From the IMG/VR virus record IMGVR_UViG_3300000970_000003: a DNA stretch of 44,597 bases; one strand, written 5' to 3'. This document shows positions 1 to 44,597 of the stretch, one piece after another. The first letter of the stretch is position 1. Each line of letters starts with the position of its first letter. A program made the position numbers and the translations under genes. This DNA is from a virus. The notes below the pieces were generated by a model. That model did not search any database. It was not told the origin of the DNA and was given only the letters and a program-made list of their open reading frames with translations.

Positions 1-49
1 CTGCTCCCTTAGACTACCTTCCAGTGTTGGGATGAAGTCGTTTTCAACT
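1..49. repeat. 49-bp direct terminal repeat, identical to 44549..44597; assembly overlap of a circular or circularly permuted genome
   Basis: Read directly: the first 49 bases (ctgctccctt...ttttcaact) recur exactly as the last 49 bases. A minus-strand ORF is continuous and in frame across the junction. Confidence 0.95.
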
Positions 50-234
50 AATTCTTGAGCTAAAGAAACTCTGGATTTTATCTCGCGCGCGAACTGCCTT
101 TCTATGTTTCTAGGGTCAACCTGTCTCTTAGTTTTTAACTTAAAATCTCGACCTCTGGCCTCAGCCGCCCTCTTCTTTTGTCTAAGAGCTTGGCGTATTT
201 CCGGTGGTATTCTGCTGGCTAATAGATTTTTCAT
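1..234 (-). CDS. MuF-like head morphogenesis (minor head) protein, N-terminal 78 codons; continues at 44548 after removing the repeat
   Basis: ATG at 234-232 gives MKNLLASRIPPEIRQALRQKKRAAEARGRDFKLKTKRQVDPRNIERQFAREIKSRV...SLREQ. This joins in frame to RQLLPTNDS... at 44548. A GAGGA lies 11 nt upstream of the ATG. Confidence 0.8.
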   Translation of the reverse strand, partial: MKNLLASRIPPEIRQALRQKKRAAEARGRDFKLKTKRQVDPRNIERQFAREIKSRVSLAQELVENDFIPTLEGSLREQ

Positions 235-463
235 AGGCGTCTAAGTCCTCCTTCGCGTATTGGATAAATAAAATGACCTTGTCCGGTCTGTAGGCATAAA
301 GGTGAGCTGGAGTCACCCCACCAAAATTTAAATTAGGAGTGATCCACCACAGCGATATTTTTGAAGGATCGTCTTTAAAGAATCTTGCCAAAAAATCCGC
401 AATCTCTTTCTTTTTTGGAAAGTTTACCGGATCTTCAGGGTTGCTATGATCCTGGGCTAACAT
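182..463 (-). CDS. small protein with a DUF2384 (Xre/MbcA/ParS antitoxin C-terminal)-like domain
   Basis: The segment ISLWWITPNLNFGGVTPAHLYAYRPDKVILFIQ fits the W-x-x-P-N-x-x-(L/F)-G-G-x-T-P pattern I recall for that family. It lies between portal and MuF and overlaps both. Confidence 0.5.
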   Translation of the reverse strand: MLAQDHSNPEDPVNFPKKKEIADFLARFFKDDPSKISLWWITPNLNFGGVTPAHLYAYRPDKVILFIQYAKEDLDAYEKSISQQNTTGNTPSS

Positions 464-1817
464 CTTTATCTTCAGGCTTCTTGGGTACAGGCCTATCTAA
501 AGTAGAAGAGCTGCTCATAAGCTTAGTTTCTAAAGAATACTCTGTACCACCGAATCTAGAGTTTCTAATCTCGTCAGGATCTAAAGCACCCATATTAAAA
601 TACTTCTCGTCAGCATTTGCCTGCTTCTCACGTATTTCAACTATATCCTTGTCGCTAGAACGCTCCATAGGCTTGAATACAATCTTCCACTCTGGAGGTT
701 CTACACCTTTCGTAGGTCCTTCTTTTGATAAAAGCATATATTTAGTAAGGGTTTCTAGCTGAGGAGCCAGGTATTTGTTCTGCATCGTTTTTACAGTGTC
801 ATACCAATCAGTCTTTTCAGACTCACCCGCTCCGCTAAGGCTCCCGGTAGATCCCTCGCCTAAAAGCTTTGTGTGAGGGACGTTTGCTGCTTGAACTAGT
901 CTATTATCAACGGTTCTAACTGTTTCGGCCAACCCGGTGAGGGTTGTACTCTTTCTATCAAACCCTTCCTCATCGTCTATTATAACAGCTTTCACAATAG
1001 AGCGCATAGAATCAACAAGCTCTAAACGCTTTTGTAGAACACCGTCGTGTCCAGCGGCTATAATATCAGCGAGCCCTGTGATTTTAAAAACCGCCTGGTT
1101 AAAGTCTACAATAGTTGAGGCCACAGAATCGTGTGCCGTGTGGAAGTTTCTCAATACGTTTTCAAGTGTTGTGAGCACAGAATCATGCCAGTAGTTATTG
1201 TTTATAAATATTCTTCTAGGTAAATGAAGGCCGTCCCATCTTAAAACCCTTGTGTGGTGCACAGGCTTTGAAACCGCTCCACCGCCAAAAGAAGGAGTAA
1301 TCTGGTAAAACTCTGGAAGGCCGTATCTCTTATCCGTTGGATCGCCCACTACATTAAGAGTCTGAACCTCATGTCTGTTTAAATTAGTAGCAAACTCAAT
1401 ACCTCTGATATTCTTTTCATTCACTGGCTGGTCTGCTTCTAACCCGTCCATAATACCTAAATATGTGATAGCTCCGCCATATAAGCGCCCTAGCTTCACG
1501 CCCTCTTCAAGTTTTGTAAGAAGATCCTTTTCTTGGAGCATCGATATAAATATATCGTTTACTTTATTATTGTCCTTAGGGATTTTTAGCTCGAAACCCT
1601 CTCTGAACATCTCTTCGACTGGCATATCGACTATTTTTCTAGCCATATCGTCAGCAGCATATAATTGCTCTGCCTCATGCTCGGTAAATAGATTGTAGTA
1701 AGCCTTTGCAGACATACGCTTATCTTTACCCAGCCTGCCTAAACCAGTTTTAACATTCTCCCAGCCGTCTGTTGTAATTCTAGATATTTTATCCAGAACC
1801 CCTTTTTCATTCCCCAT
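444..1817 (-). CDS. portal protein (DUF1073-like)
   Basis: 457-aa ORF directly downstream of terL and upstream of MuF. Size, position and the N-terminal sequence resemble DUF1073-type portals (recollection only). Confidence 0.75.
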   Translation of the reverse strand: MGNEKGVLDKISRITTDGWENVKTGLGRLGKDKRMSAKAYYNLFTEHEAEQLYAADDMARKIVDMPVEEMFREGFELKIPKDNNKVNDIFISMLQEKDLLTKLEEGVKLGRLYGGAITYLGIMDGLEADQPVNEKNIRGIEFATNLNRHEVQTLNVVGDPTDKRYGLPEFYQITPSFGGGAVSKPVHHTRVLRWDGLHLPRRIFINNNYWHDSVLTTLENVLRNFHTAHDSVASTIVDFNQAVFKITGLADIIAAGHDGVLQKRLELVDSMRSIVKAVIIDDEEGFDRKSTTLTGLAETVRTVDNRLVQAANVPHTKLLGEGSTGSLSGAGESEKTDWYDTVKTMQNKYLAPQLETLTKYMLLSKEGPTKGVEPPEWKIVFKPMERSSDKDIVEIREKQANADEKYFNMGALDPDEIRNSRFGGTEYSLETKLMSSSSTLDRPVPKKPEDKDVSPGS

Positions 1818-1882
1818 ATAGATCGTCCTCCGATATTGAAAGTCTATTTTGAAATCAAACTTATTTCAAATAACCCAGGCGG

Positions 1883-3322
1883 TCACTTGCTTGTTAACTT
1901 CAGGAGTCTAGAAACAGCGTCGTTGTTCATATAGTTCAGAGCCTGAGTAGAGGCGTCCACTTGGTCATCGTTGGTACCGTTTGGAAAGCTAGTCCATTCC
2001 TTTATAAATCCAGGAGTGAAGTCAGCTGTTCTAGGAAGGTGAACATTCCCGGCTTCTATAATACCAGAGCAGGCGTGAGCCCTTGCTTCTTTTGATTCTG
2101 TTGGGTTTATAGGCAATATTCCAAGCATAGAGTTTTTAAGAGTATCTATAATAGCCGTCCCGTTTGCTTTATCCTCTACAAGCTTAGTCATAGCTTTAGG
2201 CCATTTTCTGCTCATATCGATCATAGCCTGCCTAGACTCTACAAAACCCATCCTTCGTCTAAGCTGGTCTAATAGAAATATATCAGAGCCCTTCTTGCCC
2301 CATACCTGTCCTACAACGAAATCAGAATCCTCTTTCTTTTTAAATGTGAAATCCCAAGACTGGATAAGGGTATCAAAAAACCTAGGAAGGTCTCTTTGAT
2401 CATACATTTTCCACCACTCGGATTTAACTATTCCGCCACCAGCTGTAAAAGGTGACTGTTGGTGAAGGGATGACCAATCTCTAGGACCTGAGTTGATTCG
2501 TATTTTATTTAAAGCTTCTAGGTTGTATCTATAGGGCCAAAGAGCCTCCCCCACCTCGCGTGGATCGTGCGGAGAATCGTGGTTCATTTCTCTGATGGCA
2601 GGAAACTCAATGACCTTCCATTGATCGGCATCTGGATCTGATTCTTGAAGCTCTAAAAGCCTGCCTGCTAAATCAGCTTCATGCCAACGAGTCACTGTGA
2701 GTATTATTGCAGCATCATCGGAGTTTCTTCTTGTGTAGAAGGTCGAGGTATACCAGTTGAATAGAGCGTCCCTGTAGGTAGCAGACTCGGCGTCCTTACG
2801 GTTTTTTATAAAGTCATCAATGATTCCTATATCAAAACCAAAACCCGTCAGCGGCCCGCCTATACCGGAGGATTTATAGCCTCCCCCGTCTTTCATGGCT
2901 ATATCAAAAAAGTTTTCACGCTGTTTGAAGTTTCCAGGGATCAATTTATTAGCATCTAGACGTACGTTCGGAAATAAATCTAGGTAGCTCTGGTCTAGCA
3001 TTATTCGCTGAACGTCTAGGTTCATAGAGTTTGCAAGGTCTGCTGAATAAGAAGACACAATGATATTTCTGGTAGGATCTTGCCCGAAAGCAAATGCCGG
3101 GAATCTTCTAGATACCATTTCAGACTTACCCATACGAGGAGGCATGAAGATCATGAGCCTTTTACACTCACCTCTTAAGACTTCCATTAAAGCCTCGCCC
3201 ATCACTTCATGGTGCCAATTCACCATAAAGTTATCCTTTGTATAGGACGTGAACCCTAGAAGGTTGTTTCTGGCGTTATGGTACTGTAGGCGTGCCTTTG
3301 CTAAGGCTAATTCATAGTCCAT
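1883..3322 (-). CDS. terL: terminase large subunit
   Basis: Walker A-like PPRMGKSE, Walker B-like IGIIDDF, and the C-terminal nuclease motif GTNDDQVDASTQAL. 479 aa, followed by the portal gene. Confidence 0.9.
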   Translation of the reverse strand: MDYELALAKARLQYHNARNNLLGFTSYTKDNFMVNWHHEVMGEALMEVLRGECKRLMIFMPPRMGKSEMVSRRFPAFAFGQDPTRNIIVSSYSADLANSMNLDVQRIMLDQSYLDLFPNVRLDANKLIPGNFKQRENFFDIAMKDGGGYKSSGIGGPLTGFGFDIGIIDDFIKNRKDAESATYRDALFNWYTSTFYTRRNSDDAAIILTVTRWHEADLAGRLLELQESDPDADQWKVIEFPAIREMNHDSPHDPREVGEALWPYRYNLEALNKIRINSGPRDWSSLHQQSPFTAGGGIVKSEWWKMYDQRDLPRFFDTLIQSWDFTFKKKEDSDFVVGQVWGKKGSDIFLLDQLRRRMGFVESRQAMIDMSRKWPKAMTKLVEDKANGTAIIDTLKNSMLGILPINPTESKEARAHACSGIIEAGNVHLPRTADFTPGFIKEWTSFPNGTNDDQVDASTQALNYMNNDAVSRLLKLTSK

Positions 3323-3328
3323 TAGACT

Positions 3329-3472
3329 CTAAATTGATTTGTTTAGGATGCTATGGGCTGAAACTATTAAAAAAACGGAGGCTAAAGACTTGAGGTCTTG
3401 CTCCCATATAAAAACGGCCACGGTGACCAGAACGACAAAAAAGAATATGCCTTGCAGCTTCGTATTACTCAT
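3329..3472 (-). CDS. small membrane protein, 47 aa (absent from the ORF track)
   Basis: GGAGGAAAT precedes the ATG. The product is MSNTKLQGIFFFVVLVTVAVFIWEQDLKSLASVFLIVSAHSILNKSI, with one or two hydrophobic helices. Its stop lies 6 nt before the terL ATG. Confidence 0.4.
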   Translation of the reverse strand: MSNTKLQGIFFFVVLVTVAVFIWEQDLKSLASVFLIVSAHSILNKSI

Positions 3473-3527
3473 ATTTCCTCCAGAGCTGCCTTCATACTGA
3501 CAATTCAGGGTTCAAAAATCAAGTAGC

Positions 3528-3755
3528 CTACAAATTTAAGGTTTCTAGATACTGCTCTATTTGCTTTCTAGATAGGATTTTATTGTGTCTGGACATTAAA
3601 ACGTGGAGTTTCGTGTGATCTTGCCTTGGCATAGCTATTAGGTTTTCAGGGTTATTGTTTAGCTCGTTACAATCTATATGGTGCACAACCCAATCTTGTG
3701 GGATAGGCCCGTGGTGTATTTCACATACTTTTCTATAAAGCTTTGAGTCTCTCAA
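3528..3755 (-). CDS. HNH endonuclease
   Basis: Motif HHIDCNELNNNPENLIAMPRQDHTKLH. The position upstream of terL is typical of packaging-associated HNH proteins. Confidence 0.85.
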   Translation of the reverse strand: MRDSKLYRKVCEIHHGPIPQDWVVHHIDCNELNNNPENLIAMPRQDHTKLHVLMSRHNKILSRKQIEQYLETLNL

Positions 3756-3792
3756 GATACTCCTTTAAAAAGTGCAAATCTTTCTCCGCTTG

Positions 3793-4107
3793 TTAATCGT
3801 TATACTTAAACCCCAGCTCTCTATGCTCGTTATAACACTTAGAGCAAGTATGAATACCGTTAGGTATTTCTTTTACTCTTTGCTTTAATTTGGTGTCTAC
3901 GTCCTCTACCACTTCAAGCCATGATTTAGCTACACCGCTTTCGTTTTTATTAAAAGGGTTTACCGTTGCTGACTCTACAATCGTGGTAGTACGCCTATTG
4001 CCGCATGTCTCACAGATGTAACTGAATTTATGCTTGCGTTCTACTAGCTCGAAATGGGTTGTTGTCACACCTGTTCTATAGTTGTAAAGACTGCCAAATA
4101 AACTCAT
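3793..4107 (-). CDS. zinc-ribbon protein
   Basis: CxxC pairs (CETCGN and CSKCYN). Start moved to MSLFGSLYNY, which follows AAAGGAGAAGAGT; the longer track ORF begins at 4149. Confidence 0.6.
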   Translation of the reverse strand: MSLFGSLYNYRTGVTTTHFELVERKHKFSYICETCGNRRTTTIVESATVNPFNKNESGVAKSWLEVVEDVDTKLKQRVKEIPNGIHTCSKCYNEHRELGFKYND

Positions 4108-4269
4108 ACTCTTCTCCTTTAAAAGCGCGGCACTTTCTCCGCCCGTCAAACCTTAATTGTGTCGCTGCTTTAGGGCTTCGGTTCGGCCCGCAATTACCTC
4201 ACAGCTTTCGGGAGGATCGTTATTGTCATCATCTCCTCAACGCCTTTTAAGACAAAGCGAATTCAAATT

Positions 4270-4476
4270 CTATTTTAATGCACTCCTAACTACGCAGTCT
4301 TTAGCTTCTAAAAGCTTTCTAAGTCCAGCTCTAGCTTCTTCTTCATCAAGCTCACCGTTTTCAACGTCGAAAACTACCTGGGCAGCTATTTTCTCAAAAG
4401 GCTTACTCATCATTTGAAGGTCGTGTGGAAGGTGCTCCCACTTAAAGTATTTCATAAACTTTCTGATATCACTCAT
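4270..4476 (-). CDS. hypothetical protein; small conserved phage protein
   Basis: 68 aa with WEHLPHDLQMMSKPFEKIA...GLRKLLEAKDCVVRSAL, a pattern I recall from small phage proteins of unknown function. Overlaps the next gene in operon fashion. Confidence 0.6.
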   Translation of the reverse strand: MSDIRKFMKYFKWEHLPHDLQMMSKPFEKIAAQVVFDVENGELDEEEARAGLRKLLEAKDCVVRSALK

Positions 4477-4688
4477 GCCAAAAACTCCCCTCTATCCTTT
4501 GTCATTACCTTAAACTTATTCAGCTCCGTCTTAGCGTCTTTAAAGTCACAATCAAGCAAAATACCAACTATCCTTGAAGCCCAGAAGTATTCCATATACG
4601 GCTCACAATACTCTAGGATCTCTCTATCCTTTCTTGTGAACCCTCGGACCTGCAGGTTTACTTCAACCCAATCATCTGCATCGCTCAT
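4473..4688 (-). CDS. hypothetical protein
   Basis: 71-aa ORF with 4-nt overlaps to both neighbours. Confidence 0.55.
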   Translation of the reverse strand: MSDADDWVEVNLQVRGFTRKDREILEYCEPYMEYFWASRIVGILLDCDFKDAKTELNKFKVMTKDRGEFLA

Positions 4689-4900
4689 TTCACTCGGCCC
4701 ATATTTATATCATAGCCATAACCTAGCTTTCTGACCTCGGATTGAACGTAGCTTATAATATAGAAATCAATCTCCTGCTCCGTTTTGCCAAGCTCATGCA
4801 TAGTGCGAGCTACTTTATTAGCTTTAATCATTGCCTCTTTCGCAGTCTTATCTATTTTTCTTCTTATAAAGTAAAACTTCATCCACCTAAAAAAATTCAT
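4685..4900 (-). CDS. hypothetical protein
   Basis: 71-aa basic ORF, overlap-coupled to both neighbours. Confidence 0.55.
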   Translation of the reverse strand: MNFFRWMKFYFIRRKIDKTAKEAMIKANKVARTMHELGKTEQEIDFYIISYVQSEVRKLGYGYDINMGRVK

Positions 4901-5112
4901 AAATATATCTCCACTTCGACGTTTATTTCCATTTGCATATTTATTTTAAAAGGATTTCCACAGGATTCGCACTCGATGACTTCATCCTGAGTGGAATCCC
5001 AATAAGCTCCTACTGATTTTGAGCCGTTACCCTCTTTAAATCCAGCTTCGTAGTGCAGGTATTCATCGCAGTGGGGGCATCTGAAAGGGATCTCAAAAAA
5101 GGCTTTATTCAT
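4897..5112 (-). CDS. zinc-ribbon protein
   Basis: CPHCDEY and CESCGNPF form a four-Cys ribbon. Coupled to its neighbours. Confidence 0.6.
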   Translation of the reverse strand: MNKAFFEIPFRCPHCDEYLHYEAGFKEGNGSKSVGAYWDSTQDEVIECESCGNPFKINMQMEINVEVEIYL

Positions 5113-5410
5113 TCTTCCCCCTATAAATTGTTACAGCAGGCTCTCCGTCTCTAAGACCTAAAGCTATATCCTCAGTTGTTTCCTGGCTAAAATGAATTTC
5201 ATCGTACTCTTCCATTATAGCTTCAAAGAAAATCTCAGCCTCGCCTATAGTGATATTGTAGTCATCGACCTCTACAATTTTAGCTTTCGACATTATATCC
5301 CAGCAATATTGAGCCATCTCAGCGCAATCAGGGCCATCGTCTTCGTATTTCTTCTTATGCATTTGAACAGCCATTCTACAGGCCGTGTCGTACCAATCGG
5401 GTTGTTTCAT
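5105..5410 (-). CDS. hypothetical acidic protein
   Basis: 101-aa ORF rich in D/E, within the operon. Confidence 0.55.
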   Translation of the reverse strand: MKQPDWYDTACRMAVQMHKKKYEDDGPDCAEMAQYCWDIMSKAKIVEVDDYNITIGEAEIFFEAIMEEYDEIHFSQETTEDIALGLRDGEPAVTIYRGKNE

Positions 5411-6015
5411 TTAGACTCCTCTATTCTAGTGCTTGAATAAGTAACAGTGTAGTCAGGCTCTACCTCAAATTTAAGATCACATTCATGGCACTCAATTTCT
5501 GTGCTGTTCCCATCGTGGCAATACTCAAAAGAATCAGTAAATTGGTGTTCGCACCAGGGACATACTATGTCGTCTTTAAATTTGTAGTCCCACTCGTCAT
5601 AGTCTTCGTAATTAACCCTAGCCAATGCAGCAGCCTTCTTTTCAGCCATTTCTCTGTCGTGACAAGGGTGGCATTGAGATCCTCCTTTAACTCCAAACAT
5701 CGACCTCTCTTTTACATCATCTCTATTTATCCCGCAGGTTAAGCAGTTGTCGTGTTCCCTGCATACTTTAAATAGAGACCAGCCAACTTCAACGCCTAAG
5801 CACTTAGGGCACTCAAGGTTTTGAACCCATACACCGTCTTCACAATCAACTCGATACCCGTCACGCCTTATAAATGTGAAGTCAGCATTTTTTTCATCTA
5901 TAAATGACCGATCATCGTTTTCTTTTTTTCTAAAGTAGGTTGTTAAACCGCACATTACATAATCCATGTCAGGCTCTAGCCAGGACTCGGTCATCAATAT
6001 TCTTTTTTGCTTCAT
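5407..6015 (-). CDS. cysteine-rich protein with multiple zinc fingers
   Basis: Successive CxxC/CxxH pairs: CPKC, CLTC, CHPCH, CPWCEH and CHECD. Confidence 0.6.
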   Translation of the reverse strand: MKQKRILMTESWLEPDMDYVMCGLTTYFRKKENDDRSFIDEKNADFTFIRRDGYRVDCEDGVWVQNLECPKCLGVEVGWSLFKVCREHDNCLTCGINRDDVKERSMFGVKGGSQCHPCHDREMAEKKAAALARVNYEDYDEWDYKFKDDIVCPWCEHQFTDSFEYCHDGNSTEIECHECDLKFEVEPDYTVTYSSTRIEESK

Positions 6016-7229
6016 ATTGGCTCCTTCGCAACGTGCTTTTCTATAAGGCTGGTTACTTGATCAAATAGCCAGGTTTGTAATCCCCTACTGTGATCTGGGT
6101 AGCCCGTTTTTAGGTGGGCATACTCCTCTATCATTGTAGACACTAAATACTTTGTCCCCATTTCAAAACACCTTTTAGAAATGACCATGCTATTTGTATT
6201 GTGGTCTGCAAAGGCCATTGTACTAGTCCCTAAATCATTTACAGTGCGTATATTGTAAGCTTTTAAGTCTGGGTACACTTTGGATACTATATCCACAGCT
6301 TTTTCTAGCTGCATCTGCTCTACAGGTTCTAACTTCACATCAACTAGATTTCTCTTAGCCTGCTTATTGGTCTCTTTTGAAAAATACTCCACCGCTGACT
6401 TGTTGAATAGCTCGCTGTTGTTTGTAAAAGCCGCCTCTGCTACGGACATGAACTCAGGGCTCGGCTCAAAATCCTCCCACTCTAGGTGGCTGTACGAAAT
6501 ACCACCCTCAAAGCTTTCATCCTTATCTGCTTTTAATAACGAGTCCAAATACACCGGGTCTTTGATCATAGACGTTCTTTTGCCTGCGAATGATTCAGCT
6601 GCGTAAGCCTCTTTTAAGGTTCTATCCTCGGTAAGCTCTTGGCTTTTTATAATGTTGTATGTGAAAAGCGAAGGAGGTTTAAGCTCGTGTATCCGAACAC
6701 CTCGGTAGTACATATAGTTTGAAGGCTTGTCATAAATTTCTATCTCAGGGGTTTTTAGAATAGCATCGTTATGCTTAGGATCGAAAACTATAGAATCTTT
6801 TTTAGTGTACTCCTCTATGAAAGCCTCGCCCTTTACAATGATATAAGTCATCCCCTCTTTAGGTTCGGGCTTCACTGGCAGCACGTTTACTGATCCGCCC
6901 TCGTCTAGCGTGTTACAATAGATTTCACGAAACGCCTGCCACATCTTCCAGTTTTTGCCTAGCTCGGTGGTGTAGGATAGGTCCCTGCCGTTCATCGTGA
7001 TCATATCGAAATCAACACCGCGAACATTATGCTTTCGGGTTTCAAAAAGGTATGTGCTACCCCCGGAATAGATTTCCATTTGCTGTTTTTCTCTAGCTAG
7101 GATTGCTGTGGCATATTTTAAGCCTGTGCCGAAATACCCTATAGCGTCGTTTTTGTTTTTAACTGATACCCCGAAGGCCGTAACCCCTGTGATATCTATC
7201 TCGCCCTTGTTTTCAAAGACTACATACAT
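6012..7229 (-). CDS. hypothetical protein, 405 aa
   Basis: First gene after the 7253-7279 motif. It has an N-terminal GYFGTGLKYA glycine motif and a C-terminal EEYAHLKTGYPDHSRG. No function assigned. Confidence 0.7.
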   Translation of the reverse strand: MYVVFENKGEIDITGVTAFGVSVKNKNDAIGYFGTGLKYATAILAREKQQMEIYSGGSTYLFETRKHNVRGVDFDMITMNGRDLSYTTELGKNWKMWQAFREIYCNTLDEGGSVNVLPVKPEPKEGMTYIIVKGEAFIEEYTKKDSIVFDPKHNDAILKTPEIEIYDKPSNYMYYRGVRIHELKPPSLFTYNIIKSQELTEDRTLKEAYAAESFAGKRTSMIKDPVYLDSLLKADKDESFEGGISYSHLEWEDFEPSPEFMSVAEAAFTNNSELFNKSAVEYFSKETNKQAKRNLVDVKLEPVEQMQLEKAVDIVSKVYPDLKAYNIRTVNDLGTSTMAFADHNTNSMVISKRCFEMGTKYLVSTMIEEYAHLKTGYPDHSRGLQTWLFDQVTSLIEKHVAKEPI

Positions 7230-7252
7230 CTCTACCCCTCATATTGCTCGTT

Positions 7253-7279
7253 TAGGTATATACTCCGGTATATATAATA
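7253..7279 (-). promoter_or_regulatory. bipartite palindromic motif (GGTATATACT-cc-GGTATATATA on the plus strand); candidate promoter or operator
   Basis: One of six related intergenic copies. It sits 25 nt upstream of the 405-aa gene start. Confidence 0.5.
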
Positions 7280-7298
7280 TATTTTCTAATACAACTTT

Positions 7299-7469
7299 TT
7301 ACTGCTTTTTAGCCGCATCTTTTAGCAGACGTCCAATATTTACTTGGGTCTGAATTGTGCTTGCAATAGCCGAGGCGCATTTTATGGCCTGCTCTATTCT
7401 ATGGTGCTCAGGTCGAACCCCACCGGATTCTGCTCTATCCATGTCGTTATCAGATACCGCAGTTTTCAT
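7299..7469 (-). CDS. hypothetical protein; short form of the 138-aa track ORF
   Basis: Only the part after MKTAVSDNDMD lies outside the overlapping 7450..7908 gene. The start is uncertain. Confidence 0.35.
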   Translation of the reverse strand: MKTAVSDNDMDRAESGGVRPEHHRIEQAIKCASAIASTIQTQVNIGRLLKDAAKKQ

Positions 7470-7908
7470 CAGCCTGTTCAACCGCTGCGCTGACTCGCTC
7501 AGCAAATTCATCGATTGATATGCCCCCGTCCGTAAGCTCTTTACAGCTTCTTCTGATGACACGGTCTGGATTTCTTTTGTCTCTACGCTCTCGTTCTTTT
7601 CTGGCATTCTCTTCCCTATCCCTACTATACAGTTCCCTGGAGTAAGCTCTTTGTCGTTCTCGGTTTTGTCGTGACCATTCCACTCTTTTCGCATTTTCAA
7701 CTTCCTTGTTGTCATTATAGTATTTGCGATTTCGTTCTCTTTGCAACTCTGGATTTGCCTCGTGCGCTTTCCTTTTAGCTGCCGCTTTCTTTTTTCTGTA
7801 CTCCGGGTCTTCCCATCTTTTTTTGGCTCTAGCCCTATCCGCAGCCTTCTTTTTTTCTATAGACTCAGGACTTCTCCAAGCCCCTGCATACCAAATACGC
7901 TCACTCAT
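7450..7908 (-). CDS. highly basic, charged repeat protein
   Basis: Repeated R/K/E-rich segments such as KRWEDPEYRKKKAAAKRKAHEANPE and RNRKYYNDNKEVENAKRVEW. Start set at MSERIWY, an ATGAGTGA overlap with the upstream stop. Confidence 0.55.
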   Translation of the reverse strand: MSERIWYAGAWRSPESIEKKKAADRARAKKRWEDPEYRKKKAAAKRKAHEANPELQRERNRKYYNDNKEVENAKRVEWSRQNRERQRAYSRELYSRDREENARKERERRDKRNPDRVIRRSCKELTDGGISIDEFAERVSAAVEQADENCGI

Positions 7909-8257
7909 TTTTCGTCTTTCTATACTTCTCTTCGCTAGATTCGCGCCTATCAAAAGGTTTCATCGTTCGTAGTTCAAAAAACCCCTCAAACGTCGGTACA
8001 TGATAGATCAGCAACCGGGCATAAAGGGCTATAAAGTCATTGTTTATTTTAAATATCTTACCATTGGACTCTAGGTCGCGCTCCCAACGTATAGTGTGAA
8101 TAATGGTGACCGCTGAGTATTTAGAATACCCTTTCGTTTTCATTTTACGGGCCATTTGTTTAAATTGTCTGTAGACGTCTGGGTTATCAGCGTGGAAGGT
8201 TTTGAACTTAGCTAGGAGTTTCTTGTCTATATTGTCGAAAATATCCTTAGCTCCCAT
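7901..8257 (-). CDS. hypothetical protein
   Basis: 118-aa ORF in the operon. No motif recognised with confidence. Confidence 0.6.
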   Translation of the reverse strand: MGAKDIFDNIDKKLLAKFKTFHADNPDVYRQFKQMARKMKTKGYSKYSAVTIIHTIRWERDLESNGKIFKINNDFIALYARLLIYHVPTFEGFFELRTMKPFDRRESSEEKYRKTKNE

Positions 8258-8258
8258 T

Positions 8259-8462
8259 CTACTCCTCCCCGTCCGCTTCCATTTCTTCTTCTATAAATTC
8301 TTTTATGTCTTCTATAATAGCAGAGGCGTCTTCTATCTCGCTATATGCTCTTTCAGCTGCGGCTTCAGCTTCGTTTGCTTCATCTACAGCATCAGCGAGC
8401 TGCATTTCAGCGTCAGTAAGCCTAGTTTTAATTTCTTTTAAAATATCATGCAGATCGCTCAT
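8259..8462 (-). CDS. very acidic coiled-coil protein
   Basis: 67 aa, roughly one third D/E by eye (DAVDEANEAEAAAERAYSEIEDA...EEEMEADGEE). ATGA overlap with the upstream RHH gene. Confidence 0.6.
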   Translation of the reverse strand: MSDLHDILKEIKTRLTDAEMQLADAVDEANEAEAAAERAYSEIEDASAIIEDIKEFIEEEMEADGEE

Positions 8463-8626
8463 CCTGCCTTCTCCTTCAGCTTCCCTTTGCTGGCTAGGTG
8501 AACGCCCTCTTGAGCGGCCCTAGAAATGTTGATGTTCTTCTTCTTGGCCTCTAAGTAAACCTCTAAATCAATAGTGATTGAGATTTTCTTTTTTTTGCCA
8601 GTGTCTTCGTGTTTAAAGTCGCTCAT
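8459..8626 (-). CDS. ribbon-helix-helix (CopG/Arc-like) DNA-binding protein, 55 aa (absent from the ORF track)
   Basis: GGAGGACGCT precedes the ATG. The product MSDFKHEDTGKKKKISITIDLEVYLEAKKKNINISRAAQEGVHLASKGKLKEKAG has the beta-strand (ISITID) then helix pattern of RHH proteins. Confidence 0.6.
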   Translation of the reverse strand: MSDFKHEDTGKKKKISITIDLEVYLEAKKKNINISRAAQEGVHLASKGKLKEKAG

Positions 8627-8651
8627 AGCGTCCTCCCTAAAAAATATAAAA

Positions 8652-8677
8652 TAGCTATAACTGACATCAGATAGCTA
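8652..8677. promoter_or_regulatory. imperfect palindrome TAGCTATAACTGACATCAGATAGCTA; candidate operator
   Basis: Arms TAGCTAT/ATAGCTA and CTGA/TCAG read directly. It begins 26 nt upstream of the RHH gene start. Confidence 0.45.
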
Positions 8678-8699
8678 AGCTCTGTGTAATTTGGCTCTC

Positions 8700-8975
8700 T
8701 CATCTTCTGACCTGCTCTCTTTTAATTAAGTTTTTTTCGATCAAATACACTAGGGCGTGCTCGTAGGTAGACATACACATAGAGTCGTAGGTGTAAGCCT
8801 GGGAGTCCTTATCGTAGTCGCCTACCGATTGGTTTACTAAGTCTAGGATCGTAAGATCAGCTTCATTCAGCCTTTTTTCAGCCCTATCCAGGTCGCCCTT
8901 TAAAAGCGCGTTTTCTAGCTTTAAACCGTCACGCTCGTCACAAACCTGCTGAAAAGTCTTCACTTGTTTTATTTC
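8700..8975 (-). CDS. coiled-coil protein
   Basis: Start moved to MEIKQVKTF, directly after the stop of the upstream membrane ORF. The longer track ORF overlaps that gene. Confidence 0.55.
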   Translation of the reverse strand, partial: EIKQVKTFQQVCDERDGLKLENALLKGDLDRAEKRLNEADLTILDLVNQSVGDYDKDSQAYTYDSMCMSTYEHALVYLIEKNLIKREQVRR

Positions 8976-8977
8976 CA

Positions 8978-9202
8978 TTAAATGACTCCAGTGTATTGGC
9001 ATAGATAGTAGATACCTATTCCGGTTAAAAACATTGCTAAAGATCCAATCAAAAAACCCACAGCTAAAAACAGTAAGCATTTTTGATAAAAGTAATCCGC
9101 TAATTCGCTTATATTCTTCTCCAACACTTCCCCATAGGTTGAGCTCACAAAAAACTTAATTTTGTAAACGAAGTCGTGTTTAACCCTGGTTATAGCTTTC
9201 AA
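8978..9202 (-). CDS. small membrane protein
   Basis: 74 aa with the hydrophobic stretch LLFLAVGFLIGSLAMFLTGIGIYYL. Confidence 0.5.
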   Translation of the reverse strand: MKAITRVKHDFVYKIKFFVSSTYGEVLEKNISELADYFYQKCLLFLAVGFLIGSLAMFLTGIGIYYLCQYTGVI

Positions 9203-9455
9203 AAAGAGCCTCCTCTGCGTATTTCTCTATTGATCTGTATTCTTCTATATCCGCCGCGAGAATGTGGTTTGTGTATTCCTTGTCATCTCTGCCGAATATT
9301 TTAAAATTGAATTCATCCAGGTAGTGCATAGGAACCCCTCGGTTTCCATCCCTGTCCGCTCCGTAGTCGGACTCAAATTCTATATTGCCCTCGGCTATTA
9401 CCTGAACGGTGCCGATACCATCTACCTGCCAAAAAAACTCGGTTTCTATATTCAT
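9180..9455 (-). CDS. hypothetical protein
   Basis: 91-aa ORF in the operon. Confidence 0.55.
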   Translation of the reverse strand: MNIETEFFWQVDGIGTVQVIAEGNIEFESDYGADRDGNRGVPMHYLDEFNFKIFGRDDKEYTNHILAADIEEYRSIEKYAEEALFESYNQG

Positions 9456-9688
9456 GCCGAAAGCCTCTCTTCTTCGTCTTCTAGCTCTATAGCCAGCTCT
9501 TGAATATCGTCTTCTAGGCTATGTATGAGGTCTACTATACCTTCGAGCATTGGCTTTATACGCATGATCGCTACGGTATTGTCGTAATCAAGTTGAGGTA
9601 CGCTCTGCAGGTCTACCAAAGACCTTTCTAAAGCGGATATTGCTGATTCTTTTCTTTTTATTTCGTATTTGATTTGTGTTTTCGTCAT
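9452..9688 (-). CDS. hypothetical coiled-coil protein
   Basis: 78-aa ORF. It is the first gene after the double motif and carries the conserved leader plus a GGAG Shine-Dalgarno. Confidence 0.6.
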   Translation of the reverse strand: MTKTQIKYEIKRKESAISALERSLVDLQSVPQLDYDNTVAIMRIKPMLEGIVDLIHSLEDDIQELAIELEDEEERLSA

Positions 9689-9716
9689 CCCGTTCTCCTT
9701 CGTATTGCTCGTATTG

Positions 9717-9807
9717 GGTATATACTTAGTATATACTACGGTATGTATAAAGTAAAGGAATAAACCAAGACTGTATTATACTGGTATATACTCAGGTATG
9801 TACTATT
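9717..9807 (-). promoter_or_regulatory. two clusters of the palindromic motif (9718-9749 and 9783-9804); candidate promoter or operator
   Basis: Plus strand reads GGTATATACT, AGTATATACT, GGTATGTATA, then GGTATATACT-ca-GGTATGTACT. On the minus strand a perfect TATAAT lies between the clusters (GTATAATACAG). Confidence 0.55.
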
Positions 9808-10306
9808 AGGAAGACTTTTTTTGCTCTTTTTCTGCGATGAAAGCAGCCAGCTCCTCAGGGGTCATTTTGTTTATTTTAGCTGCAAATTCTGTGTCCGGGT
9901 TTAAAGGCATCCCCTCAGCCCCGGTAACTTCTAATTTGCTTGTCTGGCTCCACCCAGCCTGGCAGCTCAGCCAATATTGAGTCATACGCGCACTCTTTCC
10001 AGATGTAGCCATTTTATAAGCAACCCCGGCTACAGCGTTATTAGCGTGGATCTTACCCTTCAGGACCGCCTCACGAAGTCTAGTGTCCTCGCTTAGCCTT
10101 CTAACAAAAGTAGCCCTGCTCATTCCTAAGGCGACCGCCATATCATCTTGTGAGAAACCGAAACCTGAAAGAGTTGATACAGTATTGTAGTCTTTCTCCT
10201 CAATCTTAATTTCATAGCTGCCTTTAGGCCTATGCGGTGGATTCTTAGTAACCTTTTTAGTAGCTTTTTTAGATGTCTTTTTTTTTGCTTTCTTCTTAGT
10301 CGTCAT
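9806..10306 (-). CDS. HTH DNA-binding protein, terminase small-subunit-like
   Basis: Lys-rich N-terminus, HTH-like MAVALGMSRATFVRRL, then KGKIHANNAVAGVAYKMATSGKSARMTQYWL, which resembles phage TerS proteins from memory. Start set at MTTKKK after GAGGA. Confidence 0.45.
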   Translation of the reverse strand: MTTKKKAKKKTSKKATKKVTKNPPHRPKGSYEIKIEEKDYNTVSTLSGFGFSQDDMAVALGMSRATFVRRLSEDTRLREAVLKGKIHANNAVAGVAYKMATSGKSARMTQYWLSCQAGWSQTSKLEVTGAEGMPLNPDTEFAAKINKMTPEELAAFIAEKEQKKSS

Positions 10307-10340
10307 CGTATTCCTCATGCTCATTTTATAACCAAATACA

Positions 10341-10369
10341 CTTATAGTATACACCGGGTATGGGTACTT
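10341..10369 (-). promoter_or_regulatory. degenerate copy of the bipartite motif
   Basis: Plus strand reads TAGTATACAC-cg-GGTATGGGTACT, about 39 nt upstream of the HTH gene start. Confidence 0.35.
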
Positions 10370-10469
10370 TATGAGGCAAAATGGCTGTTTGTCCAGAGGC
10401 ATGGAATACACACTGTTTATACACACTTTTGTAGGGCTTTAGGGTATGAATTTTGTATCTGCCTAATTA

Positions 10470-10679
10470 TTATGTTTCGGGGTCTTCCGTAATGAAATCC
10501 CTATCTTTTTTCTGTTTTTTTAGGTCGCTTTCTACCACGGCAGCCAAGTGATGCAGGGCGCACAATTTCTTGGCAATCTTTAAATCTATGTGGATATAGG
10601 TGGGGATATCCCCGTTCGCAGGCTCTTCGGTATTTAAAATGTTGTATATAAAGGCAGCGAAATCTCGGTCTCGTTTCAT
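10470..10679 (-). CDS. hypothetical protein
   Basis: Start moved to MKRDRDF, which follows TAGGAGTCGACCG. The track ORF extends to 10769. Confidence 0.45.
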   Translation of the reverse strand: MKRDRDFAAFIYNILNTEEPANGDIPTYIHIDLKIAKKLCALHHLAAVVESDLKKQKKDRDFITEDPET

Positions 10680-10855
10680 CGGTCGACTCCTAAAAGAGTG
10701 TTGGATAGCGTAGACAAGGCTGTCTCGGCCCCCTTCCATTATCCGTCCTGGAACTAGAAGCGCGTCCAACTCCTTAATTATTGCGCAGGATACTTTTCAG
10801 CACAAGGTTTTCTAGGTTAGCCTTTCCTCACATCAAAAATAGGAGGATGAGAAAT

Positions 10856-12112
10856 ATGCAAACGATAAAAATTAGATGTGAGTCTGCCCAGACCATACCA
10901 TTTCAAAAGCTAAAGCCTTTCCAGGGGGAGCTTAAATCTCTATCAAAAGAGAATTATGAAAAGCTTAGGGGCTCTATAATTGAGTACGGCTTCACAAGTC
11001 CCATGAATGTCTGGAGAGAGTCCGATGATAACTGGTATACACTAGACGGCCACCAACGCTGCAGGGTTTTAGAAAAAATGGGAGAAGAGGGGTTTAATAT
11101 CCCAGAGATTCCGGTTTCATTTATTCACGCTGAATCGATAGATGAGGCAAAAAGGATCCTAATCACTCACGCATCTCAATACGGTAAAGTTGAGAAACAA
11201 GGCTTATATGAGTTTGCTATAGAAAACGGCATAGAGCCTGATGAGTTATTTAGTATTGCTCACTTTCCAGAAATCAACGCCGAGGCTTTTAAAACAGAAT
11301 TTTTTATAGACCACGACACCAACGCAGCAAAAGAGGAGATTGAAGACGATATCCCTACGGTATCAGACACTCGAGCGAAGATGGGCGATATATGGCAGCT
11401 AGGAGACCACAGGGTTATGTGTGGGGACGCCACGGACGTTGCTATGGTAGAAGAGCTCATGAATGGAGAGAAGGCAGCCCTATGCCTTACAGACCCTCCC
11501 TATAATGTAGATTATGAAGGCAAAACCAAAGATGCCCTAAAAATTGAAAACGACAAAAAAGAAGACAGTCAGTTTTTTGATTTCTTGCGCGACTCTTTCG
11601 TTAACTATTTCACGGTTATGCACACAGGCGCTCCTATTTACATCTTCCACGCAGATTCTGAAGGCTACAACTTTAGGGGAGCTATGAAAGAGGCGGGATT
11701 TAAAATGGCTCAATGCCTTATTTGGGTTAAAAACCAAATGGTAATGGGTCGTCAAGACTATCACTGGAAACACGAGCCTATCCTCTACGGATGGAAAGAA
11801 GGATCAGCCCATTCTTGGCATACGGATAGAAAACAGACTACGGTCTGGGAGTTTGACAGGCCTCAAAGGAACGCTGAGCACCCTACAATGAAGCCTATTC
11901 ATTTACTGGAATATCCAATCGGAAACTCTAGCTCGGTAGGATCTCTTGTGATTGATTTTTTTGGAGGCTCTGGATCTACATTGATCGCTTGTGAAAAGCT
12001 GAATAGAAAATGTTATACGATGGAGCTCGATCCTAGATACGTTGATGTAATATTGGCCAGATATGAGAAGTACGCTGATAAAGAGGCTGTGCTTTTAAAT
12101 CCTGAAGGCTAG
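10856..12112 (+). CDS. ParB/Srx-like N-terminal domain fused to a beta-class N6-adenine (or N4-cytosine) DNA methyltransferase
   Basis: ParB-type LDGHQRCR; methyltransferase motif IV LTDPPYN precedes motif I DFFGGSGST. Start set at MQTIKI, 9 nt after AGGAGG. This is the only credible plus-strand gene. Confidence 0.85.
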   Translation: MQTIKIRCESAQTIPFQKLKPFQGELKSLSKENYEKLRGSIIEYGFTSPMNVWRESDDNWYTLDGHQRCRVLEKMGEEGFNIPEIPVSFIHAESIDEAKRILITHASQYGKVEKQGLYEFAIENGIEPDELFSIAHFPEINAEAFKTEFFIDHDTNAAKEEIEDDIPTVSDTRAKMGDIWQLGDHRVMCGDATDVAMVEELMNGEKAALCLTDPPYNVDYEGKTKDALKIENDKKEDSQFFDFLRDSFVNYFTVMHTGAPIYIFHADSEGYNFRGAMKEAGFKMAQCLIWVKNQMVMGRQDYHWKHEPILYGWKEGSAHSWHTDRKQTTVWEFDRPQRNAEHPTMKPIHLLEYPIGNSSSVGSLVIDFFGGSGSTLIACEKLNRKCYTMELDPRYVDVILARYEKYADKEAVLLNPEG

Positions 12113-12468
12113 TGTAAAACCTCAGGCCTTACCACCCTTAAACGCTTCCAAAGCTCGGTGGTGAGGTCAAAAACCTTTATTTTACCTGCAAAAAGACTAT
12201 ACCCCTGATTAAAAAAGCTAGGGGATATTTCCAAAAGATCCGTGGCAAATGTTATATTATTAACCAGCTTACCGTCCTTGTCTTGGATAGAAAGCTCTTG
12301 AGCCACCTCTGATTCAAACACCCTGATCAATTCACAACTCACAAACCAATCTAGACTCATCGTCCTCCCCCTATACAGCTCCCCTTTGTAGGTTGCGAAG
12401 GTATCAATACCTGTTGAGCATAGGTGAATGTTTGCTGCCGTGGCTTTTAGTAGGTCAAGGTTTTGCAT
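12109..12468 (-). CDS. hypothetical protein
   Basis: 119-aa ORF coupled to the resolvase gene. Its stop overlaps the methyltransferase stop on the opposite strand (CTAG). Confidence 0.55.
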   Translation of the reverse strand: MQNLDLLKATAANIHLCSTGIDTFATYKGELYRGRTMSLDWFVSCELIRVFESEVAQELSIQDKDGKLVNNITFATDLLEISPSFFNQGYSLFAGKIKVFDLTTELWKRLRVVRPEVLH

Positions 12469-12925
12469 TTAAAATCATCTCCGGTTTCATTTTTGCTAGT
12501 GTTCCTAAGTGAAGCCCATCTTCAGGTTTTAAACCAGATCCAGGCTGTAAGTTTTTTAGTATTTCATGATTATAAAAAACTACCGAGTCCAGAATTTGAA
12601 ACCAGATGACGTAACCCGAAGGGATTGAGCCTCCCGTGAAATCGAGCCACTTAACTTGGCTTTGATCTATTTTTGAATGTGAAAAGGTTTTATTTTGAGT
12701 TGTTTTAGTGTCTAAGCAGGCTGATAAACCATCTTTAGTAATAAAAAAATCAAACGGGCTTTTAGCTCTTTTAAACTGAATGCCGTATTTGGTGCGGACT
12801 GTACGGCCTGCGTCCGGTATTCGAACCGCTCTAACCTTGTTCAGCGAGCAGAGGTCGACAAAAAAGTCTTCAAATGACTTTCCTGCGTCCCTCGCCTTTT
12901 TGCCTGCCCTAGCTCTCGTACTCAT
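12455..12925 (-). CDS. RecU-like Holliday junction resolvase (PD-(D/E)xK)
   Basis: SPFDFF ... ACLDTKT gives D...D-x-K. This is followed by IDQSQVKWL and GYVIWF, matching the RecU layout as I recall it. Confidence 0.55.
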   Translation of the reverse strand: MSTRARAGKKARDAGKSFEDFFVDLCSLNKVRAVRIPDAGRTVRTKYGIQFKRAKSPFDFFITKDGLSACLDTKTTQNKTFSHSKIDQSQVKWLDFTGGSIPSGYVIWFQILDSVVFYNHEILKNLQPGSGLKPEDGLHLGTLAKMKPEMILNAKP

Positions 12926-13196
12926 AGGCTTCTAGAATATCGAAGCGTCGCATTCTGACAAGCCATTCCTTAAACTTCGGGTATTTCCAACCAAAAGATT
13001 TATTGCCTAAAGAGTGAATCATAGTGTGATGTTTTCGGCAGAGTGCCGCTAAATTGGTTTCAACATCATCGCCTCCGGCTCCTACGGTGGTTACGTGGTG
13101 AGGCTCGGCTGGAAATCGCCCACATACAATGCATTTTTTTTGGTGATACTCTTTCAAGAGCTCTTTATTCACTATTCTTTTCTTTTTTGGAAACAT
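12909..13196 (-). CDS. HNH-type nuclease (DUF968-like)
   Basis: CIVCGRFPAEPHHV...NLAALCRKHHTMIHSLG. Confidence 0.6.
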   Translation of the reverse strand: MFPKKKRIVNKELLKEYHQKKCIVCGRFPAEPHHVTTVGAGGDDVETNLAALCRKHHTMIHSLGNKSFGWKYPKFKEWLVRMRRFDILEAYEYES

Positions 13197-13350
13197 GATA
13201 ATAGCATCGGTCGATACTTTTTTTAGATCAAGTGTGGAGCAGGGGGCTGCAAAGAATAAGTGAAACGAGCGATCATAGGAGGACCACTTCCCTAAGGGGG
13301 ATTAATCTTAACCCTGCCCCACGTATAAAACTCTACATGGGACAAAAGCC

Positions 13351-13614
13351 TTAGTCACAGATTTCTAGAATACCTCTTAGATTATGTTTTGCACACATAG
13401 ACAGCACAACATGACGAAGGGCTTTAGCCATCACGCCTTGCTTACCGATGACCTTACCTCGATCAGATTTTGCAACGTGTATTTCAAATACATCTAAAAC
13501 TTCAGATTTTGAATGGACGATTTTCACGTCCGATGGGTTGTTAACTAGCGAAAGGACTATTCCTTTGAGAACATCTTGTATTGTTTCCTGAATTTCGGTT
13601 TCCATATTTCTCAT
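13351..13614 (-). CDS. KH-domain RNA-binding protein (KhpA/YlqC-like)
   Basis: 87 aa with LVNNPSDVKI...DRGKVIGKQGVMAKALRHVV. This contains the GxxG loop (GKQG) in the small bacterial KH-protein layout. Confidence 0.65.
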   Translation of the reverse strand: MRNMETEIQETIQDVLKGIVLSLVNNPSDVKIVHSKSEVLDVFEIHVAKSDRGKVIGKQGVMAKALRHVVLSMCAKHNLRGILEICD

Positions 13615-13771
13615 CCCCAGAAAGCTCTACATTAAATACGCTCTCAATCTTTCCTTCCTCATTTACTATAGTAGACATAGTTTTGGTTAGAGCACAAATA
13701 TAAGTGACTACGCATCTACGACCTTCTTGAAGCAAAAATAACTTTTGACCTCTTAGAAATTTTGTTTTCAT
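13541..13771 (-). CDS. small hypothetical protein
   Basis: Start set at MKTKFLRG after GAGGAGAG. The track ORF's N-terminal extension covers the promoter-like motif. The 3' end overlaps the KH gene by 74 nt. Confidence 0.4.
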   Translation of the reverse strand: MKTKFLRGQKLFLLQEGRRCVVTYICALTKTMSTIVNEEGKIESVFNVELSGDEKYGNRNSGNNTRCSQRNSPFAS

Positions 13772-13864
13772 AGCGCTCTCCTCTTTTTGACCATCTGGTT
13801 TTTTGATCGGAGTATTTGTCGAAAGCGTTAAATTCAGGCAGGTTTGAGTGTTCATGTGGTCCTT

Positions 13865-13900
13865 GTAGTATATACTAGAGTATGTATAGGCTGCTGTCAA
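13865..13900 (-). promoter_or_regulatory. bipartite motif plus TTGACA; candidate sigma-70-like promoter
   Basis: Minus strand reads TTGACA-17 nt-TAGTAT within TTGACAGCAGCCTATACATACTCTAGTATATACTA. TAGTATATACTA is a perfect 12-bp palindrome. Confidence 0.5.
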
Positions 13901-14013
13901 TTTAAGCTGGCCCTAGATCGCCCCGTGTGCGCGTTTTATTTCTGTTAGGTATCAATAGGCCAAAGTCCATTTAAAATCGAACCTTGCCCCGGTCTCGCGA
14001 ATATTTTAGCCCT

Positions 14014-14637
14014 TTAAAAAGGTGGAGCAAAGTTATCTTGTGGAGGCTCGGAGGCTTTTTGCTTCTCTTCGAAATCCTGCCCGGCTTTTATGATCTTTTC
14101 TACGCTCTCCTTGTGGTGATCGTAAGTGCTTTGATCCATAGCATAATCACCCTGCCCATTTGCTTCACACCAGGCGTTATGCGGAATCCCGTGGCGGGTT
14201 CTGCTAAAAACTACGAAGTGATCCTTGTGGGCCGCTGTGAAAATAGGAGCTGAAGATTGCTGAAGCTGCCAAGCATCACACCTCGCTGTACAAGCGAATC
14301 CGTATGGTCCTGCGTGAGGCTTGTTTTTTTTGTAAGCCGTCGTGAGGCCAGAGCCATCGCATACCGGACAAACCTTGCCTGCAGCTAAATCCGCCTGAGC
14401 TCTTTCCAGCTCCATCAATTTTTTATGCTGGAGTATAGGAATGCCGTATTTGTCAAAATCCTTCATGATAGGCAAGCCACGCTGGTTGAAAATGATCTGG
14501 CTGCAGACGTTGTAAAACTCTTCGTTGTCCAGACCCTCGTAGCGTTTGAAGAGCTCTTTTTGGAATTCCGGCCCTACCTCGCCTTTAAAATTATTTTGAA
14601 TCCTGCCAATGCAATTTTTGAAGTGGGTTATATCCAT
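14014..14637 (-). CDS. replication accessory protein, possibly a helicase-loader-like protein with a zinc finger
   Basis: 207 aa, TAATG-coupled to the initiator gene, with CPVCDGSG. The G39P-like assignment rests on context and weak recollection only. Confidence 0.35.
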   Translation of the reverse strand: MDITHFKNCIGRIQNNFKGEVGPEFQKELFKRYEGLDNEEFYNVCSQIIFNQRGLPIMKDFDKYGIPILQHKKLMELERAQADLAAGKVCPVCDGSGLTTAYKKNKPHAGPYGFACTARCDAWQLQQSSAPIFTAAHKDHFVVFSRTRHGIPHNAWCEANGQGDYAMDQSTYDHHKESVEKIIKAGQDFEEKQKASEPPQDNFAPPF

Positions 14638-15686
14638 TACGCCTCCGGTAACCTATATTTTTCTGCAAGCATTCTCTTTGCTTCCTGTTTTTTTCGTTCT
14701 AGCTCAGTCATGCCATCTTTTTCAGCCTTAATCCTGTCCTCTTCCAAAAGCCTATCCAGCTCTGCAAAATTTTCATGGCTCTTCTGGGCTACCTCTACTT
14801 GCTTGTCAGCCTCGATTACAGCGGTTTGAGTTATCACTCGTCCTGTGTGACTAAAGCCCTCGATTGCCTTAATTTTTAACTCAAATATTTTTAAAGAGTG
14901 GTGACCCCACACGTTGCGCGAGTCAGGCATAGCAAAATAGATTTCAAGTAATTTTTTCAATTTCTCTTCGCTAAAATCTTTTAAAAGCCTCTTTATCCCG
15001 CCTCTATCAGATCCGGTCGGAGTTGGAGATTTATTTTCAGGACCGCCGTAATGCATACCCCAGAGCTCGCAATATTTGGCTATACAGCGGGAGACAGCAG
15101 TTCCCTTGGATTTATCCTCAGATTTTTTAACGGGAGAGGTAGGGTTTTCTGCCACAACCAATTTTGCCTCTTCTTCAGGCTTAGGATTAGAAGGAGGATT
15201 AACCACAGCTATCGAACGCTTTTTAGCGGTCGATGAATTTACTTTCTTTTTTACTTTACTTTCATTTACTTTACTTTCCTTTGTGGCCGTGTTTCTGACT
15301 GTTTGTACTGTAAGTATTTGTTTTTGTTGAAGACTGATTATGGCACTCCATACGCACTTACGTTGCAGTCCCATAGCACTATGTAGGCGCTTGATAGTCA
15401 CTCGAATAGCACTTGGTAGGCACTCGGTAGTCACCTCCCCCTCACTCGATACTCTCTCGATAGTCTGAGAGATGTCTTGCCGAGGGAATTCATATAAAAA
15501 GTAGATGAAAACAATCTTCTCCATGCTGGATAAAGAAGCAAAAATATGATCAGAAAATAAATCAGTTTTAGTAAGATGGTAATGAAATTTGAGCTTTTTA
15601 TTTTTAGCTACATCTCGTCTGTAGTAGTTTTTTAAATCGATTATTTCTATATCAATTACATCGTCTTCATGGATATCTGTATACAT
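14637..15686 (-). CDS. putative replication initiator protein
   Basis: 349 aa with an N-terminal winged-helix-like region, a low-complexity K/S/P linker and a C-terminal domain. The gene contains an iteron array and AT-rich repeats. Confidence 0.55.
   Translation of the reverse strand: MYTDIHEDDVIDIEIIDLKNYYRRDVAKNKKLKFHYHLTKTDLFSDHIFASLSSMEKIVFIYFLYEFPRQDISQTIERVSSEGEVTTECLPSAIRVTIKRLHSAMGLQRKCVWSAIISLQQKQILTVQTVRNTATKESKVNESKVKKKVNSSTAKKRSIAVVNPPSNPKPEEEAKLVVAENPTSPVKKSEDKSKGTAVSRCIAKYCELWGMHYGGPENKSPTPTGSDRGGIKRLLKDFSEEKLKKLLEIYFAMPDSRNVWGHHSLKIFELKIKAIEGFSHTGRVITQTAVIEADKQVEVAQKSHENFAELDRLLEEDRIKAEKDGMTELERKKQEAKRMLAEKYRLPEA
15237..15285. repeat. AT-rich tandem repeats (TTTACTTTACTTTC x2 plus a partial copy); candidate DNA unwinding element
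   Basis: Read directly: tttactttcttttttactttactttcatttactttactttcc, inside the linker-coding part of the initiator gene. Confidence 0.5.
15340..15471. repeat. about 9-12 tandem 11-bp iterons (plus-strand consensus TAGNCACTNNN); candidate origin of replication
   Basis: Successive 11-mers are atggcactcca, tacgcacttac, gttgcagtccc, atagcactatg, taggcgcttga, tagtcactcga, atagcacttgg, taggcactcgg, tagtcacctcc, ccctcactcga, tactctctcga, tagtctgagag. An 11-bp period cannot come from an amino-acid repeat. Confidence 0.65.
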
Positions 15687-15974
15687 TTAGACACTCACCA
15701 ACTCTATAATGTTTTTGTACTCAAGACATTTAGCTATTTCAATAATAGGGATGTTCATCTCTGGATCTGTTGATGTTTTGCCAACGTAAGTCTCTGAGGC
15801 CATTTCTATAGTCTCATCAAACTTACCCTCAGCTGTTAAAGCCATCATGAGTAAAGACCTCAATTCTAGGTCGTGAAGGTCTTTTGTAAATGTGAGCTTT
15901 AGAAACGCATTCACATTCATTGTTAAGTTTTCGGAGTCTCCAGAAAACATTTTCTTTTTAAATTTAAATTTCAT
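15687..15974 (-). CDS. hypothetical protein
   Basis: 95-aa ORF immediately upstream of the initiator gene. Confidence 0.55.
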   Translation of the reverse strand: MKFKFKKKMFSGDSENLTMNVNAFLKLTFTKDLHDLELRSLLMMALTAEGKFDETIEMASETYVGKTSTDPEMNIPIIEIAKCLEYKNIIELVSV

Positions 15975-16010
15975 TGTCCCCCCTTTGGAACGGTTAAAAG
16001 GTTCGACTTC

Positions 16011-16065
16011 TACCTATAGGGGGTTGCGCGCGGGATAGAATCCTGGCATAAATTTCCTATAGGTA
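16011..16065. promoter_or_regulatory. 10-bp inverted repeat TACCTATAGG ... CCTATAGGTA with a 35-bp spacer
   Basis: Read directly. Each arm contains the 8-bp palindrome CCTATAGG, and the spacer has a GC-rich core (gcgcgcggg). It sits in the 111-bp gap upstream of the replication genes. Confidence 0.45.
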
Positions 16066-16085
16066 AACAGTCCCAAACTCGATAC

Positions 16086-16292
16086 TTATTGATTAAGGCT
16101 TCGCTTGTCGAGGCCTTTTTCTTTTTTGCCGGATATTGCTTCACCCTCAAGATGATCACAGTAAATCGCAGCCTGCTCTATAGCTGTATACAATTCAGGC
16201 AAACATGAAGTCGTCCTTCGGCTTTTTATTGTCCTTATCATTGCTATTAGTATTTTCATCTCTTCCCTTAGATACTTCGCCTCGTCTTCCAT
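16086..16292 (-). CDS. hypothetical protein
   Basis: 68-aa ORF. Its start lies inside the 3' end of the upstream ORF. Confidence 0.45.
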   Translation of the reverse strand: MEDEAKYLREEMKILIAMIRTIKSRRTTSCLPELYTAIEQAAIYCDHLEGEAISGKKEKGLDKRSLNQ

Positions 16293-16467
16293 CGATCCCC
16301 CCGATCACTTCTCCGTTAAAAAACACCCTTCTCACAGGTATGCTTTTCTTATTGTAGATTTCGCCCACAAATCTTTTCAAGCCGTCGATCTCAACGAGAG
16401 GCTCGATATATGTGACAAGCAAAGTTTTACTCCCTCTATTTACATAGAAAACATCCCCTTTTTTCAT
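16195..16467 (-). CDS. small hypothetical protein, paralog-like to 13541..13771
   Basis: Start set at MKKGDVFYV (TGATG overlap with the recombinase stop). It shares a ...LLVTYI... core with the 13541 ORF. Confidence 0.45.
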   Translation of the reverse strand: MKKGDVFYVNRGSKTLLVTYIEPLVEIDGLKRFVGEIYNKKSIPVRRVFFNGEVIGGIDGRRGEVSKGRDENTNSNDKDNKKPKDDFMFA

Positions 16468-17351
16468 CACGCACACCTCATATAGTTTCTAAGGTCATCA
16501 GCGTCTTCTTTCTCGATCATATTGCAGAGTATTTCGTATTGGCTCATTGTAAGCTTTTTAGTTGAGTCCAAATTAAAGTGGCAAAGCAAAAGCTCTCTAG
16601 CCTCATCCTGAGTTAGATCCGAAGCCCCTATGATTGTAAAAAGCCTTTTTATTTGATCCTGAGAAACGGGAGCGTGGTTCATACGCTCTTCTTCTTTTGG
16701 ATATGTTTTAGCAGGCTTTTCTGGTTCAGCGTCCGGTTGTGGGGGAGCGTCTTGATCCGTTGTAGTTGTTCTCTCTACAGGCTTCGTGTCTTTTACATCT
16801 CTAGGCTCATCATCCTCATTCAGGATTTCATTCATATCGCCCATTTCAGTAAAAGGAGTTTTAAAGCTAACCTCTTTCATAGTGTCCAGCTCGGTTTCAT
16901 CTGTAATAGCTAGTCCGCATATAGAAAGCGTAACCCTTCTTTTTGCCTTGGTTTCACACTTCATTATAGCGTTTGCCAAGTTTGCACCGCTCATACCCTT
17001 ACAAGGCACTACAGCTATAGACTCGTCTGTTCTACCGTTTGGCATAGTAGCTAGGGCAGTGAAGGTTATAAGGCCAGCGTCGGTGTCTATACTCTTCTCT
17101 GTAACCTTTACCGAAACACCCCATACTTTTCTAAGCTGATCCGTACAGCTTTTATTAGCATATAAGACTAGCTTCCCCTGCATTCTGATAAAATCAAAAG
17201 GCTTTGAAATGTGGCTTATTTTTAGCTGATCACATAAAGCTATTTGAAACTTTCCAGCTTCAGCCTCGGTCAACTTACTATAGTCGCCAGCAAGTATTTT
17301 GTTTTCAATCTCTTCGCTCAACGCTGGGAGATTGTCTCTCATCTCATTCAT
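16467..17351 (-). CDS. single-strand annealing protein (Rad52/Erf/RecT-superfamily recombinase)
   Basis: AIMKCETKAKRRVTLSICGL resembles the conserved C-terminal core motif of phage annealases such as Erf. It is paired with an upstream exonuclease and has an acidic C-terminal tail. Confidence 0.6.
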   Translation of the reverse strand: MNEMRDNLPALSEEIENKILAGDYSKLTEAEAGKFQIALCDQLKISHISKPFDFIRMQGKLVLYANKSCTDQLRKVWGVSVKVTEKSIDTDAGLITFTALATMPNGRTDESIAVVPCKGMSGANLANAIMKCETKAKRRVTLSICGLAITDETELDTMKEVSFKTPFTEMGDMNEILNEDDEPRDVKDTKPVERTTTTDQDAPPQPDAEPEKPAKTYPKEEERMNHAPVSQDQIKRLFTIIGASDLTQDEARELLLCHFNLDSTKKLTMSQYEILCNMIEKEDADDLRNYMRCA

Positions 17352-18210
17352 TATCGTCCTCCTTTGGCTTCATCCAGTGGTATGGAATAGCCTCTATAAT
17401 TTTCTCTTCATATCCAGGCCACACGCCTGTCTCTTTGCATTTTTTGTAAGTCTCCAGCAGAGGCATATACTTAGGCCTTCCACACTCTGAGTAAAAATCA
17501 TCGTGCAGCTGGAATTGATTAGGGCAATAAGGAGGTTCTTTTTCTTGAGCTAAAATCATAAAACCCCTCATGTGCTCACCCGTTGCTGAAAATATTGTAT
17601 GGGCATAAAAATCAGCTTGAACGTCATAGTCAAAATTTGAAATAGATTTTATAAATGATTCTTTAGAGGCGTCAGCTGTTGTCTTATAATCCCAGAAAAA
17701 CATTTTTTTATAGTTGCACCAGTCTAACCTACACTTAGTTTTCACTCCGTTGATTTCACCAAAAAAAGTTATTTCAGGCTCTCCTGATTTTGTAAGAGCT
17801 TGGTAGTAGCTATGCTCCCGGATAACCCTGGTCATCGCTATAGCCTCGCGCCAATCCTTACGCTTCATTATGATTTTGCCTTCGTGCTTTTCGGCGTGTT
17901 CTTTATGCTTTGCTTTTCCAGCCTTTGATTGCTTGCTTACCCCGTGCAGCTCCCTAGCGTAGAGCTCGAAAACTAGGTGGGGCTCTAACACAAAGGTGTG
18001 TAAAAAGTTACCAAAAATTAAGGAATCGGTGGGGTCTTTAGGGTTTTCTAGCGCATATTTAAAATGTGCCGGGCTCTTGCGCATCTTCATGAGCTGTGAG
18101 CGTCCAATGTATTCTGTTATTTCGTGGTAAACATCGTTAGGGACATTTCGGTATGCCCCTTTAGGTATGCCCGTCTCTAGTAGAGAAGGGTCCCATTCTT
18201 TTATTTTCAT
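17344..18210 (-). CDS. PD-(D/E)xK exonuclease (RecE/YqaJ/Cas4-like)
   Basis: RLDWCNYKKMFFWDYKT gives D...D-x-K, followed by QADFYAH (the QxxxY motif). Confidence 0.7.
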   Translation of the reverse strand: MKIKEWDPSLLETGIPKGAYRNVPNDVYHEITEYIGRSQLMKMRKSPAHFKYALENPKDPTDSLIFGNFLHTFVLEPHLVFELYARELHGVSKQSKAGKAKHKEHAEKHEGKIIMKRKDWREAIAMTRVIREHSYYQALTKSGEPEITFFGEINGVKTKCRLDWCNYKKMFFWDYKTTADASKESFIKSISNFDYDVQADFYAHTIFSATGEHMRGFMILAQEKEPPYCPNQFQLHDDFYSECGRPKYMPLLETYKKCKETGVWPGYEEKIIEAIPYHWMKPKEDDNE

Positions 18211-18238
18211 TCCAGATCCTTGTTCGTATTACTCGTTG

Positions 18239-18260
18239 GTAGGGATATGGTATATACTTA
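18239..18260 (-). promoter_or_regulatory. palindromic motif copy (GGTATATACT at 18249-18258)
   Basis: It overlaps the stop of the last late gene and sits 38 nt upstream of the exonuclease start. The conserved leader follows. Confidence 0.5.
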
Positions 18261-18599
18261 GCAAAGACTCTCTTCGACGGTCAACGCCTCTTCGATGATG
18301 TCAGCTTCAAAATCGCCTCCGGTAGGACCGACCTCAACTTGAATTGACTGATCTTCACCCACTACTAAGCCTGATGATTTAGCAGAAGGGATCGTCCCGG
18401 TAACCTTTCCTTTCACAGCGTCCGCAATAGTAAGCTCTCCTGCTGAAGAAGTAAGCTCAACAGGTGCCGTAGCTCCAGGCAAACATACTTTCACTTCAAG
18501 GCCTGTTAGGTCGTAGGCGTCATCCCCTTTTCTAATTGTAAGATCGAAATCCTTTTTTTTGCCTAAAATAATATTTATCTTTTCATTTTCGCAGGCCAT
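18258..18599 (-). CDS. Ig-like (BppU_N-like) structural protein
   Basis: 113-aa beta-rich ORF with DFDLTIRKGDDAYDLTGLEVKV and KGKVTGTIP, a pattern typical of Ig-like phage domains. Confidence 0.4.
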   Translation of the reverse strand: MACENEKINIILGKKKDFDLTIRKGDDAYDLTGLEVKVCLPGATAPVELTSSAGELTIADAVKGKVTGTIPSAKSSGLVVGEDQSIQVEVGPTGGDFEADIIEEALTVEESLC

Positions 18600-18608
18600 A
18601 CATTCTCC

Positions 18609-19118
18609 TTAGTCTAAATCCGCTAAAACATCTTGGCTTTTAATGTTAGCCGTTAAGCTGCTGCTGCGAATAGTGGCTTTTAAATTAGCATTTTCTGAAA
18701 TACTCACACCTATTTCATCAGAAACAAGCTTTGCTTTCAATTCTATGGTTTCTAAATTGGCCTTGAGATCCGCGTTTGCTTCAAAGTTTGCTGAAATACG
18801 ATCCTCATTAGCGCCTGAGGAGGCCGTCACGCCAGTATCTAGATCAAATACATCTGAGCCACCTGGGTAATCACAGGATACCGTGGTGAAGCCAGAGTCT
18901 TCATATACAACGTATCTAGCAAACACCTGGAGAGTTTGAGGCATTTGAACAGTATTGTTTAAATAAATACCTGCCCCTACGTTAGGCAAAGGAACCACCG
19001 CTACAGCTCCTCCATTCTTATCGGTAAGGAATGCTTGAACGAATTTTGTATCGTCAGCAGGGTATAGAGCTAAACGCAGCCCTAGAGTATCTCCTACCTT
19101 TCGATCAAAATCAGACAT
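18609..19118 (-). CDS. hypothetical structural protein
   Basis: 169 aa. The C-terminal part has short periodic L-K-A-x-(L/I) repeats (ADLKANLETIELKAKL...NLKATI...LTANI). Confidence 0.5.
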   Translation of the reverse strand: MSDFDRKVGDTLGLRLALYPADDTKFVQAFLTDKNGGAVAVVPLPNVGAGIYLNNTVQMPQTLQVFARYVVYEDSGFTTVSCDYPGGSDVFDLDTGVTASSGANEDRISANFEANADLKANLETIELKAKLVSDEIGVSISENANLKATIRSSSLTANIKSQDVLADLD

Positions 19119-19594
19119 TAAGCACTCTCCTCTTTAGCTAAAGTTTCAGGCGAATTGCCAGGAATATCAAGGTCTGTCCAGTCAGGATCAACGTCTGTAT
19201 ACAAATGTATTACAGTCCCTAAAGCCTTCTCTTCCTTTTCTATGGACTCTTTCACATGATCAATTTGCCAACTAAAGAGCATATTCACGAAATTATAGAA
19301 AAACCGCCAATATAGAGCAACTTTGGCAATTCCCTCTTCGTGCTTATATTTTGCAACCCCTAGAGCCATAGAAATAGTCACATCAGGATCTTGCCCCATA
19401 AACTTGGCACTTAAAAATTGATCCACTGAAAGGGCTATATTCCTGCCGTAAGTAGCAAGCTTAGGCATTTTTAAAGCTTTGCCTATGCCGAATATAATAC
19501 CGCCTTTAACTACATTAAAGACAGCCCAGGGCACATCTATAAGTGTTAATAGAAACATAGCAAAAAATACAAGGAACCTTTTTAACTTTTTCAT
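19118..19594 (-). CDS. membrane protein
   Basis: 158 aa with the N-terminal hydrophobic segment FLVFFAMFLLTLIDVPWAVF. Confidence 0.5.
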   Translation of the reverse strand: MKKLKRFLVFFAMFLLTLIDVPWAVFNVVKGGIIFGIGKALKMPKLATYGRNIALSVDQFLSAKFMGQDPDVTISMALGVAKYKHEEGIAKVALYWRFFYNFVNMLFSWQIDHVKESIEKEEKALGTVIHLYTDVDPDWTDLDIPGNSPETLAKEESA

Positions 19595-20418
19595 TAACCC
19601 TCTCCTAATCTAGCAGGCCACTCGCCGCATATTTGATATAAAATAGCCTCTTTAACAGAAAGATTGTTCTCAGGTATAGTTTCAAGGATTCCATAAACCT
19701 GTGTTTCTACAGCTGTAGCATCCGGGCCTTGACCGGGATCGTCGTTTATAAATTTTGGAGCATGATTTCTTAAAGCCAATTCCCAAGCATTTGATCCAGA
19801 GGCTCTATATTTATCTATCTCAAGTTTAAAAAAGCCAAAAACTAAATCAATATATTGTGAAGTGTTTGATCTGATCCCCTCAGCCACTAAAAAATCTATT
19901 TGACGGTCGCGACGCTTTCGCTCTTCTGTTTGAGCTTCCCATTGGTTATAGGTTTTAACTATTTCCTCTTTTACATCCCCTACCTGATTGTTCTCATCCC
20001 ACCACTCAAAATTTACTTTAAGCCCGGTCAGTATACCCTCTTCATTTCTAACATCGCTAAAAAGCTTTTTAACAATGACCTCATCTTTTTCTATACACAT
20101 ATAATCGGCTTCAACTTTTCTTCCCCTAACATACTTAGGAGACGATTTTCTAAATCCAAGGATAGAGAAATCACTTGTGCGGTGATCTAGGTTTTTACTT
20201 AAAACTCTGTGAACCCTAAGCTCTGCTGTAGGAGTTCCGTCATGGGCTGTTATAACCGTAGAAAGTTCAGCAGTTTCCTCTGTGGTCAAAGCCTCTTTAA
20301 GGTAAACAGATATTTGACCGTCTGTGGTTATAGCAGTGATCTTATTTTTAAGACCCTCGCTAAATTCACTTAAAAGCCTGCTTAGATTTATTTCTTTTAA
20401 AGGAAAGTCGTTTTGCAT
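19594..20418 (-). CDS. hypothetical protein downstream of the tail fibre gene
   Basis: 274-aa ORF coupled to the fibre gene. Confidence 0.55.
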   Translation of the reverse strand: MQNDFPLKEINLSRLLSEFSEGLKNKITAITTDGQISVYLKEALTTEETAELSTVITAHDGTPTAELRVHRVLSKNLDHRTSDFSILGFRKSSPKYVRGRKVEADYMCIEKDEVIVKKLFSDVRNEEGILTGLKVNFEWWDENNQVGDVKEEIVKTYNQWEAQTEERKRRDRQIDFLVAEGIRSNTSQYIDLVFGFFKLEIDKYRASGSNAWELALRNHAPKFINDDPGQGPDATAVETQVYGILETIPENNLSVKEAILYQICGEWPARLGEG

Positions 20419-20419
20419 T

Positions 20420-22327
20420 TTAGTCCTCCGTTGCTGTAGCTTTTATTGCGACAGCTCCTATATTGATTGGTTGAGAAACCTGCGCTTGCAGCTTAATAGT
20501 ATAAGTTCCTGCTGGCTGGTTTTGTAAAAAATGATCCGCCACACCGTTGTCAAAAAACGTAGATAAGGTATCTGGAAAGTCTGATCCGTTGTCTGCGTTT
20601 ATTACCACCCTGAACTGAGCTACAGAGTTAGCCGCCCCGGATCTAGCTGCTGAGTAAGTCGCCTCACCCCATACCGATCCAGGCTTTGTTAAGGTTACTG
20701 TAGTAGTCAAACCCGGAACGTCTGCGAAAGTTGTAGAGGTAAAGTTAATACCGCTCCCTGCAGCCTGGTCGAATGTAGTCTTAGCAAAATCGTTTGTAGC
20801 AACCTGCCTAAACCATGCAACTATTCTAGCGTCCGTCGTACTGCCGTTTGCAGTATTGGTTTGAAAAACCACCGTATCTCCAGCTAAAAACTCTATCGGA
20901 TTCGCTTGGTTTACCACCTCATTGTTGTTATTGAACAAAGGGGTCCACACCAATGTATTTACACCGTTTCTTCTTCTATAAATATTTACAGAAACAGAAG
21001 TTCCAAAAACATCAGCGTTAAAAGTTGCAGCAAAAAGAGTGCAATCAAAAGCTACAGGTATTCCGATGTCATTCCCGGTCGCCCCGTTTCCGAATGACCA
21101 TTCGTATTGACCACTTCCTATGCCGCCGTTTTCTTCAGCCCATATTGGAAATATAGTGAATCCGTTTGTTATAGGCTTCGGGACTACTATTCCGCTTTCT
21201 AATGTTAAAACCTCTCCAGAGTTACCCCCGGCAAGATTTACATCAGAGTGAGTTGAAACAGGTCCGTCAGCTGACACCTTTGCAGTATTCGCTGCGATCA
21301 AACCATTCTGAGCGGCTTGATCTGATTGTATAGAGTTTACTTGGTTCTGCAGGTTAGTATCTGCATTTTGCCTGTTCGTTGTCTCTGCCGAAATAGCGTT
21401 ATTGTTCGCAGTTACTTGTGTTTGAAGGTTAGAATCCCCGTTTGCCCTTGCAGTTTGCTCGGCTGTGATGGCGTTAGCATTAGAAGTAATATTAGAAGTG
21501 TTAGAAGAAATATTCGATGCATTGTTGCCTATATTTGTGTTTTGAGCATTTTGCTGGGTATCAATCTGCCCCTGCGTATAATACCTGGCATCCCCTCTAG
21601 CAATATTAAAATACTGCGGATGGTCGTCATCACCTAAACCTGAAAGGTTGCCATGATCTGTTACGCCGCTTAAAAAAGGGCTGAAGTCTACATCAAATGT
21701 TGAGCTATCATCTCTCTGAAAAGTGGCTATACCTGTAGTGCCGTTTAAAGTACCAGAGACTAGTCTGGATAAATTTGTATCATCAATATAAACACTTAAA
21801 TCAATATCCTGATTTACTCCGTCTTCATTTGTATAGCGGAGCGTGTTTCCAATTATTTGTAAGTTCGTAGTGGTTTCTGCTGCTTGAACAGCGGCTAAAA
21901 AATCAGAAATAGTTGAGGCTGTTTGAGTGCCTGTATGATTGGCTCTATCCCTATTAGCTGCGTCTCTATTGTTTAGCTGTGCAGGGGTTTCATAGTTATT
22001 AGGGTTTGAGGCATCATATTTTTGGTTTAATAAGTTATCGACCTGCGTTTGAGTGTAATATCGAACATCGCCTCGCGCTTGGTTAAAATATTGTGGATGG
22101 TCGTCGTCAGCAAGACCTTGAAGGGCTCCATGATCTACGGTCCCAGCCTCATAAGGAAGTTGAGACCAAGTGCTTACCCCGTCTCCTATTTTTATTTTTT
22201 TAACAGTTTCATCATAAACAATCTCACCTGACATAAAGACAGGGTTTTTAGCATCCCACGCAGCCGTGGTGTCTGAAAGGTTGGCCCACCTAAACTCAGG
22301 TGTAGGTAAATTAGAAGACATCGGCAC
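20420..22327 (-). CDS. tail fibre protein
   Basis: N-terminal GEIVYDETVKKIKIGDGVSTWSQLPY motif, two copies of DHG-x-L-x-GL-x-DDDHPQYF, and an N/Q/T-rich fibrous repeat region. Confidence 0.8.
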   Translation of the reverse strand: MPMSSNLPTPEFRWANLSDTTAAWDAKNPVFMSGEIVYDETVKKIKIGDGVSTWSQLPYEAGTVDHGALQGLADDDHPQYFNQARGDVRYYTQTQVDNLLNQKYDASNPNNYETPAQLNNRDAANRDRANHTGTQTASTISDFLAAVQAAETTTNLQIIGNTLRYTNEDGVNQDIDLSVYIDDTNLSRLVSGTLNGTTGIATFQRDDSSTFDVDFSPFLSGVTDHGNLSGLGDDDHPQYFNIARGDARYYTQGQIDTQQNAQNTNIGNNASNISSNTSNITSNANAITAEQTARANGDSNLQTQVTANNNAISAETTNRQNADTNLQNQVNSIQSDQAAQNGLIAANTAKVSADGPVSTHSDVNLAGGNSGEVLTLESGIVVPKPITNGFTIFPIWAEENGGIGSGQYEWSFGNGATGNDIGIPVAFDCTLFAATFNADVFGTSVSVNIYRRRNGVNTLVWTPLFNNNNEVVNQANPIEFLAGDTVVFQTNTANGSTTDARIVAWFRQVATNDFAKTTFDQAAGSGINFTSTTFADVPGLTTTVTLTKPGSVWGEATYSAARSGAANSVAQFRVVINADNGSDFPDTLSTFFDNGVADHFLQNQPAGTYTIKLQAQVSQPINIGAVAIKATATED

Positions 22328-22628
22328 CTCCTCCTTTTGCGCAGTCTATTCCACTGCCTGCATCTGTATTTGTCGCATTTCCAGCTCTAAAACAATTGAA
22401 AGCCTGAGGGGTTGATCCAGCCTCTTGAAGAACCCAATCAGTGACTAGAGGTCCAAACTTTCTCCAAATACGCGCTTGTTCATCAATATATAAAGTAGGG
22501 ACAGGCGCTTGCTGTCCCACAGGTGAACCAACACCCCCTACTATGTAGAGGGAAACGTCTCCGTCTGGTCCTGTAAAAATAACCCCGAACTGTTCGAGTC
22601 CGTAGGCTTCGTTTGAGTTGATAGCCAT
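22311..22628 (-). CDS. small fibre-associated protein sharing its N-terminal domain with 22628..23827
   Basis: GLEQFGVIFTGPDGD...APVPTLYID...DWVL parallels GLAIFGKDGD...APIPSLYFR...DWELL in the neighbouring gene. Confidence 0.55.
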   Translation of the reverse strand: MAINSNEAYGLEQFGVIFTGPDGDVSLYIVGGVGSPVGQQAPVPTLYIDEQARIWRKFGPLVTDWVLQEAGSTPQAFNCFRAGNATNTDAGSGIDCAKGGGADVF

Positions 22629-23827
22629 TATAGAGCTTCAGTAGTTTCTGTTCTTTTGACAGTGTATCTGATTCCAGAAGAGTCAGAAGTGTCTAGCTGT
22701 AAACCTATAGTTTGAGCAGCTCCAGAACCGTTTAATACAACATCAGCTTTAAGGTTAAAGTTACCAATTCTCTGTTTTACAAAAATTTGATCTTTAACAC
22801 TAGAAGCGTCAGCAGCAGAATGACCGTTATGGAAACCTAAGATTTTAAAAATCTTTACATTTCCAGGAGTACCAACATCGTGTGCAGTTACCAACCACTC
22901 AACAGACTGATATTCGTCAACTAAAAGAGTATCGACAAGCGTAGGAGAGTTTTGGTTGATTACAGCCGGGCCTAAGTTTGCAACAGGTCCAACTTCTTCA
23001 AGAGCAGTCTCTAATTCTTGTAGAGCATCTTTTACAGAACCGTTGTCAGAAATGATTTCGCCTGTGAATGTTCCAAGATTAGTTGCGCCTTGAGCTGTTC
23101 CTAAAACTTGGTCCTGAGCATCGTTGTTACCGTCAAGCTTAGCGATAGCTTCTTCACCGGAATCACCAGCAACCACATCTCCAGCGTTGGCTACATACGA
23201 ACCGCTTAGAGAAATACCTGTTAGAAGCTCCCAATTAGCATCACCTAGTTTGATTACATCTGTGCCGTTGAAATGAACTAAAGCTTGAAGCTCTTGAGAT
23301 CCATCACTGTCAGGGAGGTAGTTTTTAACAACGAAGTTGTTACCTGCAGCAAGCGGAGTCGCAGCGAAAGCTACTGTAATATTCGGAGAAGCTACAGCAG
23401 TTACTTCTAAAAGCTGTTCAGATGATCCGCCAACGCCAGAGATAATATAGTCACCAACCTGAAAATCATTGGCAGTGATTAAAGTGCCTTCATCGTCTGT
23501 AAAAGGATTAGCTGTTAAATCTCTAGTGCCTGGAGCAGCAAGCTGTTCACTGGTTGCAACACGAACACACTCTTCTCTGAAAGTGACATCCATTGAGGCG
23601 CCTGTATTTAAAAGCTCCCAATCTGCTGCATTGCCTACTAGAGCAATCTTTTTATAAATTTCTGTAGTGCCTGATCTGAAATATAGTGAGGGAATGGGAG
23701 CGGCATCTTGCTCCGCTGAATCACCGCCAGGAACTGCTAAACCTGATAGCACCTCCGCCTGTGGTGCATCGCCATCCTTACCAAATATCGCTAAACCTAG
23801 CTCTACTCCGAATAAATCTCTACTCAT
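22628..23827 (-). CDS. tail fibre or receptor-binding-like structural protein
   Basis: 399 aa, G/A/T/S-rich with no cysteine noticed. Its N- and C-terminal domains are shared with flanking small ORFs. Confidence 0.55.
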   Translation of the reverse strand: MSRDLFGVELGLAIFGKDGDAPQAEVLSGLAVPGGDSAEQDAAPIPSLYFRSGTTEIYKKIALVGNAADWELLNTGASMDVTFREECVRVATSEQLAAPGTRDLTANPFTDDEGTLITANDFQVGDYIISGVGGSSEQLLEVTAVASPNITVAFAATPLAAGNNFVVKNYLPDSDGSQELQALVHFNGTDVIKLGDANWELLTGISLSGSYVANAGDVVAGDSGEEAIAKLDGNNDAQDQVLGTAQGATNLGTFTGEIISDNGSVKDALQELETALEEVGPVANLGPAVINQNSPTLVDTLLVDEYQSVEWLVTAHDVGTPGNVKIFKILGFHNGHSAADASSVKDQIFVKQRIGNFNLKADVVLNGSGAAQTIGLQLDTSDSSGIRYTVKRTETTEAL

Positions 23828-23845
23828 CTAAATACCTCCATGTAT

Positions 23846-24175
23846 TTATATTATTGTTCGCACCAGCCTTACAGAAACTGGCGTTGTTTCGTTATTTTTA
23901 ACAGAAAGCTCTAAAGATCCACCATTACCTGAAGCATTTACCTCGACGCTCACAGGAGCTGAGTTTCTACCATAAACCTGACTGCATACATTTGTATCGT
24001 CTCTATAAACTTTGAGATTGAGGGTCTTGGCCTGGAAACTAGACCCTTTGTCGAAACAAACTAGGTATTCAATACAGTTGAATTTTGAAAAGGATAATAT
24101 ATCTACAATTTTAGTCGAACCCGCGTCTACGGAGTCGCTTTTCTTGATAGACGTTTGTAGATAAGAATCGGCCAT
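23846..24175 (-). CDS. hypothetical protein resembling the C-terminal domain of 22628..23827
   Basis: VDILSFSKFNCIEYLV ... LELSVKNNETTPVSVRLVR parallels VDTLLVDEYQSVEWLV ... GLQLDTSDSSGIRYTVKR. Confidence 0.5.
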   Translation of the reverse strand: MADSYLQTSIKKSDSVDAGSTKIVDILSFSKFNCIEYLVCFDKGSSFQAKTLNLKVYRDDTNVCSQVYGRNSAPVSVEVNASGNGGSLELSVKNNETTPVSVRLVRTII

Positions 24176-24184
24176 CCCACGCCC

Positions 24185-24550
24185 TTACTTTACGGCTAAA
24201 CCGATTAAAACGCCGAGGCTAATTCCTACGGTGAAGCCGCCTATAACAATTCTACGGTCAGCCAGCCATGATTTCTTTTTTGGTCCACCTGCATAGCATT
24301 TATCTAAAGCATTTCTAGTTGATTTGAGATCACGCTTGCAGACGTCACAGCTTTTTTTATAAGTTGCAAGGTCTTTAAGCTCGTATTGATCTAAACAAAG
24401 CTGTCCAGCAGGATCAGCTCTCCGAATCTTGAACTGAGGGTTCTCTAAGTTCGCGGCCTTCGCGTAAGGCGTCCCGAACAATGTCAGCATCAGACTTATC
24501 ACGATTAGCTTCTTCAACATCGATTCTATTTGTAAGGTATTCGTTCTCAA
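24185..24550 (-). CDS. exported protein with a Sec signal peptide, four Cys and a C-terminal TM anchor; spanin-like topology without a lipobox
   Basis: MLKKLIVISLMLTLFGTPYAKA|AN signal and C-terminal IVIGGFTVGISLGVLIGLAV. The start is embedded in another frame of 24414..24695. Confidence 0.5.
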   Translation of the reverse strand: MRTNTLQIESMLKKLIVISLMLTLFGTPYAKAANLENPQFKIRRADPAGQLCLDQYELKDLATYKKSCDVCKRDLKSTRNALDKCYAGGPKKKSWLADRRIVIGGFTVGISLGVLIGLAVK

Positions 24551-24695
24551 GCTCGCACTCCTCCGTTTTTCGTTTTTGAACCCATAACTTGTTTCTCAAA
24601 TATCTTATTACCGATATCAAGAATACGATAGGCAAAAGCCTCTTGACCCAGTCAAAAAGCTTTGTCTTCCAAGATAGATTCTTAAGCTTAGACAT
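24414..24695 (-). CDS. i-spanin-like protein (N-terminal TM plus charged periplasmic part)
   Basis: TM segment LLPIVFLISVIRYL followed by a charged coiled region. It lies in the lysis cassette and overlaps the next ORF out of frame. Confidence 0.45.
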   Translation of the reverse strand: MSKLKNLSWKTKLFDWVKRLLPIVFLISVIRYLRNKLWVQKRKTEECELENEYLTNRIDVEEANRDKSDADIVRDALREGRELREPSVQDSES

Positions 24696-24956
24696 TTAGT
24701 CCTGCTTTGGTGAGTGTTGACCTTCTGGAGTGATAACAGTGTTAGGCTTCTTTTTTACATTTGGAATCTTTAAGAAGTCGGCGATCTTTCTCAAGACCTT
24801 TCCTACACGCTCTACAGCCCCGTCATCCTTTTCTGTTGGCGTAAGCCTTACGATTGCCTCAGCAAGAGTAAAAAGAGTGGTCACGATAAAGGTGAGCGCA
24901 ACAATATTGCCCTTTAAATAAACATAAAGCTCTCTAAAAAAGTCTAGCATTTTCAA
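24696..24956 (-). CDS. holin candidate (single-TM membrane protein)
   Basis: 86 aa with TM segment IVALTFIVTTLFTLAEAIV, then LTPTEKDD and a basic tail. It overlaps the endolysin gene's end. Confidence 0.5.
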   Translation of the reverse strand: MKMLDFFRELYVYLKGNIVALTFIVTTLFTLAEAIVRLTPTEKDDGAVERVGKVLRKIADFLKIPNVKKKPNTVITPEGQHSPKQD

Positions 24957-25440
24957 TTCTCCTTTTTGAATATGTTAAAATATTTTCGTAGTTCATTGGA
25001 ATATAGATTTGCTTTCCTGTTGGATCATTAACGCCCATCCATCTATTGTGCCTATAGTCTAGAGTGCCATCCCCCTGGTCTTTTAATGGTCTAACATCTA
25101 GGTGAAAGCCACCGCATTTAGCTCCGTAATATTGCCAGTCTGGATAGTACCCTATGCCTGTAAAAGGAAATCTAAAAACCATAAGAAGCTGGTCTATAGG
25201 ATGTAGTTTCCAGTCAGGTATAATTATATCTACAGCCTTTGATCCATTTTCAACGTAGTGCCACGACTTTTCTGAGTGGCGACCCCCATTGCCTTGTAAG
25301 ATGAATACAGGACACCCAATAGTAGCCCTAAAATCATCCAAAATAAGAAGCAAATCATCATCCATCTTCGTGGCGTCACCCCAGTTCCCCTCTTTAGGTG
25401 AAAAATGTCTTAATTTGTCCCAAGTTTCCTTACTGGCCAT
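24934..25440 (-). CDS. peptidase M15-family endolysin (zinc D,D- or L,D-peptidase)
   Basis: SWHYVENGSKAVDI (H...A-x-D) and GGFHLDVRP (H-x-D) are the M15 zinc ligand motifs. Confidence 0.75.
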   Translation of the reverse strand: MASKETWDKLRHFSPKEGNWGDATKMDDDLLLILDDFRATIGCPVFILQGNGGRHSEKSWHYVENGSKAVDIIIPDWKLHPIDQLLMVFRFPFTGIGYYPDWQYYGAKCGGFHLDVRPLKDQGDGTLDYRHNRWMGVNDPTGKQIYIPMNYENILTYSKRRIENARLF

Positions 25441-25831
25441 CCGGTTCCTCTATAATAGTTTTATTTTTAAGTCGGAATATTTCATCATGAACTATACTCT
25501 TCACCCGTTTTTCTAGATCATCATGCAGTAACTGGACCTGCTCTTTGTGTAAATTAAATAGTTTGAGGGCCTCCTGGACACTAAAATCCATTTTAACAGT
25601 AAGCTTTTCATAGTGCTCAAGTGATCTCTGGAGCGTTCTTAGCTTATTACCCAGCCCGTTTATATCATCGCGTATAGATTGAAACTCTAAAGCCCTGCGC
25701 TGTTCTTTTAAAAGCACAATCTCTTTTTCTTTTTCAAACCATTTGTTTATCAAATAACGGAGAATAGGGACGGTGACTATACCAATCCCTATTATTATTC
25801 CGACTATCTGATAAAACTCACGATTCTCCAT
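25430..25831 (-). CDS. membrane-anchored coiled-coil protein, lysis-associated
   Basis: N-terminal TM segment IVGIIIGIGIVTVPIL followed by a long charged helical region. Confidence 0.45.
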   Translation of the reverse strand: MENREFYQIVGIIIGIGIVTVPILRYLINKWFEKEKEIVLLKEQRRALEFQSIRDDINGLGNKLRTLQRSLEHYEKLTVKMDFSVQEALKLFNLHKEQVQLLHDDLEKRVKSIVHDEIFRLKNKTIIEEPDGQ

Positions 25832-26592
25832 TACTGAGGGTTAGCTACCAGATACTCATTTATAAGATTTAAAATCTTAGTTTTATCCGCCTCTCTTAAA
25901 AGATCCTCATCTGGAGTAAGGCCTTCAATAGAGTTTTTTGCAGTCTTTATAGCGCCAGCGTCCAGAAGCCTGTTTATACTCTCAAAGTTATCAACGAAGG
26001 TTCTAACTTGAGCCTCTGTTAAATTTCTTAAAGTGTTTATAAGGGCTATCTCTTTTTTAAGGTTTTTACCAAAAGTAATATTTTTAGATATAATTTTCAG
26101 TGCACCTTCTTTTACAGCCTTTGCAGTATCTTCAGCGTCGGCAGCGTTCTTTTTACTAGTGTTTAAAACTAGAGTTTTTTGAACCTTCTGCTCATACCCT
26201 ATTACTCCTGTACAGTAATAGCTAAATCCTGGGAGTATTTCGTTTTCTGTGAAAGTAATATAATCTTCAGCGCCCTGGTCACAGTATGAAGAAAAGTCTC
26301 CATCTGGAAGATTTAAAGCGTCTATTTTTTCACCGCAATCAACAGCATCCGCACAAGAATTCTCTTTATACCTCTCTTTAAAAAGAGGCTTTGAAAGATC
26401 GTCTACGCTAGAAGTCACCTCATCATAGTGGCGATAGTCTTTTGTAGAGAAATCGTAACAGGTTCCACCCGATACATTTTCACAAACTTCTTTTTTTGTA
26501 TAAACAGTATTTCTATTTTCTAGAGTAGCCCAGGTTCCTGCAAAAGCAGAAAACCCGAACGCTAAAATAAATGTTATTGTAAAAAGTTTCAT
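25831..26592 (-). CDS. Sec-exported cysteine-rich protein, 253 aa
   Basis: Signal peptide MKLFTITFILAFGFSAFA|GT. Six Cys in the first ~130 mature residues, with a helical K/E-rich C-terminal half. Confidence 0.65.
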   Translation of the reverse strand: MKLFTITFILAFGFSAFAGTWATLENRNTVYTKKEVCENVSGGTCYDFSTKDYRHYDEVTSSVDDLSKPLFKERYKENSCADAVDCGEKIDALNLPDGDFSSYCDQGAEDYITFTENEILPGFSYYCTGVIGYEQKVQKTLVLNTSKKNAADAEDTAKAVKEGALKIISKNITFGKNLKKEIALINTLRNLTEAQVRTFVDNFESINRLLDAGAIKTAKNSIEGLTPDEDLLREADKTKILNLINEYLVANPQ

Positions 26593-26593
26593 A

Positions 26594-28840
26594 TTACTTC
26601 TCCCCGTAGCAAATGATTGAGTAACCCATATCAGCTAAACCACTGTTATCTGTTTTCGATAAGACTTGCATATTTGTAGTTGATACACCCTGGATTGAAA
26701 GGGTTTGAGTATCTGAATCAGAAACAACCGCAGATCCTACACAAGTAGGAGGCTTTCCAAATATCCCAGGAATAAAAGTGTAGTTTACATTCCCGGCTAC
26801 AACTTTAGATGAGCTTTGAATCCAGTCTTCACAGTTATCTTGATCAGGATCAAAGGTTACTGGAGCTGTTGTTACTATTCCACAAGCGTAAGCAACCATA
26901 TTAGGCCTAGAGGCTTGTAGCTTTCCTTGCAGACTGTCCTTAACATCTTTAAAAACAGGGCTTGGAACTTGCTGGTCTATATTTCTAACCGTTATAGTCA
27001 TTAGCTTTTCTAAACCGTTTACAGAATCACCAACTCTTAAAACTCTGTTTGAGTTTGGAGCGTTGTTGATAACTGAAGTAGTACGGCTCAATTTAAAAGT
27101 GTGCTTTATTCCGGCTTCTAACTCAAAAATATTACAAAAATCTATTTCGTCGTAGTAGTCACTTGATCCTGAAGCTGAATCGTAACCACCGTTTGAAGCA
27201 GTTACCAAACCTCTTTCAATAACCGTATTAGTAGAAGCGTTTACTCTATCCATTTGCCATTGATTTAAAACACCTTGAGCGGCTGCACCGATAACCTTTG
27301 TCTGAAAATTAAAACAAACATTATGGTTTCCGGATACTACAGGAATGAAAGCAAAGCCTAAGTCTTCAGCTCCTGAGCAGGTATCTCCACTTGGCACCTC
27401 AGTGTTGTCGCAGGCAATGTCTACGTTTCCATCCACATCAACCATTTCAAAAAATGAGCTAGAAAGATTTTCATCTGTAGCTGCGCCAGCTGGCAGGAAT
27501 ATATCAGAGCTATTTGTAGCCTGAATATAAGACCTAAAGAATGTTCCAGAAGTTTCTACGTTTAAAGTTTCTTTTACCGTCGGCTTAACCTGCGTCGCAG
27601 TATATGAAAACACACCCGAACTCATATCATTTGATGTCGCGAACCTAATAATTTGTCCGGCAGTTACAAGACCACTCCAAGAAGCTGAACAGTCAAAAGT
27701 ATTATTCGCACAGTTATCTTGCGCTAGTAACACTTGAGACCCTCCAGGGCCTTCTAATATTTGAGCACCAGCTGAAGTTTGCTGCGAGTTGTGATGGTAA
27801 GAAACTGTAGCGTAATGATCTACAACAGCCGTGATAAAGTTTCCAGACCAAACAAAAAGCTCGTCTACGGCGCCTGTGTTTCTGGCAATTACAAAATTTA
27901 AAACATCTCCAGATCCTGTTCTGTTCCCTCCTGTACCAAACATTGATTGTTGCTTTACAGACTCCCCTGCAAAACCAGCTCTCCCGGTTCCGATAAATAC
28001 GTTATCAAAAACAAAAGGAACGGCGTCGTCTGTAGAAACTAATCTAAACTGAAGGCTGTCTGCTGGATTATCAGGACAAGTGAAAAACTGAATAAAGGGT
28101 TTTGCCGTTTCAGCTACAGGAACCACGCTTGAAACCAATGTTTCACTAACGCTACCTGTTCTTAAAACCTCTACGTTTATATGCCCTTCAGTTCCTCCCA
28201 CGAAAGTATAGTCAAAAGCTACAGCGCATGATCTTGAAACCATACCCGGAGTGATTTGTACTATAGCCGATCCTACTGTTTCAGCACCTGCTCCAGGGTT
28301 CCAAACCGCAGATTGCTCACCAAAAAGGGGAGCTGATACAAAAGCTGTGAATGATCCTAGTCCGGTAGTAACCCAATCCTTAGGCGGATCTCCAGCTTCA
28401 AAATCAGGGTTAACGTCTTGTAGTACGTTAAAACCTGCTCCTGCTCCAGAACCCGCTCCTATATCTCTAAAGTTAACCCCGTCGTTTGCAAATTGAAAAG
28501 CCTGAGTTGCAAAATCAAACTTAAGCTTTGGATTCAATCCAGCTAGTCCAGCATCTACCTCAAACAATTTATCAGTAGTGTTTGTGCCGTCTCCTAATAA
28601 AACCCCGTTTCCCTCGACAACTAAATCTGTTGAAACTGCCAGTCTCTTATCTGCTACGCTTGTTTTCAACTTAGGGTTAGTAGCGCCGTCTCCAACGTCA
28701 AAACGAATTTCTTTATTGTCTGCACTAGAGCTTATTCCAAACTGTAGAACATCCGTTGCGAACTTCTGTGGAACACCTGCTGCGTAAGCAATACAAGCAA
28801 AAAGGGTAAGTCCTGCTAAAATTTTATATATATTTCTCAT
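26594..28840 (-). CDS. Sec-exported cysteine-rich large protein, 748 aa
   Basis: Signal peptide MRNIYKILAGLTLFACIAYA|AG. Twelve Cys after the signal (counted by eye), with repeats F(D/E)VD-x-G...NPKLK near the N-terminus. Confidence 0.7.
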   Translation of the reverse strand: MRNIYKILAGLTLFACIAYAAGVPQKFATDVLQFGISSSADNKEIRFDVGDGATNPKLKTSVADKRLAVSTDLVVEGNGVLLGDGTNTTDKLFEVDAGLAGLNPKLKFDFATQAFQFANDGVNFRDIGAGSGAGAGFNVLQDVNPDFEAGDPPKDWVTTGLGSFTAFVSAPLFGEQSAVWNPGAGAETVGSAIVQITPGMVSRSCAVAFDYTFVGGTEGHINVEVLRTGSVSETLVSSVVPVAETAKPFIQFFTCPDNPADSLQFRLVSTDDAVPFVFDNVFIGTGRAGFAGESVKQQSMFGTGGNRTGSGDVLNFVIARNTGAVDELFVWSGNFITAVVDHYATVSYHHNSQQTSAGAQILEGPGGSQVLLAQDNCANNTFDCSASWSGLVTAGQIIRFATSNDMSSGVFSYTATQVKPTVKETLNVETSGTFFRSYIQATNSSDIFLPAGAATDENLSSSFFEMVDVDGNVDIACDNTEVPSGDTCSGAEDLGFAFIPVVSGNHNVCFNFQTKVIGAAAQGVLNQWQMDRVNASTNTVIERGLVTASNGGYDSASGSSDYYDEIDFCNIFELEAGIKHTFKLSRTTSVINNAPNSNRVLRVGDSVNGLEKLMTITVRNIDQQVPSPVFKDVKDSLQGKLQASRPNMVAYACGIVTTAPVTFDPDQDNCEDWIQSSSKVVAGNVNYTFIPGIFGKPPTCVGSAVVSDSDTQTLSIQGVSTTNMQVLSKTDNSGLADMGYSIICYGEK

Positions 28841-28841
28841 A

Positions 28842-29453
28842 TTAAACCTCTTCTATGTTTGATGTCAGACTGTTCAGGCTTCCTTGGTCATCTATCGTAG
28901 TGTCGCAATTTACAAAGTAGTTGTCTTGGATCATACAATAGTTCGCATTCGTTGTTAGCTGTAAAGCAATATCACCACCAGCCGAAAATCCAGAAAACCT
29001 AGCGCCTCTAAATCTTATTCTAGGAGCGTCTAAAACTATTGCTGAGTTGTTCACTCCAACCTTTGAAATCAAAGCCTGTGGCTTGAATGTAAAGTTCATA
29101 TCTGGCTGGTTTATGGTAACAGGTGAAGATAGAGCTTGTGGATCAGTGACCAGAATGTTCTTTTTACTAGCAATATTTGGATCAGCCAATAAAGCAGGTA
29201 TAGTTGCATGAGTGCCATCGACTCCCACCACAGCATCGTACTCATTTCTATTAGCCGCGACCGCATCTGTTTCCTCCTCAAAAAAATCAATCCATTCACA
29301 AATGTTTTGAAACAGCCAGTTAAATGTTTGCGCCGGAGGTCTTTCGTTTACTCCCCACCCTGCCGTTTTCTTGCCTGTTGAAGGCTCTACAGAAATCGTG
29401 GATTGGGAAGGATTGCCCTTCGTCCAGTTTATTTTACTCGTAGGTTTTGCCAT
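28842..29453 (-). CDS. short tail fibre/tailspike-like protein (conserved N-terminal anchor plus the start of a beta-helix)
   Basis: KINWTKGNP...GWGVNERPPAQTFNWLFQNICEWIDF resembles fibre or spike N-terminal anchors. The C-terminal part looks like beta-helix rungs but the protein is only 203 aa. Confidence 0.55.
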   Translation of the reverse strand: MAKPTSKINWTKGNPSQSTISVEPSTGKKTAGWGVNERPPAQTFNWLFQNICEWIDFFEEETDAVAANRNEYDAVVGVDGTHATIPALLADPNIASKKNILVTDPQALSSPVTINQPDMNFTFKPQALISKVGVNNSAIVLDAPRIRFRGARFSGFSAGGDIALQLTTNANYCMIQDNYFVNCDTTIDDQGSLNSLTSNIEEV

Positions 29454-29470
29454 ATTTCATATCCCCTTAT

Positions 29471-30166
29471 TTATAATCCATTTAAAAATCCGCCGACATA
29501 GACATCCTCTATTGAAGAAAAGCCTTTGTCACCGCTGTCCACACCAGACTCAGAAGCAAATGCAAAATCTGGTTTATCTTTCAAATGAATTCCAGCAAAA
29601 AGCCCTCCCTCATTCGAATCGTTTATATCTCCAAATCCTAACGCATTTGTTTGGTTACCATCAAAGGCAAAACCCTCTTGAGGGTCAAAGCACCATATTT
29701 GCTCTAATCTCGCTCCACCTACATCAACAGCATTTAAACGCTCGTAGAGGAAGTTTATCAAATCAGGGTCTAGCTCAGTGTCTATCCCTATCCCAATAGC
29801 TAAAGGAAACCACTCTTGAAGGTCGACTAGATTTGCACCCGTTAAAAACTGGACGATTGTAATGATTTTATCTATATCGCCTTCTGAGGTGTTCTCCCCC
29901 ACTTTGGCTTTTAAAAGACTCTGGTAGAATGTGTCATCAAAACCCAATCTATCCTGCCCGACAATAGTACCCATCAAATCTAGGGTTTGTCCGGTAGCTG
30001 TATTAAGGTTTCTCTGCTCTATTAGTTGGCAAAATATAGTTTCAAGCTCCTGGATCTGCTCTGAAAATATAGTCAATATAGATTCAAAATTAGGCTTATC
30101 CTTAAACTGAAGGAGGAGCCTATCTAAGGCCCGCTCTTTATAATCTGTGATTTTTTCAATAGCCAT
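29471..30166 (-). CDS. baseplate wedge protein (gpI/XkdT/DUF2612-like)
   Basis: 231-aa ORF directly after the J-like gene. N-terminus ERALDRLLLQFKDKPNFESIL...TATGQTLDLMG. Confidence 0.55.
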   Translation of the reverse strand: MAIEKITDYKERALDRLLLQFKDKPNFESILTIFSEQIQELETIFCQLIEQRNLNTATGQTLDLMGTIVGQDRLGFDDTFYQSLLKAKVGENTSEGDIDKIITIVQFLTGANLVDLQEWFPLAIGIGIDTELDPDLINFLYERLNAVDVGGARLEQIWCFDPQEGFAFDGNQTNALGFGDINDSNEGGLFAGIHLKDKPDFAFASESGVDSGDKGFSSIEDVYVGGFLNGL

Positions 30167-30177
30167 TATTCGTTTCC

Positions 30178-31920
30178 TTAAAAAGAAGTCACCGTAATTC
30201 GTCCGCTGTCAAAATCAGCTCTTTCATTGTCTGCTATATTAATATTTTCATCAAACCCGCCTATTTCTATGCTGGACGTTCCTGATCCACCATCTAGGTA
30301 TGATATTTTGTCAGATAGCCTATCCACCCCGACTTTAAAGTTGTTGGTAGTAGCTTCTAGAACGTAATAAACAGTGTTTGGAGCTAGACCGGAAGGTAGA
30401 GTGCCGCCTGTATTAGAGAATTTAACTCTGTTCCCAACAGATAAACCGTGAAGAGGAGCCTCAACCCTTAGATCGGTAGCATCGTTAATAAAGGTCACAA
30501 CCTGAGTGCTCTCTGCTACAAAATCCGCTGTCGCTATTTTGATTTCTATATCGATTACACCCGGAATATCGTTTAGAGCACAAACTAATTGTGGGAATAC
30601 AACAACGTCATCACCTATATTTAGAGCTTCGCCGAAAGCTAAAAGAGCGGCAGCAACCTGCGCGTCGCCCGTTACAGGGTAGAGACTGTTTGTTTTCACG
30701 TTAAATGATAGATAAATAGGCACATCAACCGGTCTTGAGAATCTAATTATTTTATCAAAGCCCTGAACGTCTTTTAAGGTTTTAGAGAGGCTTCCTACGG
30801 TTTGAATAGAAGCACCTTTAGAATCTAGCAGTGACTGAAATATAGTGTCCTGGTCTCCGCCCTGAACCACAGCTTCGTATGAGTGAGGCGGTCTACCTGC
30901 TAAATCGACGACATTATCTTCGTTTTCAAATATTTTAACCGCTACAACCCCGTCTATTTGAAGTAAATCAGCTCTAATAGCTGGGATAGTTGTATGCCCT
31001 GGGGCAGCTAGAGAGTTTGACCTTCTAGCCAAAGCGTCCGCATCCGATTCTATGTCAGTACCTAAAACAGCATCCTCAATGTTCGTAACACTGGAAACAT
31101 CTGCAATAGAAGAATCTAGTGTATTCAATGAGGCCGCTGGAGCGTCTACAGGACCGGTTTCAGTTGATTGCGCCTCTACAGTAACATTCGTTTCAAATCC
31201 CGCGTCCAGCGTAAGTGGCGTTGCTGTTACAGCGTTTGAGCTATTGGTTAAAGTATTTGATGGAATAGTAATTTGAGGCTGTGCACTTTCAGCTAATGAA
31301 CCCTGGAATATGATTATAAACCCGGCAGTGAAATCACCTATAACAGATACATTCCCGGCCCCTACATTTGAAAGGTTTTCTAGCTCGGTTTCTATCTGAG
31401 CGTCCGTAATATTAAAAGCCAGGGGAGCCGTTTGCTCTCCGTCGAAATCTATAATGAATGTTCCAGCGTCTGGCACTGAAGAGAATTGAATATCTTGCTT
31501 ATTGTTTTGGCCTGTTCCAGCTAAAATAGTCCCGGCGATAACCGTTTGGAATATAGTATTAGGATCTATAGACTGGCTAACCTCTGTCCCTACAGGGATA
31601 ACAGTTCCAACGAGCCCATAAAATGTTTGCTGAACGACTGACTTAGTTGCCACTTTCCTTTGCAGGTTTACAAGATCAAGAGAGTTATCCACACCCGCTC
31701 CCTGAGCTGTGGCAGGGAATTGGGAGTTGTATGTATACTCAGAAAGCTCCCATAGCAGAGAAAGCTCTTCTGACATAATACCTATGAGCTGACCGAACGG
31801 CCCTCTGGCATCTAGGTTTATAGAGCTCCCGAACTCGCTTTTAAACTTATTATCAAGCTCTTCTTTTATATCCGCCAACCTCTTAGCGTTAAAACCTTCA
31901 GGTGTGATTCCAAATGCCAT
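30178..31920 (-). CDS. baseplate J-like protein with extra domains
   Basis: 580 aa, positioned after the W-like gene. N-terminus MAFGITPEGFNAKRLADIKEEL is typical of J-family proteins. Confidence 0.7.
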   Translation of the reverse strand: MAFGITPEGFNAKRLADIKEELDNKFKSEFGSSINLDARGPFGQLIGIMSEELSLLWELSEYTYNSQFPATAQGAGVDNSLDLVNLQRKVATKSVVQQTFYGLVGTVIPVGTEVSQSIDPNTIFQTVIAGTILAGTGQNNKQDIQFSSVPDAGTFIIDFDGEQTAPLAFNITDAQIETELENLSNVGAGNVSVIGDFTAGFIIIFQGSLAESAQPQITIPSNTLTNSSNAVTATPLTLDAGFETNVTVEAQSTETGPVDAPAASLNTLDSSIADVSSVTNIEDAVLGTDIESDADALARRSNSLAAPGHTTIPAIRADLLQIDGVVAVKIFENEDNVVDLAGRPPHSYEAVVQGGDQDTIFQSLLDSKGASIQTVGSLSKTLKDVQGFDKIIRFSRPVDVPIYLSFNVKTNSLYPVTGDAQVAAALLAFGEALNIGDDVVVFPQLVCALNDIPGVIDIEIKIATADFVAESTQVVTFINDATDLRVEAPLHGLSVGNRVKFSNTGGTLPSGLAPNTVYYVLEATTNNFKVGVDRLSDKISYLDGGSGTSSIEIGGFDENINIADNERADFDSGRITVTSF

Positions 31921-31922
31921 AT

Positions 31923-32294
31923 TTATATCTCCAATGTTTCAAAATTGATTACACCAGCCGTTGACTCAATTCTCAATGGTGTAACGATCAGGTTTCGTGT
32001 TTCTTTATCTAGATCCATATTAAAATCCTGAATCCTGACCACTCCAGGGGTTTCTAAAATCTCTTGAATAAAAAGTGATTCGATAAAAGAGACGTCTACA
32101 GGCTTTGTAAACACCTCCTCTAGGTATGGAATGCCTAAAGTGGTATCTAAAAACCACTCTCCAAAAAAAGTACGAAGGCGTTGTTCGATATGCTCCTTTA
32201 TTTCTCGCTGCTGAGTAGCAAAAAGATCGCCAACTAAAACTAGCTGGCCGTTTTGGATATCTAAATCACCTTCAACATCTATTCCTATATTCAC
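31923..32294 (-). CDS. baseplate wedge protein (gpW/gp25/XkdS-like)
   Basis: 123 aa with DLDIQNGQLVLV...IEQRLRTFFGEWFLDTTLGIPY. Confidence 0.6.
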   Translation of the reverse strand: MNIGIDVEGDLDIQNGQLVLVGDLFATQQREIKEHIEQRLRTFFGEWFLDTTLGIPYLEEVFTKPVDVSFIESLFIQEILETPGVVRIQDFNMDLDKETRNLIVTPLRIESTAGVINFETLEI

Positions 32295-32536
32295 ACAATA
32301 CCTCCACCGATACCTGTTACCGGCCCTCCAGCCATTCCAGGAGGGGCTACGAAAGTTCCAGGAGCCACTTCAGCTCCAGCTAGGCTTGCATTGTTAACCG
32401 TAGCCATAGCTTCAAAAAGTTTTGCTAGTTGAGCATCCGTCACTTCAGATCCGGCTTCTATCCCGGCGTCTGTTGCCGCTTGTTTAAGAGCCGCTTGCAT
32501 TTGTGTTCCATAAGCTGCTGGTGGTGTTAATGGCAT
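32291..32536 (-). CDS. Gly/Ala/Pro-rich small protein
   Basis: 81-aa ORF between the spike and the W-like gene, ending PPGMAGGPVTGIGGGIV. Confidence 0.45.
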   Translation of the reverse strand: MPLTPPAAYGTQMQAALKQAATDAGIEAGSEVTDAQLAKLFEAMATVNNASLAGAEVAPGTFVAPPGMAGGPVTGIGGGIV

Positions 32537-32539
32537 ATC

Positions 32540-33172
32540 CTATCCTTTCAAACCGTCTATCTTGCCTTTTAACTGAGCAAAGGTAGCGAATTCATTTAAT
32601 TTTTGAGGTCCTATCATAGTGTTCGTGGTCGTTTTTGCTAAAGCATCTACAACTTGAGAAATTAAATCTAGAAGCTCATCGCCCCCGGATTTACCTATTT
32701 TAAACTTACCGGAAGGCAAAATTGTTATTTCAGCCTTATCGTTTTTAATAATTATATTGTTCGGGTCACCAGCGAAAGCATTGCCAGAATGGTAACCACC
32801 TGGAATAGCAAAAGCATCAGAATAAGAATGTTTCCTTGGTTCGGTGGACGGATCAACCTCTCCTCCTGACTGTTTCCAGTTTTCTATTGAGCGTTCAGCA
32901 AATATTAAAAAAACCTGATCCCCTTTTTTTAGAGGCAGGCTTATAAAAGATTTACCTGATCTAGGCATAATAACAGGCACCCCTGAAATAGTAGGGACGC
33001 TTTCTACAGAGCCGTCTATAAACTTTCTTTTAAATTGAGGCTGTACTTTAGCTGTTTGTTTTTCGGCATCGTATTCCAGTATTTCTGCTGGCATAGCCGT
33101 ATGCAGGTCGCAGAGCTTATTGTCTATAGCATCCTGTAAAACCTTAGCCATAGATGGAGTTTCGTTATTCAT
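32540..33172 (-). CDS. baseplate central spike (Gp138 N-terminal/gpV-like)
   Basis: LHTAMPAEILEYDAEKQTAKVQP fits the spike OB-fold N-terminal pattern. Start set at MNNETPS, 5 nt after GGAGG, with an ATGA overlap on the hub stop. Confidence 0.6.
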   Translation of the reverse strand: MNNETPSMAKVLQDAIDNKLCDLHTAMPAEILEYDAEKQTAKVQPQFKRKFIDGSVESVPTISGVPVIMPRSGKSFISLPLKKGDQVFLIFAERSIENWKQSGGEVDPSTEPRKHSYSDAFAIPGGYHSGNAFAGDPNNIIIKNDKAEITILPSGKFKIGKSGGDELLDLISQVVDALAKTTTNTMIGPQKLNEFATFAQLKGKIDGLKG

Positions 33173-33990
33173 ATAGCCTCCACATCTACAGTCCATGAGC
33201 CTTCGTGAGTATCGCCGTTAAAAGTAGCTTTTCTAACACGATAAACGCCCTCTAAGTCTCTGGATTCTATTTTCACACGTCTTCCTGGACGTATAGATGG
33301 ATTTATAAGGGCTTTAAATTCTACCCCTTGCTCTCTTTTCACTGGAGAGTTTAAAAGGCCCGTTGCTGAGTTTAGAACGATAACCTCGTCCGTAGTATTC
33401 CCATCAGGCTTTAGTATTTGAACTTCATCGTCTTGGATAGACCATTCCAGGCCAGCTTCTTTTGTAAGATTATCCAGAACATCTTTAGAAGAGCCTGAGA
33501 ATGTTTGACTAGAGTTATATGTCTTGTCTTCCAAGCCTATTATTTTAGCAACAGGCTTTCCAAATGATCCAGCAACGTCGGACATGATCTTTCTTAAAGA
33601 CGCACCAGGCTCGAAAGCCTTATTGTAAATCTTTTCTTGAAGAGCTATTTCGCCATCACCTATTTCTAGGGTAGTAACCCAATCAGCGCCTTGGCGTTCA
33701 TGCTTTACCTTGCCCCTTTTAACATCCCCTACAGCTAGAATTTCTAAAAACTCGTTAGCCTCTATTTGCCTATAACCAACCTCTAGAATAACAGATAAAG
33801 GCTGGGTTTCCATAAGGGCTCTAGAATCCGGGTTTAGATTATAAACGGATATTCTAGCCACGTTTGAATTAGACTCAGATGTTTTAGCAACAGAAAAAGA
33901 AACACGGAGGCCCGACAGGTCACGACCTTCACCTCCGAGCTCCCCCACCCGTAAACGAGCTAACCTGTTAAATAAAATATCTTGAGCCAT
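33169..33990 (-). CDS. baseplate hub protein (XkdQ/gpD-like)
   Basis: RLRVGELGGEGRDLSGLRVSFSVAKTSESNSNVARISVYNL is the typical hub N-terminal pattern. Confidence 0.6.
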   Translation of the reverse strand: MAQDILFNRLARLRVGELGGEGRDLSGLRVSFSVAKTSESNSNVARISVYNLNPDSRALMETQPLSVILEVGYRQIEANEFLEILAVGDVKRGKVKHERQGADWVTTLEIGDGEIALQEKIYNKAFEPGASLRKIMSDVAGSFGKPVAKIIGLEDKTYNSSQTFSGSSKDVLDNLTKEAGLEWSIQDDEVQILKPDGNTTDEVIVLNSATGLLNSPVKREQGVEFKALINPSIRPGRRVKIESRDLEGVYRVRKATFNGDTHEGSWTVDVEAI

Positions 33991-34314
33991 CTATCCCTCC
34001 AGATCCTGGTAGAATAGTTTAACGTCGGTTCCAAAGGTGTCTCTATCGGGGCTTCGCTGGTTTCCTGCCAAATCTAGAGATATGAAATCTCCAGGAGGCA
34101 CTCCCTCTCCAACGAATCGGCTTTTTACATCCCTCTCCGTATGGATAGGAAGACCAACTATAATGTCCGTATTCTGCTCGTCAGCTATATCCATGATCCA
34201 GCGACAAGAACGCTCGGACCACCTAAATCTTAAAGTGTAAACGGAGCCGTCTAGCTCCTGCCTGAATTGATAAGCTGGGATGTCCGATCTTACCGGAAGC
34301 TCAAAAACTGCCAT
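33991..34314 (-). CDS. tail/baseplate assembly protein
   Basis: 107-aa ORF between the post-tape-measure gene and the hub gene. Confidence 0.45.
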   Translation of the reverse strand: MAVFELPVRSDIPAYQFRQELDGSVYTLRFRWSERSCRWIMDIADEQNTDIIVGLPIHTERDVKSRFVGEGVPPGDFISLDLAGNQRSPDRDTFGTDVKLFYQDLEG

Positions 34315-35009
34315 TAGAATAACCCCTTCACTTTATCTAGAGCGGTTTTAGCCAGAGTCTTATTTGACTCAGAAGCCTCAACGCCTTTCTTCTTACCTAA
34401 GTTTTGATTCTTAGTAGCACCTGGTGCATTTTTCGTATTCCGCTCTGGTAGTACGATTGAAGCGGTTTTCGCTATTTGAATTTGCTCTAAAGTGGCAGAG
34501 AATTTTAACTGCCTACCAACCGCAGCTGTTTGTGGAACATTTAGCCTAGTCAAAACCATAGATTTATAAACCTGGAGTTTTGTTCTTACGTTAAAAGGGA
34601 TCCTGTTGTTTCTAAGCTCCATCAAGTATTCAAAAGCTTTTTGCGGATACAGAAGATCCGTTTCATTTCTAGTGGCTATCAATCCGGAAATAGATCCAAG
34701 GCCTGCAGCTAAGGCTTGCTGTGAGAAATCTCCAAACTCGGTAAGCTCTCCAACACCTGTTGCTGCTCCTGTGAATATATTGAAAGCAGAGCCTAGAAGA
34801 ACAATAGGGGTCTCCGTTATGGTTCCCTCTATTTGAAGCGTTCTATTCTCTAGCCTTATATTGTCTGAAATATCAGATCCCTCCTCAACCGGGTTTTTAG
34901 AAACCTGGGAGGTGGCATCGTGTGTGACACTAATTGCAGCATCTAGTTTTAGAGCCCCTATAGTGGTCTTAAATTTCTGCTGCCCAAATAATAGCGTTAT
35001 TGCTGCCAT
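34314..35009 (-). CDS. tail protein following the tape measure (XkdP/Mu gp43 position)
   Basis: 231-aa ORF immediately after the tape measure gene. Assigned by position only. Confidence 0.45.
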   Translation of the reverse strand: MAAITLLFGQQKFKTTIGALKLDAAISVTHDATSQVSKNPVEEGSDISDNIRLENRTLQIEGTITETPIVLLGSAFNIFTGAATGVGELTEFGDFSQQALAAGLGSISGLIATRNETDLLYPQKAFEYLMELRNNRIPFNVRTKLQVYKSMVLTRLNVPQTAAVGRQLKFSATLEQIQIAKTASIVLPERNTKNAPGATKNQNLGKKKGVEASESNKTLAKTALDKVKGLF

Positions 35010-35010
35010 A

Positions 35011-36561
35011 CTAGTTTACCACCGCTCCTGTTGTTTGACGTTGAGTTTGCCTTAGTAGATCCGCAATCCCCTCTTTCACGCCTTTTTGAACCGCAGGACC
35101 GACTTGGTCTGTTGCTGTACCTTCAGGCACGTTGATAGTGATTGGAGCCGTAACATTTTGGTTTGTAGTGTTCTGAGTGCCCCCTGCTGCCGCGGTCGAT
35201 CTTACCGGAACAGATGAGGCGCTAGATAACCCTAAAGTCTGTGATAGCGTAGAGCTCTCAGGATTGACGAGAGGGTTCGCAATATCCGCCCCTATACCTT
35301 TCAAAGCTTCAATCGCTAACTTCGTACTGCCGCCCGACAGTGCGCCCAGAGCCCCTGCTATACCTCTGAGTACAGAAAAGAATATTCTAAACGGCTGTAG
35401 CATTAAAGCCACCATACGCTTTACAAGGTTAGGCATAGCCATGAACTTTCCAGATAGAAAATCAAAAAACTTCGTGAACTCGGCCACCATAACCCCTGTT
35501 ACAGAGTCCCTACCCTGGAAATAGCCTATAATATCATCAAGCACCAAGATAACGAGGGCTGCGATAGCTATCACTTTTAGGAAAGGAAGGGCTAGAACAG
35601 CGAATGATTTGAGTCCGGTAATAGATAAAAGGGTAAGTGCTGATTTAATAGCCAACATAGACTTTATGAATAAGCCAGAAAGTAAAAGTAAAGGGCCTAA
35701 GGCTGCAGCAAAACCAGCCACAACTATAATAATCCTCTTCATTCCTGGGGTTAGCAGGTCCAAGGCCTCGATAGCTTTTTCTAAAAACCCCACCACCTTG
35801 TTTGCAAAAGGGAGGAGTATCTCACCGAATGAAACCGCTAGGTCATTCACCCGTGCACGAAGCCTTCTTGTTCTGTTTGCAAAGCTTTCTGATGTTCTAG
35901 CGTAATCGCCTATAGCATTTTTTGATTGTTTCTGCGCCAGCGTAAGAGTCGCATAGGCTTTAGCCTGTCTTTCAGTTTCAAAAGTAAGTCCTTGAGACCT
36001 TTGTATTTGGAGCTGTTTTTTAACATCCTCCTCAAGAATCGAGATCCCAAGAGATTTGACTGATTCTCTCTCACCAAGAAGTGCCTTTGTAAGAGCCTTA
36101 GATGCACCTTCGGCACCTCCTGAAAAGTTAGTAAAAGAAGCCAGGTCAACTGCGAGTTGGTTAACTTTATCCGATAGATCGAGGGCTGAGTCTTGAGTAA
36201 ATCCGAAGCCAGTGAGGAGATCGCCTGTATCTCCCAATAGTTGCTTAGAAGCCACGCGAGATAAGCCAAAGCTTTTTGATAGGTTCCTAGCCGTTGCATC
36301 TGCTGAATCCGATATATTTCCAAATACTGTGGCAAACTTAGAATTAGTTTCTTCTGCATCGGAGGCCGCCTTAATAGTTGCTCCGCCTATAGCGAGTAAA
36401 GGAAGAGTAACCCTTAGGCTCAAACTCTTCCCCATTTTGATAGCTTTATCGGCAGCTCGGTCTAAGCCTTTTTCAATATTGTTTATAGAGGCGTCGAGTT
36501 TCTTCAAACCCTCGTCATCAACATCGAACCCCCACTTAGTAACAAACTCCCTTAAATTCAT
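35011..36561 (-). CDS. tail tape measure protein
   Basis: 516 aa, helical with central hydrophobic segments, between the chaperone genes and the baseplate genes. Confidence 0.8.
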   Translation of the reverse strand: MNLREFVTKWGFDVDDEGLKKLDASINNIEKGLDRAADKAIKMGKSLSLRVTLPLLAIGGATIKAASDAEETNSKFATVFGNISDSADATARNLSKSFGLSRVASKQLLGDTGDLLTGFGFTQDSALDLSDKVNQLAVDLASFTNFSGGAEGASKALTKALLGERESVKSLGISILEEDVKKQLQIQRSQGLTFETERQAKAYATLTLAQKQSKNAIGDYARTSESFANRTRRLRARVNDLAVSFGEILLPFANKVVGFLEKAIEALDLLTPGMKRIIIVVAGFAAALGPLLLLSGLFIKSMLAIKSALTLLSITGLKSFAVLALPFLKVIAIAALVILVLDDIIGYFQGRDSVTGVMVAEFTKFFDFLSGKFMAMPNLVKRMVALMLQPFRIFFSVLRGIAGALGALSGGSTKLAIEALKGIGADIANPLVNPESSTLSQTLGLSSASSVPVRSTAAAGGTQNTTNQNVTAPITINVPEGTATDQVGPAVQKGVKEGIADLLRQTQRQTTGAVVN

Positions 36562-36761
36562 CTCTTCCCTCTTTTAGTCTCAGCTTGTTGTTTTTTAACA
36601 TCAAACTCTTCTGCTTCTTCTTGAAGGTCTAGAAGTTGGTGGGCTTTGGCCAGGTCAGCTAAATTCCAATCGCTCCTTATCTCCTTCAGTGTGGCTATTT
36701 TTGCCAGTACGGGCCTAAAAACATATCTGTCTGTTGCTGTTACAGTGAGGCCCGTTGCCAT
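36558..36761 (-). CDS. tail assembly chaperone-like small protein
   Basis: 67-aa ORF directly upstream of the tape measure gene, overlapping it by 4 nt. Confidence 0.45.
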   Translation of the reverse strand: MATGLTVTATDRYVFRPVLAKIATLKEIRSDWNLADLAKAHQLLDLQEEAEEFDVKKQQAETKRGKR

Positions 36762-36784
36762 GTAACCCCCGTCTCTAGAAAGTA

Positions 36785-37186
36785 TTACTTTCCTTGGACG
36801 GGCAGATATTCTAAAAAATCAGCGAATTGAAACCTTACCTGAGCTAGAGTCACCTTCATCAAATGGCCTATTTTGCCTTTATAATGCTGGTTGAAATGAA
36901 TCGGACCGTTGTTACATAGTAGCTGATCTTGGCACTCTATAATGAAACCTTTAACTTCAGATTCCCCCAGCCTCATAGCCAGAGAGCCAATAGCATCAGA
37001 CGCTATATTCATATCCATATCCATGATGCTGCCACCCTCTTGTTTCTGCTTTGCTGCGCCAATCATAAGCTTAGCCGCAGGCTCGCCCACTAGCTTTATA
37101 AGCTTAGTCAAACGCTCAAGAGCCTTTTCAGGCTCCCAATAGTGAAACGTATAAGTTTTATCATCAATTTGCTTTTCATTTTCCAT
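36785..37186 (-). CDS. tail assembly chaperone
   Basis: 133-aa ORF between the tube and tape measure genes, preceded by the conserved leader. Confidence 0.5.
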   Translation of the reverse strand: MENEKQIDDKTYTFHYWEPEKALERLTKLIKLVGEPAAKLMIGAAKQKQEGGSIMDMDMNIASDAIGSLAMRLGESEVKGFIIECQDQLLCNNGPIHFNQHYKGKIGHLMKVTLAQVRFQFADFLEYLPVQGK

Positions 37187-37221
37187 ATTTCTCGTCCTTC
37201 GTATTTCGTATGGTTACGTTA

Positions 37222-37647
37222 TTAGTTCAATCCACCCACTAAGAGGTCTAAGTCATCAGACTCAATAATCCACTCTCTGTCACTGATTTCGTTGCCGAAC
37301 TCGACAGCAGGCTTTTTAACGATCCAAGCCGTTGCAGCCTCTACAAGAGTTGTTCCTGAGTTGTCTTTGATGATGATTGGAAACTGTCCGCCCCCGCCTA
37401 CAAATTCTTCTGCTGTAGCGTATCCGCTCAACACATCGTTAGATGCTGAAGACTGAAGCAAAGTTAGAGTGATTCTACCAGATTTGTCATTTGATTTAGC
37501 TCTAGCGCCTTCACCATCTGCACCAACGGTAAGAGAGAAAGCATCTCTGTTTCTCTCCGCTGTTACAAATGTACCGTCTGCGTATCCGCCTACGATGTGA
37601 CCACCAGCTACTATAGTTACGTTTTTAGGATCAAAAGTTTTAGCCAT
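37222..37647 (-). CDS. tail tube protein (DUF3277-like)
   Basis: 141 aa after the sheath gene. FDPKNVTIVAGGHIVGGYADGTFV matches my recollection of DUF3277 tube proteins. Confidence 0.7.
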   Translation of the reverse strand: MAKTFDPKNVTIVAGGHIVGGYADGTFVTAERNRDAFSLTVGADGEGARAKSNDKSGRITLTLLQSSASNDVLSGYATAEEFVGGGGQFPIIIKDNSGTTLVEAATAWIVKKPAVEFGNEISDREWIIESDDLDLLVGGLN

Positions 37648-37657
37648 TTCTTACTCC

Positions 37658-38698
37658 TTATACCTGAGCTTCACTTAATACTAAGCGGCCTCTGAATTGG
37701 GTTTTGTTAATTGCTCCAGCCAATACACCTGTGAACTCGACGTTAGGTAAGAACCTGTTGCCAATGTCCAGAGTAGAAATATCAACCTTCTTAGGAACGC
37801 TAGTTGTGAAGCTTTCAAGGATGTTGTTCACGTCTCTTGCGATTTTTAGAACCTCTCTCAGGTTTCCATCGATTTGAGTGATACCTGCATCCGTGTAAGG
37901 GATCTTTTCTGAGTTGATGAGCTCAAAAAATACTCTTTCTTGGATTCTAGCAGTGATAAAGTCAGCCCCTCTGATCACGTCAATATTCTCGCCGCTCACA
38001 ACCTTACCGAACTGAGTATTGTTGATGTCGTTTAGAGTGATGTAGATGTTTCCATTTTCACCAGTGATATTGCCCTGTTCAGTAGCAGTAAGCTTATCAG
38101 CTGTTATACCTGCAAGAGTTTGATACGCCCAGTTTGTAGACCCTGGAAGCTTTGGAAGCTGTTTAGCAAGAAGAGCAACAGCCGCGTGGTTGTCAGTATC
38201 TTCTGAAAATTGATAAATCGTTCTATCGTAAGCCGCAGCCTTCAATGTCTCGAGTATATTTCCAGACGTTTTAGCTTTAACATCAGCATCACCGTTTACA
38301 GCAGCGAACAAGATGATTCTAGCCTCGGCCCATGCAGCAACAGCAGAGATCACAGCAGCCGTTCTGTCTTCGATAGCTAAACCATACCAATCAGAATCAA
38401 CAGCTTCTATAGCCGTAAGAGCAGCAACGTAGTCTGCATCAGCAGCTTCCACTTGCCCGATTTTGATTTGAGTTGGTCTTGGGTTTTGCGAAAACGCATC
38501 CCTAGCCATCACGATTTCTGTATCTCCTGCAGTAAAATCAGCTTCAACCGATGCGATATCAGTATATGTTCTAATTCTCTCTCCTGCTGGAAAGCGATCT
38601 GAATCCCCCACAAGTAAAGGAGTACCAAAACCTTTTTGGCTTGGAGTCCTTGTCTCACGAGTTATTTGCACGTCAATAATTTGATTTAGACTTGCCAT
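37658..38698 (-). CDS. contractile tail sheath protein (DUF3383-like)
   Basis: 346-aa ORF immediately upstream of the tube gene. No cysteine noticed. Confidence 0.7.
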   Translation of the reverse strand: MASLNQIIDVQITRETRTPSQKGFGTPLLVGDSDRFPAGERIRTYTDIASVEADFTAGDTEIVMARDAFSQNPRPTQIKIGQVEAADADYVAALTAIEAVDSDWYGLAIEDRTAAVISAVAAWAEARIILFAAVNGDADVKAKTSGNILETLKAAAYDRTIYQFSEDTDNHAAVALLAKQLPKLPGSTNWAYQTLAGITADKLTATEQGNITGENGNIYITLNDINNTQFGKVVSGENIDVIRGADFITARIQERVFFELINSEKIPYTDAGITQIDGNLREVLKIARDVNNILESFTTSVPKKVDISTLDIGNRFLPNVEFTGVLAGAINKTQFRGRLVLSEAQV

Positions 38699-38706
38699 TA
38701 TTCCCC

Positions 38707-39264
38707 CTAGTTTATTGTGACGGTGAATTCAGTATCCAGTCCGCCTAGTTTATTTGTTAATTCAACACTATCGATTGTAGTCACGGCATCTAGTTTTTCC
38801 AAGGTGACCCCGAACCTAAAGTCTAATACCTGACGCTCCTCATGGTCAGTCTCTAAAAACTGAGACACGTCTTGAAAGGACTCTTGCCCTCTAAAAGCTA
38901 GACCAGCAGCGCAGAGAACATCTCTTATCGTAGGAGATTCTAGCCCCATAATGATTTCTGCAGCGCATTCGTGTGATTTTTCACCCACTACGTTTATAGA
39001 AACCGTGAACTCTCTTTGGCCCTTAATGAAGAAGCTTGAAAGATCAGAATCCCATCTAAGCTCATCCCTACCTAGCTTTATAAAGGATGTGAGAAACTTG
39101 TACTCTACAAAACCTTCTGAAGGACGAACCTCATCGTCCTCCGCTCTAATAACCTGTATCACTCCATCAGCGTCTTCAGCTAAAGAGCCGTTTATAGAGG
39201 CATAAATCCAATCATAGAGGGCATCTCTTATAGGATCAAAATTCAATTTAGCTACAGCGGCCAT
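38707..39264 (-). CDS. neck/tail terminator-like protein
   Basis: 185-aa ORF directly upstream of the sheath gene. Assigned by position. Confidence 0.45.
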   Translation of the reverse strand: MAAVAKLNFDPIRDALYDWIYASINGSLAEDADGVIQVIRAEDDEVRPSEGFVEYKFLTSFIKLGRDELRWDSDLSSFFIKGQREFTVSINVVGEKSHECAAEIIMGLESPTIRDVLCAAGLAFRGQESFQDVSQFLETDHEERQVLDFRFGVTLEKLDAVTTIDSVELTNKLGGLDTEFTVTIN

Positions 39265-39650
39265 TATTTCTTCCTCACGATTTCATTTTGAAGGATAGCA
39301 AACGACTTGTAATGCTTTAACGATAGGTGGGTATGCGTCCAGTCCATCACTTTTAAGACCTCAAACTTCTCATCTCTAAACGTAATCACATCAGCTTTAA
39401 ATCCCGTTTTCACGTCCGCAGTCTGCAAAGGAGTTGAGCTGTAGATGCGAATATAATGCTTGTTTCTCTCTCCACCAATATCCTCAACGATTTCATCTGA
39501 GGTGGCTGGTTGAATAGAGGCTACAACCTCAGCCTGGATGGTTTTACCTGGCACAGACTTACCCTTTACACGAACAGGGCCCGAAACGTCCCGAGTGAAC
39601 TTGTATATGCCAACCTTTCCAAAACGACGAAGCAAAGACATTACACTCAT
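39264..39650 (-). CDS. head closure/head-tail joining protein
   Basis: 128-aa ORF in the neck module. Assigned by position. Confidence 0.4.
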   Translation of the reverse strand: MSVMSLLRRFGKVGIYKFTRDVSGPVRVKGKSVPGKTIQAEVVASIQPATSDEIVEDIGGERNKHYIRIYSSTPLQTADVKTGFKADVITFRDEKFEVLKVMDWTHTHLSLKHYKSFAILQNEIVRKK

Positions 39651-40138
39651 GAAGCATCCTCCACTTTAGAGTTTATAGAAGAGCGAAGCCTTCCAGTGTC
39701 TACCAAAGGATTCGAAGACCCTTTTCGTCGTACAGTAGAGGGGGCGTTCGCAGGCTCCCTTAGATTCGTTATTTTGCCTTTTATTTTGGCTGCGATATCT
39801 AGACCCATTATTTTCAATGCTCTAGAAACGGTCATTTTGCCTGCTAGGATTTGACCTATAAGCTTATCAGATAAAAAAGAGATTTCTTTTCTCTTCTCAT
39901 CCATAGTTGACCGGATGTATGAACGCTCAGGAATATTCCCGTTTGATGAACCGAATTCTTGAACTGCAGCAACCTGGGCTAGAGTGAATTTATCTCCCTG
40001 CCTTTTTTTGCCTGCATCTTTTTGAAGAACACCAACTTTAACAAAAGGGTGTCCTTTAGCTACCTTGATAGCATCCATAGCCTTTTCATAGCCCATGTCT
40101 TTTACAGTAGTTTTAATTTTTGATTTTATTCTGGGCAT
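39647..40138 (-). CDS. tail completion/virion morphogenesis protein (HK97 gp10 or Mu gpG-like)
   Basis: VQEFGSSNGNIPERSYIR and RRKGSSNPLVDTGRLRSSI match the family's conserved segments as I recall them. Confidence 0.55.
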   Translation of the reverse strand: MPRIKSKIKTTVKDMGYEKAMDAIKVAKGHPFVKVGVLQKDAGKKRQGDKFTLAQVAAVQEFGSSNGNIPERSYIRSTMDEKRKEISFLSDKLIGQILAGKMTVSRALKIMGLDIAAKIKGKITNLREPANAPSTVRRKGSSNPLVDTGRLRSSINSKVEDAS

Positions 40139-40470
40139 CCGACAACCCTTGGACCAGTCACTAATGTCTTTTTAATAGACAGATATAGTCTCCCCCAGGA
40201 TGTCGTATCGAATTCAGAGTCTCCCTGACTAGAGTAGCTCACTTCTAGATCGCCAACCTTCTCTTTGGTGACAGATCCCCCCACGCCATTCCTGTTGGCT
40301 ACTGTTAGATAGTGGGCCGTAAGAAATAATACACCATCATCGTACTGGTCGCCCCATACGGTTTCTGATATTCCTCTGCGAGCAATCTTTAAAAAAAAGT
40401 TAACCCTTGAACTATCCTCTTGGGAGAATTCAGGAGCTATCTTTTGTAGATCGCTAAAGCCCACTGCCAT
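40126..40470 (-). CDS. head-tail adaptor (DUF4054-like)
   Basis: 114 aa with ...WGDQYDDGVLFLTAHYLTV... Confidence 0.5.
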   Translation of the reverse strand: MAVGFSDLQKIAPEFSQEDSSRVNFFLKIARRGISETVWGDQYDDGVLFLTAHYLTVANRNGVGGSVTKEKVGDLEVSYSSQGDSEFDTTSWGRLYLSIKKTLVTGPRVVGCPE

Positions 40471-40472
40471 TT

Positions 40473-40862
40473 TTAGTCATCCTTTTTCGGAGTCGTAGTC
40501 TCTTTAATAAACTGAAGCTGATCGTCGATAGCTTGAGCAATACCCACGCGGTCGTCTTTCAATTTCCATGATTTCAAGAGCTCTACATCATAAGTTTCTT
40601 TAATAATTTTAGAAGCTGAAGGGATAGTATAATCCTCTAATCCTTCTTTTTTTGACGGCTTATCGTCTACGGTCTGCCCTTTGACCTCAAGTATACCCTC
40701 TTCATCTAGATATCTTTTCACGACAGGGTGTTGTAAAGCCAAACTCCAGTCTTCCTTTGTAACTTCATTTACTCCTGGAAGTAGCTGAATAGGCTTAACT
40801 GTGTTGGTTTTGTCTTTAGCGTGAATAGTTAAAACATTTGATTTCGTCCATTTAATTAGCAT
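40473..40862 (-). CDS. hypothetical protein
   Basis: 129-aa ORF, the first gene after the terminator, preceded by a leader-like sequence. Confidence 0.55.
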   Translation of the reverse strand: MLIKWTKSNVLTIHAKDKTNTVKPIQLLPGVNEVTKEDWSLALQHPVVKRYLDEEGILEVKGQTVDDKPSKKEGLEDYTIPSASKIIKETYDVELLKSWKLKDDRVGIAQAIDDQLQFIKETTTPKKDD

Positions 40863-40903
40863 TGTAGTTTCTCCTCATACTCGTGATCGTATTAGACTGT
40901 TTT

Positions 40904-40936
40904 AAAAAAAAGAAGGGTTTTTTTAAACCCCTCTGT
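40904..40936 (-). terminator. rho-independent terminator after the capsid genes
   Basis: Minus strand reads GAGGGGTTT-AAAA-AAACCCTTC followed by T8. That is a 9-bp stem with one G-U pair. Confidence 0.7.
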
Positions 40937-40941
40937 TCGGT

Positions 40942-41181
40942 TTACTTCTCTTCTTTAAGGAACTCGTCCTTGAAGAGCTTTTCAATGCGCTTGTCCTTTT
41001 TAGCTAACTCAAGCTTCGCAGGATCAACTTCGTTCTTACCAGCAGTAAGATAGATATTTCCTAAGACTTTGCCTTCTTTAACTACAGGAAGCGTGAAAGA
41101 AGATTTAGCAACTACAGTCACTGTATCTTTCTTCTTAACAACCTTTTTAGGTGCTTCTTTCTTTTTAGTTTCTTCAGCCAT
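40942..41181 (-). CDS. small Lys-rich protein downstream of the major capsid gene
   Basis: 79-aa ORF with an AAAGGAGAAT Shine-Dalgarno, followed by the terminator. Confidence 0.55.
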   Translation of the reverse strand: MAEETKKKEAPKKVVKKKDTVTVVAKSSFTLPVVKEGKVLGNIYLTAGKNEVDPAKLELAKKDKRIEKLFKDEFLKEEK

Positions 41182-41275
41182 TTCTATTCTCCTTTAAAAT
41201 GGTGCCGGGGTTCGGGTATCTCACCCCTCATTTTATCGCTAGGCACATAAAGCGCCTAACTCCCCAGCATGAGGT

Positions 41276-42187
41276 TTATGCTAAATCAGCGTAAGCCGCA
41301 GATAGAGGGTAGTAGAAAAGAACGCCCGCAATTCTCTCATGACAAGGAACTTTGAAAGCCATTCCACGCTGCTCAACTTCGAACTGCTCAAAATCTTGTG
41401 GGATTTCAAGAGTTAAAGCATCTGGATCTCTTCTGTAAGCAATTGCTCTTTTAACGCCTACTCCACCACCGTCTTTCAGCTCTTCAAGCCAATCAACTGA
41501 TGAAATGAATGGGTTATTCTGCAAGAAATACTGAAGAATAGTCGTATCGGAGTTATCAGAACGAGGAGTGCTCGCAATGTGAGTGTAGTCTTCGATTGGA
41601 AGTAAAAGAGTATCAGGAGTCTCTACACCGTTTGAAACATTGATCGGGTTGTTTGCCAAAGCGTTTAGGTTAGCTAAAGCTTGAGCTGGAGTAAGTGTGC
41701 TAAATGCACCAGCATTAGGCAATACTACAACAGGAACATTCGGGTTGTTGAAAAGGCCAAGAAGACCGTAAGTAGCCTCACCGAAATAAGCGATTTTGTT
41801 CTCAAGCTGGTCGATTGCTCTTTTAGCTGAGTTTGCTTTTCTCTGAGTTAAAGGCTTTCTTGCAGCAGCAGCCGCACGGATTTCTTGAACACTGTACTGG
41901 TAAGCAGAACCTAAAGATTTTACTTTTGCTGTGAACTCTTTACCAACAACGTCAGCAGCTTTGAAGTCAGTAGAGTAATCTCTAACAACTTTAGCTAGTC
42001 CAACTTGGTCGTACTGCTCATAAGTGATTGTTTCAGCGGCAGGGCCAGCTTCGAATGATGTAGGAATGATTTGTCTAGCTTTTAGGCTAGTAGTCTTTAC
42101 ATCGTAGGCTTTTGTTTTGATGTGCTCAAGCTCTCTTGCGAAGAAGACACTTTCACCTGCATCAAGTTTTTCAAATTTCTTATCCAT
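41276..42187 (-). CDS. major capsid protein (DUF2184-like, HK97/encapsulin fold)
   Basis: 303 aa. The N-terminal ESVFFARELEHIKTKAYD and the gene order DUF2213 - small gene - this gene match DUF2184 capsid modules from memory. Confidence 0.7.
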   Translation of the reverse strand: MDKKFEKLDAGESVFFARELEHIKTKAYDVKTTSLKARQIIPTSFEAGPAAETITYEQYDQVGLAKVVRDYSTDFKAADVVGKEFTAKVKSLGSAYQYSVQEIRAAAAARKPLTQRKANSAKRAIDQLENKIAYFGEATYGLLGLFNNPNVPVVVLPNAGAFSTLTPAQALANLNALANNPINVSNGVETPDTLLLPIEDYTHIASTPRSDNSDTTILQYFLQNNPFISSVDWLEELKDGGGVGVKRAIAYRRDPDALTLEIPQDFEQFEVEQRGMAFKVPCHERIAGVLFYYPLSAAYADLA

Positions 42188-42204
42188 TTTAATATCTCCT
42201 TCTA

Positions 42205-42705
42205 TTAGATTAAGTTAAGTTCCAAGATAGCGATACCGTCAGCAGCTAATCCGCCTCTAGTCCACCTTGCGATTGATGAAATGTCCGTTGTGTTTGCTCC
42301 GTCAGCAGATGGTCTGAAAGCGCCTAGCTTTTCATTTCCTGCAGCAGAAATTCTTACGTGAACTGGATCTCCGTAAGCAACGTCCTCTTCGATAGCAACC
42401 CAGATATAGCCCTTTTTAAGAACATTTACTGAATCTTGTGCTGGATAGCTTGGAGCGTCTCCGTCTCTTTGAGACTCTACAGCGTGTGTAGAAGCAACGA
42501 TACCTTCGATAAGTTTAAGGTCAGAGATCGCAGCATCTGGATGCTTGATCAAATCTTCGTTAGCGCCATCTCTGATCACTAAGTGACCGAAATAAGATTT
42601 AGCGTTTTGTGTTTTTGTTCTGATGTCTTCTGGAGCGAACGGCTCAGCGATTAAACCAACTCTTCCCTCTAGATTCTCTCTTCTTGGTGCAATAGTTTGA
42701 CTCAT
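42205..42705 (-). CDS. capsid-associated protein (decoration- or scaffold-like)
   Basis: 166-aa ORF between the protease/scaffold gene and the major capsid gene. Confidence 0.45.
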   Translation of the reverse strand: MSQTIAPRRENLEGRVGLIAEPFAPEDIRTKTQNAKSYFGHLVIRDGANEDLIKHPDAAISDLKLIEGIVASTHAVESQRDGDAPSYPAQDSVNVLKKGYIWVAIEEDVAYGDPVHVRISAAGNEKLGAFRPSADGANTTDISSIARWTRGGLAADGIAILELNLI

Positions 42706-42717
42706 TTTTAATTCCCC

Positions 42718-43920
42718 TTATTTAGTTAAAGTAAAGCCTAATGGTTGTTTCCACGCCTCAGAATCCTTCTTCATGTTAGCAACGCGAGCTGCTTCAGGAG
42801 TCGTGATCTTAGCGTCTTCTTCATCTGTCTTAGTTTTGTTTGATAAAGCCTTTTTGATGTCGTCATCAGACTTAGTCTCTTTAGAAGTTTCTGACATTAC
42901 GTGGTCAAATCTGCCTTCAATGTAAGCTTCTGACTTACCTTCTAGCTCAATACCATCGCATTTTTTAACTAAAACGGCTTTCATGATTTCAAGGTTCGAC
43001 ATTTCGTCTAGCTTAACCTCATCTTTTTCATCGAAAACAGGAGTTACTTTTGATAGGAAAGCAGTCTTCGCAGCTACTAGAGCGTTGATTTCCTTTTCAT
43101 CCATCTTAGCTTCTTCAGCTTTCTTAAGATCAGAAGTTAAAGCATCGATTTTAGCTTGCGCCGCATCTTCCTTTTTCTTCATCTCTTCTTCCATGTCCTT
43201 TTCTTTCTTCTTCATGCCATCTTCATGGGCTTTCAGGATCGCAGCTTGAATTGGAGCAGCTACAGAGCTGTCTACTTTAAACTCGATTCCATCCAGCTTG
43301 ATTGTAGCTGTATTCATTGTTTTGTCCTCCCGTTGGGGTTTGTTATTATTTTCATCGTCAAAGTGACCATCATCCAATACTGCATCGCCTGCGTCTAGGT
43401 GTAATTTAACCTTTGGACCAGCTCTGCCCCTGTCGACCACTGCCAGGTGATTATATACAATGTTTTTTTGGATAGCATCGTACTTTTCACCTTCTGGAGT
43501 CTCGCCAGGTGTGAAGTCCATATCACAAACATATCCACAGCTCACCTGTGAAATACCTTTTTGCTCAATTTCTTCAATCATGTCTTCGTGGGATATAGTG
43601 ACAGAGGTTTCAACGAACTCGTCTGTCTTTTTAACTATATCTGAAGTGAAGCCAACCGTGAGAGCCTTAGCGTTTTTTGAATTCACCATTTCTTTAGGAT
43701 GACGGTTAGTTACCGGAACCCCTGCGAGTGAATCTAAAGATGCTTTGCTAAAAACTTCCTGTGGGGGACGATACTCCCTCACGATTGTGCCATCTGCTTT
43801 TAAATATTTGAAAACGCCTGTTCTGGTAGCGTACACCGGGGCTTTTAAAAAGCCATTGTCTAATTTTTTAGCCTTACCTAGAGGTCTAAAATCAAATCGT
43901 GCGAATCTCGTTTTACTCAT
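42718..43920 (-). CDS. prohead protease/scaffold protein (DUF2213-like N-terminus with a K/E-rich coiled-coil C-terminus)
   Basis: NGFLKAPVYATRTGVFKYL...VREYRPPQEVF...LAGVPVTNRHP fits DUF2213 as I recall it. The C-terminal half is a charged coiled coil. Confidence 0.6.
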   Translation of the reverse strand: MSKTRFARFDFRPLGKAKKLDNGFLKAPVYATRTGVFKYLKADGTIVREYRPPQEVFSKASLDSLAGVPVTNRHPKEMVNSKNAKALTVGFTSDIVKKTDEFVETSVTISHEDMIEEIEQKGISQVSCGYVCDMDFTPGETPEGEKYDAIQKNIVYNHLAVVDRGRAGPKVKLHLDAGDAVLDDGHFDDENNNKPQREDKTMNTATIKLDGIEFKVDSSVAAPIQAAILKAHEDGMKKKEKDMEEEMKKKEDAAQAKIDALTSDLKKAEEAKMDEKEINALVAAKTAFLSKVTPVFDEKDEVKLDEMSNLEIMKAVLVKKCDGIELEGKSEAYIEGRFDHVMSETSKETKSDDDIKKALSNKTKTDEEDAKITTPEAARVANMKKDSEAWKQPLGFTLTK

Positions 43921-44597
43921 CTAATAAATCCTCTATGATCGGTTCAGCATAACATCTACAGTTGATCGGTTCTCCTGGGTTTCCATCCGACGGGGGTTTA
44001 TCCCAGCTGAATATTTTACCTTCCCGATCCTGGTGTGATGACCTCACCCTTTCATCTAAGCTTGTCCTCCATCGATACCTAGTGACACCGACTTCCTGTT
44101 GTCTGAGCTGGTTTAATTGACCGTTAAACTTATTAACTTGGTCTCTCGCAATCAACTCTGCCCTTCGTTTACTCACTCCGGATCTAGCTGCTATATTCTT
44201 AGCAATATCCTTCGCGGTCAAACCCTGACGTGCTCCACGAAATACAACTTCTTGAATCTCGTTGAAGTATCTATCATCGACTGACTTGATCAAGGCTACG
44301 TTCTGCTCCACGAAATTGTCAATCTGCGACTTTAACCATGCCTCCCTTGAAAAAGGATCCACCGAAAGAGCCGTTTTAAATACTCCTCTAAATTGTGACA
44401 GATTATGAGCATTCACCGCAAGTCCAACATTTCTGAGTATGGCCCGAAGGTCAGTGTCTCCGACCAGGCCTAAGAACCTAATCTTGATCCCGTTTATGAT
44501 TAAAAATACATCATCTGAAAGGCTATCGTTGGTGGGGAGCAATTGTCTCTGCTCCCTTAGACTACCTTCCAGTGTTGGGATGAAGTCGTTTTCAACT
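43913..44597 (-). CDS. MuF-like head morphogenesis protein, C-terminal part (N-terminus at 234..1 across the junction)
   Basis: YRWRTSLDERVRSSHQDREGKIF...NCRCY is the Phage_Mu_F/SPP1 gp7 signature. The reading frame stays open to the window end. Confidence 0.85.
   Translation of the reverse strand, partial: VENDFIPTLEGSLREQRQLLPTNDSLSDDVFLIINGIKIRFLGLVGDTDLRAILRNVGLAVNAHNLSQFRGVFKTALSVDPFSREAWLKSQIDNFVEQNVALIKSVDDRYFNEIQEVVFRGARQGLTAKDIAKNIAARSGVSKRRAELIARDQVNKFNGQLNQLRQQEVGVTRYRWRTSLDERVRSSHQDREGKIFSWDKPPSDGNPGEPINCRCYAEPIIEDLLDE
44549..44597. repeat. second copy of the 49-bp terminal repeat
   Basis: Identical to 1..49. Confidence 0.95.

Follow-up and report, generated by a model that had tools for sequence, protein, structure and literature searches.

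A palindromic motif repeated before the early and middle operons of an orphan phage, a putative operator array for a CcdA-type RHH protein

The locus and its repeated motif

The window, that is, the whole 44.6-kb stretch of viral DNA analysed here, is a complete-looking tailed-phage genome with terminase, portal, sheath, baseplate, tape-measure and fibre genes. The structural genes are followed by genes for RecE/RecT-like proteins, an O-like initiator, and KH, HNH and resolvase proteins. Almost all genes are carried by the minus strand, the exception being a plus-strand ParB-N/DNA-methylase gene, and the spacers in the gene map are few and short. No tRNA genes were found in the window. Four consecutive ORFs of about 70 aa (4270-5112) have the look of tandem paralogues, but they are not paralogues.

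The same sequence is present in Logan as a 44,578-bp contig from run SRR2835671. A 405-aa protein of the phage was found only on two Logan assemblies, SRR2835671 and SRR2835670; its nearest other homologues are at most 48% identical and lie on mosaic contigs from which the motif described below is absent. A search of 50,697 phage records gave zero nucleotide matches to the window, near or distant. In IMG/VR, close relatives of the 405-aa protein or of the HTH protein encoded at 9806-10306 were not found, and relatives of the RecE-like protein were only 34-37% identical. No close relative of this phage was found in any of the collections searched.

The motif is built from 8-bp units of the type GTATATAC, with GTATGTAT and GTATGTAC as variants. 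Exact GTATATAC occurs six times in the window (at 7256, 9718, 9729, 9784, 13868 and 18250), in intergenic DNA in every case, against an expected count of 0.44 ± 0.57 in dinucleotide shuffles; none of 100 shuffles reached six. These exact copies are confined to 7-18 kb, and each lies before the first gene of a minus-strand block. Chance is excluded as their origin, since six copies stand against 0.44 expected and all are in non-coding spacers. The bipartite form RGTATATACTNNRGTATGTAYW had four matches, all on the plus strand, at 7255-7276 (with one mismatch), 9728-9749, 9783-9804 and 13867-13888, where 0.00 were expected. An unbiased repeat finder returned the same four copies as its top family (D1). 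The initial annotation had described a bipartite motif repeated in one orientation, and this motif is real.

When a site is read in the direction of transcription, on the minus strand, it has the form TAYATACY-NN-AGTATATACY, and the imperfect unit is always the gene-distal one. Each unit is palindromic, and the core centres lie 11-12 bp apart, which corresponds to the helical pitch. A 12-bp palindrome had been reported at 9727-9738 and 13866-13877; indeed, TAGTATATACTA is present at both positions. The flanks beyond the units differ among the copies (families D1 and D2), which argues that the palindromes have been conserved selectively.

To score further units, a weight matrix was derived from the ten phage units only. 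Scores of at least 12.9 were found genome-wide solely at seven of the ten unit positions from which the matrix had been built. When the threshold was lowered to 11.5, one additional match appeared at 11033, inside the plus-strand methyltransferase ORF. The motif had been said to be missing from the structural half of the genome. This holds for scores of at least 11.5, and two weaker matches (10-11.5) are found there. The motif, whose statistics, geometry and positions were all computed here, is a real, non-random cis-regulatory motif.

Six sites can be distinguished, all of them assigned to the minus strand. S1 (7255-7276) consists of two units, TATATATACC-GG-AGTATATACC, with centres 12 bp apart; the ATG of gene 6012-7229 follows after 26 nt. 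S2 (9717-9749) reads TATACATACC-GT-AGTATATACT-A-AGTATATACC and is overlapped by TTTACT-17-TATACT; the three units previously seen at 9718-9749 were confirmed, with cores at 9718, 9729 and 9741 and centres 12 and 11 bp apart. Gene 9452-9688 starts 29 nt downstream of this site and heads the operon in which the RHH gene considered below is found. S3 (9773-9804) reads GTACATACC-TG-AGTATATACC, followed by a variant third unit, AGTATAATAC, with a perfect TATAAT (9780-9775). The two units at 9783-9804 had been recognised before, and the third (9782-9773, minus strand) had been missed. S3 and S2 combined amount to six units within some 85 bp; the 117-nt spacer that contains them (9689-9805) precedes the operon that runs from 9688 to 7299.

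S4 (13867-13900) begins with TTGACA (13900-13895), followed by two units, TATACATACT-CT-AGTATATACT, and the ATG at 13855, the start of the KH/HNH/resolvase block, comes 12 nt downstream. A distance of 25-95 nt to the first gene had been given for all sites; the upper end of this range stands, and the site at 13867 brings the range to 12-95 nt. S5 (18249-18284) contains a single unit, AGTATATACC (18258-18249), as had been noted; TTGACC (18284-18279) precedes it by 18-19 nt, and the unit shares bases with the stop codon of ORF 18258-18599. The RecE-like gene 17344-18210, at the head of the RecE/RecT/replication block, begins 39 nt downstream of the site; the position of a second unit of S5 has decayed within the upstream ORF (repeat family D16). 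S6, previously placed at about 10346-10368, is degenerate and was seen at about 10346-10367. On the plus strand, its two units read GTATACAC (10347-10354) and GGTATGGG (10357-10364), with a spacing of 11 bp. The gene for the small-terminase-like HTH protein has its ATG (10306) 40 nt downstream, and TGGACA-18-TAAAGT is found just upstream of the site.

Three of these sites are followed by a conserved leader on the minus strand. The leader is ACGAGCAATATGA (7239-7251) between S1 and the start codon, ACGAGCAATACGA (9700-9712) between S2 and the start codon, within the tandem CAATACGAG/CAATACGAAG (both repeat family D17), and ACGAGTAATACGA (18224-18236) between S5 and the start codon. The common downstream leader of S1, S2 and S5 indicates that whole promoter-leader modules have been copied.

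Promoter-like sequences at the sites

The initial annotation was right to place the sites at the beginnings of early and middle gene blocks and to note their overlap with -10-like sequences. Sigma-70-like hexamer pairs were found at S4 (TTGACA-17-TAGTAT), S2 (TTTACT-17-TATACT) and S6 (TGGACA-18-TAAAGT). The pair at S4 (13900-13872), for which the distance of 17 nt was confirmed, is the best of them, with its spacer and -10 box inside the two units. By eye, we also saw TTGACC-18/19 at S5 and a TATAAT just after S3. The register of the hexamer pairs relative to the units varies, with offsets that differ by at least 5 nt among S2, S3, S4 and S6. A fixed -35/-10 register with conserved sequence, 16-18 nt apart, is absent across the sites. 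In total, the promoter scan returned 19 pairs, fewer than the 30.9 found in shuffles.

The motif had been suggested to be a phage-specific promoter class. Scans of about 60 ORFs against PHROGs and Pfam detected no phage RNA polymerase or sigma factor, and the largest ORF (748 aa) lies among the tail genes. The suggestion is not supported as such, in view of this result, of the varying registers and of the palindromic nature of the units, as opposed to the asymmetric recognition by sigma factors.

Alternatively, the motif could be a promoter only, that is, an early/middle promoter sequence read by host RNA polymerase with no dedicated repressor. We regard this as unlikely. All sites lie before gene blocks in a single orientation, -10-like TAGTAT and TATACT are found within the units and TATAAT at the end of S3, the -35 boxes at S4 and S5 are good, and many bacterial loci with the same arrays abut TTGACA, all of which fits such a promoter; a host-specific preference for TATAC-type -10 boxes would perhaps help. 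However, palindromes at helical pitch are not needed for sigma recognition, and the motif keeps no fixed register with -35 and -10 boxes. Furthermore, the transcribed strand reads TATACC in most units and lacks the key T at -7, and the hexamer pairs are fewer than in shuffles.

Since palindromes repeat at helical pitch, they point to a dimeric protein whose copies would bind next to one another along the same face of the double helix. Most simply, the sites would be putative host-type promoters whose stretch from -35 to +1 is overlapped by operator units.

A CcdA-family protein and the operators of antitoxin genes

The putative binder is encoded at 8459-8626 on the minus strand, behind a strong ribosome-binding site (GGGAGGA). 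It is a 55-aa RHH protein of the CcdA family with a predicted strand (KKKISITID) and two predicted helices. Its gene lies 1.1 kb inside the S3/S2 operon and is not adjacent to the array. The ORF matched the Pfam CcdA profile (PF07362) with 26.2 bits, above the curated cutoff of 22.4, residues 12-45 aligning with profile positions 1-34. BLASTP against F CcdA gave 38% identity over 24 aa, with residues 2-25 of F CcdA in the alignment (E 3e-5; KKKISITIDLEVYLEAKKKNINIS against KQRITVTVDSDSYQLLKAYDVNIS). An HMM built from six CcdA N-domains, with the phage protein left out, scored it at 37 bits, compared with 2-4 bits for RelB and MazE HMMs. In a tblastn search of 72,556 plasmids, only two matches were obtained, both annotated as CcdA-family antitoxins. 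No homologue sharing 5-mers with the protein was found in 5.8 billion proteins, and none in the PDB or in phage records. In the model of the monomer (pLDDT 73.6), the N-terminal segment is extended and residues 21-30 and 34-45 are helical; Foldseek matches to it were rich in RHH proteins (CopG, Arc, CdbA, AtaR), all of them non-significant (E at least 2).

Alignment with three CcdAs showed that the CcdB-binding C-terminal domain is absent, as the phage protein stops at residue 55. A ccdB gene or another toxin family was not found by Pfam, NCBIfam and PADLOC scans. Having neither the CcdB-binding half nor a CcdB gene beside it, the protein is a member of the CcdA DNA-binding domain family and not a ccdAB antitoxin. 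The stop codon of its gene overlaps (ATGA) the start of the downstream ORF 8259-8462, which encodes an acidic, helical protein of 67 aa. Apart from this protein, the searches recognised no transcription regulator encoded by the phage.

In the F ccd operator, three central GTATAC palindromes, one of them perfect, lie within a series of eight imperfect ones about 12 bp apart, and CcdA dimers sit in the major groove of this DNA (PMC5389731). By itself, F CcdA is a weak binder of low specificity, and CcdB is needed to bridge the dimers (PMC5389731). The matrix of phage units was run over the 140 bp upstream of six ccdA genes. Upstream of the F-type ccdA, the best score was 12.9; three consecutive sites were picked out, at -49, -37 and -24, and they coincide with the central footprinted sites. 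The Klebsiella ccdA, whose product is 62% identical to F CcdA, reached 16.2; here TGGTATATACTC is the same as phage 9782-9793, with GAATAC and GTATTC beside it, the centre of each 12 bp away. The Roseivivax ccdA reached 11.5 (ATACATACC). Three of the six regions, those of Pantoea, Salmonella (27% identical to F CcdA) and Sulfitobacter, scored 4.8-5.4 and did not match. As background, 505 kb of unrelated phage DNA (7,145 windows of 140 bp) was scored: 0.8% of the windows reached 11.5, 0.11% reached 12.9 and none reached 16.2.

Diverged F-like operators retain sites at -48, -36 and -23, and AGTATGTAT, the second unit type of the phage, occurs at the -23 site of Klebsiella ccd operators. At the beta-strand positions of the CcdA alignment, which we take to be those that face and contact the DNA, the matching CcdAs have a basic residue and then Ser/Thr (R/T/T, R/S/T and K/S/S), and the phage protein has K/S/T, in a small sample. 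The CcdAs of Pantoea and Salmonella have no basic residue at the strand position, and CACG-type repeats lie upstream of their genes instead.

The F ccdAB system and the phage thus have in common the PF07362 family, the GTATAC/ATATAC/GTATGT word, a pitch of about 12 bp, and several predicted or known dimers along one promoter region. They differ in that F has a CcdB-binding tail and ccdB, whereas the 55-aa phage protein has no tail and the phage no CcdB gene. The palindromes of F are imperfect and 6 bp long, whereas those of the phage are 8 bp long and mostly perfect. Finally, F ccd is one autoregulated toxin-antitoxin pair, while the phage sites precede five or six operons and the RHH gene is 1.1 kb off.

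We also went from the motif to the proteins beside it and scanned 185,579 species genomes with the pattern GTATATAC-N3-4-GTATATAC-N3-4-GTAT. At least 120 loci in at least 88 independent groups were found, and in at least 22 groups among the 88 listed a type II toxin-antitoxin gene lies directly beside the array. Among the matches listed were 8 RelB/DinJ-type RHH loci and 14 MazE-type loci, in addition to Phd, BrnT and MazF, with representatives confirmed by Pfam. Within 881 kb around the matches listed, 20 of 22 RelB- or MazE-like ORFs were located within 100 nt of the array. No CcdA-type antitoxin was found beside an array among the matches listed, which is partly expected because the imperfect units of ccd operators escape the strict pattern. 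In very distant bacteria, antitoxin genes of the RelB, MazE and CcdA types have the same array of palindromes next to them.

The RelB/DinJ and MazE operons carry identical arrays, GTATATAC-N3-4-GTATATAC-N3-4-GTAT(ATAC), often abutting TTGACA and no more than 30 nt from the antitoxin start. They differ in the folds and families of their proteins (RelB is an RHH protein, MazE is AbrB-like), in having a single operon each and in having a toxin partner. Since the array-adjacent antitoxins are of the RelB and MazE types, the DNA word does not point to a single protein family; several antitoxin families share it. A scan of viral contigs with the bipartite pattern gave 94 matches, about the number estimated by chance and none of them related to the phage. 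In the fetched flanks of the few viral contigs with true arrays, a CcdA-like ORF was not found; assignment of the ORF adjoining the array at locus L052 as an RHH protein was unsupported.

The array scan and the comparison with ccd operators, both computed here like the family assignment, make an operator for an antitoxin-type repressor the best-supported identity of the motif, and the phage encodes exactly one such protein. The initial annotation had proposed an operator array for either an RHH or an HTH protein of the phage. Its RHH half is kept as the probable one, given the CcdA family of the protein and the similarity of the sites to CcdA operators; its HTH half is less likely, as the HTH protein looks more like a small terminase subunit than a regulator.

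It is nevertheless conceivable, if improbable, that the sites are operators for another protein, the candidates being the 166-aa HTH protein (9806-10306), some phage protein that escaped recognition, and a RelB-, MazE- or CcdA-type complex of the host or of a plasmid. Weak Xre-like and Fis-type matches were obtained for the HTH protein, and S6 precedes its own gene, but the protein matches the small-terminase family phrog_309 over residues 9-155, nearly its full length. Identical bacterial arrays go with RelB and MazE antitoxins, and host antitoxins could in principle recognise the phage sites. However, no RelB- or MazE-like ORF was recognised in the phage, the RHH protein scores poorly on the corresponding HMMs, and the one antitoxin-type DNA-binding domain of the phage belongs to the family with the best-matching operators. 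A LexA consensus requires CTG/CAG arms, which are absent here. LexA, the NrdR box and the GntR/HutC-type GTnTAnAC were considered as well, and none of them accounts for the match to ccd operators or for the antitoxin neighbourhood.

A putative multi-operon repressor circuit

On the evidence of the sequences, the motif is probably (at roughly 0.7) a set of operators that overlap the host-type promoters of five or six early and middle operons and serve a CcdA-type RHH repressor lacking a toxin. Every 8-bp palindrome would be occupied by a single dimer of the 55-aa protein, with its two-stranded beta-ribbon (KKKISITID) in the major groove. Because the units are 11-12 bp apart, neighbouring dimers would come to lie on one face of the helix and could bind cooperatively. 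Side by side, the dimers would occupy 10-34 bp between -35 and +1 and exclude RNA polymerase; binding of the protein to the sites, repression as its effect and the transcript starts are inferred.

Once early and middle transcription starts, the RHH protein would accumulate and turn down its own operon and four others. This would amount to negative feedback, since the repressor gene lies in the operon driven from S3/S2, the largest array. The blocks under its control would be the RecE/RecT and replication genes (S5), the KH/HNH/resolvase genes (S4), the small-terminase-like gene (S6), the small-protein operon that includes the RHH gene (S3 and S2), and the gene for the 405-aa protein with the genes up to the large terminase (S1).

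The weak point of this repressor reading is affinity: F CcdA depends on CcdB to bridge its dimers, and the phage protein has neither a toxin-binding tail nor a recognisable CcdB partner. The acidic 67-aa protein, whose ORF is translationally coupled to that of the RHH protein, is a candidate partner. Further weak points are the distance of 1.1 kb between the RHH gene and the array, the three of six ccdA regions that did not match, the RelB and MazE types of the array-adjacent antitoxins listed in the genome scan, the viral contigs with arrays but no CcdA-like ORF in the fetched flanks, the non-significant fold matches of the monomer, and the absence of a related phage from the collections searched. 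That the sites have no role in transcription, and are instead origin iterons, packaging or recombination sites or a functionless remnant of duplication, is highly improbable: the tandem 11-12-bp direct repeats do look iteron-like, and the common leader of S1, S2 and S5 shows that whole modules were copied, but the six sites are dispersed between genes and not clustered, none is in or adjoins the O-like initiator gene (14637-15686), the palindromes are kept selectively while the flanks diverge (D1/D2), and chance is excluded.

If the array is the operator of the RHH protein, it has relatives among known systems. The Omega repressor of pSM19035 (inc18) is a small RHH dimer that binds tandem arrays of a short repeat; these lie in front of several operons, its own among them, which it represses in a cooperative manner. 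Its repeats are abutting 7-bp heptads in direct or inverted orientation, and it belongs to a different RHH family and is plasmid-borne, whereas the phage has 8-bp palindromes one turn apart. Arc and Mnt of phage P22 are phage-encoded RHH repressors that act as dimers of dimers on promoter-overlapping operators, the half-site centres of Arc being about 11 bp apart. Each of them has a single operator in immI, of unrelated sequence, and these do not form a genome-wide set. In the Aca-type control of anti-defence genes, many early genes share one conserved promoter-plus-operator in front of them, and they are shut off by a small regulator that one of their own transcripts encodes (PMC11065993). 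The Aca-type cases involve wHTH or HTH regulators and archaeal promoters, whereas the phage candidate is an RHH protein and the genes have no assigned anti-defence function. The circuit would be a familiar kind of gene switch in a new setting.

A bolder idea, which we consider a long shot, is that a virulent-looking phage took the DNA-binding half of CcdA together with its operator grammar as a master timer of its early genes, and that phage and host toxin-antitoxin systems engage in cross-talk. Such cross-talk is possible because the same GTATATAC arrays serve RelB-, MazE- and CcdA-type modules. If it takes place, resident toxin-antitoxin complexes might silence the early promoters of the phage, which would be a form of defence. 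Conversely, the phage RHH protein or its many sites might unbalance the autoregulation of host toxin-antitoxin modules, as a counter-defence or as a trigger.

In the phage genome, the motif can be used to locate the early and middle transcription units. If the repressor reading is correct, this orphan phage would possess a compact and completely specified circuit in which one 55-aa repressor acts on about 13 sites at five or six promoters, and which offers a portable set of promoter, operator and repressor. An antitoxin DNA-binding domain would then work without a toxin as a regulator of multiple operons, which would bear on how CcdA-type domains gain affinity in the absence of bridging by the toxin. 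The recurrence of the array may also be of interest to the fields of toxin-antitoxin regulation and phage-host interference.

A conserved leader and a shared gene start

At three of the sites that carry palindromic units, proposed to be operators, upstream of minus-strand gene blocks, the units are accompanied by a minus-strand leader, ACGAGYAATAYGA, located at 7239-7251 (S1), 9700-9712 (S2), and 18224-18236 (S5). A weaker copy lies at 10306-10318. At all three sites, 22-26 nt separate the leader from the first gene's start codon. The placement of the leader is constant relative to that codon and variable relative to the operator units. At S2 it consists of CAATACGAG/CAATACGAAG in tandem. The leader core, AATACGA, occurs 17 times (5 copies expected), and 15 of these 17 copies are on the minus strand. 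The leader may serve as a signal for translation or for RNA stability, or as a target of the phage KH-domain protein.

The KH gene, which is KhpA-like, shares its start region with the ParB-N/methylase gene. A 19-nt stretch, present at 10845-10863 (plus strand) and 13598-13616 (minus strand) with 95% identity between the copies, spans the ribosome-binding site and the first codons. The two genes are unrelated and lie on opposite strands, and both proteins begin with MRNM(Q/E)T.

Genes close to the proposed operator sites

Directly downstream of the gene for the ribbon-helix-helix (RHH) protein proposed to bind the palindromic units, a minus-strand ORF (8259-8462) encodes a very acidic, helical product of 67 aa. 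Its start overlaps the stop codon of the RHH gene (ATGA), and this overlapping order resembles that of toxin-antitoxin pairs. A search of toxin, defence, and anti-defence families gave no match for this ORF. The product might link RHH dimers to one another as their partner, or it might mimic DNA.

The 166-aa protein encoded at 9806-10306 (minus strand), designated HTH in the initial annotation, shows a match to a small-terminase family that extends across almost the entire protein. Its gene has a degenerate operator site of its own and lies 6.5 kb away from the large-terminase gene (1883-3322, minus strand). Two further long minus-strand ORFs, 7299-7715 and 7450-7953, are in different frames and overlap by about 265 nt; the product of the latter is rich in Arg, Lys, and Glu. 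The public gene call for 7299-7953 contains 7299-7694 only, and leaves 7695-7900 without a gene.

Arrays in other viruses, bacteria, and archaea

Arrays of palindromic units with a 12-bp pitch are also found on viral contigs unrelated to the phage. One contig (L033) has five AGTATATACT units at 10764-10820, and a contig family (L074, at 4269-4365, L091, L063, and L038) has paired arrays on either side of an AT-rich spacer. The retrieved flanks of the viral-contig arrays, including those of L033 and the L074 family, yielded no CcdA-like ORF.

Tandem GTATATAC arrays with a pitch of 11-12 bp are widespread across bacteria and archaea (loci L154-L273). Among the matches listed, the array is embedded in many loci in a longer common sequence, GTATATACACGTGTATATACATGTGTATATAC, and in many of these loci ATTAGTATAGCAT comes after it. 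The GTATATACACGTGTATATACATGTGTATATAC-embedded array (L169, L191, L205, L208, L209, L216, L235, L236, L238, L244, L247, and L264-L266) resembles a repeat element scattered over the genome, or else a promoter cassette common to these loci; the first six of these loci belong to one Patescibacteria genome bin, FW300_bin.57.

Toxin-antitoxin genes of the RelB/DinJ, MazE, Phd, and BrnT types adjoin the array in at least 22 of the 88 independent loci, among the matches listed. One and the same 8-bp palindrome array is thus common to antitoxins of several families, including RelB and MazE. Genome bins of Gastranaerophilales (Melainabacteria) contain a conserved three-unit array (among the matches listed, L155, L159, L161, L172, L186, L192, L220, L222, L227, L228, L237, L243, L254, and L272), with a sigma-70 gene on one side and, on the other, a thioredoxin-like gene or an ORF of 713-717 aa, which we interpret as polynucleotide phosphorylase. 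Since this locus is not of the toxin-antitoxin kind, some host regulator presumably uses the same palindromic word as well.

Follow-up and report, generated by a model that had tools for sequence, protein, structure and literature searches.

A candidate replication origin with an 11-bp repeat array inside the putative initiator gene of an uncultured phage

Introduction

Origins of replication that lie within the gene of their own initiator are already known from the phages lambda and SPP1. In SPP1, gp38 binds the direct repeats of oriL, which are located inside gene 38 beside an AT-rich unwinding element (PMC6316719). In lambda, the iterons and an AT-rich tract are found in the middle of gene O, and in Stx phages extra iterons in the O genes lengthen the protein (PMC7466680). 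The lambda sequence carries four annotated 18-bp iterons inside O, with spacings of 20, 24 and 23 bp, i.e., about two helical turns. The iterons of lambda are inverted repeats.

Repeats of 11 bp are also part of well-described plasmid systems. The parC repeats of plasmid R1 are coated by a small DNA-binding protein into a continuous complex, and the 'bind' locus of pMV158 consists of three repeats. In parC, two sets of five tandem 11-bp direct repeats are present (PMC2241845), and the 11-bp direct repeats of the 'bind' locus are recognised by the replication initiator (PMC4753449; PMC9943647), RepB, which is a rolling-circle initiator (PMC9943647).

The present study concerns a stretch of viral DNA of 44,597 nucleotides (IMG/VR record IMGVR_UViG_3300000970_000003), the whole of which is called the window in the following. 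An original prediction, made from the letters of the DNA, placed an array of 11-bp iterons together with AT-rich tandem repeats inside a replication initiator gene. The computational follow-up described here leads us to regard the array and the A/T-rich 15-bp repeats, by analogy with the described systems, as a likely candidate for a theta origin of the lambda/SPP1 type that would lie inside the gene of the protein recognising it.

Results

An array of 11-bp repeats within the candidate initiator gene

The gene and the array have the following positions:

14637–15686, minus strand: candidate replication initiator (origin-binding protein), 349 aa (open reading frame, PHROG match, remote homologs, structural model)
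15340–15471, no strand assigned: candidate iterons, 12 direct repeats of 11 bp that follow one another without gaps (periodicity, shuffles, unit table, rare codons)

The open reading frame of 349 aa was confirmed. The predicted series of about twelve consecutive 11-mers proved to be exact, as the DNA from 15340 to 15471 consists of 12 successive 11-mers with zero indels. On the gene strand, units 1 to 6 read CTCTCAGACTA, TCGAGAGAGTA, TCGAGTGAGGG, GGAGGTGACTA, CCGAGTGCCTA and CCAAGTGCTAT, and units 7 to 12 read TCGAGTGACTA, TCAAGCGCCTA, CATAGTGCTAT, GGGACTGCAAC, GTAAGTGCGTA and TGGAGTGCCAT. They approximate TCGAGTGnCTA with the core A-G-T-G-(A/C), and the best-conserved core of the array is found at 15373–15438. 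The identity among the units is about 55–80% and their total information about 9 bits, with a G at position 7 in all 12. The claim that most units carry TAG-N-CACT holds in a loose sense, as CACT is in phase in 7 of the 12 units and one base off in two further ones, but not literally, because the exact TAGNCACT occurs in two units only (15395 and 15417).

The fraction of matches within the array is 0.51, 0.46 and 0.60 at lags of 11, 22 and 33 bp, respectively, while the remaining lags give about 0.25. With the protein sequence kept fixed, neither 20,000 synonymous-codon resamplings nor 20,000 synonymous permutations produced a single case that equalled the observed identity at lag 11, 22 or 33, and the same result was obtained with 20,000 codon-order shuffles. 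Thus, the periodicity is significant against codon-shuffled versions of the gene, the comparison that had been set beforehand as the refuting test. When the window of 44.6 kb was scanned at lags from 4 to 44, the lags 11, 22, 33 and 44 all peaked at the array, and the z values found there for lag 11 (6.3) and lag 33 (6.5) were the top two among all lags in the whole window. Period 11 was likewise returned for the array by TRF and by a repeat finder. The runner-up window at lag 11 (9641–9772) is built from another motif, GGTATATAC, and does not consist of iterons. A scan of the window with a position-weight matrix of the array motif found no second cluster, and hence no analogue of an oriR.

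The codon usage of the array is unusual. It contains the rare codons AGT (four times), TCG, CGA, CGC and CTG, its mean log RSCU falls into the lowest 0.8% of all 45-codon windows of the phage's genes, and its motif recurs in all three codon phases. The shuffle tests, the window-wide maxima and the disfavoured codons together establish that the repeat is real and, as had been predicted, a signal at the DNA level that is superimposed on the coding sequence; that the array is a genuine feature can be taken as practically certain. The numbers 11 and 3 have no common factor, so that every third unit stands in the same frame and a super-period of 33 bp results. As 11 is not divisible by 3, successive units pass through the three frames and leave an 11-residue echo in the protein (PSAIRVTIKRL / HSAMGLQRKCV / WSAI), in which xSA, RVT and KCL correspond to the three frames.

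A/T-rich elements on both sides of the array

Three further features of the gene are of importance for the reading as an origin:

15237–15285, no strand assigned: A/T-rich tandem repeat with period 15 (sub-period 5), candidate DNA-unwinding element (TRF, composition, counterparts in relatives)
15286–15339, no strand assigned: spacer of 54 bp that separates the array from the A/T-rich repeats, 65% A+T
15558–15657, no strand assigned: second A/T-rich stretch of low stability, in the 5' part of the initiator gene on the other side of the array (stability scan)

The AT-rich tandem block that had been predicted at a distance of about 55 bp from the array is indeed a repeat with period 15 and 78% A+T, and the gap is 54 bp. 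Its unit on the gene strand is GAAAGTAAAGTAAAT, which is present about three times (TRF at 15237–15282: period 15, 3.3 copies, 85% matches). The plus strand of 15237–15285 is 82% pyrimidine, and the block thus has a strong purine/pyrimidine strand asymmetry. It encodes residues 134–150 (KESKVNESKVKKKVNSS) at the start of a linker (KESKVNESKVKKKV), in agreement with the prediction that it would encode the protein's low-complexity linker; the linker coincides with a segment of the structural model with pLDDT values below 50 (residues 135–192). With respect to stability, the block belongs to the top 1–2% of the least-stable 50-bp windows and is not the genome extreme. Among the 100-bp windows of the genome, the second stretch, 15558–15657, ranks third in instability, and it represents an alternative candidate unwinding site.

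The candidate initiator protein

A search of Pfam with the 349-aa protein returned zero families at E ≤ 0.1, and Phage_rep_O was thus not matched either. Weak matches to two PHROG families were found, namely phrog_678 ('replication initiation O-like', E = 2.4e-5) and phrog_186 ('DnaD-like helicase loader', E = 3.2e-4). These O-like and DnaD-like matches are stronger in relatives of the protein; phrog_186 is matched by 8 of 16 aligned family members, including the 349-aa protein itself, with a best value of 8.8e-10. Neither the 349-aa protein nor any of 15 aligned relatives has a Pfam match to a Phg_2220_C or DnaD/DnaB_2 domain. Comparisons of the family profile with G38P and lambda O by hhalign gave probabilities of 2.2% and 3.8%, respectively, neither of which is significant.

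The AF2 model of the protein has a mean pLDDT of 72 and predicts an N-terminal winged helix (about residues 10–130), a disordered linker rich in K, E, S and P (residues 135–192), a helical C-terminal domain (residues 197–281) and long terminal helices. The winged helix is made up of a helix (54–69), a hairpin of low confidence (75–89), a strand (93–97), two further helices (98–105 and 109–121) and a wing (125–130). According to this model, the array encodes residues 72–116, i.e., the hairpin, the beta strand, helix 2 and the larger part of the putative recognition helix; of these, the hairpin is an insertion relative to the homologs. A comparison of the model with the PDB by Foldseek yielded no significant match, the list consisting mostly of winged-helix regulators, and a profile search of PDB sequences was not significant. 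Among the viral models of BFVD, Foldseek found two-domain phage proteins with E values down to 9e-7, which carry the names 'replication protein', 'DnaD', replication initiator and 'replisome organizer'.

Gene neighbourhood

The neighbouring genes that bear on the function of the locus are:

14014–14637, minus strand: partner gene, 207 aa, in the position of lambda P (open reading frame; its start overlaps the stop of the initiator gene)
16467–17351, minus strand: RecT-like protein
17344–18210, minus strand: PDDEXK exonuclease

The order on the minus strand is exonuclease, RecT-like protein, two small open reading frames (93 and 95 aa), initiator and 207-aa gene, and an HNH protein and a Holliday-junction resolvase are encoded farther along the same module. 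Therefore, the initiator gene occupies the position of lambda O in a lambda-like recombination/replication module. The 207-aa protein contains a CxxC...C motif that resembles a zinc ribbon and is a candidate recruiter or loader of the helicase. No helicase was recognised among the open reading frames of the window that were scanned, and ParM, ParA, ParR, an integrase and an HUH Rep were not detected in the window. The sole ParB-like match in the window concerns a DNA methyltransferase fusion, of which it forms the N-terminal part. Candidate pac-type repeats are present in a putative small-terminase gene at about 10.2 kb.

Scans for promoters, terminators and Rfam families around the initiator gene revealed nothing relevant. 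The cumulative GC skew, proposed as a check of the origin, falls nearly throughout and has no turning point near 15.3 kb; as nearly all genes are located on one strand, it is uninformative and lends no support either way.

Relatives of the initiator

An exhaustive HMMER search detected 261 remote homologs at E ≤ 0.001, and the relatives are 20–33% identical to the 349-aa protein. A close relative was not found among 5.8 billion proteins, the word-indexed search returning only the protein itself, and a word-indexed search with the family alignment yielded 13 proteins. Isolate phages gave no match in DNA and protein searches with the window gene and none in tblastn searches with two family members, and two scans of genome contigs were also negative. 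A literature search found neither this initiator family nor 11-bp iterons in phage theta origins, which is weak evidence for novelty because coverage was incomplete.

The DNA of 11 relative loci was compared, so that 12 lineages including that of the window protein were available. In 7 of the 12, again including the window, an 11-bp array is present at the same position of the gene (p ≤ 0.02 in six, 0.06 in one). The arrays of the relatives are located at about nucleotides 150–300 of the gene and are listed here with their units and the numbers of shuffles that attain the observed value:

L008: GTCAACnCGAG, about 13 copies, TRF score 119; 0 of 3000 synonymous permutations
L010: AAGnACTGAAC; 0 of 2000 shuffles
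L005: AAnnnnnTAGT; 2 of 3000 shuffles
L009: GAATnAGTnC; 10 of 2000 shuffles
L007: GTCAnnnnnGT; 63 of 3000 shuffles
L003 (marginal): GAGTCAn; 182 of 3000 synonymous permutations, 4 of 3000 codon-order shuffles

The remaining five lineages (L004, L006, L011, L012 and L013) have no significant 11-bp array. The sequences of the units differ among the lineages, while the period and the position in the gene are kept. This combination fits the pattern that would be expected of pairs of initiators and iterons. In most relatives, the array, or the place where it would be expected, is followed just downstream by a 15-bp A-rich repeat, which is clear in L003, L005, L006 and L008–L012. Expansions of the array are at the same time insertions in the protein; that of the window protein is about 13 aa long, and that of the relative P0060 amounts to 22 aa, built from 11-aa repeats.

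In 9 of the 11 relative loci, the initiator homolog is followed by an overlapping or adjacent gene of about 185–245 aa. In L013 a gene for a DnaB-like helicase directly follows the initiator gene, and the L008 contig ends within the next gene. The similarity among the partner genes is weak, and their PHROG families are of unknown function. The synteny, the weak PHROG matches, the relative with a DnaB-type helicase gene next to the initiator gene and the Foldseek results lend indirect support to the original annotation of the 349-aa protein as a probable replication initiator.

An A-rich 20-mer in several initiator families

The A-rich 20-mer AATAGAATAGAAAAGAATAG is common to three of the relatives and was found in 24 IMG/VR contigs. 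It lies at the linker position of an open reading frame of 208–333 aa in 21 of them. These reading frames belong to several families, the PHROG labels of which are replication initiation protein, DnaD-like loader and replisome organizer. A significant 11-bp array is located upstream of the A-rich element in 13 of the 21, and in several cases the two are directly adjacent. Examples of the arrays are GACTCACTGAA (six copies), CGACTATTCGA (five copies), GAACCACGGTT (four copies) and AGTCAAnnnnn (eight copies).

Discussion

Alternative explanations of the array

Three alternatives to a role as initiator-binding sites have to be weighed. The array might be the site of another protein, for example, a centromere of the parC/ParR type, a pac site, or an operator bound by a product such as that of the upstream 95-aa gene. 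The sites of PhoB-type winged-helix proteins are tandem 11-bp repeats, which counts in favour of such a role. So do the arrays of 11-bp direct repeats that are typical of parC/ParR (PMC2241845), and the 11-bp repeats of the RepB 'bind' locus of pMV158 (PMC4753449). However, the window yielded no ParM, ParA, ParR, integrase or HUH Rep, the array is intragenic and not situated in a par promoter region with parR and parM alongside, and the candidate pac-type repeats are found elsewhere, in the putative small-terminase gene. In distant relatives, moreover, the array goes with the initiator gene irrespective of the genes that surround it. A site for another protein is therefore judged to be unlikely, and yet it is the best of the three alternatives.

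A second alternative would be a neutral minisatellite that arose by slippage and is tolerated in a loop of the protein without any binding function. The partial coincidence of the array with the insertions in the window protein (about 13 aa) and in P0060 (22 aa), the low model confidence of the hairpin encoded by it and the variation of the copy number among lineages would all be in line with this idea. Nevertheless, units of about 55–80% identity have retained an exact register and an invariant core, and recent duplication is thus disfavoured. Moreover, slippage that preserves the frame would favour multiples of 3 and not 11, distant lineages as well as further initiator families have arrays of the same period and gene position with other sequences, and the array reaches into the conserved helices 2 and 3. 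A minisatellite without function is thus considered to be quite improbable.

Lastly, the periodicity could be a by-product of protein structure, e.g., of an amphipathic or hendecad helix with 3.67 residues per turn, and have no function at the DNA level; coding DNA in general has a weak periodicity of 10–11 nt, and with a fixed protein the expected identity is already 0.45 at lag 33 and 0.30–0.32 at lag 11, but the values observed at lags 11, 22 and 33 are above all 20,000 synonymous shuffles, a test by which this explanation is largely refuted, and it is left with hardly any probability also because AGTG with its invariant G occurs in all codon phases (encoding S-A, V-T and C-L), rare codons have been recruited, residues 72–116 are predicted to form a hairpin, a strand and two helices instead of one long helix, and relatives of the same fold carry other unit sequences at the same 11-bp period.

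A possible mechanism of origin function

The preferred reading, a theta origin inside the gene of its initiator, is in accord with the features of this class, as intragenic direct repeats, an adjoining AT-rich segment and a replication module with a partner gene are all present. We infer the following course of events. The predicted N-terminal winged-helix domain would bind the 11-bp units as direct repeats, one per helical turn, so that the bound initiators would line up on one face of the DNA, or they might bind as dimers on 22 bp. The outcome would be a cooperative nucleoprotein complex similar to the O-some of lambda. The resulting strain might be relieved by the opening of an adjacent A/T-rich segment, most likely the 15-bp repeats 54 bp away or, alternatively, the stretch at 15558–15657. 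The C-terminal domain and the partner of 207 aa, the gene of which overlaps that of the initiator, would bring in the replicative helicase, which is probably that of the host, since none was recognised among the window's reading frames scanned.

The location of the array within a coding region limits the ways in which its length can change. As an 11-bp unit does not fill whole codons, only steps of 33 bp, i.e., 11 aa, are open to it, and these steps appear as insertions in a loop of the winged helix. It is possible, if on balance doubtful, that a general and previously undescribed design rule of phage initiators is at work, with one-turn (11-bp) iterons placed over the code for the DNA-binding domain or the linker, steps of 33 bp and a portable A-rich 15-bp module. 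If this rule holds true, the origin would gain or lose sites in step with changes in the length of a protein loop, and the identical AATAGAATAGAAAAGAATAG would hint at a shared unwinding element or a site for a host factor that has been exchanged between families.

Significance

The analysis provides a concrete candidate origin and a candidate origin-binding protein for an uncultured phage, and the protein belongs to an initiator family that has no Pfam model. According to the family comparison, short iterons with 11-bp phasing are widespread within initiator genes, SPP1 oriL being a further case. Therefore, a simple scan of candidate initiator genes for periodicity could locate the origins of metagenomic phages. 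In addition, an array of candidate protein-binding sites that overlies the code for the binding domain is a clean natural case of dual coding.

Comparison with known systems

The window shares tandem 11-bp direct repeats with R1 parC, but parC/ParR has a role in partition, while the array of the window lies inside a replication gene and is accompanied by neither ParM nor ParR. pMV158 also has 11-bp direct repeats, which a replication initiator recognises, but its RepB is a rolling-circle initiator, whereas no HUH Rep was detected in the window.

The lambda origin also shares features with the locus. In both cases, the genes for an exonuclease and an annealing protein are followed by the replication genes, which are O and P in lambda and the initiator and its partner gene in the window. 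Furthermore, the extra iterons of Stx phages lengthen O just as expansions of the array lengthen the proteins of the window family. However, lambda has four sites 20–24 bp apart, in contrast to 12 direct repeats 11 bp apart, and the 349-aa protein has no match to Pfam Phage_rep_O.

SPP1 oriL is similar in further respects. Gene 38 of SPP1 contains a period-11 array according to TRF (4.6 copies), the motif A[AC]GACAC is found at 35952, 35963 and 35974, i.e., with an exact spacing of 11 bp, and directly behind them lies an A-rich 9-bp tandem repeat. The claim that the locus has the arrangement of lambda O and SPP1 gene 38 is thus borne out, by the iterons inside O and by the period-11 repeats with the subsequent A-rich repeat in SPP1. 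The claim that the one-turn phasing stands out had to be softened, since SPP1 oriL and many other initiator genes also have 11-bp spacing. In both phages, the repeats and the AT-rich element are located inside the initiator's own gene, and the next gene overlaps the stop codon of the initiator gene. Both G38P and the 349-aa protein have a winged-helix-like N-terminus, a low-complexity linker and a helical C-terminus, and both match phrog_186, in the case of G38P with a value of 1.2e-20; G38P also carries PF09524 (Phg_2220_C).

There are also clear differences from SPP1. In gene 38, about 3–4 units are found in DNA that encodes the linker, compared with 12 units over the code for a folded winged helix in the window, and the A-rich repeat follows the units immediately instead of being 54 bp away. 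SPP1 has a second origin, oriR, and the octamer AAAGACAC of SPP1 is found again at 4822 and 4902, at a distance of about 13 kb in the region expected to contain oriR, whereas the window is without a second array. Moreover, SPP1 has its own helicase (loader G39P, helicase G40P), in contrast to the window, in which none was recognised among the reading frames scanned.

Taken together, the feature described here would appear, by analogy, to resemble SPP1 oriL and the lambda origin in the way it works, while its protein fits neither of the two protein families. The intragenic arrangement as such is known from lambda and SPP1, and the initiator family was previously uncharacterised. The locus departs from both models in the large number of its units (12), in their strictly contiguous and in-phase order and in their position over the code for a folded DNA-binding domain.

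Other repeats in the genome

Besides the array of twelve contiguous 11-bp candidate iterons (15340-15471) in the candidate initiator gene, repeats are found in the coding sequence of two further genes:

10178-10426: several short periodic repeats in the gene of the putative small terminase (9806-10426)
43175-43227: second period-11 tandem repeat TTCTTCATGTC, 4.8 copies with 70% matches, within a 400-aa gene (42718-43920)

The second period-11 repeat is far weaker than the iteron array and is absent from the top lag-11 windows, that is, those with the highest self-identity at an offset of 11 nt. The window maxima for lag-12, lag-13, lag-24 and lag-38 fall in the repeats of the putative small-terminase gene, which include 2.3 copies of TTAGTAACCTTT at 10245-10272, and it is possible that these repeats constitute a pac recognition site.

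Another motif, GGTATATAC(T) / GGTATGTA, is unrelated to the iterons. It recurs, with its orientation unchanged, in three intergenic regions that are very rich in A/T, and the genome's least stable windows of 50 bp and 100 bp fall in two of them. The three regions are:

7255-7275: motif region just upstream of the minus-strand gene 6012-7229
9717-9803: motif cluster flanked by 9180-9455 and the putative terS gene
18249-18258: motif region just upstream of the minus-strand exo/RecT/initiator operon

These regions are candidate phage promoters or operators. Possible control elements are also present in the following region:

15975-16194: intergenic DNA upstream of the 95-aa ORF

Here the palindrome CCTATAGG occurs twice (at about 16013 and 16056), and a T-run follows a G+C-rich hairpin (16095-16117, read on the plus strand); these features may represent an operator and a terminator.

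Genome organization

The same 49 nt stand at both ends of the window (1-49 and 44549-44597), and therefore the assembled contig closes into a circle of about 44,548 bp, which probably represents a complete phage genome. Each of two sequencing runs, SRR2835671 and SRR2835670, yielded an assembly of the same phage. Only one sizeable plus-strand ORF of the window has a family match:

10781-12112, plus strand: fusion of a ParB-like N-terminal domain and a DNA methyltransferase (phrog_498, 4e-133)

Comparison with other initiator-type genes

An exact A-rich 20-mer, AATAGAATAGAAAAGAATAG, which encodes NRIEKNRIEKN, lies where initiator-type genes encode the linker, both in IMG/VR contigs (L014-L037) and in relatives of the window's candidate initiator (L005, L009 and L011). 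The genes that carry it belong to several different protein families, and the 20-mer is far better conserved than the coding sequence around it; it may be a shared unwinding element or a host-factor site.

In gene 38 of Bacillus phage SPP1 (X97918), which encodes the replisome organizer G38P and contains oriL, the octamer A[AC]GACAC occurs at 35952, 35963 and 35974, with a spacing of exactly 11 bp, and is followed by 3.6 copies of AACAATGAT (region 35940-36030). AAAGACAC is found again in SPP1 at 4822 and 4902 (region 4822-4909), where oriR is expected.

Follow-up and report, generated by a model that had tools for sequence, protein, structure and literature searches.

A predicted secreted, cysteine-rich sugar-binding protein encoded in the tail-fibre slot of a myovirus group

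The gene found in the usual tail-fibre place of the uncultured phage DNA analysed here (the window: the whole 44,597 nt of IMG/VR virus record IMGVR_UViG_3300000970_000003) is predicted, from its sequence and modelled structure, to encode a secreted, disulfide-rich sugar-binding protein of 748 aa. As shown by gene-order comparisons, it forms with the adjacent 253-aa gene a two-gene module that is conserved at the tail-fibre locus of a myovirus group, and the GenBank phage records searched contain no match to this group. In about 20 contexts (the window, L002-L012, L015, L016, L021, L023, L025-27, L030 and L031), which cover three baseplate lineages, the order runs from baseplate J to a wedge (DUF2612, Mu gp48 or P2 I-like), a short conserved fibre, the signal-peptide protein, its partner and the lysis cassette; the exported cysteine-rich partner is present in most of them. 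A preliminary description of the window had rightly noted the contiguity of the exported genes with the lysis cassette, and this neighbourhood is kept in all three lineages. However, the region 24185-28840, which it presented as an island, has as its two main genes a core module of the locus, and the succession of fibre, lysis cassette and more fibres, described there as a split tail-fibre region, recurs in relatives. Two of the contexts, L003 and L010, have no further long fibre gene downstream.

Table 1. Features of the exported-protein locus and its surroundings in the window.
Feature	Position	Strand	Basis or remark
203-aa short fibre or adaptor, without signal peptide	28842..29453	-	Tail-fibre N-terminal motif
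748-aa Sec-exported, Cys-rich lectin-array protein (predicted; main feature)	26594..28840	-	ORF, Cys, family alignment, model
Signal peptide, aa 1-20, MRNIYKILAGLTLFACIAYA followed by A	28781..28840	-	Hydropathy, family n/h/c organisation, modelled helix (residues 5-20)
Conserved β-rich N-domain, aa 21-125	28466..28780	-	pLDDT 74-93; mean family identity 36%
Gly-rich linker and CBM4/9/22-like jelly roll, aa 126-290	27971..28465	-	pLDDT >90; conserved C205-C255 pair
Middle domain, aa 291-430	27551..27970	-	In the family, homologue of the Bd2734 (Bdellovibrio MAT) tip, TNF/C1q-like
Two C-terminal β-sandwich domains, aa 431-625 and 626-748	26597..27550	-	pLDDT mostly 84-97
253-aa exported partner	25831..26592	-	Signal peptide, 6-Cys β domain, long helix, helical bundle
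133-aa protein, N-terminal TM (residues 6-24) and coiled-coil region	25430..25831	-	Directly upstream of endolysin
168-aa candidate endolysin, weakly M15-like	24934..25440	-	Pfam Peptidase_M15_2 E=0.0045; PHROG 894 endolysin E=0.011
86-aa single-TM holin-like protein, motif RLTPTEKDDGAVER	24696..24956	-	phrog_9685, phrog_402
93-aa i-spanin-like protein, N-terminal TM and charged helical periplasmic part	24414..24695	-	Same gene in L009
121-aa ORF in o-spanin position, overlaps i-spanin-like gene	24185..24550	-	Type-I signal peptide (YAKA/A), 4 Cys, C-terminal TM
Second fibre-like set, 3' of lysis cassette	18258..24175	-	ORFs, profile matches, hydropathy

The first indication of export came from three ORFs, which are all present with signal-peptide-like N-termini (called by our own n/h/c heuristic rather than SignalP) and with the mature cysteine counts initially reported, namely 12, 6 and 4 for the 748-, 253- and 121-aa products; the first of these has 13 cysteines in total, one of which (C16) lies within the signal peptide. 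The accompanying claim that surrounding virion proteins have none or one holds for the sheath, tube and tape-measure protein (none) and for the capsid, baseplate J and the 399- and 635-aa fibres (one each), but is only mostly true because four neighbours carry three each (the 203-aa fibre, the 109- and 113-aa proteins and a 218-aa spike-like protein). Over the whole window, strongly hydrophobic N-termini with a 19-residue TM-like stretch are restricted to the 24185-28840 block and a 158-aa ORF (19118-19594); 13351-13614 gives a weaker 10-residue N-terminal hydrophobic flag without such a stretch. At the family level, the export and cysteine pattern is far beyond chance. Indeed, a Sec-type h-region and small residues at -3/-1 are found in 142 of the 142 aligned homologues of the 748-aa protein, and a positively charged n-region, as well as an even mature cysteine count with conserved cysteine columns, in 141. 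This family-wide conservation supports the export and disulfide bonding proposed for the pair, and the converse view that the homologues are ordinary cytoplasmic fibres fails, since a signal peptide is present in all full-length homologues inspected. A lipobox-like LFAC of PROSITE type (C16) offers an alternative reading of the window copy; such a pattern occurs in 2 of the 142 members.

AlphaFold predicts the 748-aa protein as successive jelly rolls of CBM4/22-like and TNF/C1q-like type. The N-domain contains an internal repeat (FDVGDGATNP / EVDAGLAGLNP) and ends with a family signature revealed by a motif survey, QF(A/S)NDGxxF(K/R)xIGxGSG. For the next jelly roll, Foldseek retrieved CBM22, CBM4, CBM16 and a porphyran CBM (target TM 0.6-0.8), a profile match was obtained to 4XUO (E=0.0026), and one of 40 members has a weak Pfam CBM_4_9 match. 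For the middle domain, the family profile (positions 269-418) matches 8OKW, i.e. residues 691-843 of Bd2734 (PMC10769870), with E=1.3e-24; the window copy is divergent there (pLDDT <50, no family cysteine pair) and gave no match when searched alone. The C-terminal domains hold conserved cysteines at 477, 488, 509, 569, 700 and 744 and finish with C-Y-G-x-K. Structure matches of the model are CBMs and TNF/C1q folds in the PDB, and phage minor tail, tail-fibre and host-specificity proteins in BFVD (E=1e-13 to 1e-8). As structure and profile searches found lectin/CBM-type and TNF-like folds only, and no catalytic or membrane-active domain, the envelope- or capsule-degrading exoenzyme listed among the early candidates is unlikely. 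The opinion that these are not virion parts is not established either: fold class, position and the N-conserved/C-variable pattern are those of receptor-binding fibres.

The family to which the 748-aa protein belongs is very large, undescribed and unannotated, with at least 3,159 clusters at 50% identity. It is absent from Pfam (bar the weak match above), PHROGs, NCBIfam and PLSDB plasmids, three members gave no family match against 50,697 GenBank phage records, and two scans of 185,579 GTDB species genomes, a set that we assume to include Bdellovibrio, returned no full-length member and two hits only, to the N-terminal motif, in MAGs. GC content of the related loci ranges from 36 to 54%; one of them, L023, is a real prophage adjoining tRNA-Met and tilS-ftsH-folP. 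Mean family identity is 36-39% in the N-terminal half and lowest (24-26%) in the C-terminal domains, and L021 retains this signal peptide and N-domain but has other distal domains, of C1q/caprin-like type. Together with the number of clusters, this argues for an evolution similar to that of receptor-binding proteins.

On the basis of profile homology, the family appears to share a domain with the prey-grabbing fibres of the predator Bdellovibrio bacteriovorus. These mosaic adhesive trimers (MATs; e.g. Bd2734, Bd2439 and Bd2740) similarly combine a Sec signal peptide, a conserved β-rich N-domain immediately after it and variable lectin/adhesin domains (Caulton et al. 2024, PMC10769870). They also have disulfide-bonded tips and resemble phage tail fibres; homology concerns the third domain of the family, while the N-domains are alike by layout. 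However, MATs are chromosomally encoded by a predator, which exposes them on its cell surface; they are trimeric and typically long (many ∼1,000 aa), and several include β-helical stretches. The present genes lie inside phage tail modules, beside baseplate and lysis genes, and their products have CBM/jelly-roll beads and a dedicated exported partner, besides a tip domain whose copy in the window is divergent. A second likeness is with the pairs of tail fibre and fibre assembly protein in Mu- and P2-type myoviruses (Mu S/U, P2 H/G), which occupy the same locus after baseplate J and gp48/I and associate a small partner with a large variable protein that has a conserved N-terminus, a variable C-terminus and lectin-type distal domains. 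To our knowledge, known tail fibres and their chaperones fold in the cytoplasm and are devoid of signal peptides, whereas both proteins are here predicted to be exported and cysteine-rich, and the baseplate-binding N-terminal fibre motif is found on a separate short protein of ∼190-200 aa.

In the window, this short protein is the 203-aa fibre, whose PHROG tail-fibre matches cover residues 11-62. Its orthologues are 32-52% identical to the window copy (alignment A9, n=10), similar to baseplate J and the wedge, and conservation is full-length up to a C-terminal N-I-x-E-V in which N199, I200, E202 and V203 are (nearly) invariant. Since it is conserved like baseplate proteins to its very end, we consider it adaptor-like. 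The exported partner defines a family of its own (P0005, P0006, P0154-P0168 plus loci), in which 17 of 18 members, i.e. all full-length ones, have a signal peptide (P0158 begins inside it) and 14 have exactly six cysteines. Its model (pLDDT 84) has no significant match in the PDB (best E=0.19); a chaperone role is tentatively suggested by gene order and a non-significant Hsp70-SBD-like match.

We tentatively favour, with a probability of about 35%, a scenario in which oxidative folding of the exported fibre takes place in the periplasm and is followed, after the holin has breached the inner membrane, by docking on the short-fibre adaptor of the virion. Late in infection, the 748- and 253-aa proteins would be exported by Sec, the former being folded and disulfide-bonded in the periplasm, possibly with the help of the latter, which would play in the periplasm the part of a tail-fibre assembly protein. 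Meanwhile, the tail would be built in the cytoplasm with only the 203-aa adaptor. Once the neighbouring lysis genes act, periplasm and cytoplasm would mix through holin lesions within a still intact outer membrane, the N-domain of the fibre would dock onto the adaptor, and the virion would acquire a disulfide-stabilised, glycan-binding fibre for receptor recognition. Late, coupled expression is suggested by TAATATG at the junction of the 203- and 748-aa genes (confirming an initial observation), by the overlapping stop and start codons between genes of the block and by the lack of promoter- or terminator-like signals standing out within 24-29.5 kb. Canonical holin lesions are large and non-specific, and tail fibres of phage T4 can join fibreless particles in vitro. 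A parallel exists with pIII of filamentous phages, which binds the receptor, is exported by Sec and disulfide-bonded, and enters the virion extracytoplasmically, as we propose for the present fibre; yet Ff virions are extruded through the envelope, while the present phage is tailed, has its heads and tails assembled in the cytoplasm and carries a holin-endolysin lysis cassette. For tailed phages, we know of no virion protein exported by Sec, nor did literature searches reveal one. Against docking, some family members (P0141, L031) lack the N-domain, and the window and most relatives also encode fibre-like proteins without signal peptide (399 aa; 635 aa with Mtd_N; the 606-aa type of L002), which could be the adaptor binders instead. 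In the same vein, the nearest relatives among characterised proteins are the MAT fibres, whose anchor is the cell surface rather than a virion (PMC10769870).

A possible, if less probable, alternative is a non-virion envelope lectin, exported late to bind surface or periplasmic glycans of the host, thereby masking the receptor, excluding superinfection and sparing progeny from debris. The family's export signals and disulfide pattern, its purely lectin-type folds and the presence of signal-peptide-less fibres for adsorption are all compatible with such a role. Receptor-blocking exported proteins encoded beside receptor-binding genes are exemplified by T5 Llp, phi80/N15 Cor and lambda Lom, which likewise target the envelope. 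However, exclusion proteins known so far are small, located in the outer membrane or often lipidated, and patchy in their spread; they are expressed early or from prophages, their genes being accessory morons or early genes with signals of their own. By contrast, the present multi-domain lectin is a 650-800-aa core product of three baseplate lineages, coupled with a dedicated partner within a late operon, and no moron-type signature (promoter, terminator, GC) was found at the gene pair. Although surface display of the MAT relatives (PMC10769870) also favours this role, a Sec signal alone delivers to the periplasm only.

More doubtful is a phage-borne MAT-type adhesin that would be exposed on the surface of a Bdellovibrio-like host, like the chromosomal MATs, and would alter its prey or surface adhesion; alternatively, these phages would simply be the evolutionary source of MATs. 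The profile match to the Bd2734 tip (E=1e-24) and the MAT-like layout, including a β-rich N-domain of ∼110-130 aa (PMC10769870), point in this direction, but a common tip may reflect mere domain shuffling among adhesins, and no full-length member occurs in the GTDB genomes scanned. The GC range of the related loci spans the values of Bdellovibrio-like predators, and L023 provides a case of lysogeny; nevertheless, no integrase was detected among the window ORFs scanned, and placement in a late structural operon is ill-suited to lysogenic conversion. Improbable, too, is a lysis or egress accessory, i.e. a periplasmic binder of peptidoglycan, LPS or capsule that aids envelope breach or shedding by the holin-endolysin-spanin system. 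It would account for the constant adjacency of the lysis cassette and for a spanin-position gene without lipobox in the window, and in the related MAT fibre Bd2439 the tip has GlcNAc from GlcNAc-MurNAc as a ligand (PMC10769870); against it, catalytic or membrane-active domains are missing, module-bearing relatives also have normal lipobox o-spanin-like genes, and in size, domain variability and N-conserved/C-variable pattern the protein does not resemble typical lysis proteins. Finally, the protein could be an ordinary cytoplasmic tail fibre, with a hydrophobic N-terminus that acts not as a signal peptide but, for instance, as a helix for trimerisation or baseplate insertion; this would fit the fibre slot and fold class but is very hard to reconcile with a signal-peptide organisation and cysteine parity retained while mature sequences fall to ∼25% identity, with a partner showing the same features, and with the top 150 representatives, in none of which a fibre N-terminus takes the place of the signal peptide.

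In the lysis cassette, the 133-aa product, with a positional equivalent in five other loci (L004, L006, L009, L021 and L023), is probably a lysis protein with holin T-like topology; homologues of the candidate endolysin lie at the same position in L003 and L009, and those of the holin-like protein in L002, L004, L006 and L009. Contrary to its initial assignment to the exported module, the 121-aa ORF lies outside it and overlaps the i-spanin-like gene, with which it forms a spanin-position gene pair. It may start at a TTG (GGAGG 9 nt upstream) or at an internal ATG, aligns weakly with lipobox o-spanin-like proteins of L004 and L002, and has in L009 a 43% identical homologue of the same layout. 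Like Rz/Rz1, the pair overlaps and ends the lysis cassette, the 93-aa protein having i-spanin topology, and the N-terminal signal and C-terminal TM of the 121-aa product recall the unimolecular spanin gp11 of T1. In contrast to spanins, however, the 121-aa product has a type-I cleavage site but not the lipobox cysteine, and hence none of the lipid anchoring in the outer membrane by which o- and u-spanins are defined. The second fibre-like set comprises products of 109, 399, 105 and 635 aa, then 274, 158, 169 and 113 aa; signal peptides are absent from it except for the 158-aa TM protein, and its 113-aa member is BppU_N-like.

The three ORFs of the preliminary description (748, 253 and 121 aa) are all present in the window and carry the claimed cysteines: 13 in the 748-aa protein (one inside the signal peptide), six in the 253-aa and four in the 121-aa protein. 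The 748-aa protein has no match in Pfam, PHROGs or NCBIfam, nor in 50,697 GenBank phage records (megablast, tblastn), its family has none among the PLSDB plasmids, and a word-indexed search retrieved just two relatives. A profile built from those three sequences and scored against 1.84 billion representative proteins revealed a family of at least 3,159 clusters (50% identity) at E≤1e-3, with 1,160 at E≤1e-30 and a length of 650-820 aa in nearly all of them. Searches of Pfam, PHROGs and NCBIfam with the 748-, 253- and 121-aa proteins and 40 family members were empty except for one Pfam CBM_4_9 match (1/40 members; 0/40 for PHROGs), and three members searched against the 50,697 phage records matched solely through the swapped C1q-like part of a variant (locus L021). 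Being unseen by NCBIfam, PHROGs and, bar this weak match, Pfam, the family is annotated as hypothetical everywhere. On sequence grounds, these proteins appear to form a very large family, not described before, of lectin fibres that are exported and occupy the tail-fibre slot.

Export and disulfide bonding are probably defining properties of this signal-peptide family and no chance feature of the window, since the signal peptide and the cysteine parity are kept family-wide. In an alignment of 142 members that includes the window protein, a signal-peptide h-region and a −3/−1 cleavage-type site occur in every sequence and a positively charged n-region in 141, signal peptides being called by an n/h/c heuristic and not by a SignalP-type predictor. 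Similarly, each full-length sequence among the best 150 of the 3,159 clusters opens with a charged n-region, a hydrophobic core and a small-x-small site. The count of mature cysteines (8 to 20) is even in 141/142 members, with conserved columns at window-protein positions 205/255, 477/488/509/569 and 700/744. The core of the preliminary description, namely extracytoplasmic and disulfide-bonded proteins, is therefore well supported by the family-wide signal peptides (as called by the heuristic) and even cysteines. A lipoprotein family was ruled out because a lipobox-like pattern is found in just 2/142 members, one of which is the window copy (LFAC, C16). The accompanying claim that the surrounding virion proteins have no cysteine or one holds for the sheath, tube and tape-measure proteins (none) and for the capsid, baseplate J and two large downstream fibres (one), but fails for several small neighbours of the three ORFs, which have three. 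In a hydropathy scan of 59 ORFs, strongly hydrophobic N-termini with a TM-like stretch were confined to the block 24185-28840 and a 158-aa ORF, while 13351-13614 gave a weaker hydrophobic flag and no TM-like stretch. The 158-aa ORF, located inside the downstream fibre-like gene set, starts with MKKLKRFLVFFAMFLLTLIDVPWAVF… and has no family match.

Features of the window, of the modelled 748-aa protein and of related loci
Feature	Position	Strand	Remark
Portal	444-1817	minus	
TerL	1883-3322	minus	
202-aa ORF	5407-6015	minus	early/middle region
N6/N4 DNA methylase, 443 aa	10781-12112	plus	Pfam E=2e-27
158-aa ORF	19118-19594	minus	hydrophobic N-terminus
Overlapping 93-/121-aa pair	24185-24695	minus	out of frame
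121-aa ORF	24185-24550	minus	
133-aa TM + coiled-coil protein	25430-25831	minus	just upstream of endolysin
253-aa ORF	25831-26592	minus	
748-aa ORF	26594-28840	minus	
203-aa short fibre	28842-29453	minus	
Capsid	41276-42187	minus	
748-aa protein, signal-peptide helix	residues 5-20		AlphaFold2 model
748-aa protein, β-rich N-domain with internal repeat, then Gly-rich linker	residues ~21-125 (N-domain)		AlphaFold2 model
748-aa protein, jelly roll, CBM4/9/22-type (domain aa 126-290)	model residues ~140-290		pLDDT >90
748-aa protein, poorly modelled stretch	residues 290-430		AlphaFold2 model
748-aa protein, two further β-sandwich domains	after residue 430		AlphaFold2 model
L003, 59-aa lipoprotein	6907-7086		integrase-bearing relative
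L009, homologous spanin-like pair	8958-9465		
L021, 779-aa variant	2676-5015		contig binned as Elusimicrobiota MAG
L023, prophage with module	1-13300		ENA ERZ25039505 contig_8936, 1.26 Mb
L023, tRNA-Met	13132-13208		

The AlphaFold2 model of the 748-aa protein, made with the 142-sequence alignment (mean pLDDT 80), points to binding rather than catalysis. Its domain aa 126-290 adopts a predicted CBM4/9/22 jelly-roll fold and is a putative carbohydrate binder: domain-level Foldseek searches of the PDB returned CBM22, CBM4, CBM16 and a porphyran-binding CBM (target TM 0.6-0.8), this domain matching 4XUO/4XUP, 2ZEX, 1GUI and 8XMZ, and 4XUO was also matched by the family profile (E=0.0026). TNF/C1q-type jelly rolls were among the PDB matches as well. 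Searches of BFVD returned phage minor tail, tail-fibre and host-specificity proteins (E=1e-13 to 1e-8), whose low global TM is expected from a beads-on-string arrangement of modules. The structure matches from PDB and BFVD comprised binding modules and no enzyme fold, and no catalytic domain of the 748-aa protein was found in Pfam, PHROG or NCBIfam. A depolymerase or exoenzyme is thus unlikely for want of a catalytic fold, and neither of two earlier candidates, an envelope- or capsule-degrading enzyme and an outer-membrane-disruption component, gained support. Conservation across the family follows the pattern of a receptor-binding protein, with a conserved N-terminal part (mean identity 36-39% for N-domain and CBM), variable distal domains (24-26% for the three of them) and domain swapping. 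Indeed, the 779-aa variant of L021 shares the signal peptide and N-domain and differs in its distal part, which contains a GQVLTADGSGG fibre motif, C1q/caprin-like domains and only two cysteines, and which matches a metagenomic phage "caprin-2 domain protein" (MW202898). Such a difference speaks for an exchange of tips as modules.

The window, a metagenomic contig of 44.6 kb, comprises a whole phage genome, with an E217/Pam3-type tail and baseplate and all its late genes on the minus strand. We compared it with about 20 independent contexts of the module (the 748-aa family gene plus its 253-aa partner) from Logan, JGI, IMG/VR, ENA and GTDB MAGs, covering three baseplate lineages. Gene order is always baseplate J, wedge (DUF2612, Mu gp48 or P2 I-like), short fibre and signal-peptide protein, followed usually by the partner, then by lysis genes and often by further fibre-like genes. 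The signal-peptide gene therefore holds the position of a tail fibre, directly downstream of the wedge genes in the late operon, in some 20 contexts and three lineages, although the signal peptide universal in the family is foreign to the definition of a tail fibre. Given this shared order, the splitting of the fibre region and the way it adjoins the lysis cassette are ancestral traits of the three lineages. The junction behind the claimed translational coupling was confirmed, the 203-aa fibre-like gene passing into the 748-aa gene through TAATATG, and the genes that follow abut or overlap by one base. A readthrough fusion of these two ORFs is ruled out by an intergenic gap in a Mu-type relative (L002). 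The contiguity with the lysis cassette also recurs in relatives, whereas the notion of an island did not stand: synteny is shared, a consensus scan found promoter- or terminator-like sites not to be enriched within the block 24185-28840, and its GC (37-42%) is near that of the window (~42%). A moron or inserted island was rejected for the same conserved synteny and lack of expression signals, the gene being found in every related tail module seen and showing neither a patchy distribution, nor a deviant composition, nor a promoter or terminator of its own. These comparisons show the module to be a core, late-expressed part of the tail-fibre locus, co-inherited with the lysis cassette; by its sequence and modelled fold it is of an exported, disulfide-bonded and lectin type.

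The short fibre measures ~185-290 aa across contexts (436 aa in L031), and the 203-aa one of the window has no signal peptide. Among ten aligned orthologues of the E217 type, it is 32-52% identical, a degree of conservation like that of baseplate J and the wedge, and its C-terminus N-I-x-E-V is nearly invariant, which suggests a docking motif. It looks like an adaptor and not a specificity determinant. Two relatives (L003 and L010) have no other long fibre gene after the module. In L023, the module lies in a true prophage within a bacterial contig and encodes a 617-aa signal-peptide protein and a 172-aa partner; the lysis end abuts a tRNA-Met gene, then tilS-ftsH-folP.

The 253-aa protein is probably a conserved exported partner. 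Its homologues all begin with a signal peptide (n/h/c heuristic) except one N-terminally truncated entry, and 14/18 sequences have exactly six cysteines. The AlphaFold model (pLDDT 84) combines a β-hairpin sheet, a 44-residue helix and a helical bundle and has no significant PDB neighbour, the best being an Hsp70 substrate-binding domain at E=0.19, on which we do not rely. In L003, the usual slot of the ~250-aa partner, directly after the signal-peptide protein, holds a 59-aa lipoprotein (MKYLLIFLGLAFFAGC…) resembling small Cor/Llp-type exclusion lipoproteins or an o-spanin.

In contrast to what had been proposed, the 121-aa ORF belongs to the lysis cassette and not to the 748/253 module. Lysis genes across contexts comprise a holin-like single-TM protein, a TM + coiled-coil protein, an endolysin (M15-like, GH108 or amidase) and an i-spanin/o-spanin pair. 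The 133-aa TM + coiled-coil protein keeps its place directly upstream of the endolysin in L004, L006, L009, L021 and L023 although the type of endolysin varies; its topology is like that of the T4 holin T, so that it may itself act as the holin or else regulate lysis. The 121-aa ORF overlaps a 93-aa gene in the style of Rz/Rz1; the 93-aa product is i-spanin-like, its N-terminal TM being followed by a charged helical tail, and the 121-aa protein has a type-I signal (…TPYAKA|A), four cysteines and a C-terminal TM (residues 101-119). L009 shares the whole lysis cassette, including this pair, with a homologue of the 121-aa protein that is 43% identical and has the same layout (signal ending AKA|Q). 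The 121-aa protein aligns weakly with lipobox-bearing o-spanin-like proteins of L004 and L002, and normal lipobox lipoproteins occupy the spanin position in L002, L004, L006, L011, L015, L016 and L023. Although its overlapped position and i-spanin-like partner are those of a spanin, it has no lipobox cysteine; its topology is that of a u-spanin but without the lipid anchor. It is thus best regarded, from its sequence, as a putative spanin-position protein without lipid anchor, itself unusual.

The signal-peptide family seems related in part to the mosaic adhesive trimer (MAT) fibres of Bdellovibrio. A profile search of PDB sequences gave a single strong hit, profile positions 269-418 matching 8OKW (E=1.3e-24), the structure of the TNF/C1q-like lectin tip (residues 691-843) of Bd2734, a MAT fibre of Bdellovibrio bacteriovorus (PMC10769870). 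This domain is internal in the family and not terminal; it is divergent in the window copy (low pLDDT, family cysteine pair lost), which alone gives no match. MATs look like the tail fibres of phages and are exposed on the predator surface; in all 21 of them the signal peptide leads straight into a conserved β-rich domain of ~130 aa, behind which come variable adhesin tips (PMC10769870). The phage family shares this overall layout of signal peptide, β-rich N-domain and variable distal part, a likeness of layout, with a post-signal domain of ~105 aa versus ~130 aa in MATs. MAT structures in the PDB are tips only, and a metagenome scan with the Bd2734 tip, seeking the MAT N-domain, gave false positives only. 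The family would thereby join two known kinds, tail-fibre modules and MAT adhesins, and offer a concrete origin for the "phage-like" adhesins of the predator. The link could moreover be a clue to the hosts that this group of uncultured phages infects, and makes Bdellovibrionota a candidate, not proven, host group. The lipobox o-spanin-like genes of relatives indicate diderm hosts; related loci span 36-54% GC and cultured relatives are remote (baseplate J <30% identity, TerL ~43%). GTDB species genomes contain no full-length family member and only two N-terminal motif matches, both in MAGs, one being the domain-swapped L021. The L023 prophage is the best handle on a host, and a cluster look-up of its adjoining host genes returned no taxonomy.

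The reading we prefer, with a probability of about 0.35, is that the 748-aa protein is a distal receptor-binding fibre folded in the periplasm and joined to the tail at lysis. The fibre would fold oxidatively together with its 253-aa partner and, after holin lesions connect the compartments, would join the cytoplasm-built tail via the short-fibre adaptor. This route is physically plausible, as holin lesions are large and T4 fibres can be joined to particles in vitro. It accounts for the slot and the lysis linkage, for the coupled translation, for a short fibre that looks like an adaptor, for an N-terminal part more conserved than the C-terminal one, for the partner in chaperone position and for the loci without any other fibre. 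Against it, ordinary fibres are encoded by most relatives as well, and the literature searched contained no precedent for exported tail fibres; to our knowledge, the characterised tail fibres of tailed phages all fold in the cytoplasm. A new virion-assembly route has nonetheless a realistic, if minority, chance and would mean a compartment-spanning pathway coupled to lysis. The wider proposal that phages of an uncultured host group Sec-export the fibre with its chaperone-like partner, dock both at lysis and were also the source of MAT adhesins is similarly tentative.

Among the alternatives, a non-virion lectin for receptor masking or exclusion is doubtful yet comes next to the preferred reading; the ordinary fibres of most relatives would then serve for adsorption. 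A surface adhesin of MAT type, carried by phages of Bdellovibrio-like hosts, is rather unlikely: the MAT-like layout speaks for it, the place in the late structural operon against it. Even less probable is a lysis or egress accessory; it would fit the recurrent lysis adjacency, but no catalytic domain was found and the N-conserved/C-variable pattern is not typical of lysis proteins. It is very improbable that the protein is an ordinary fibre of the cytoplasm whose signal peptide does not work, as all full-length homologues among the best 150 have a signal peptide. The exported lectin family in the fibre slot thus represents either an undescribed kind of virion building, in which lysis sets the moment of a last assembly step across the inner membrane, or undescribed, widespread late phage exoproteins acting on the host envelope.

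As for the remainder of the window, no tRNA gene was found in it and no integrase among the ORFs scanned. Portal and terminase at the left end with protease and capsid at the right suggest a circularly permuted or circular assembly. The 202-aa ORF has 14 cysteines (6.9%) and no Pfam match, and may bind metal. Finally, the DNA methylase is the only plus-strand ORF scanned that could be assigned, all other annotated genes lying on the minus strand.
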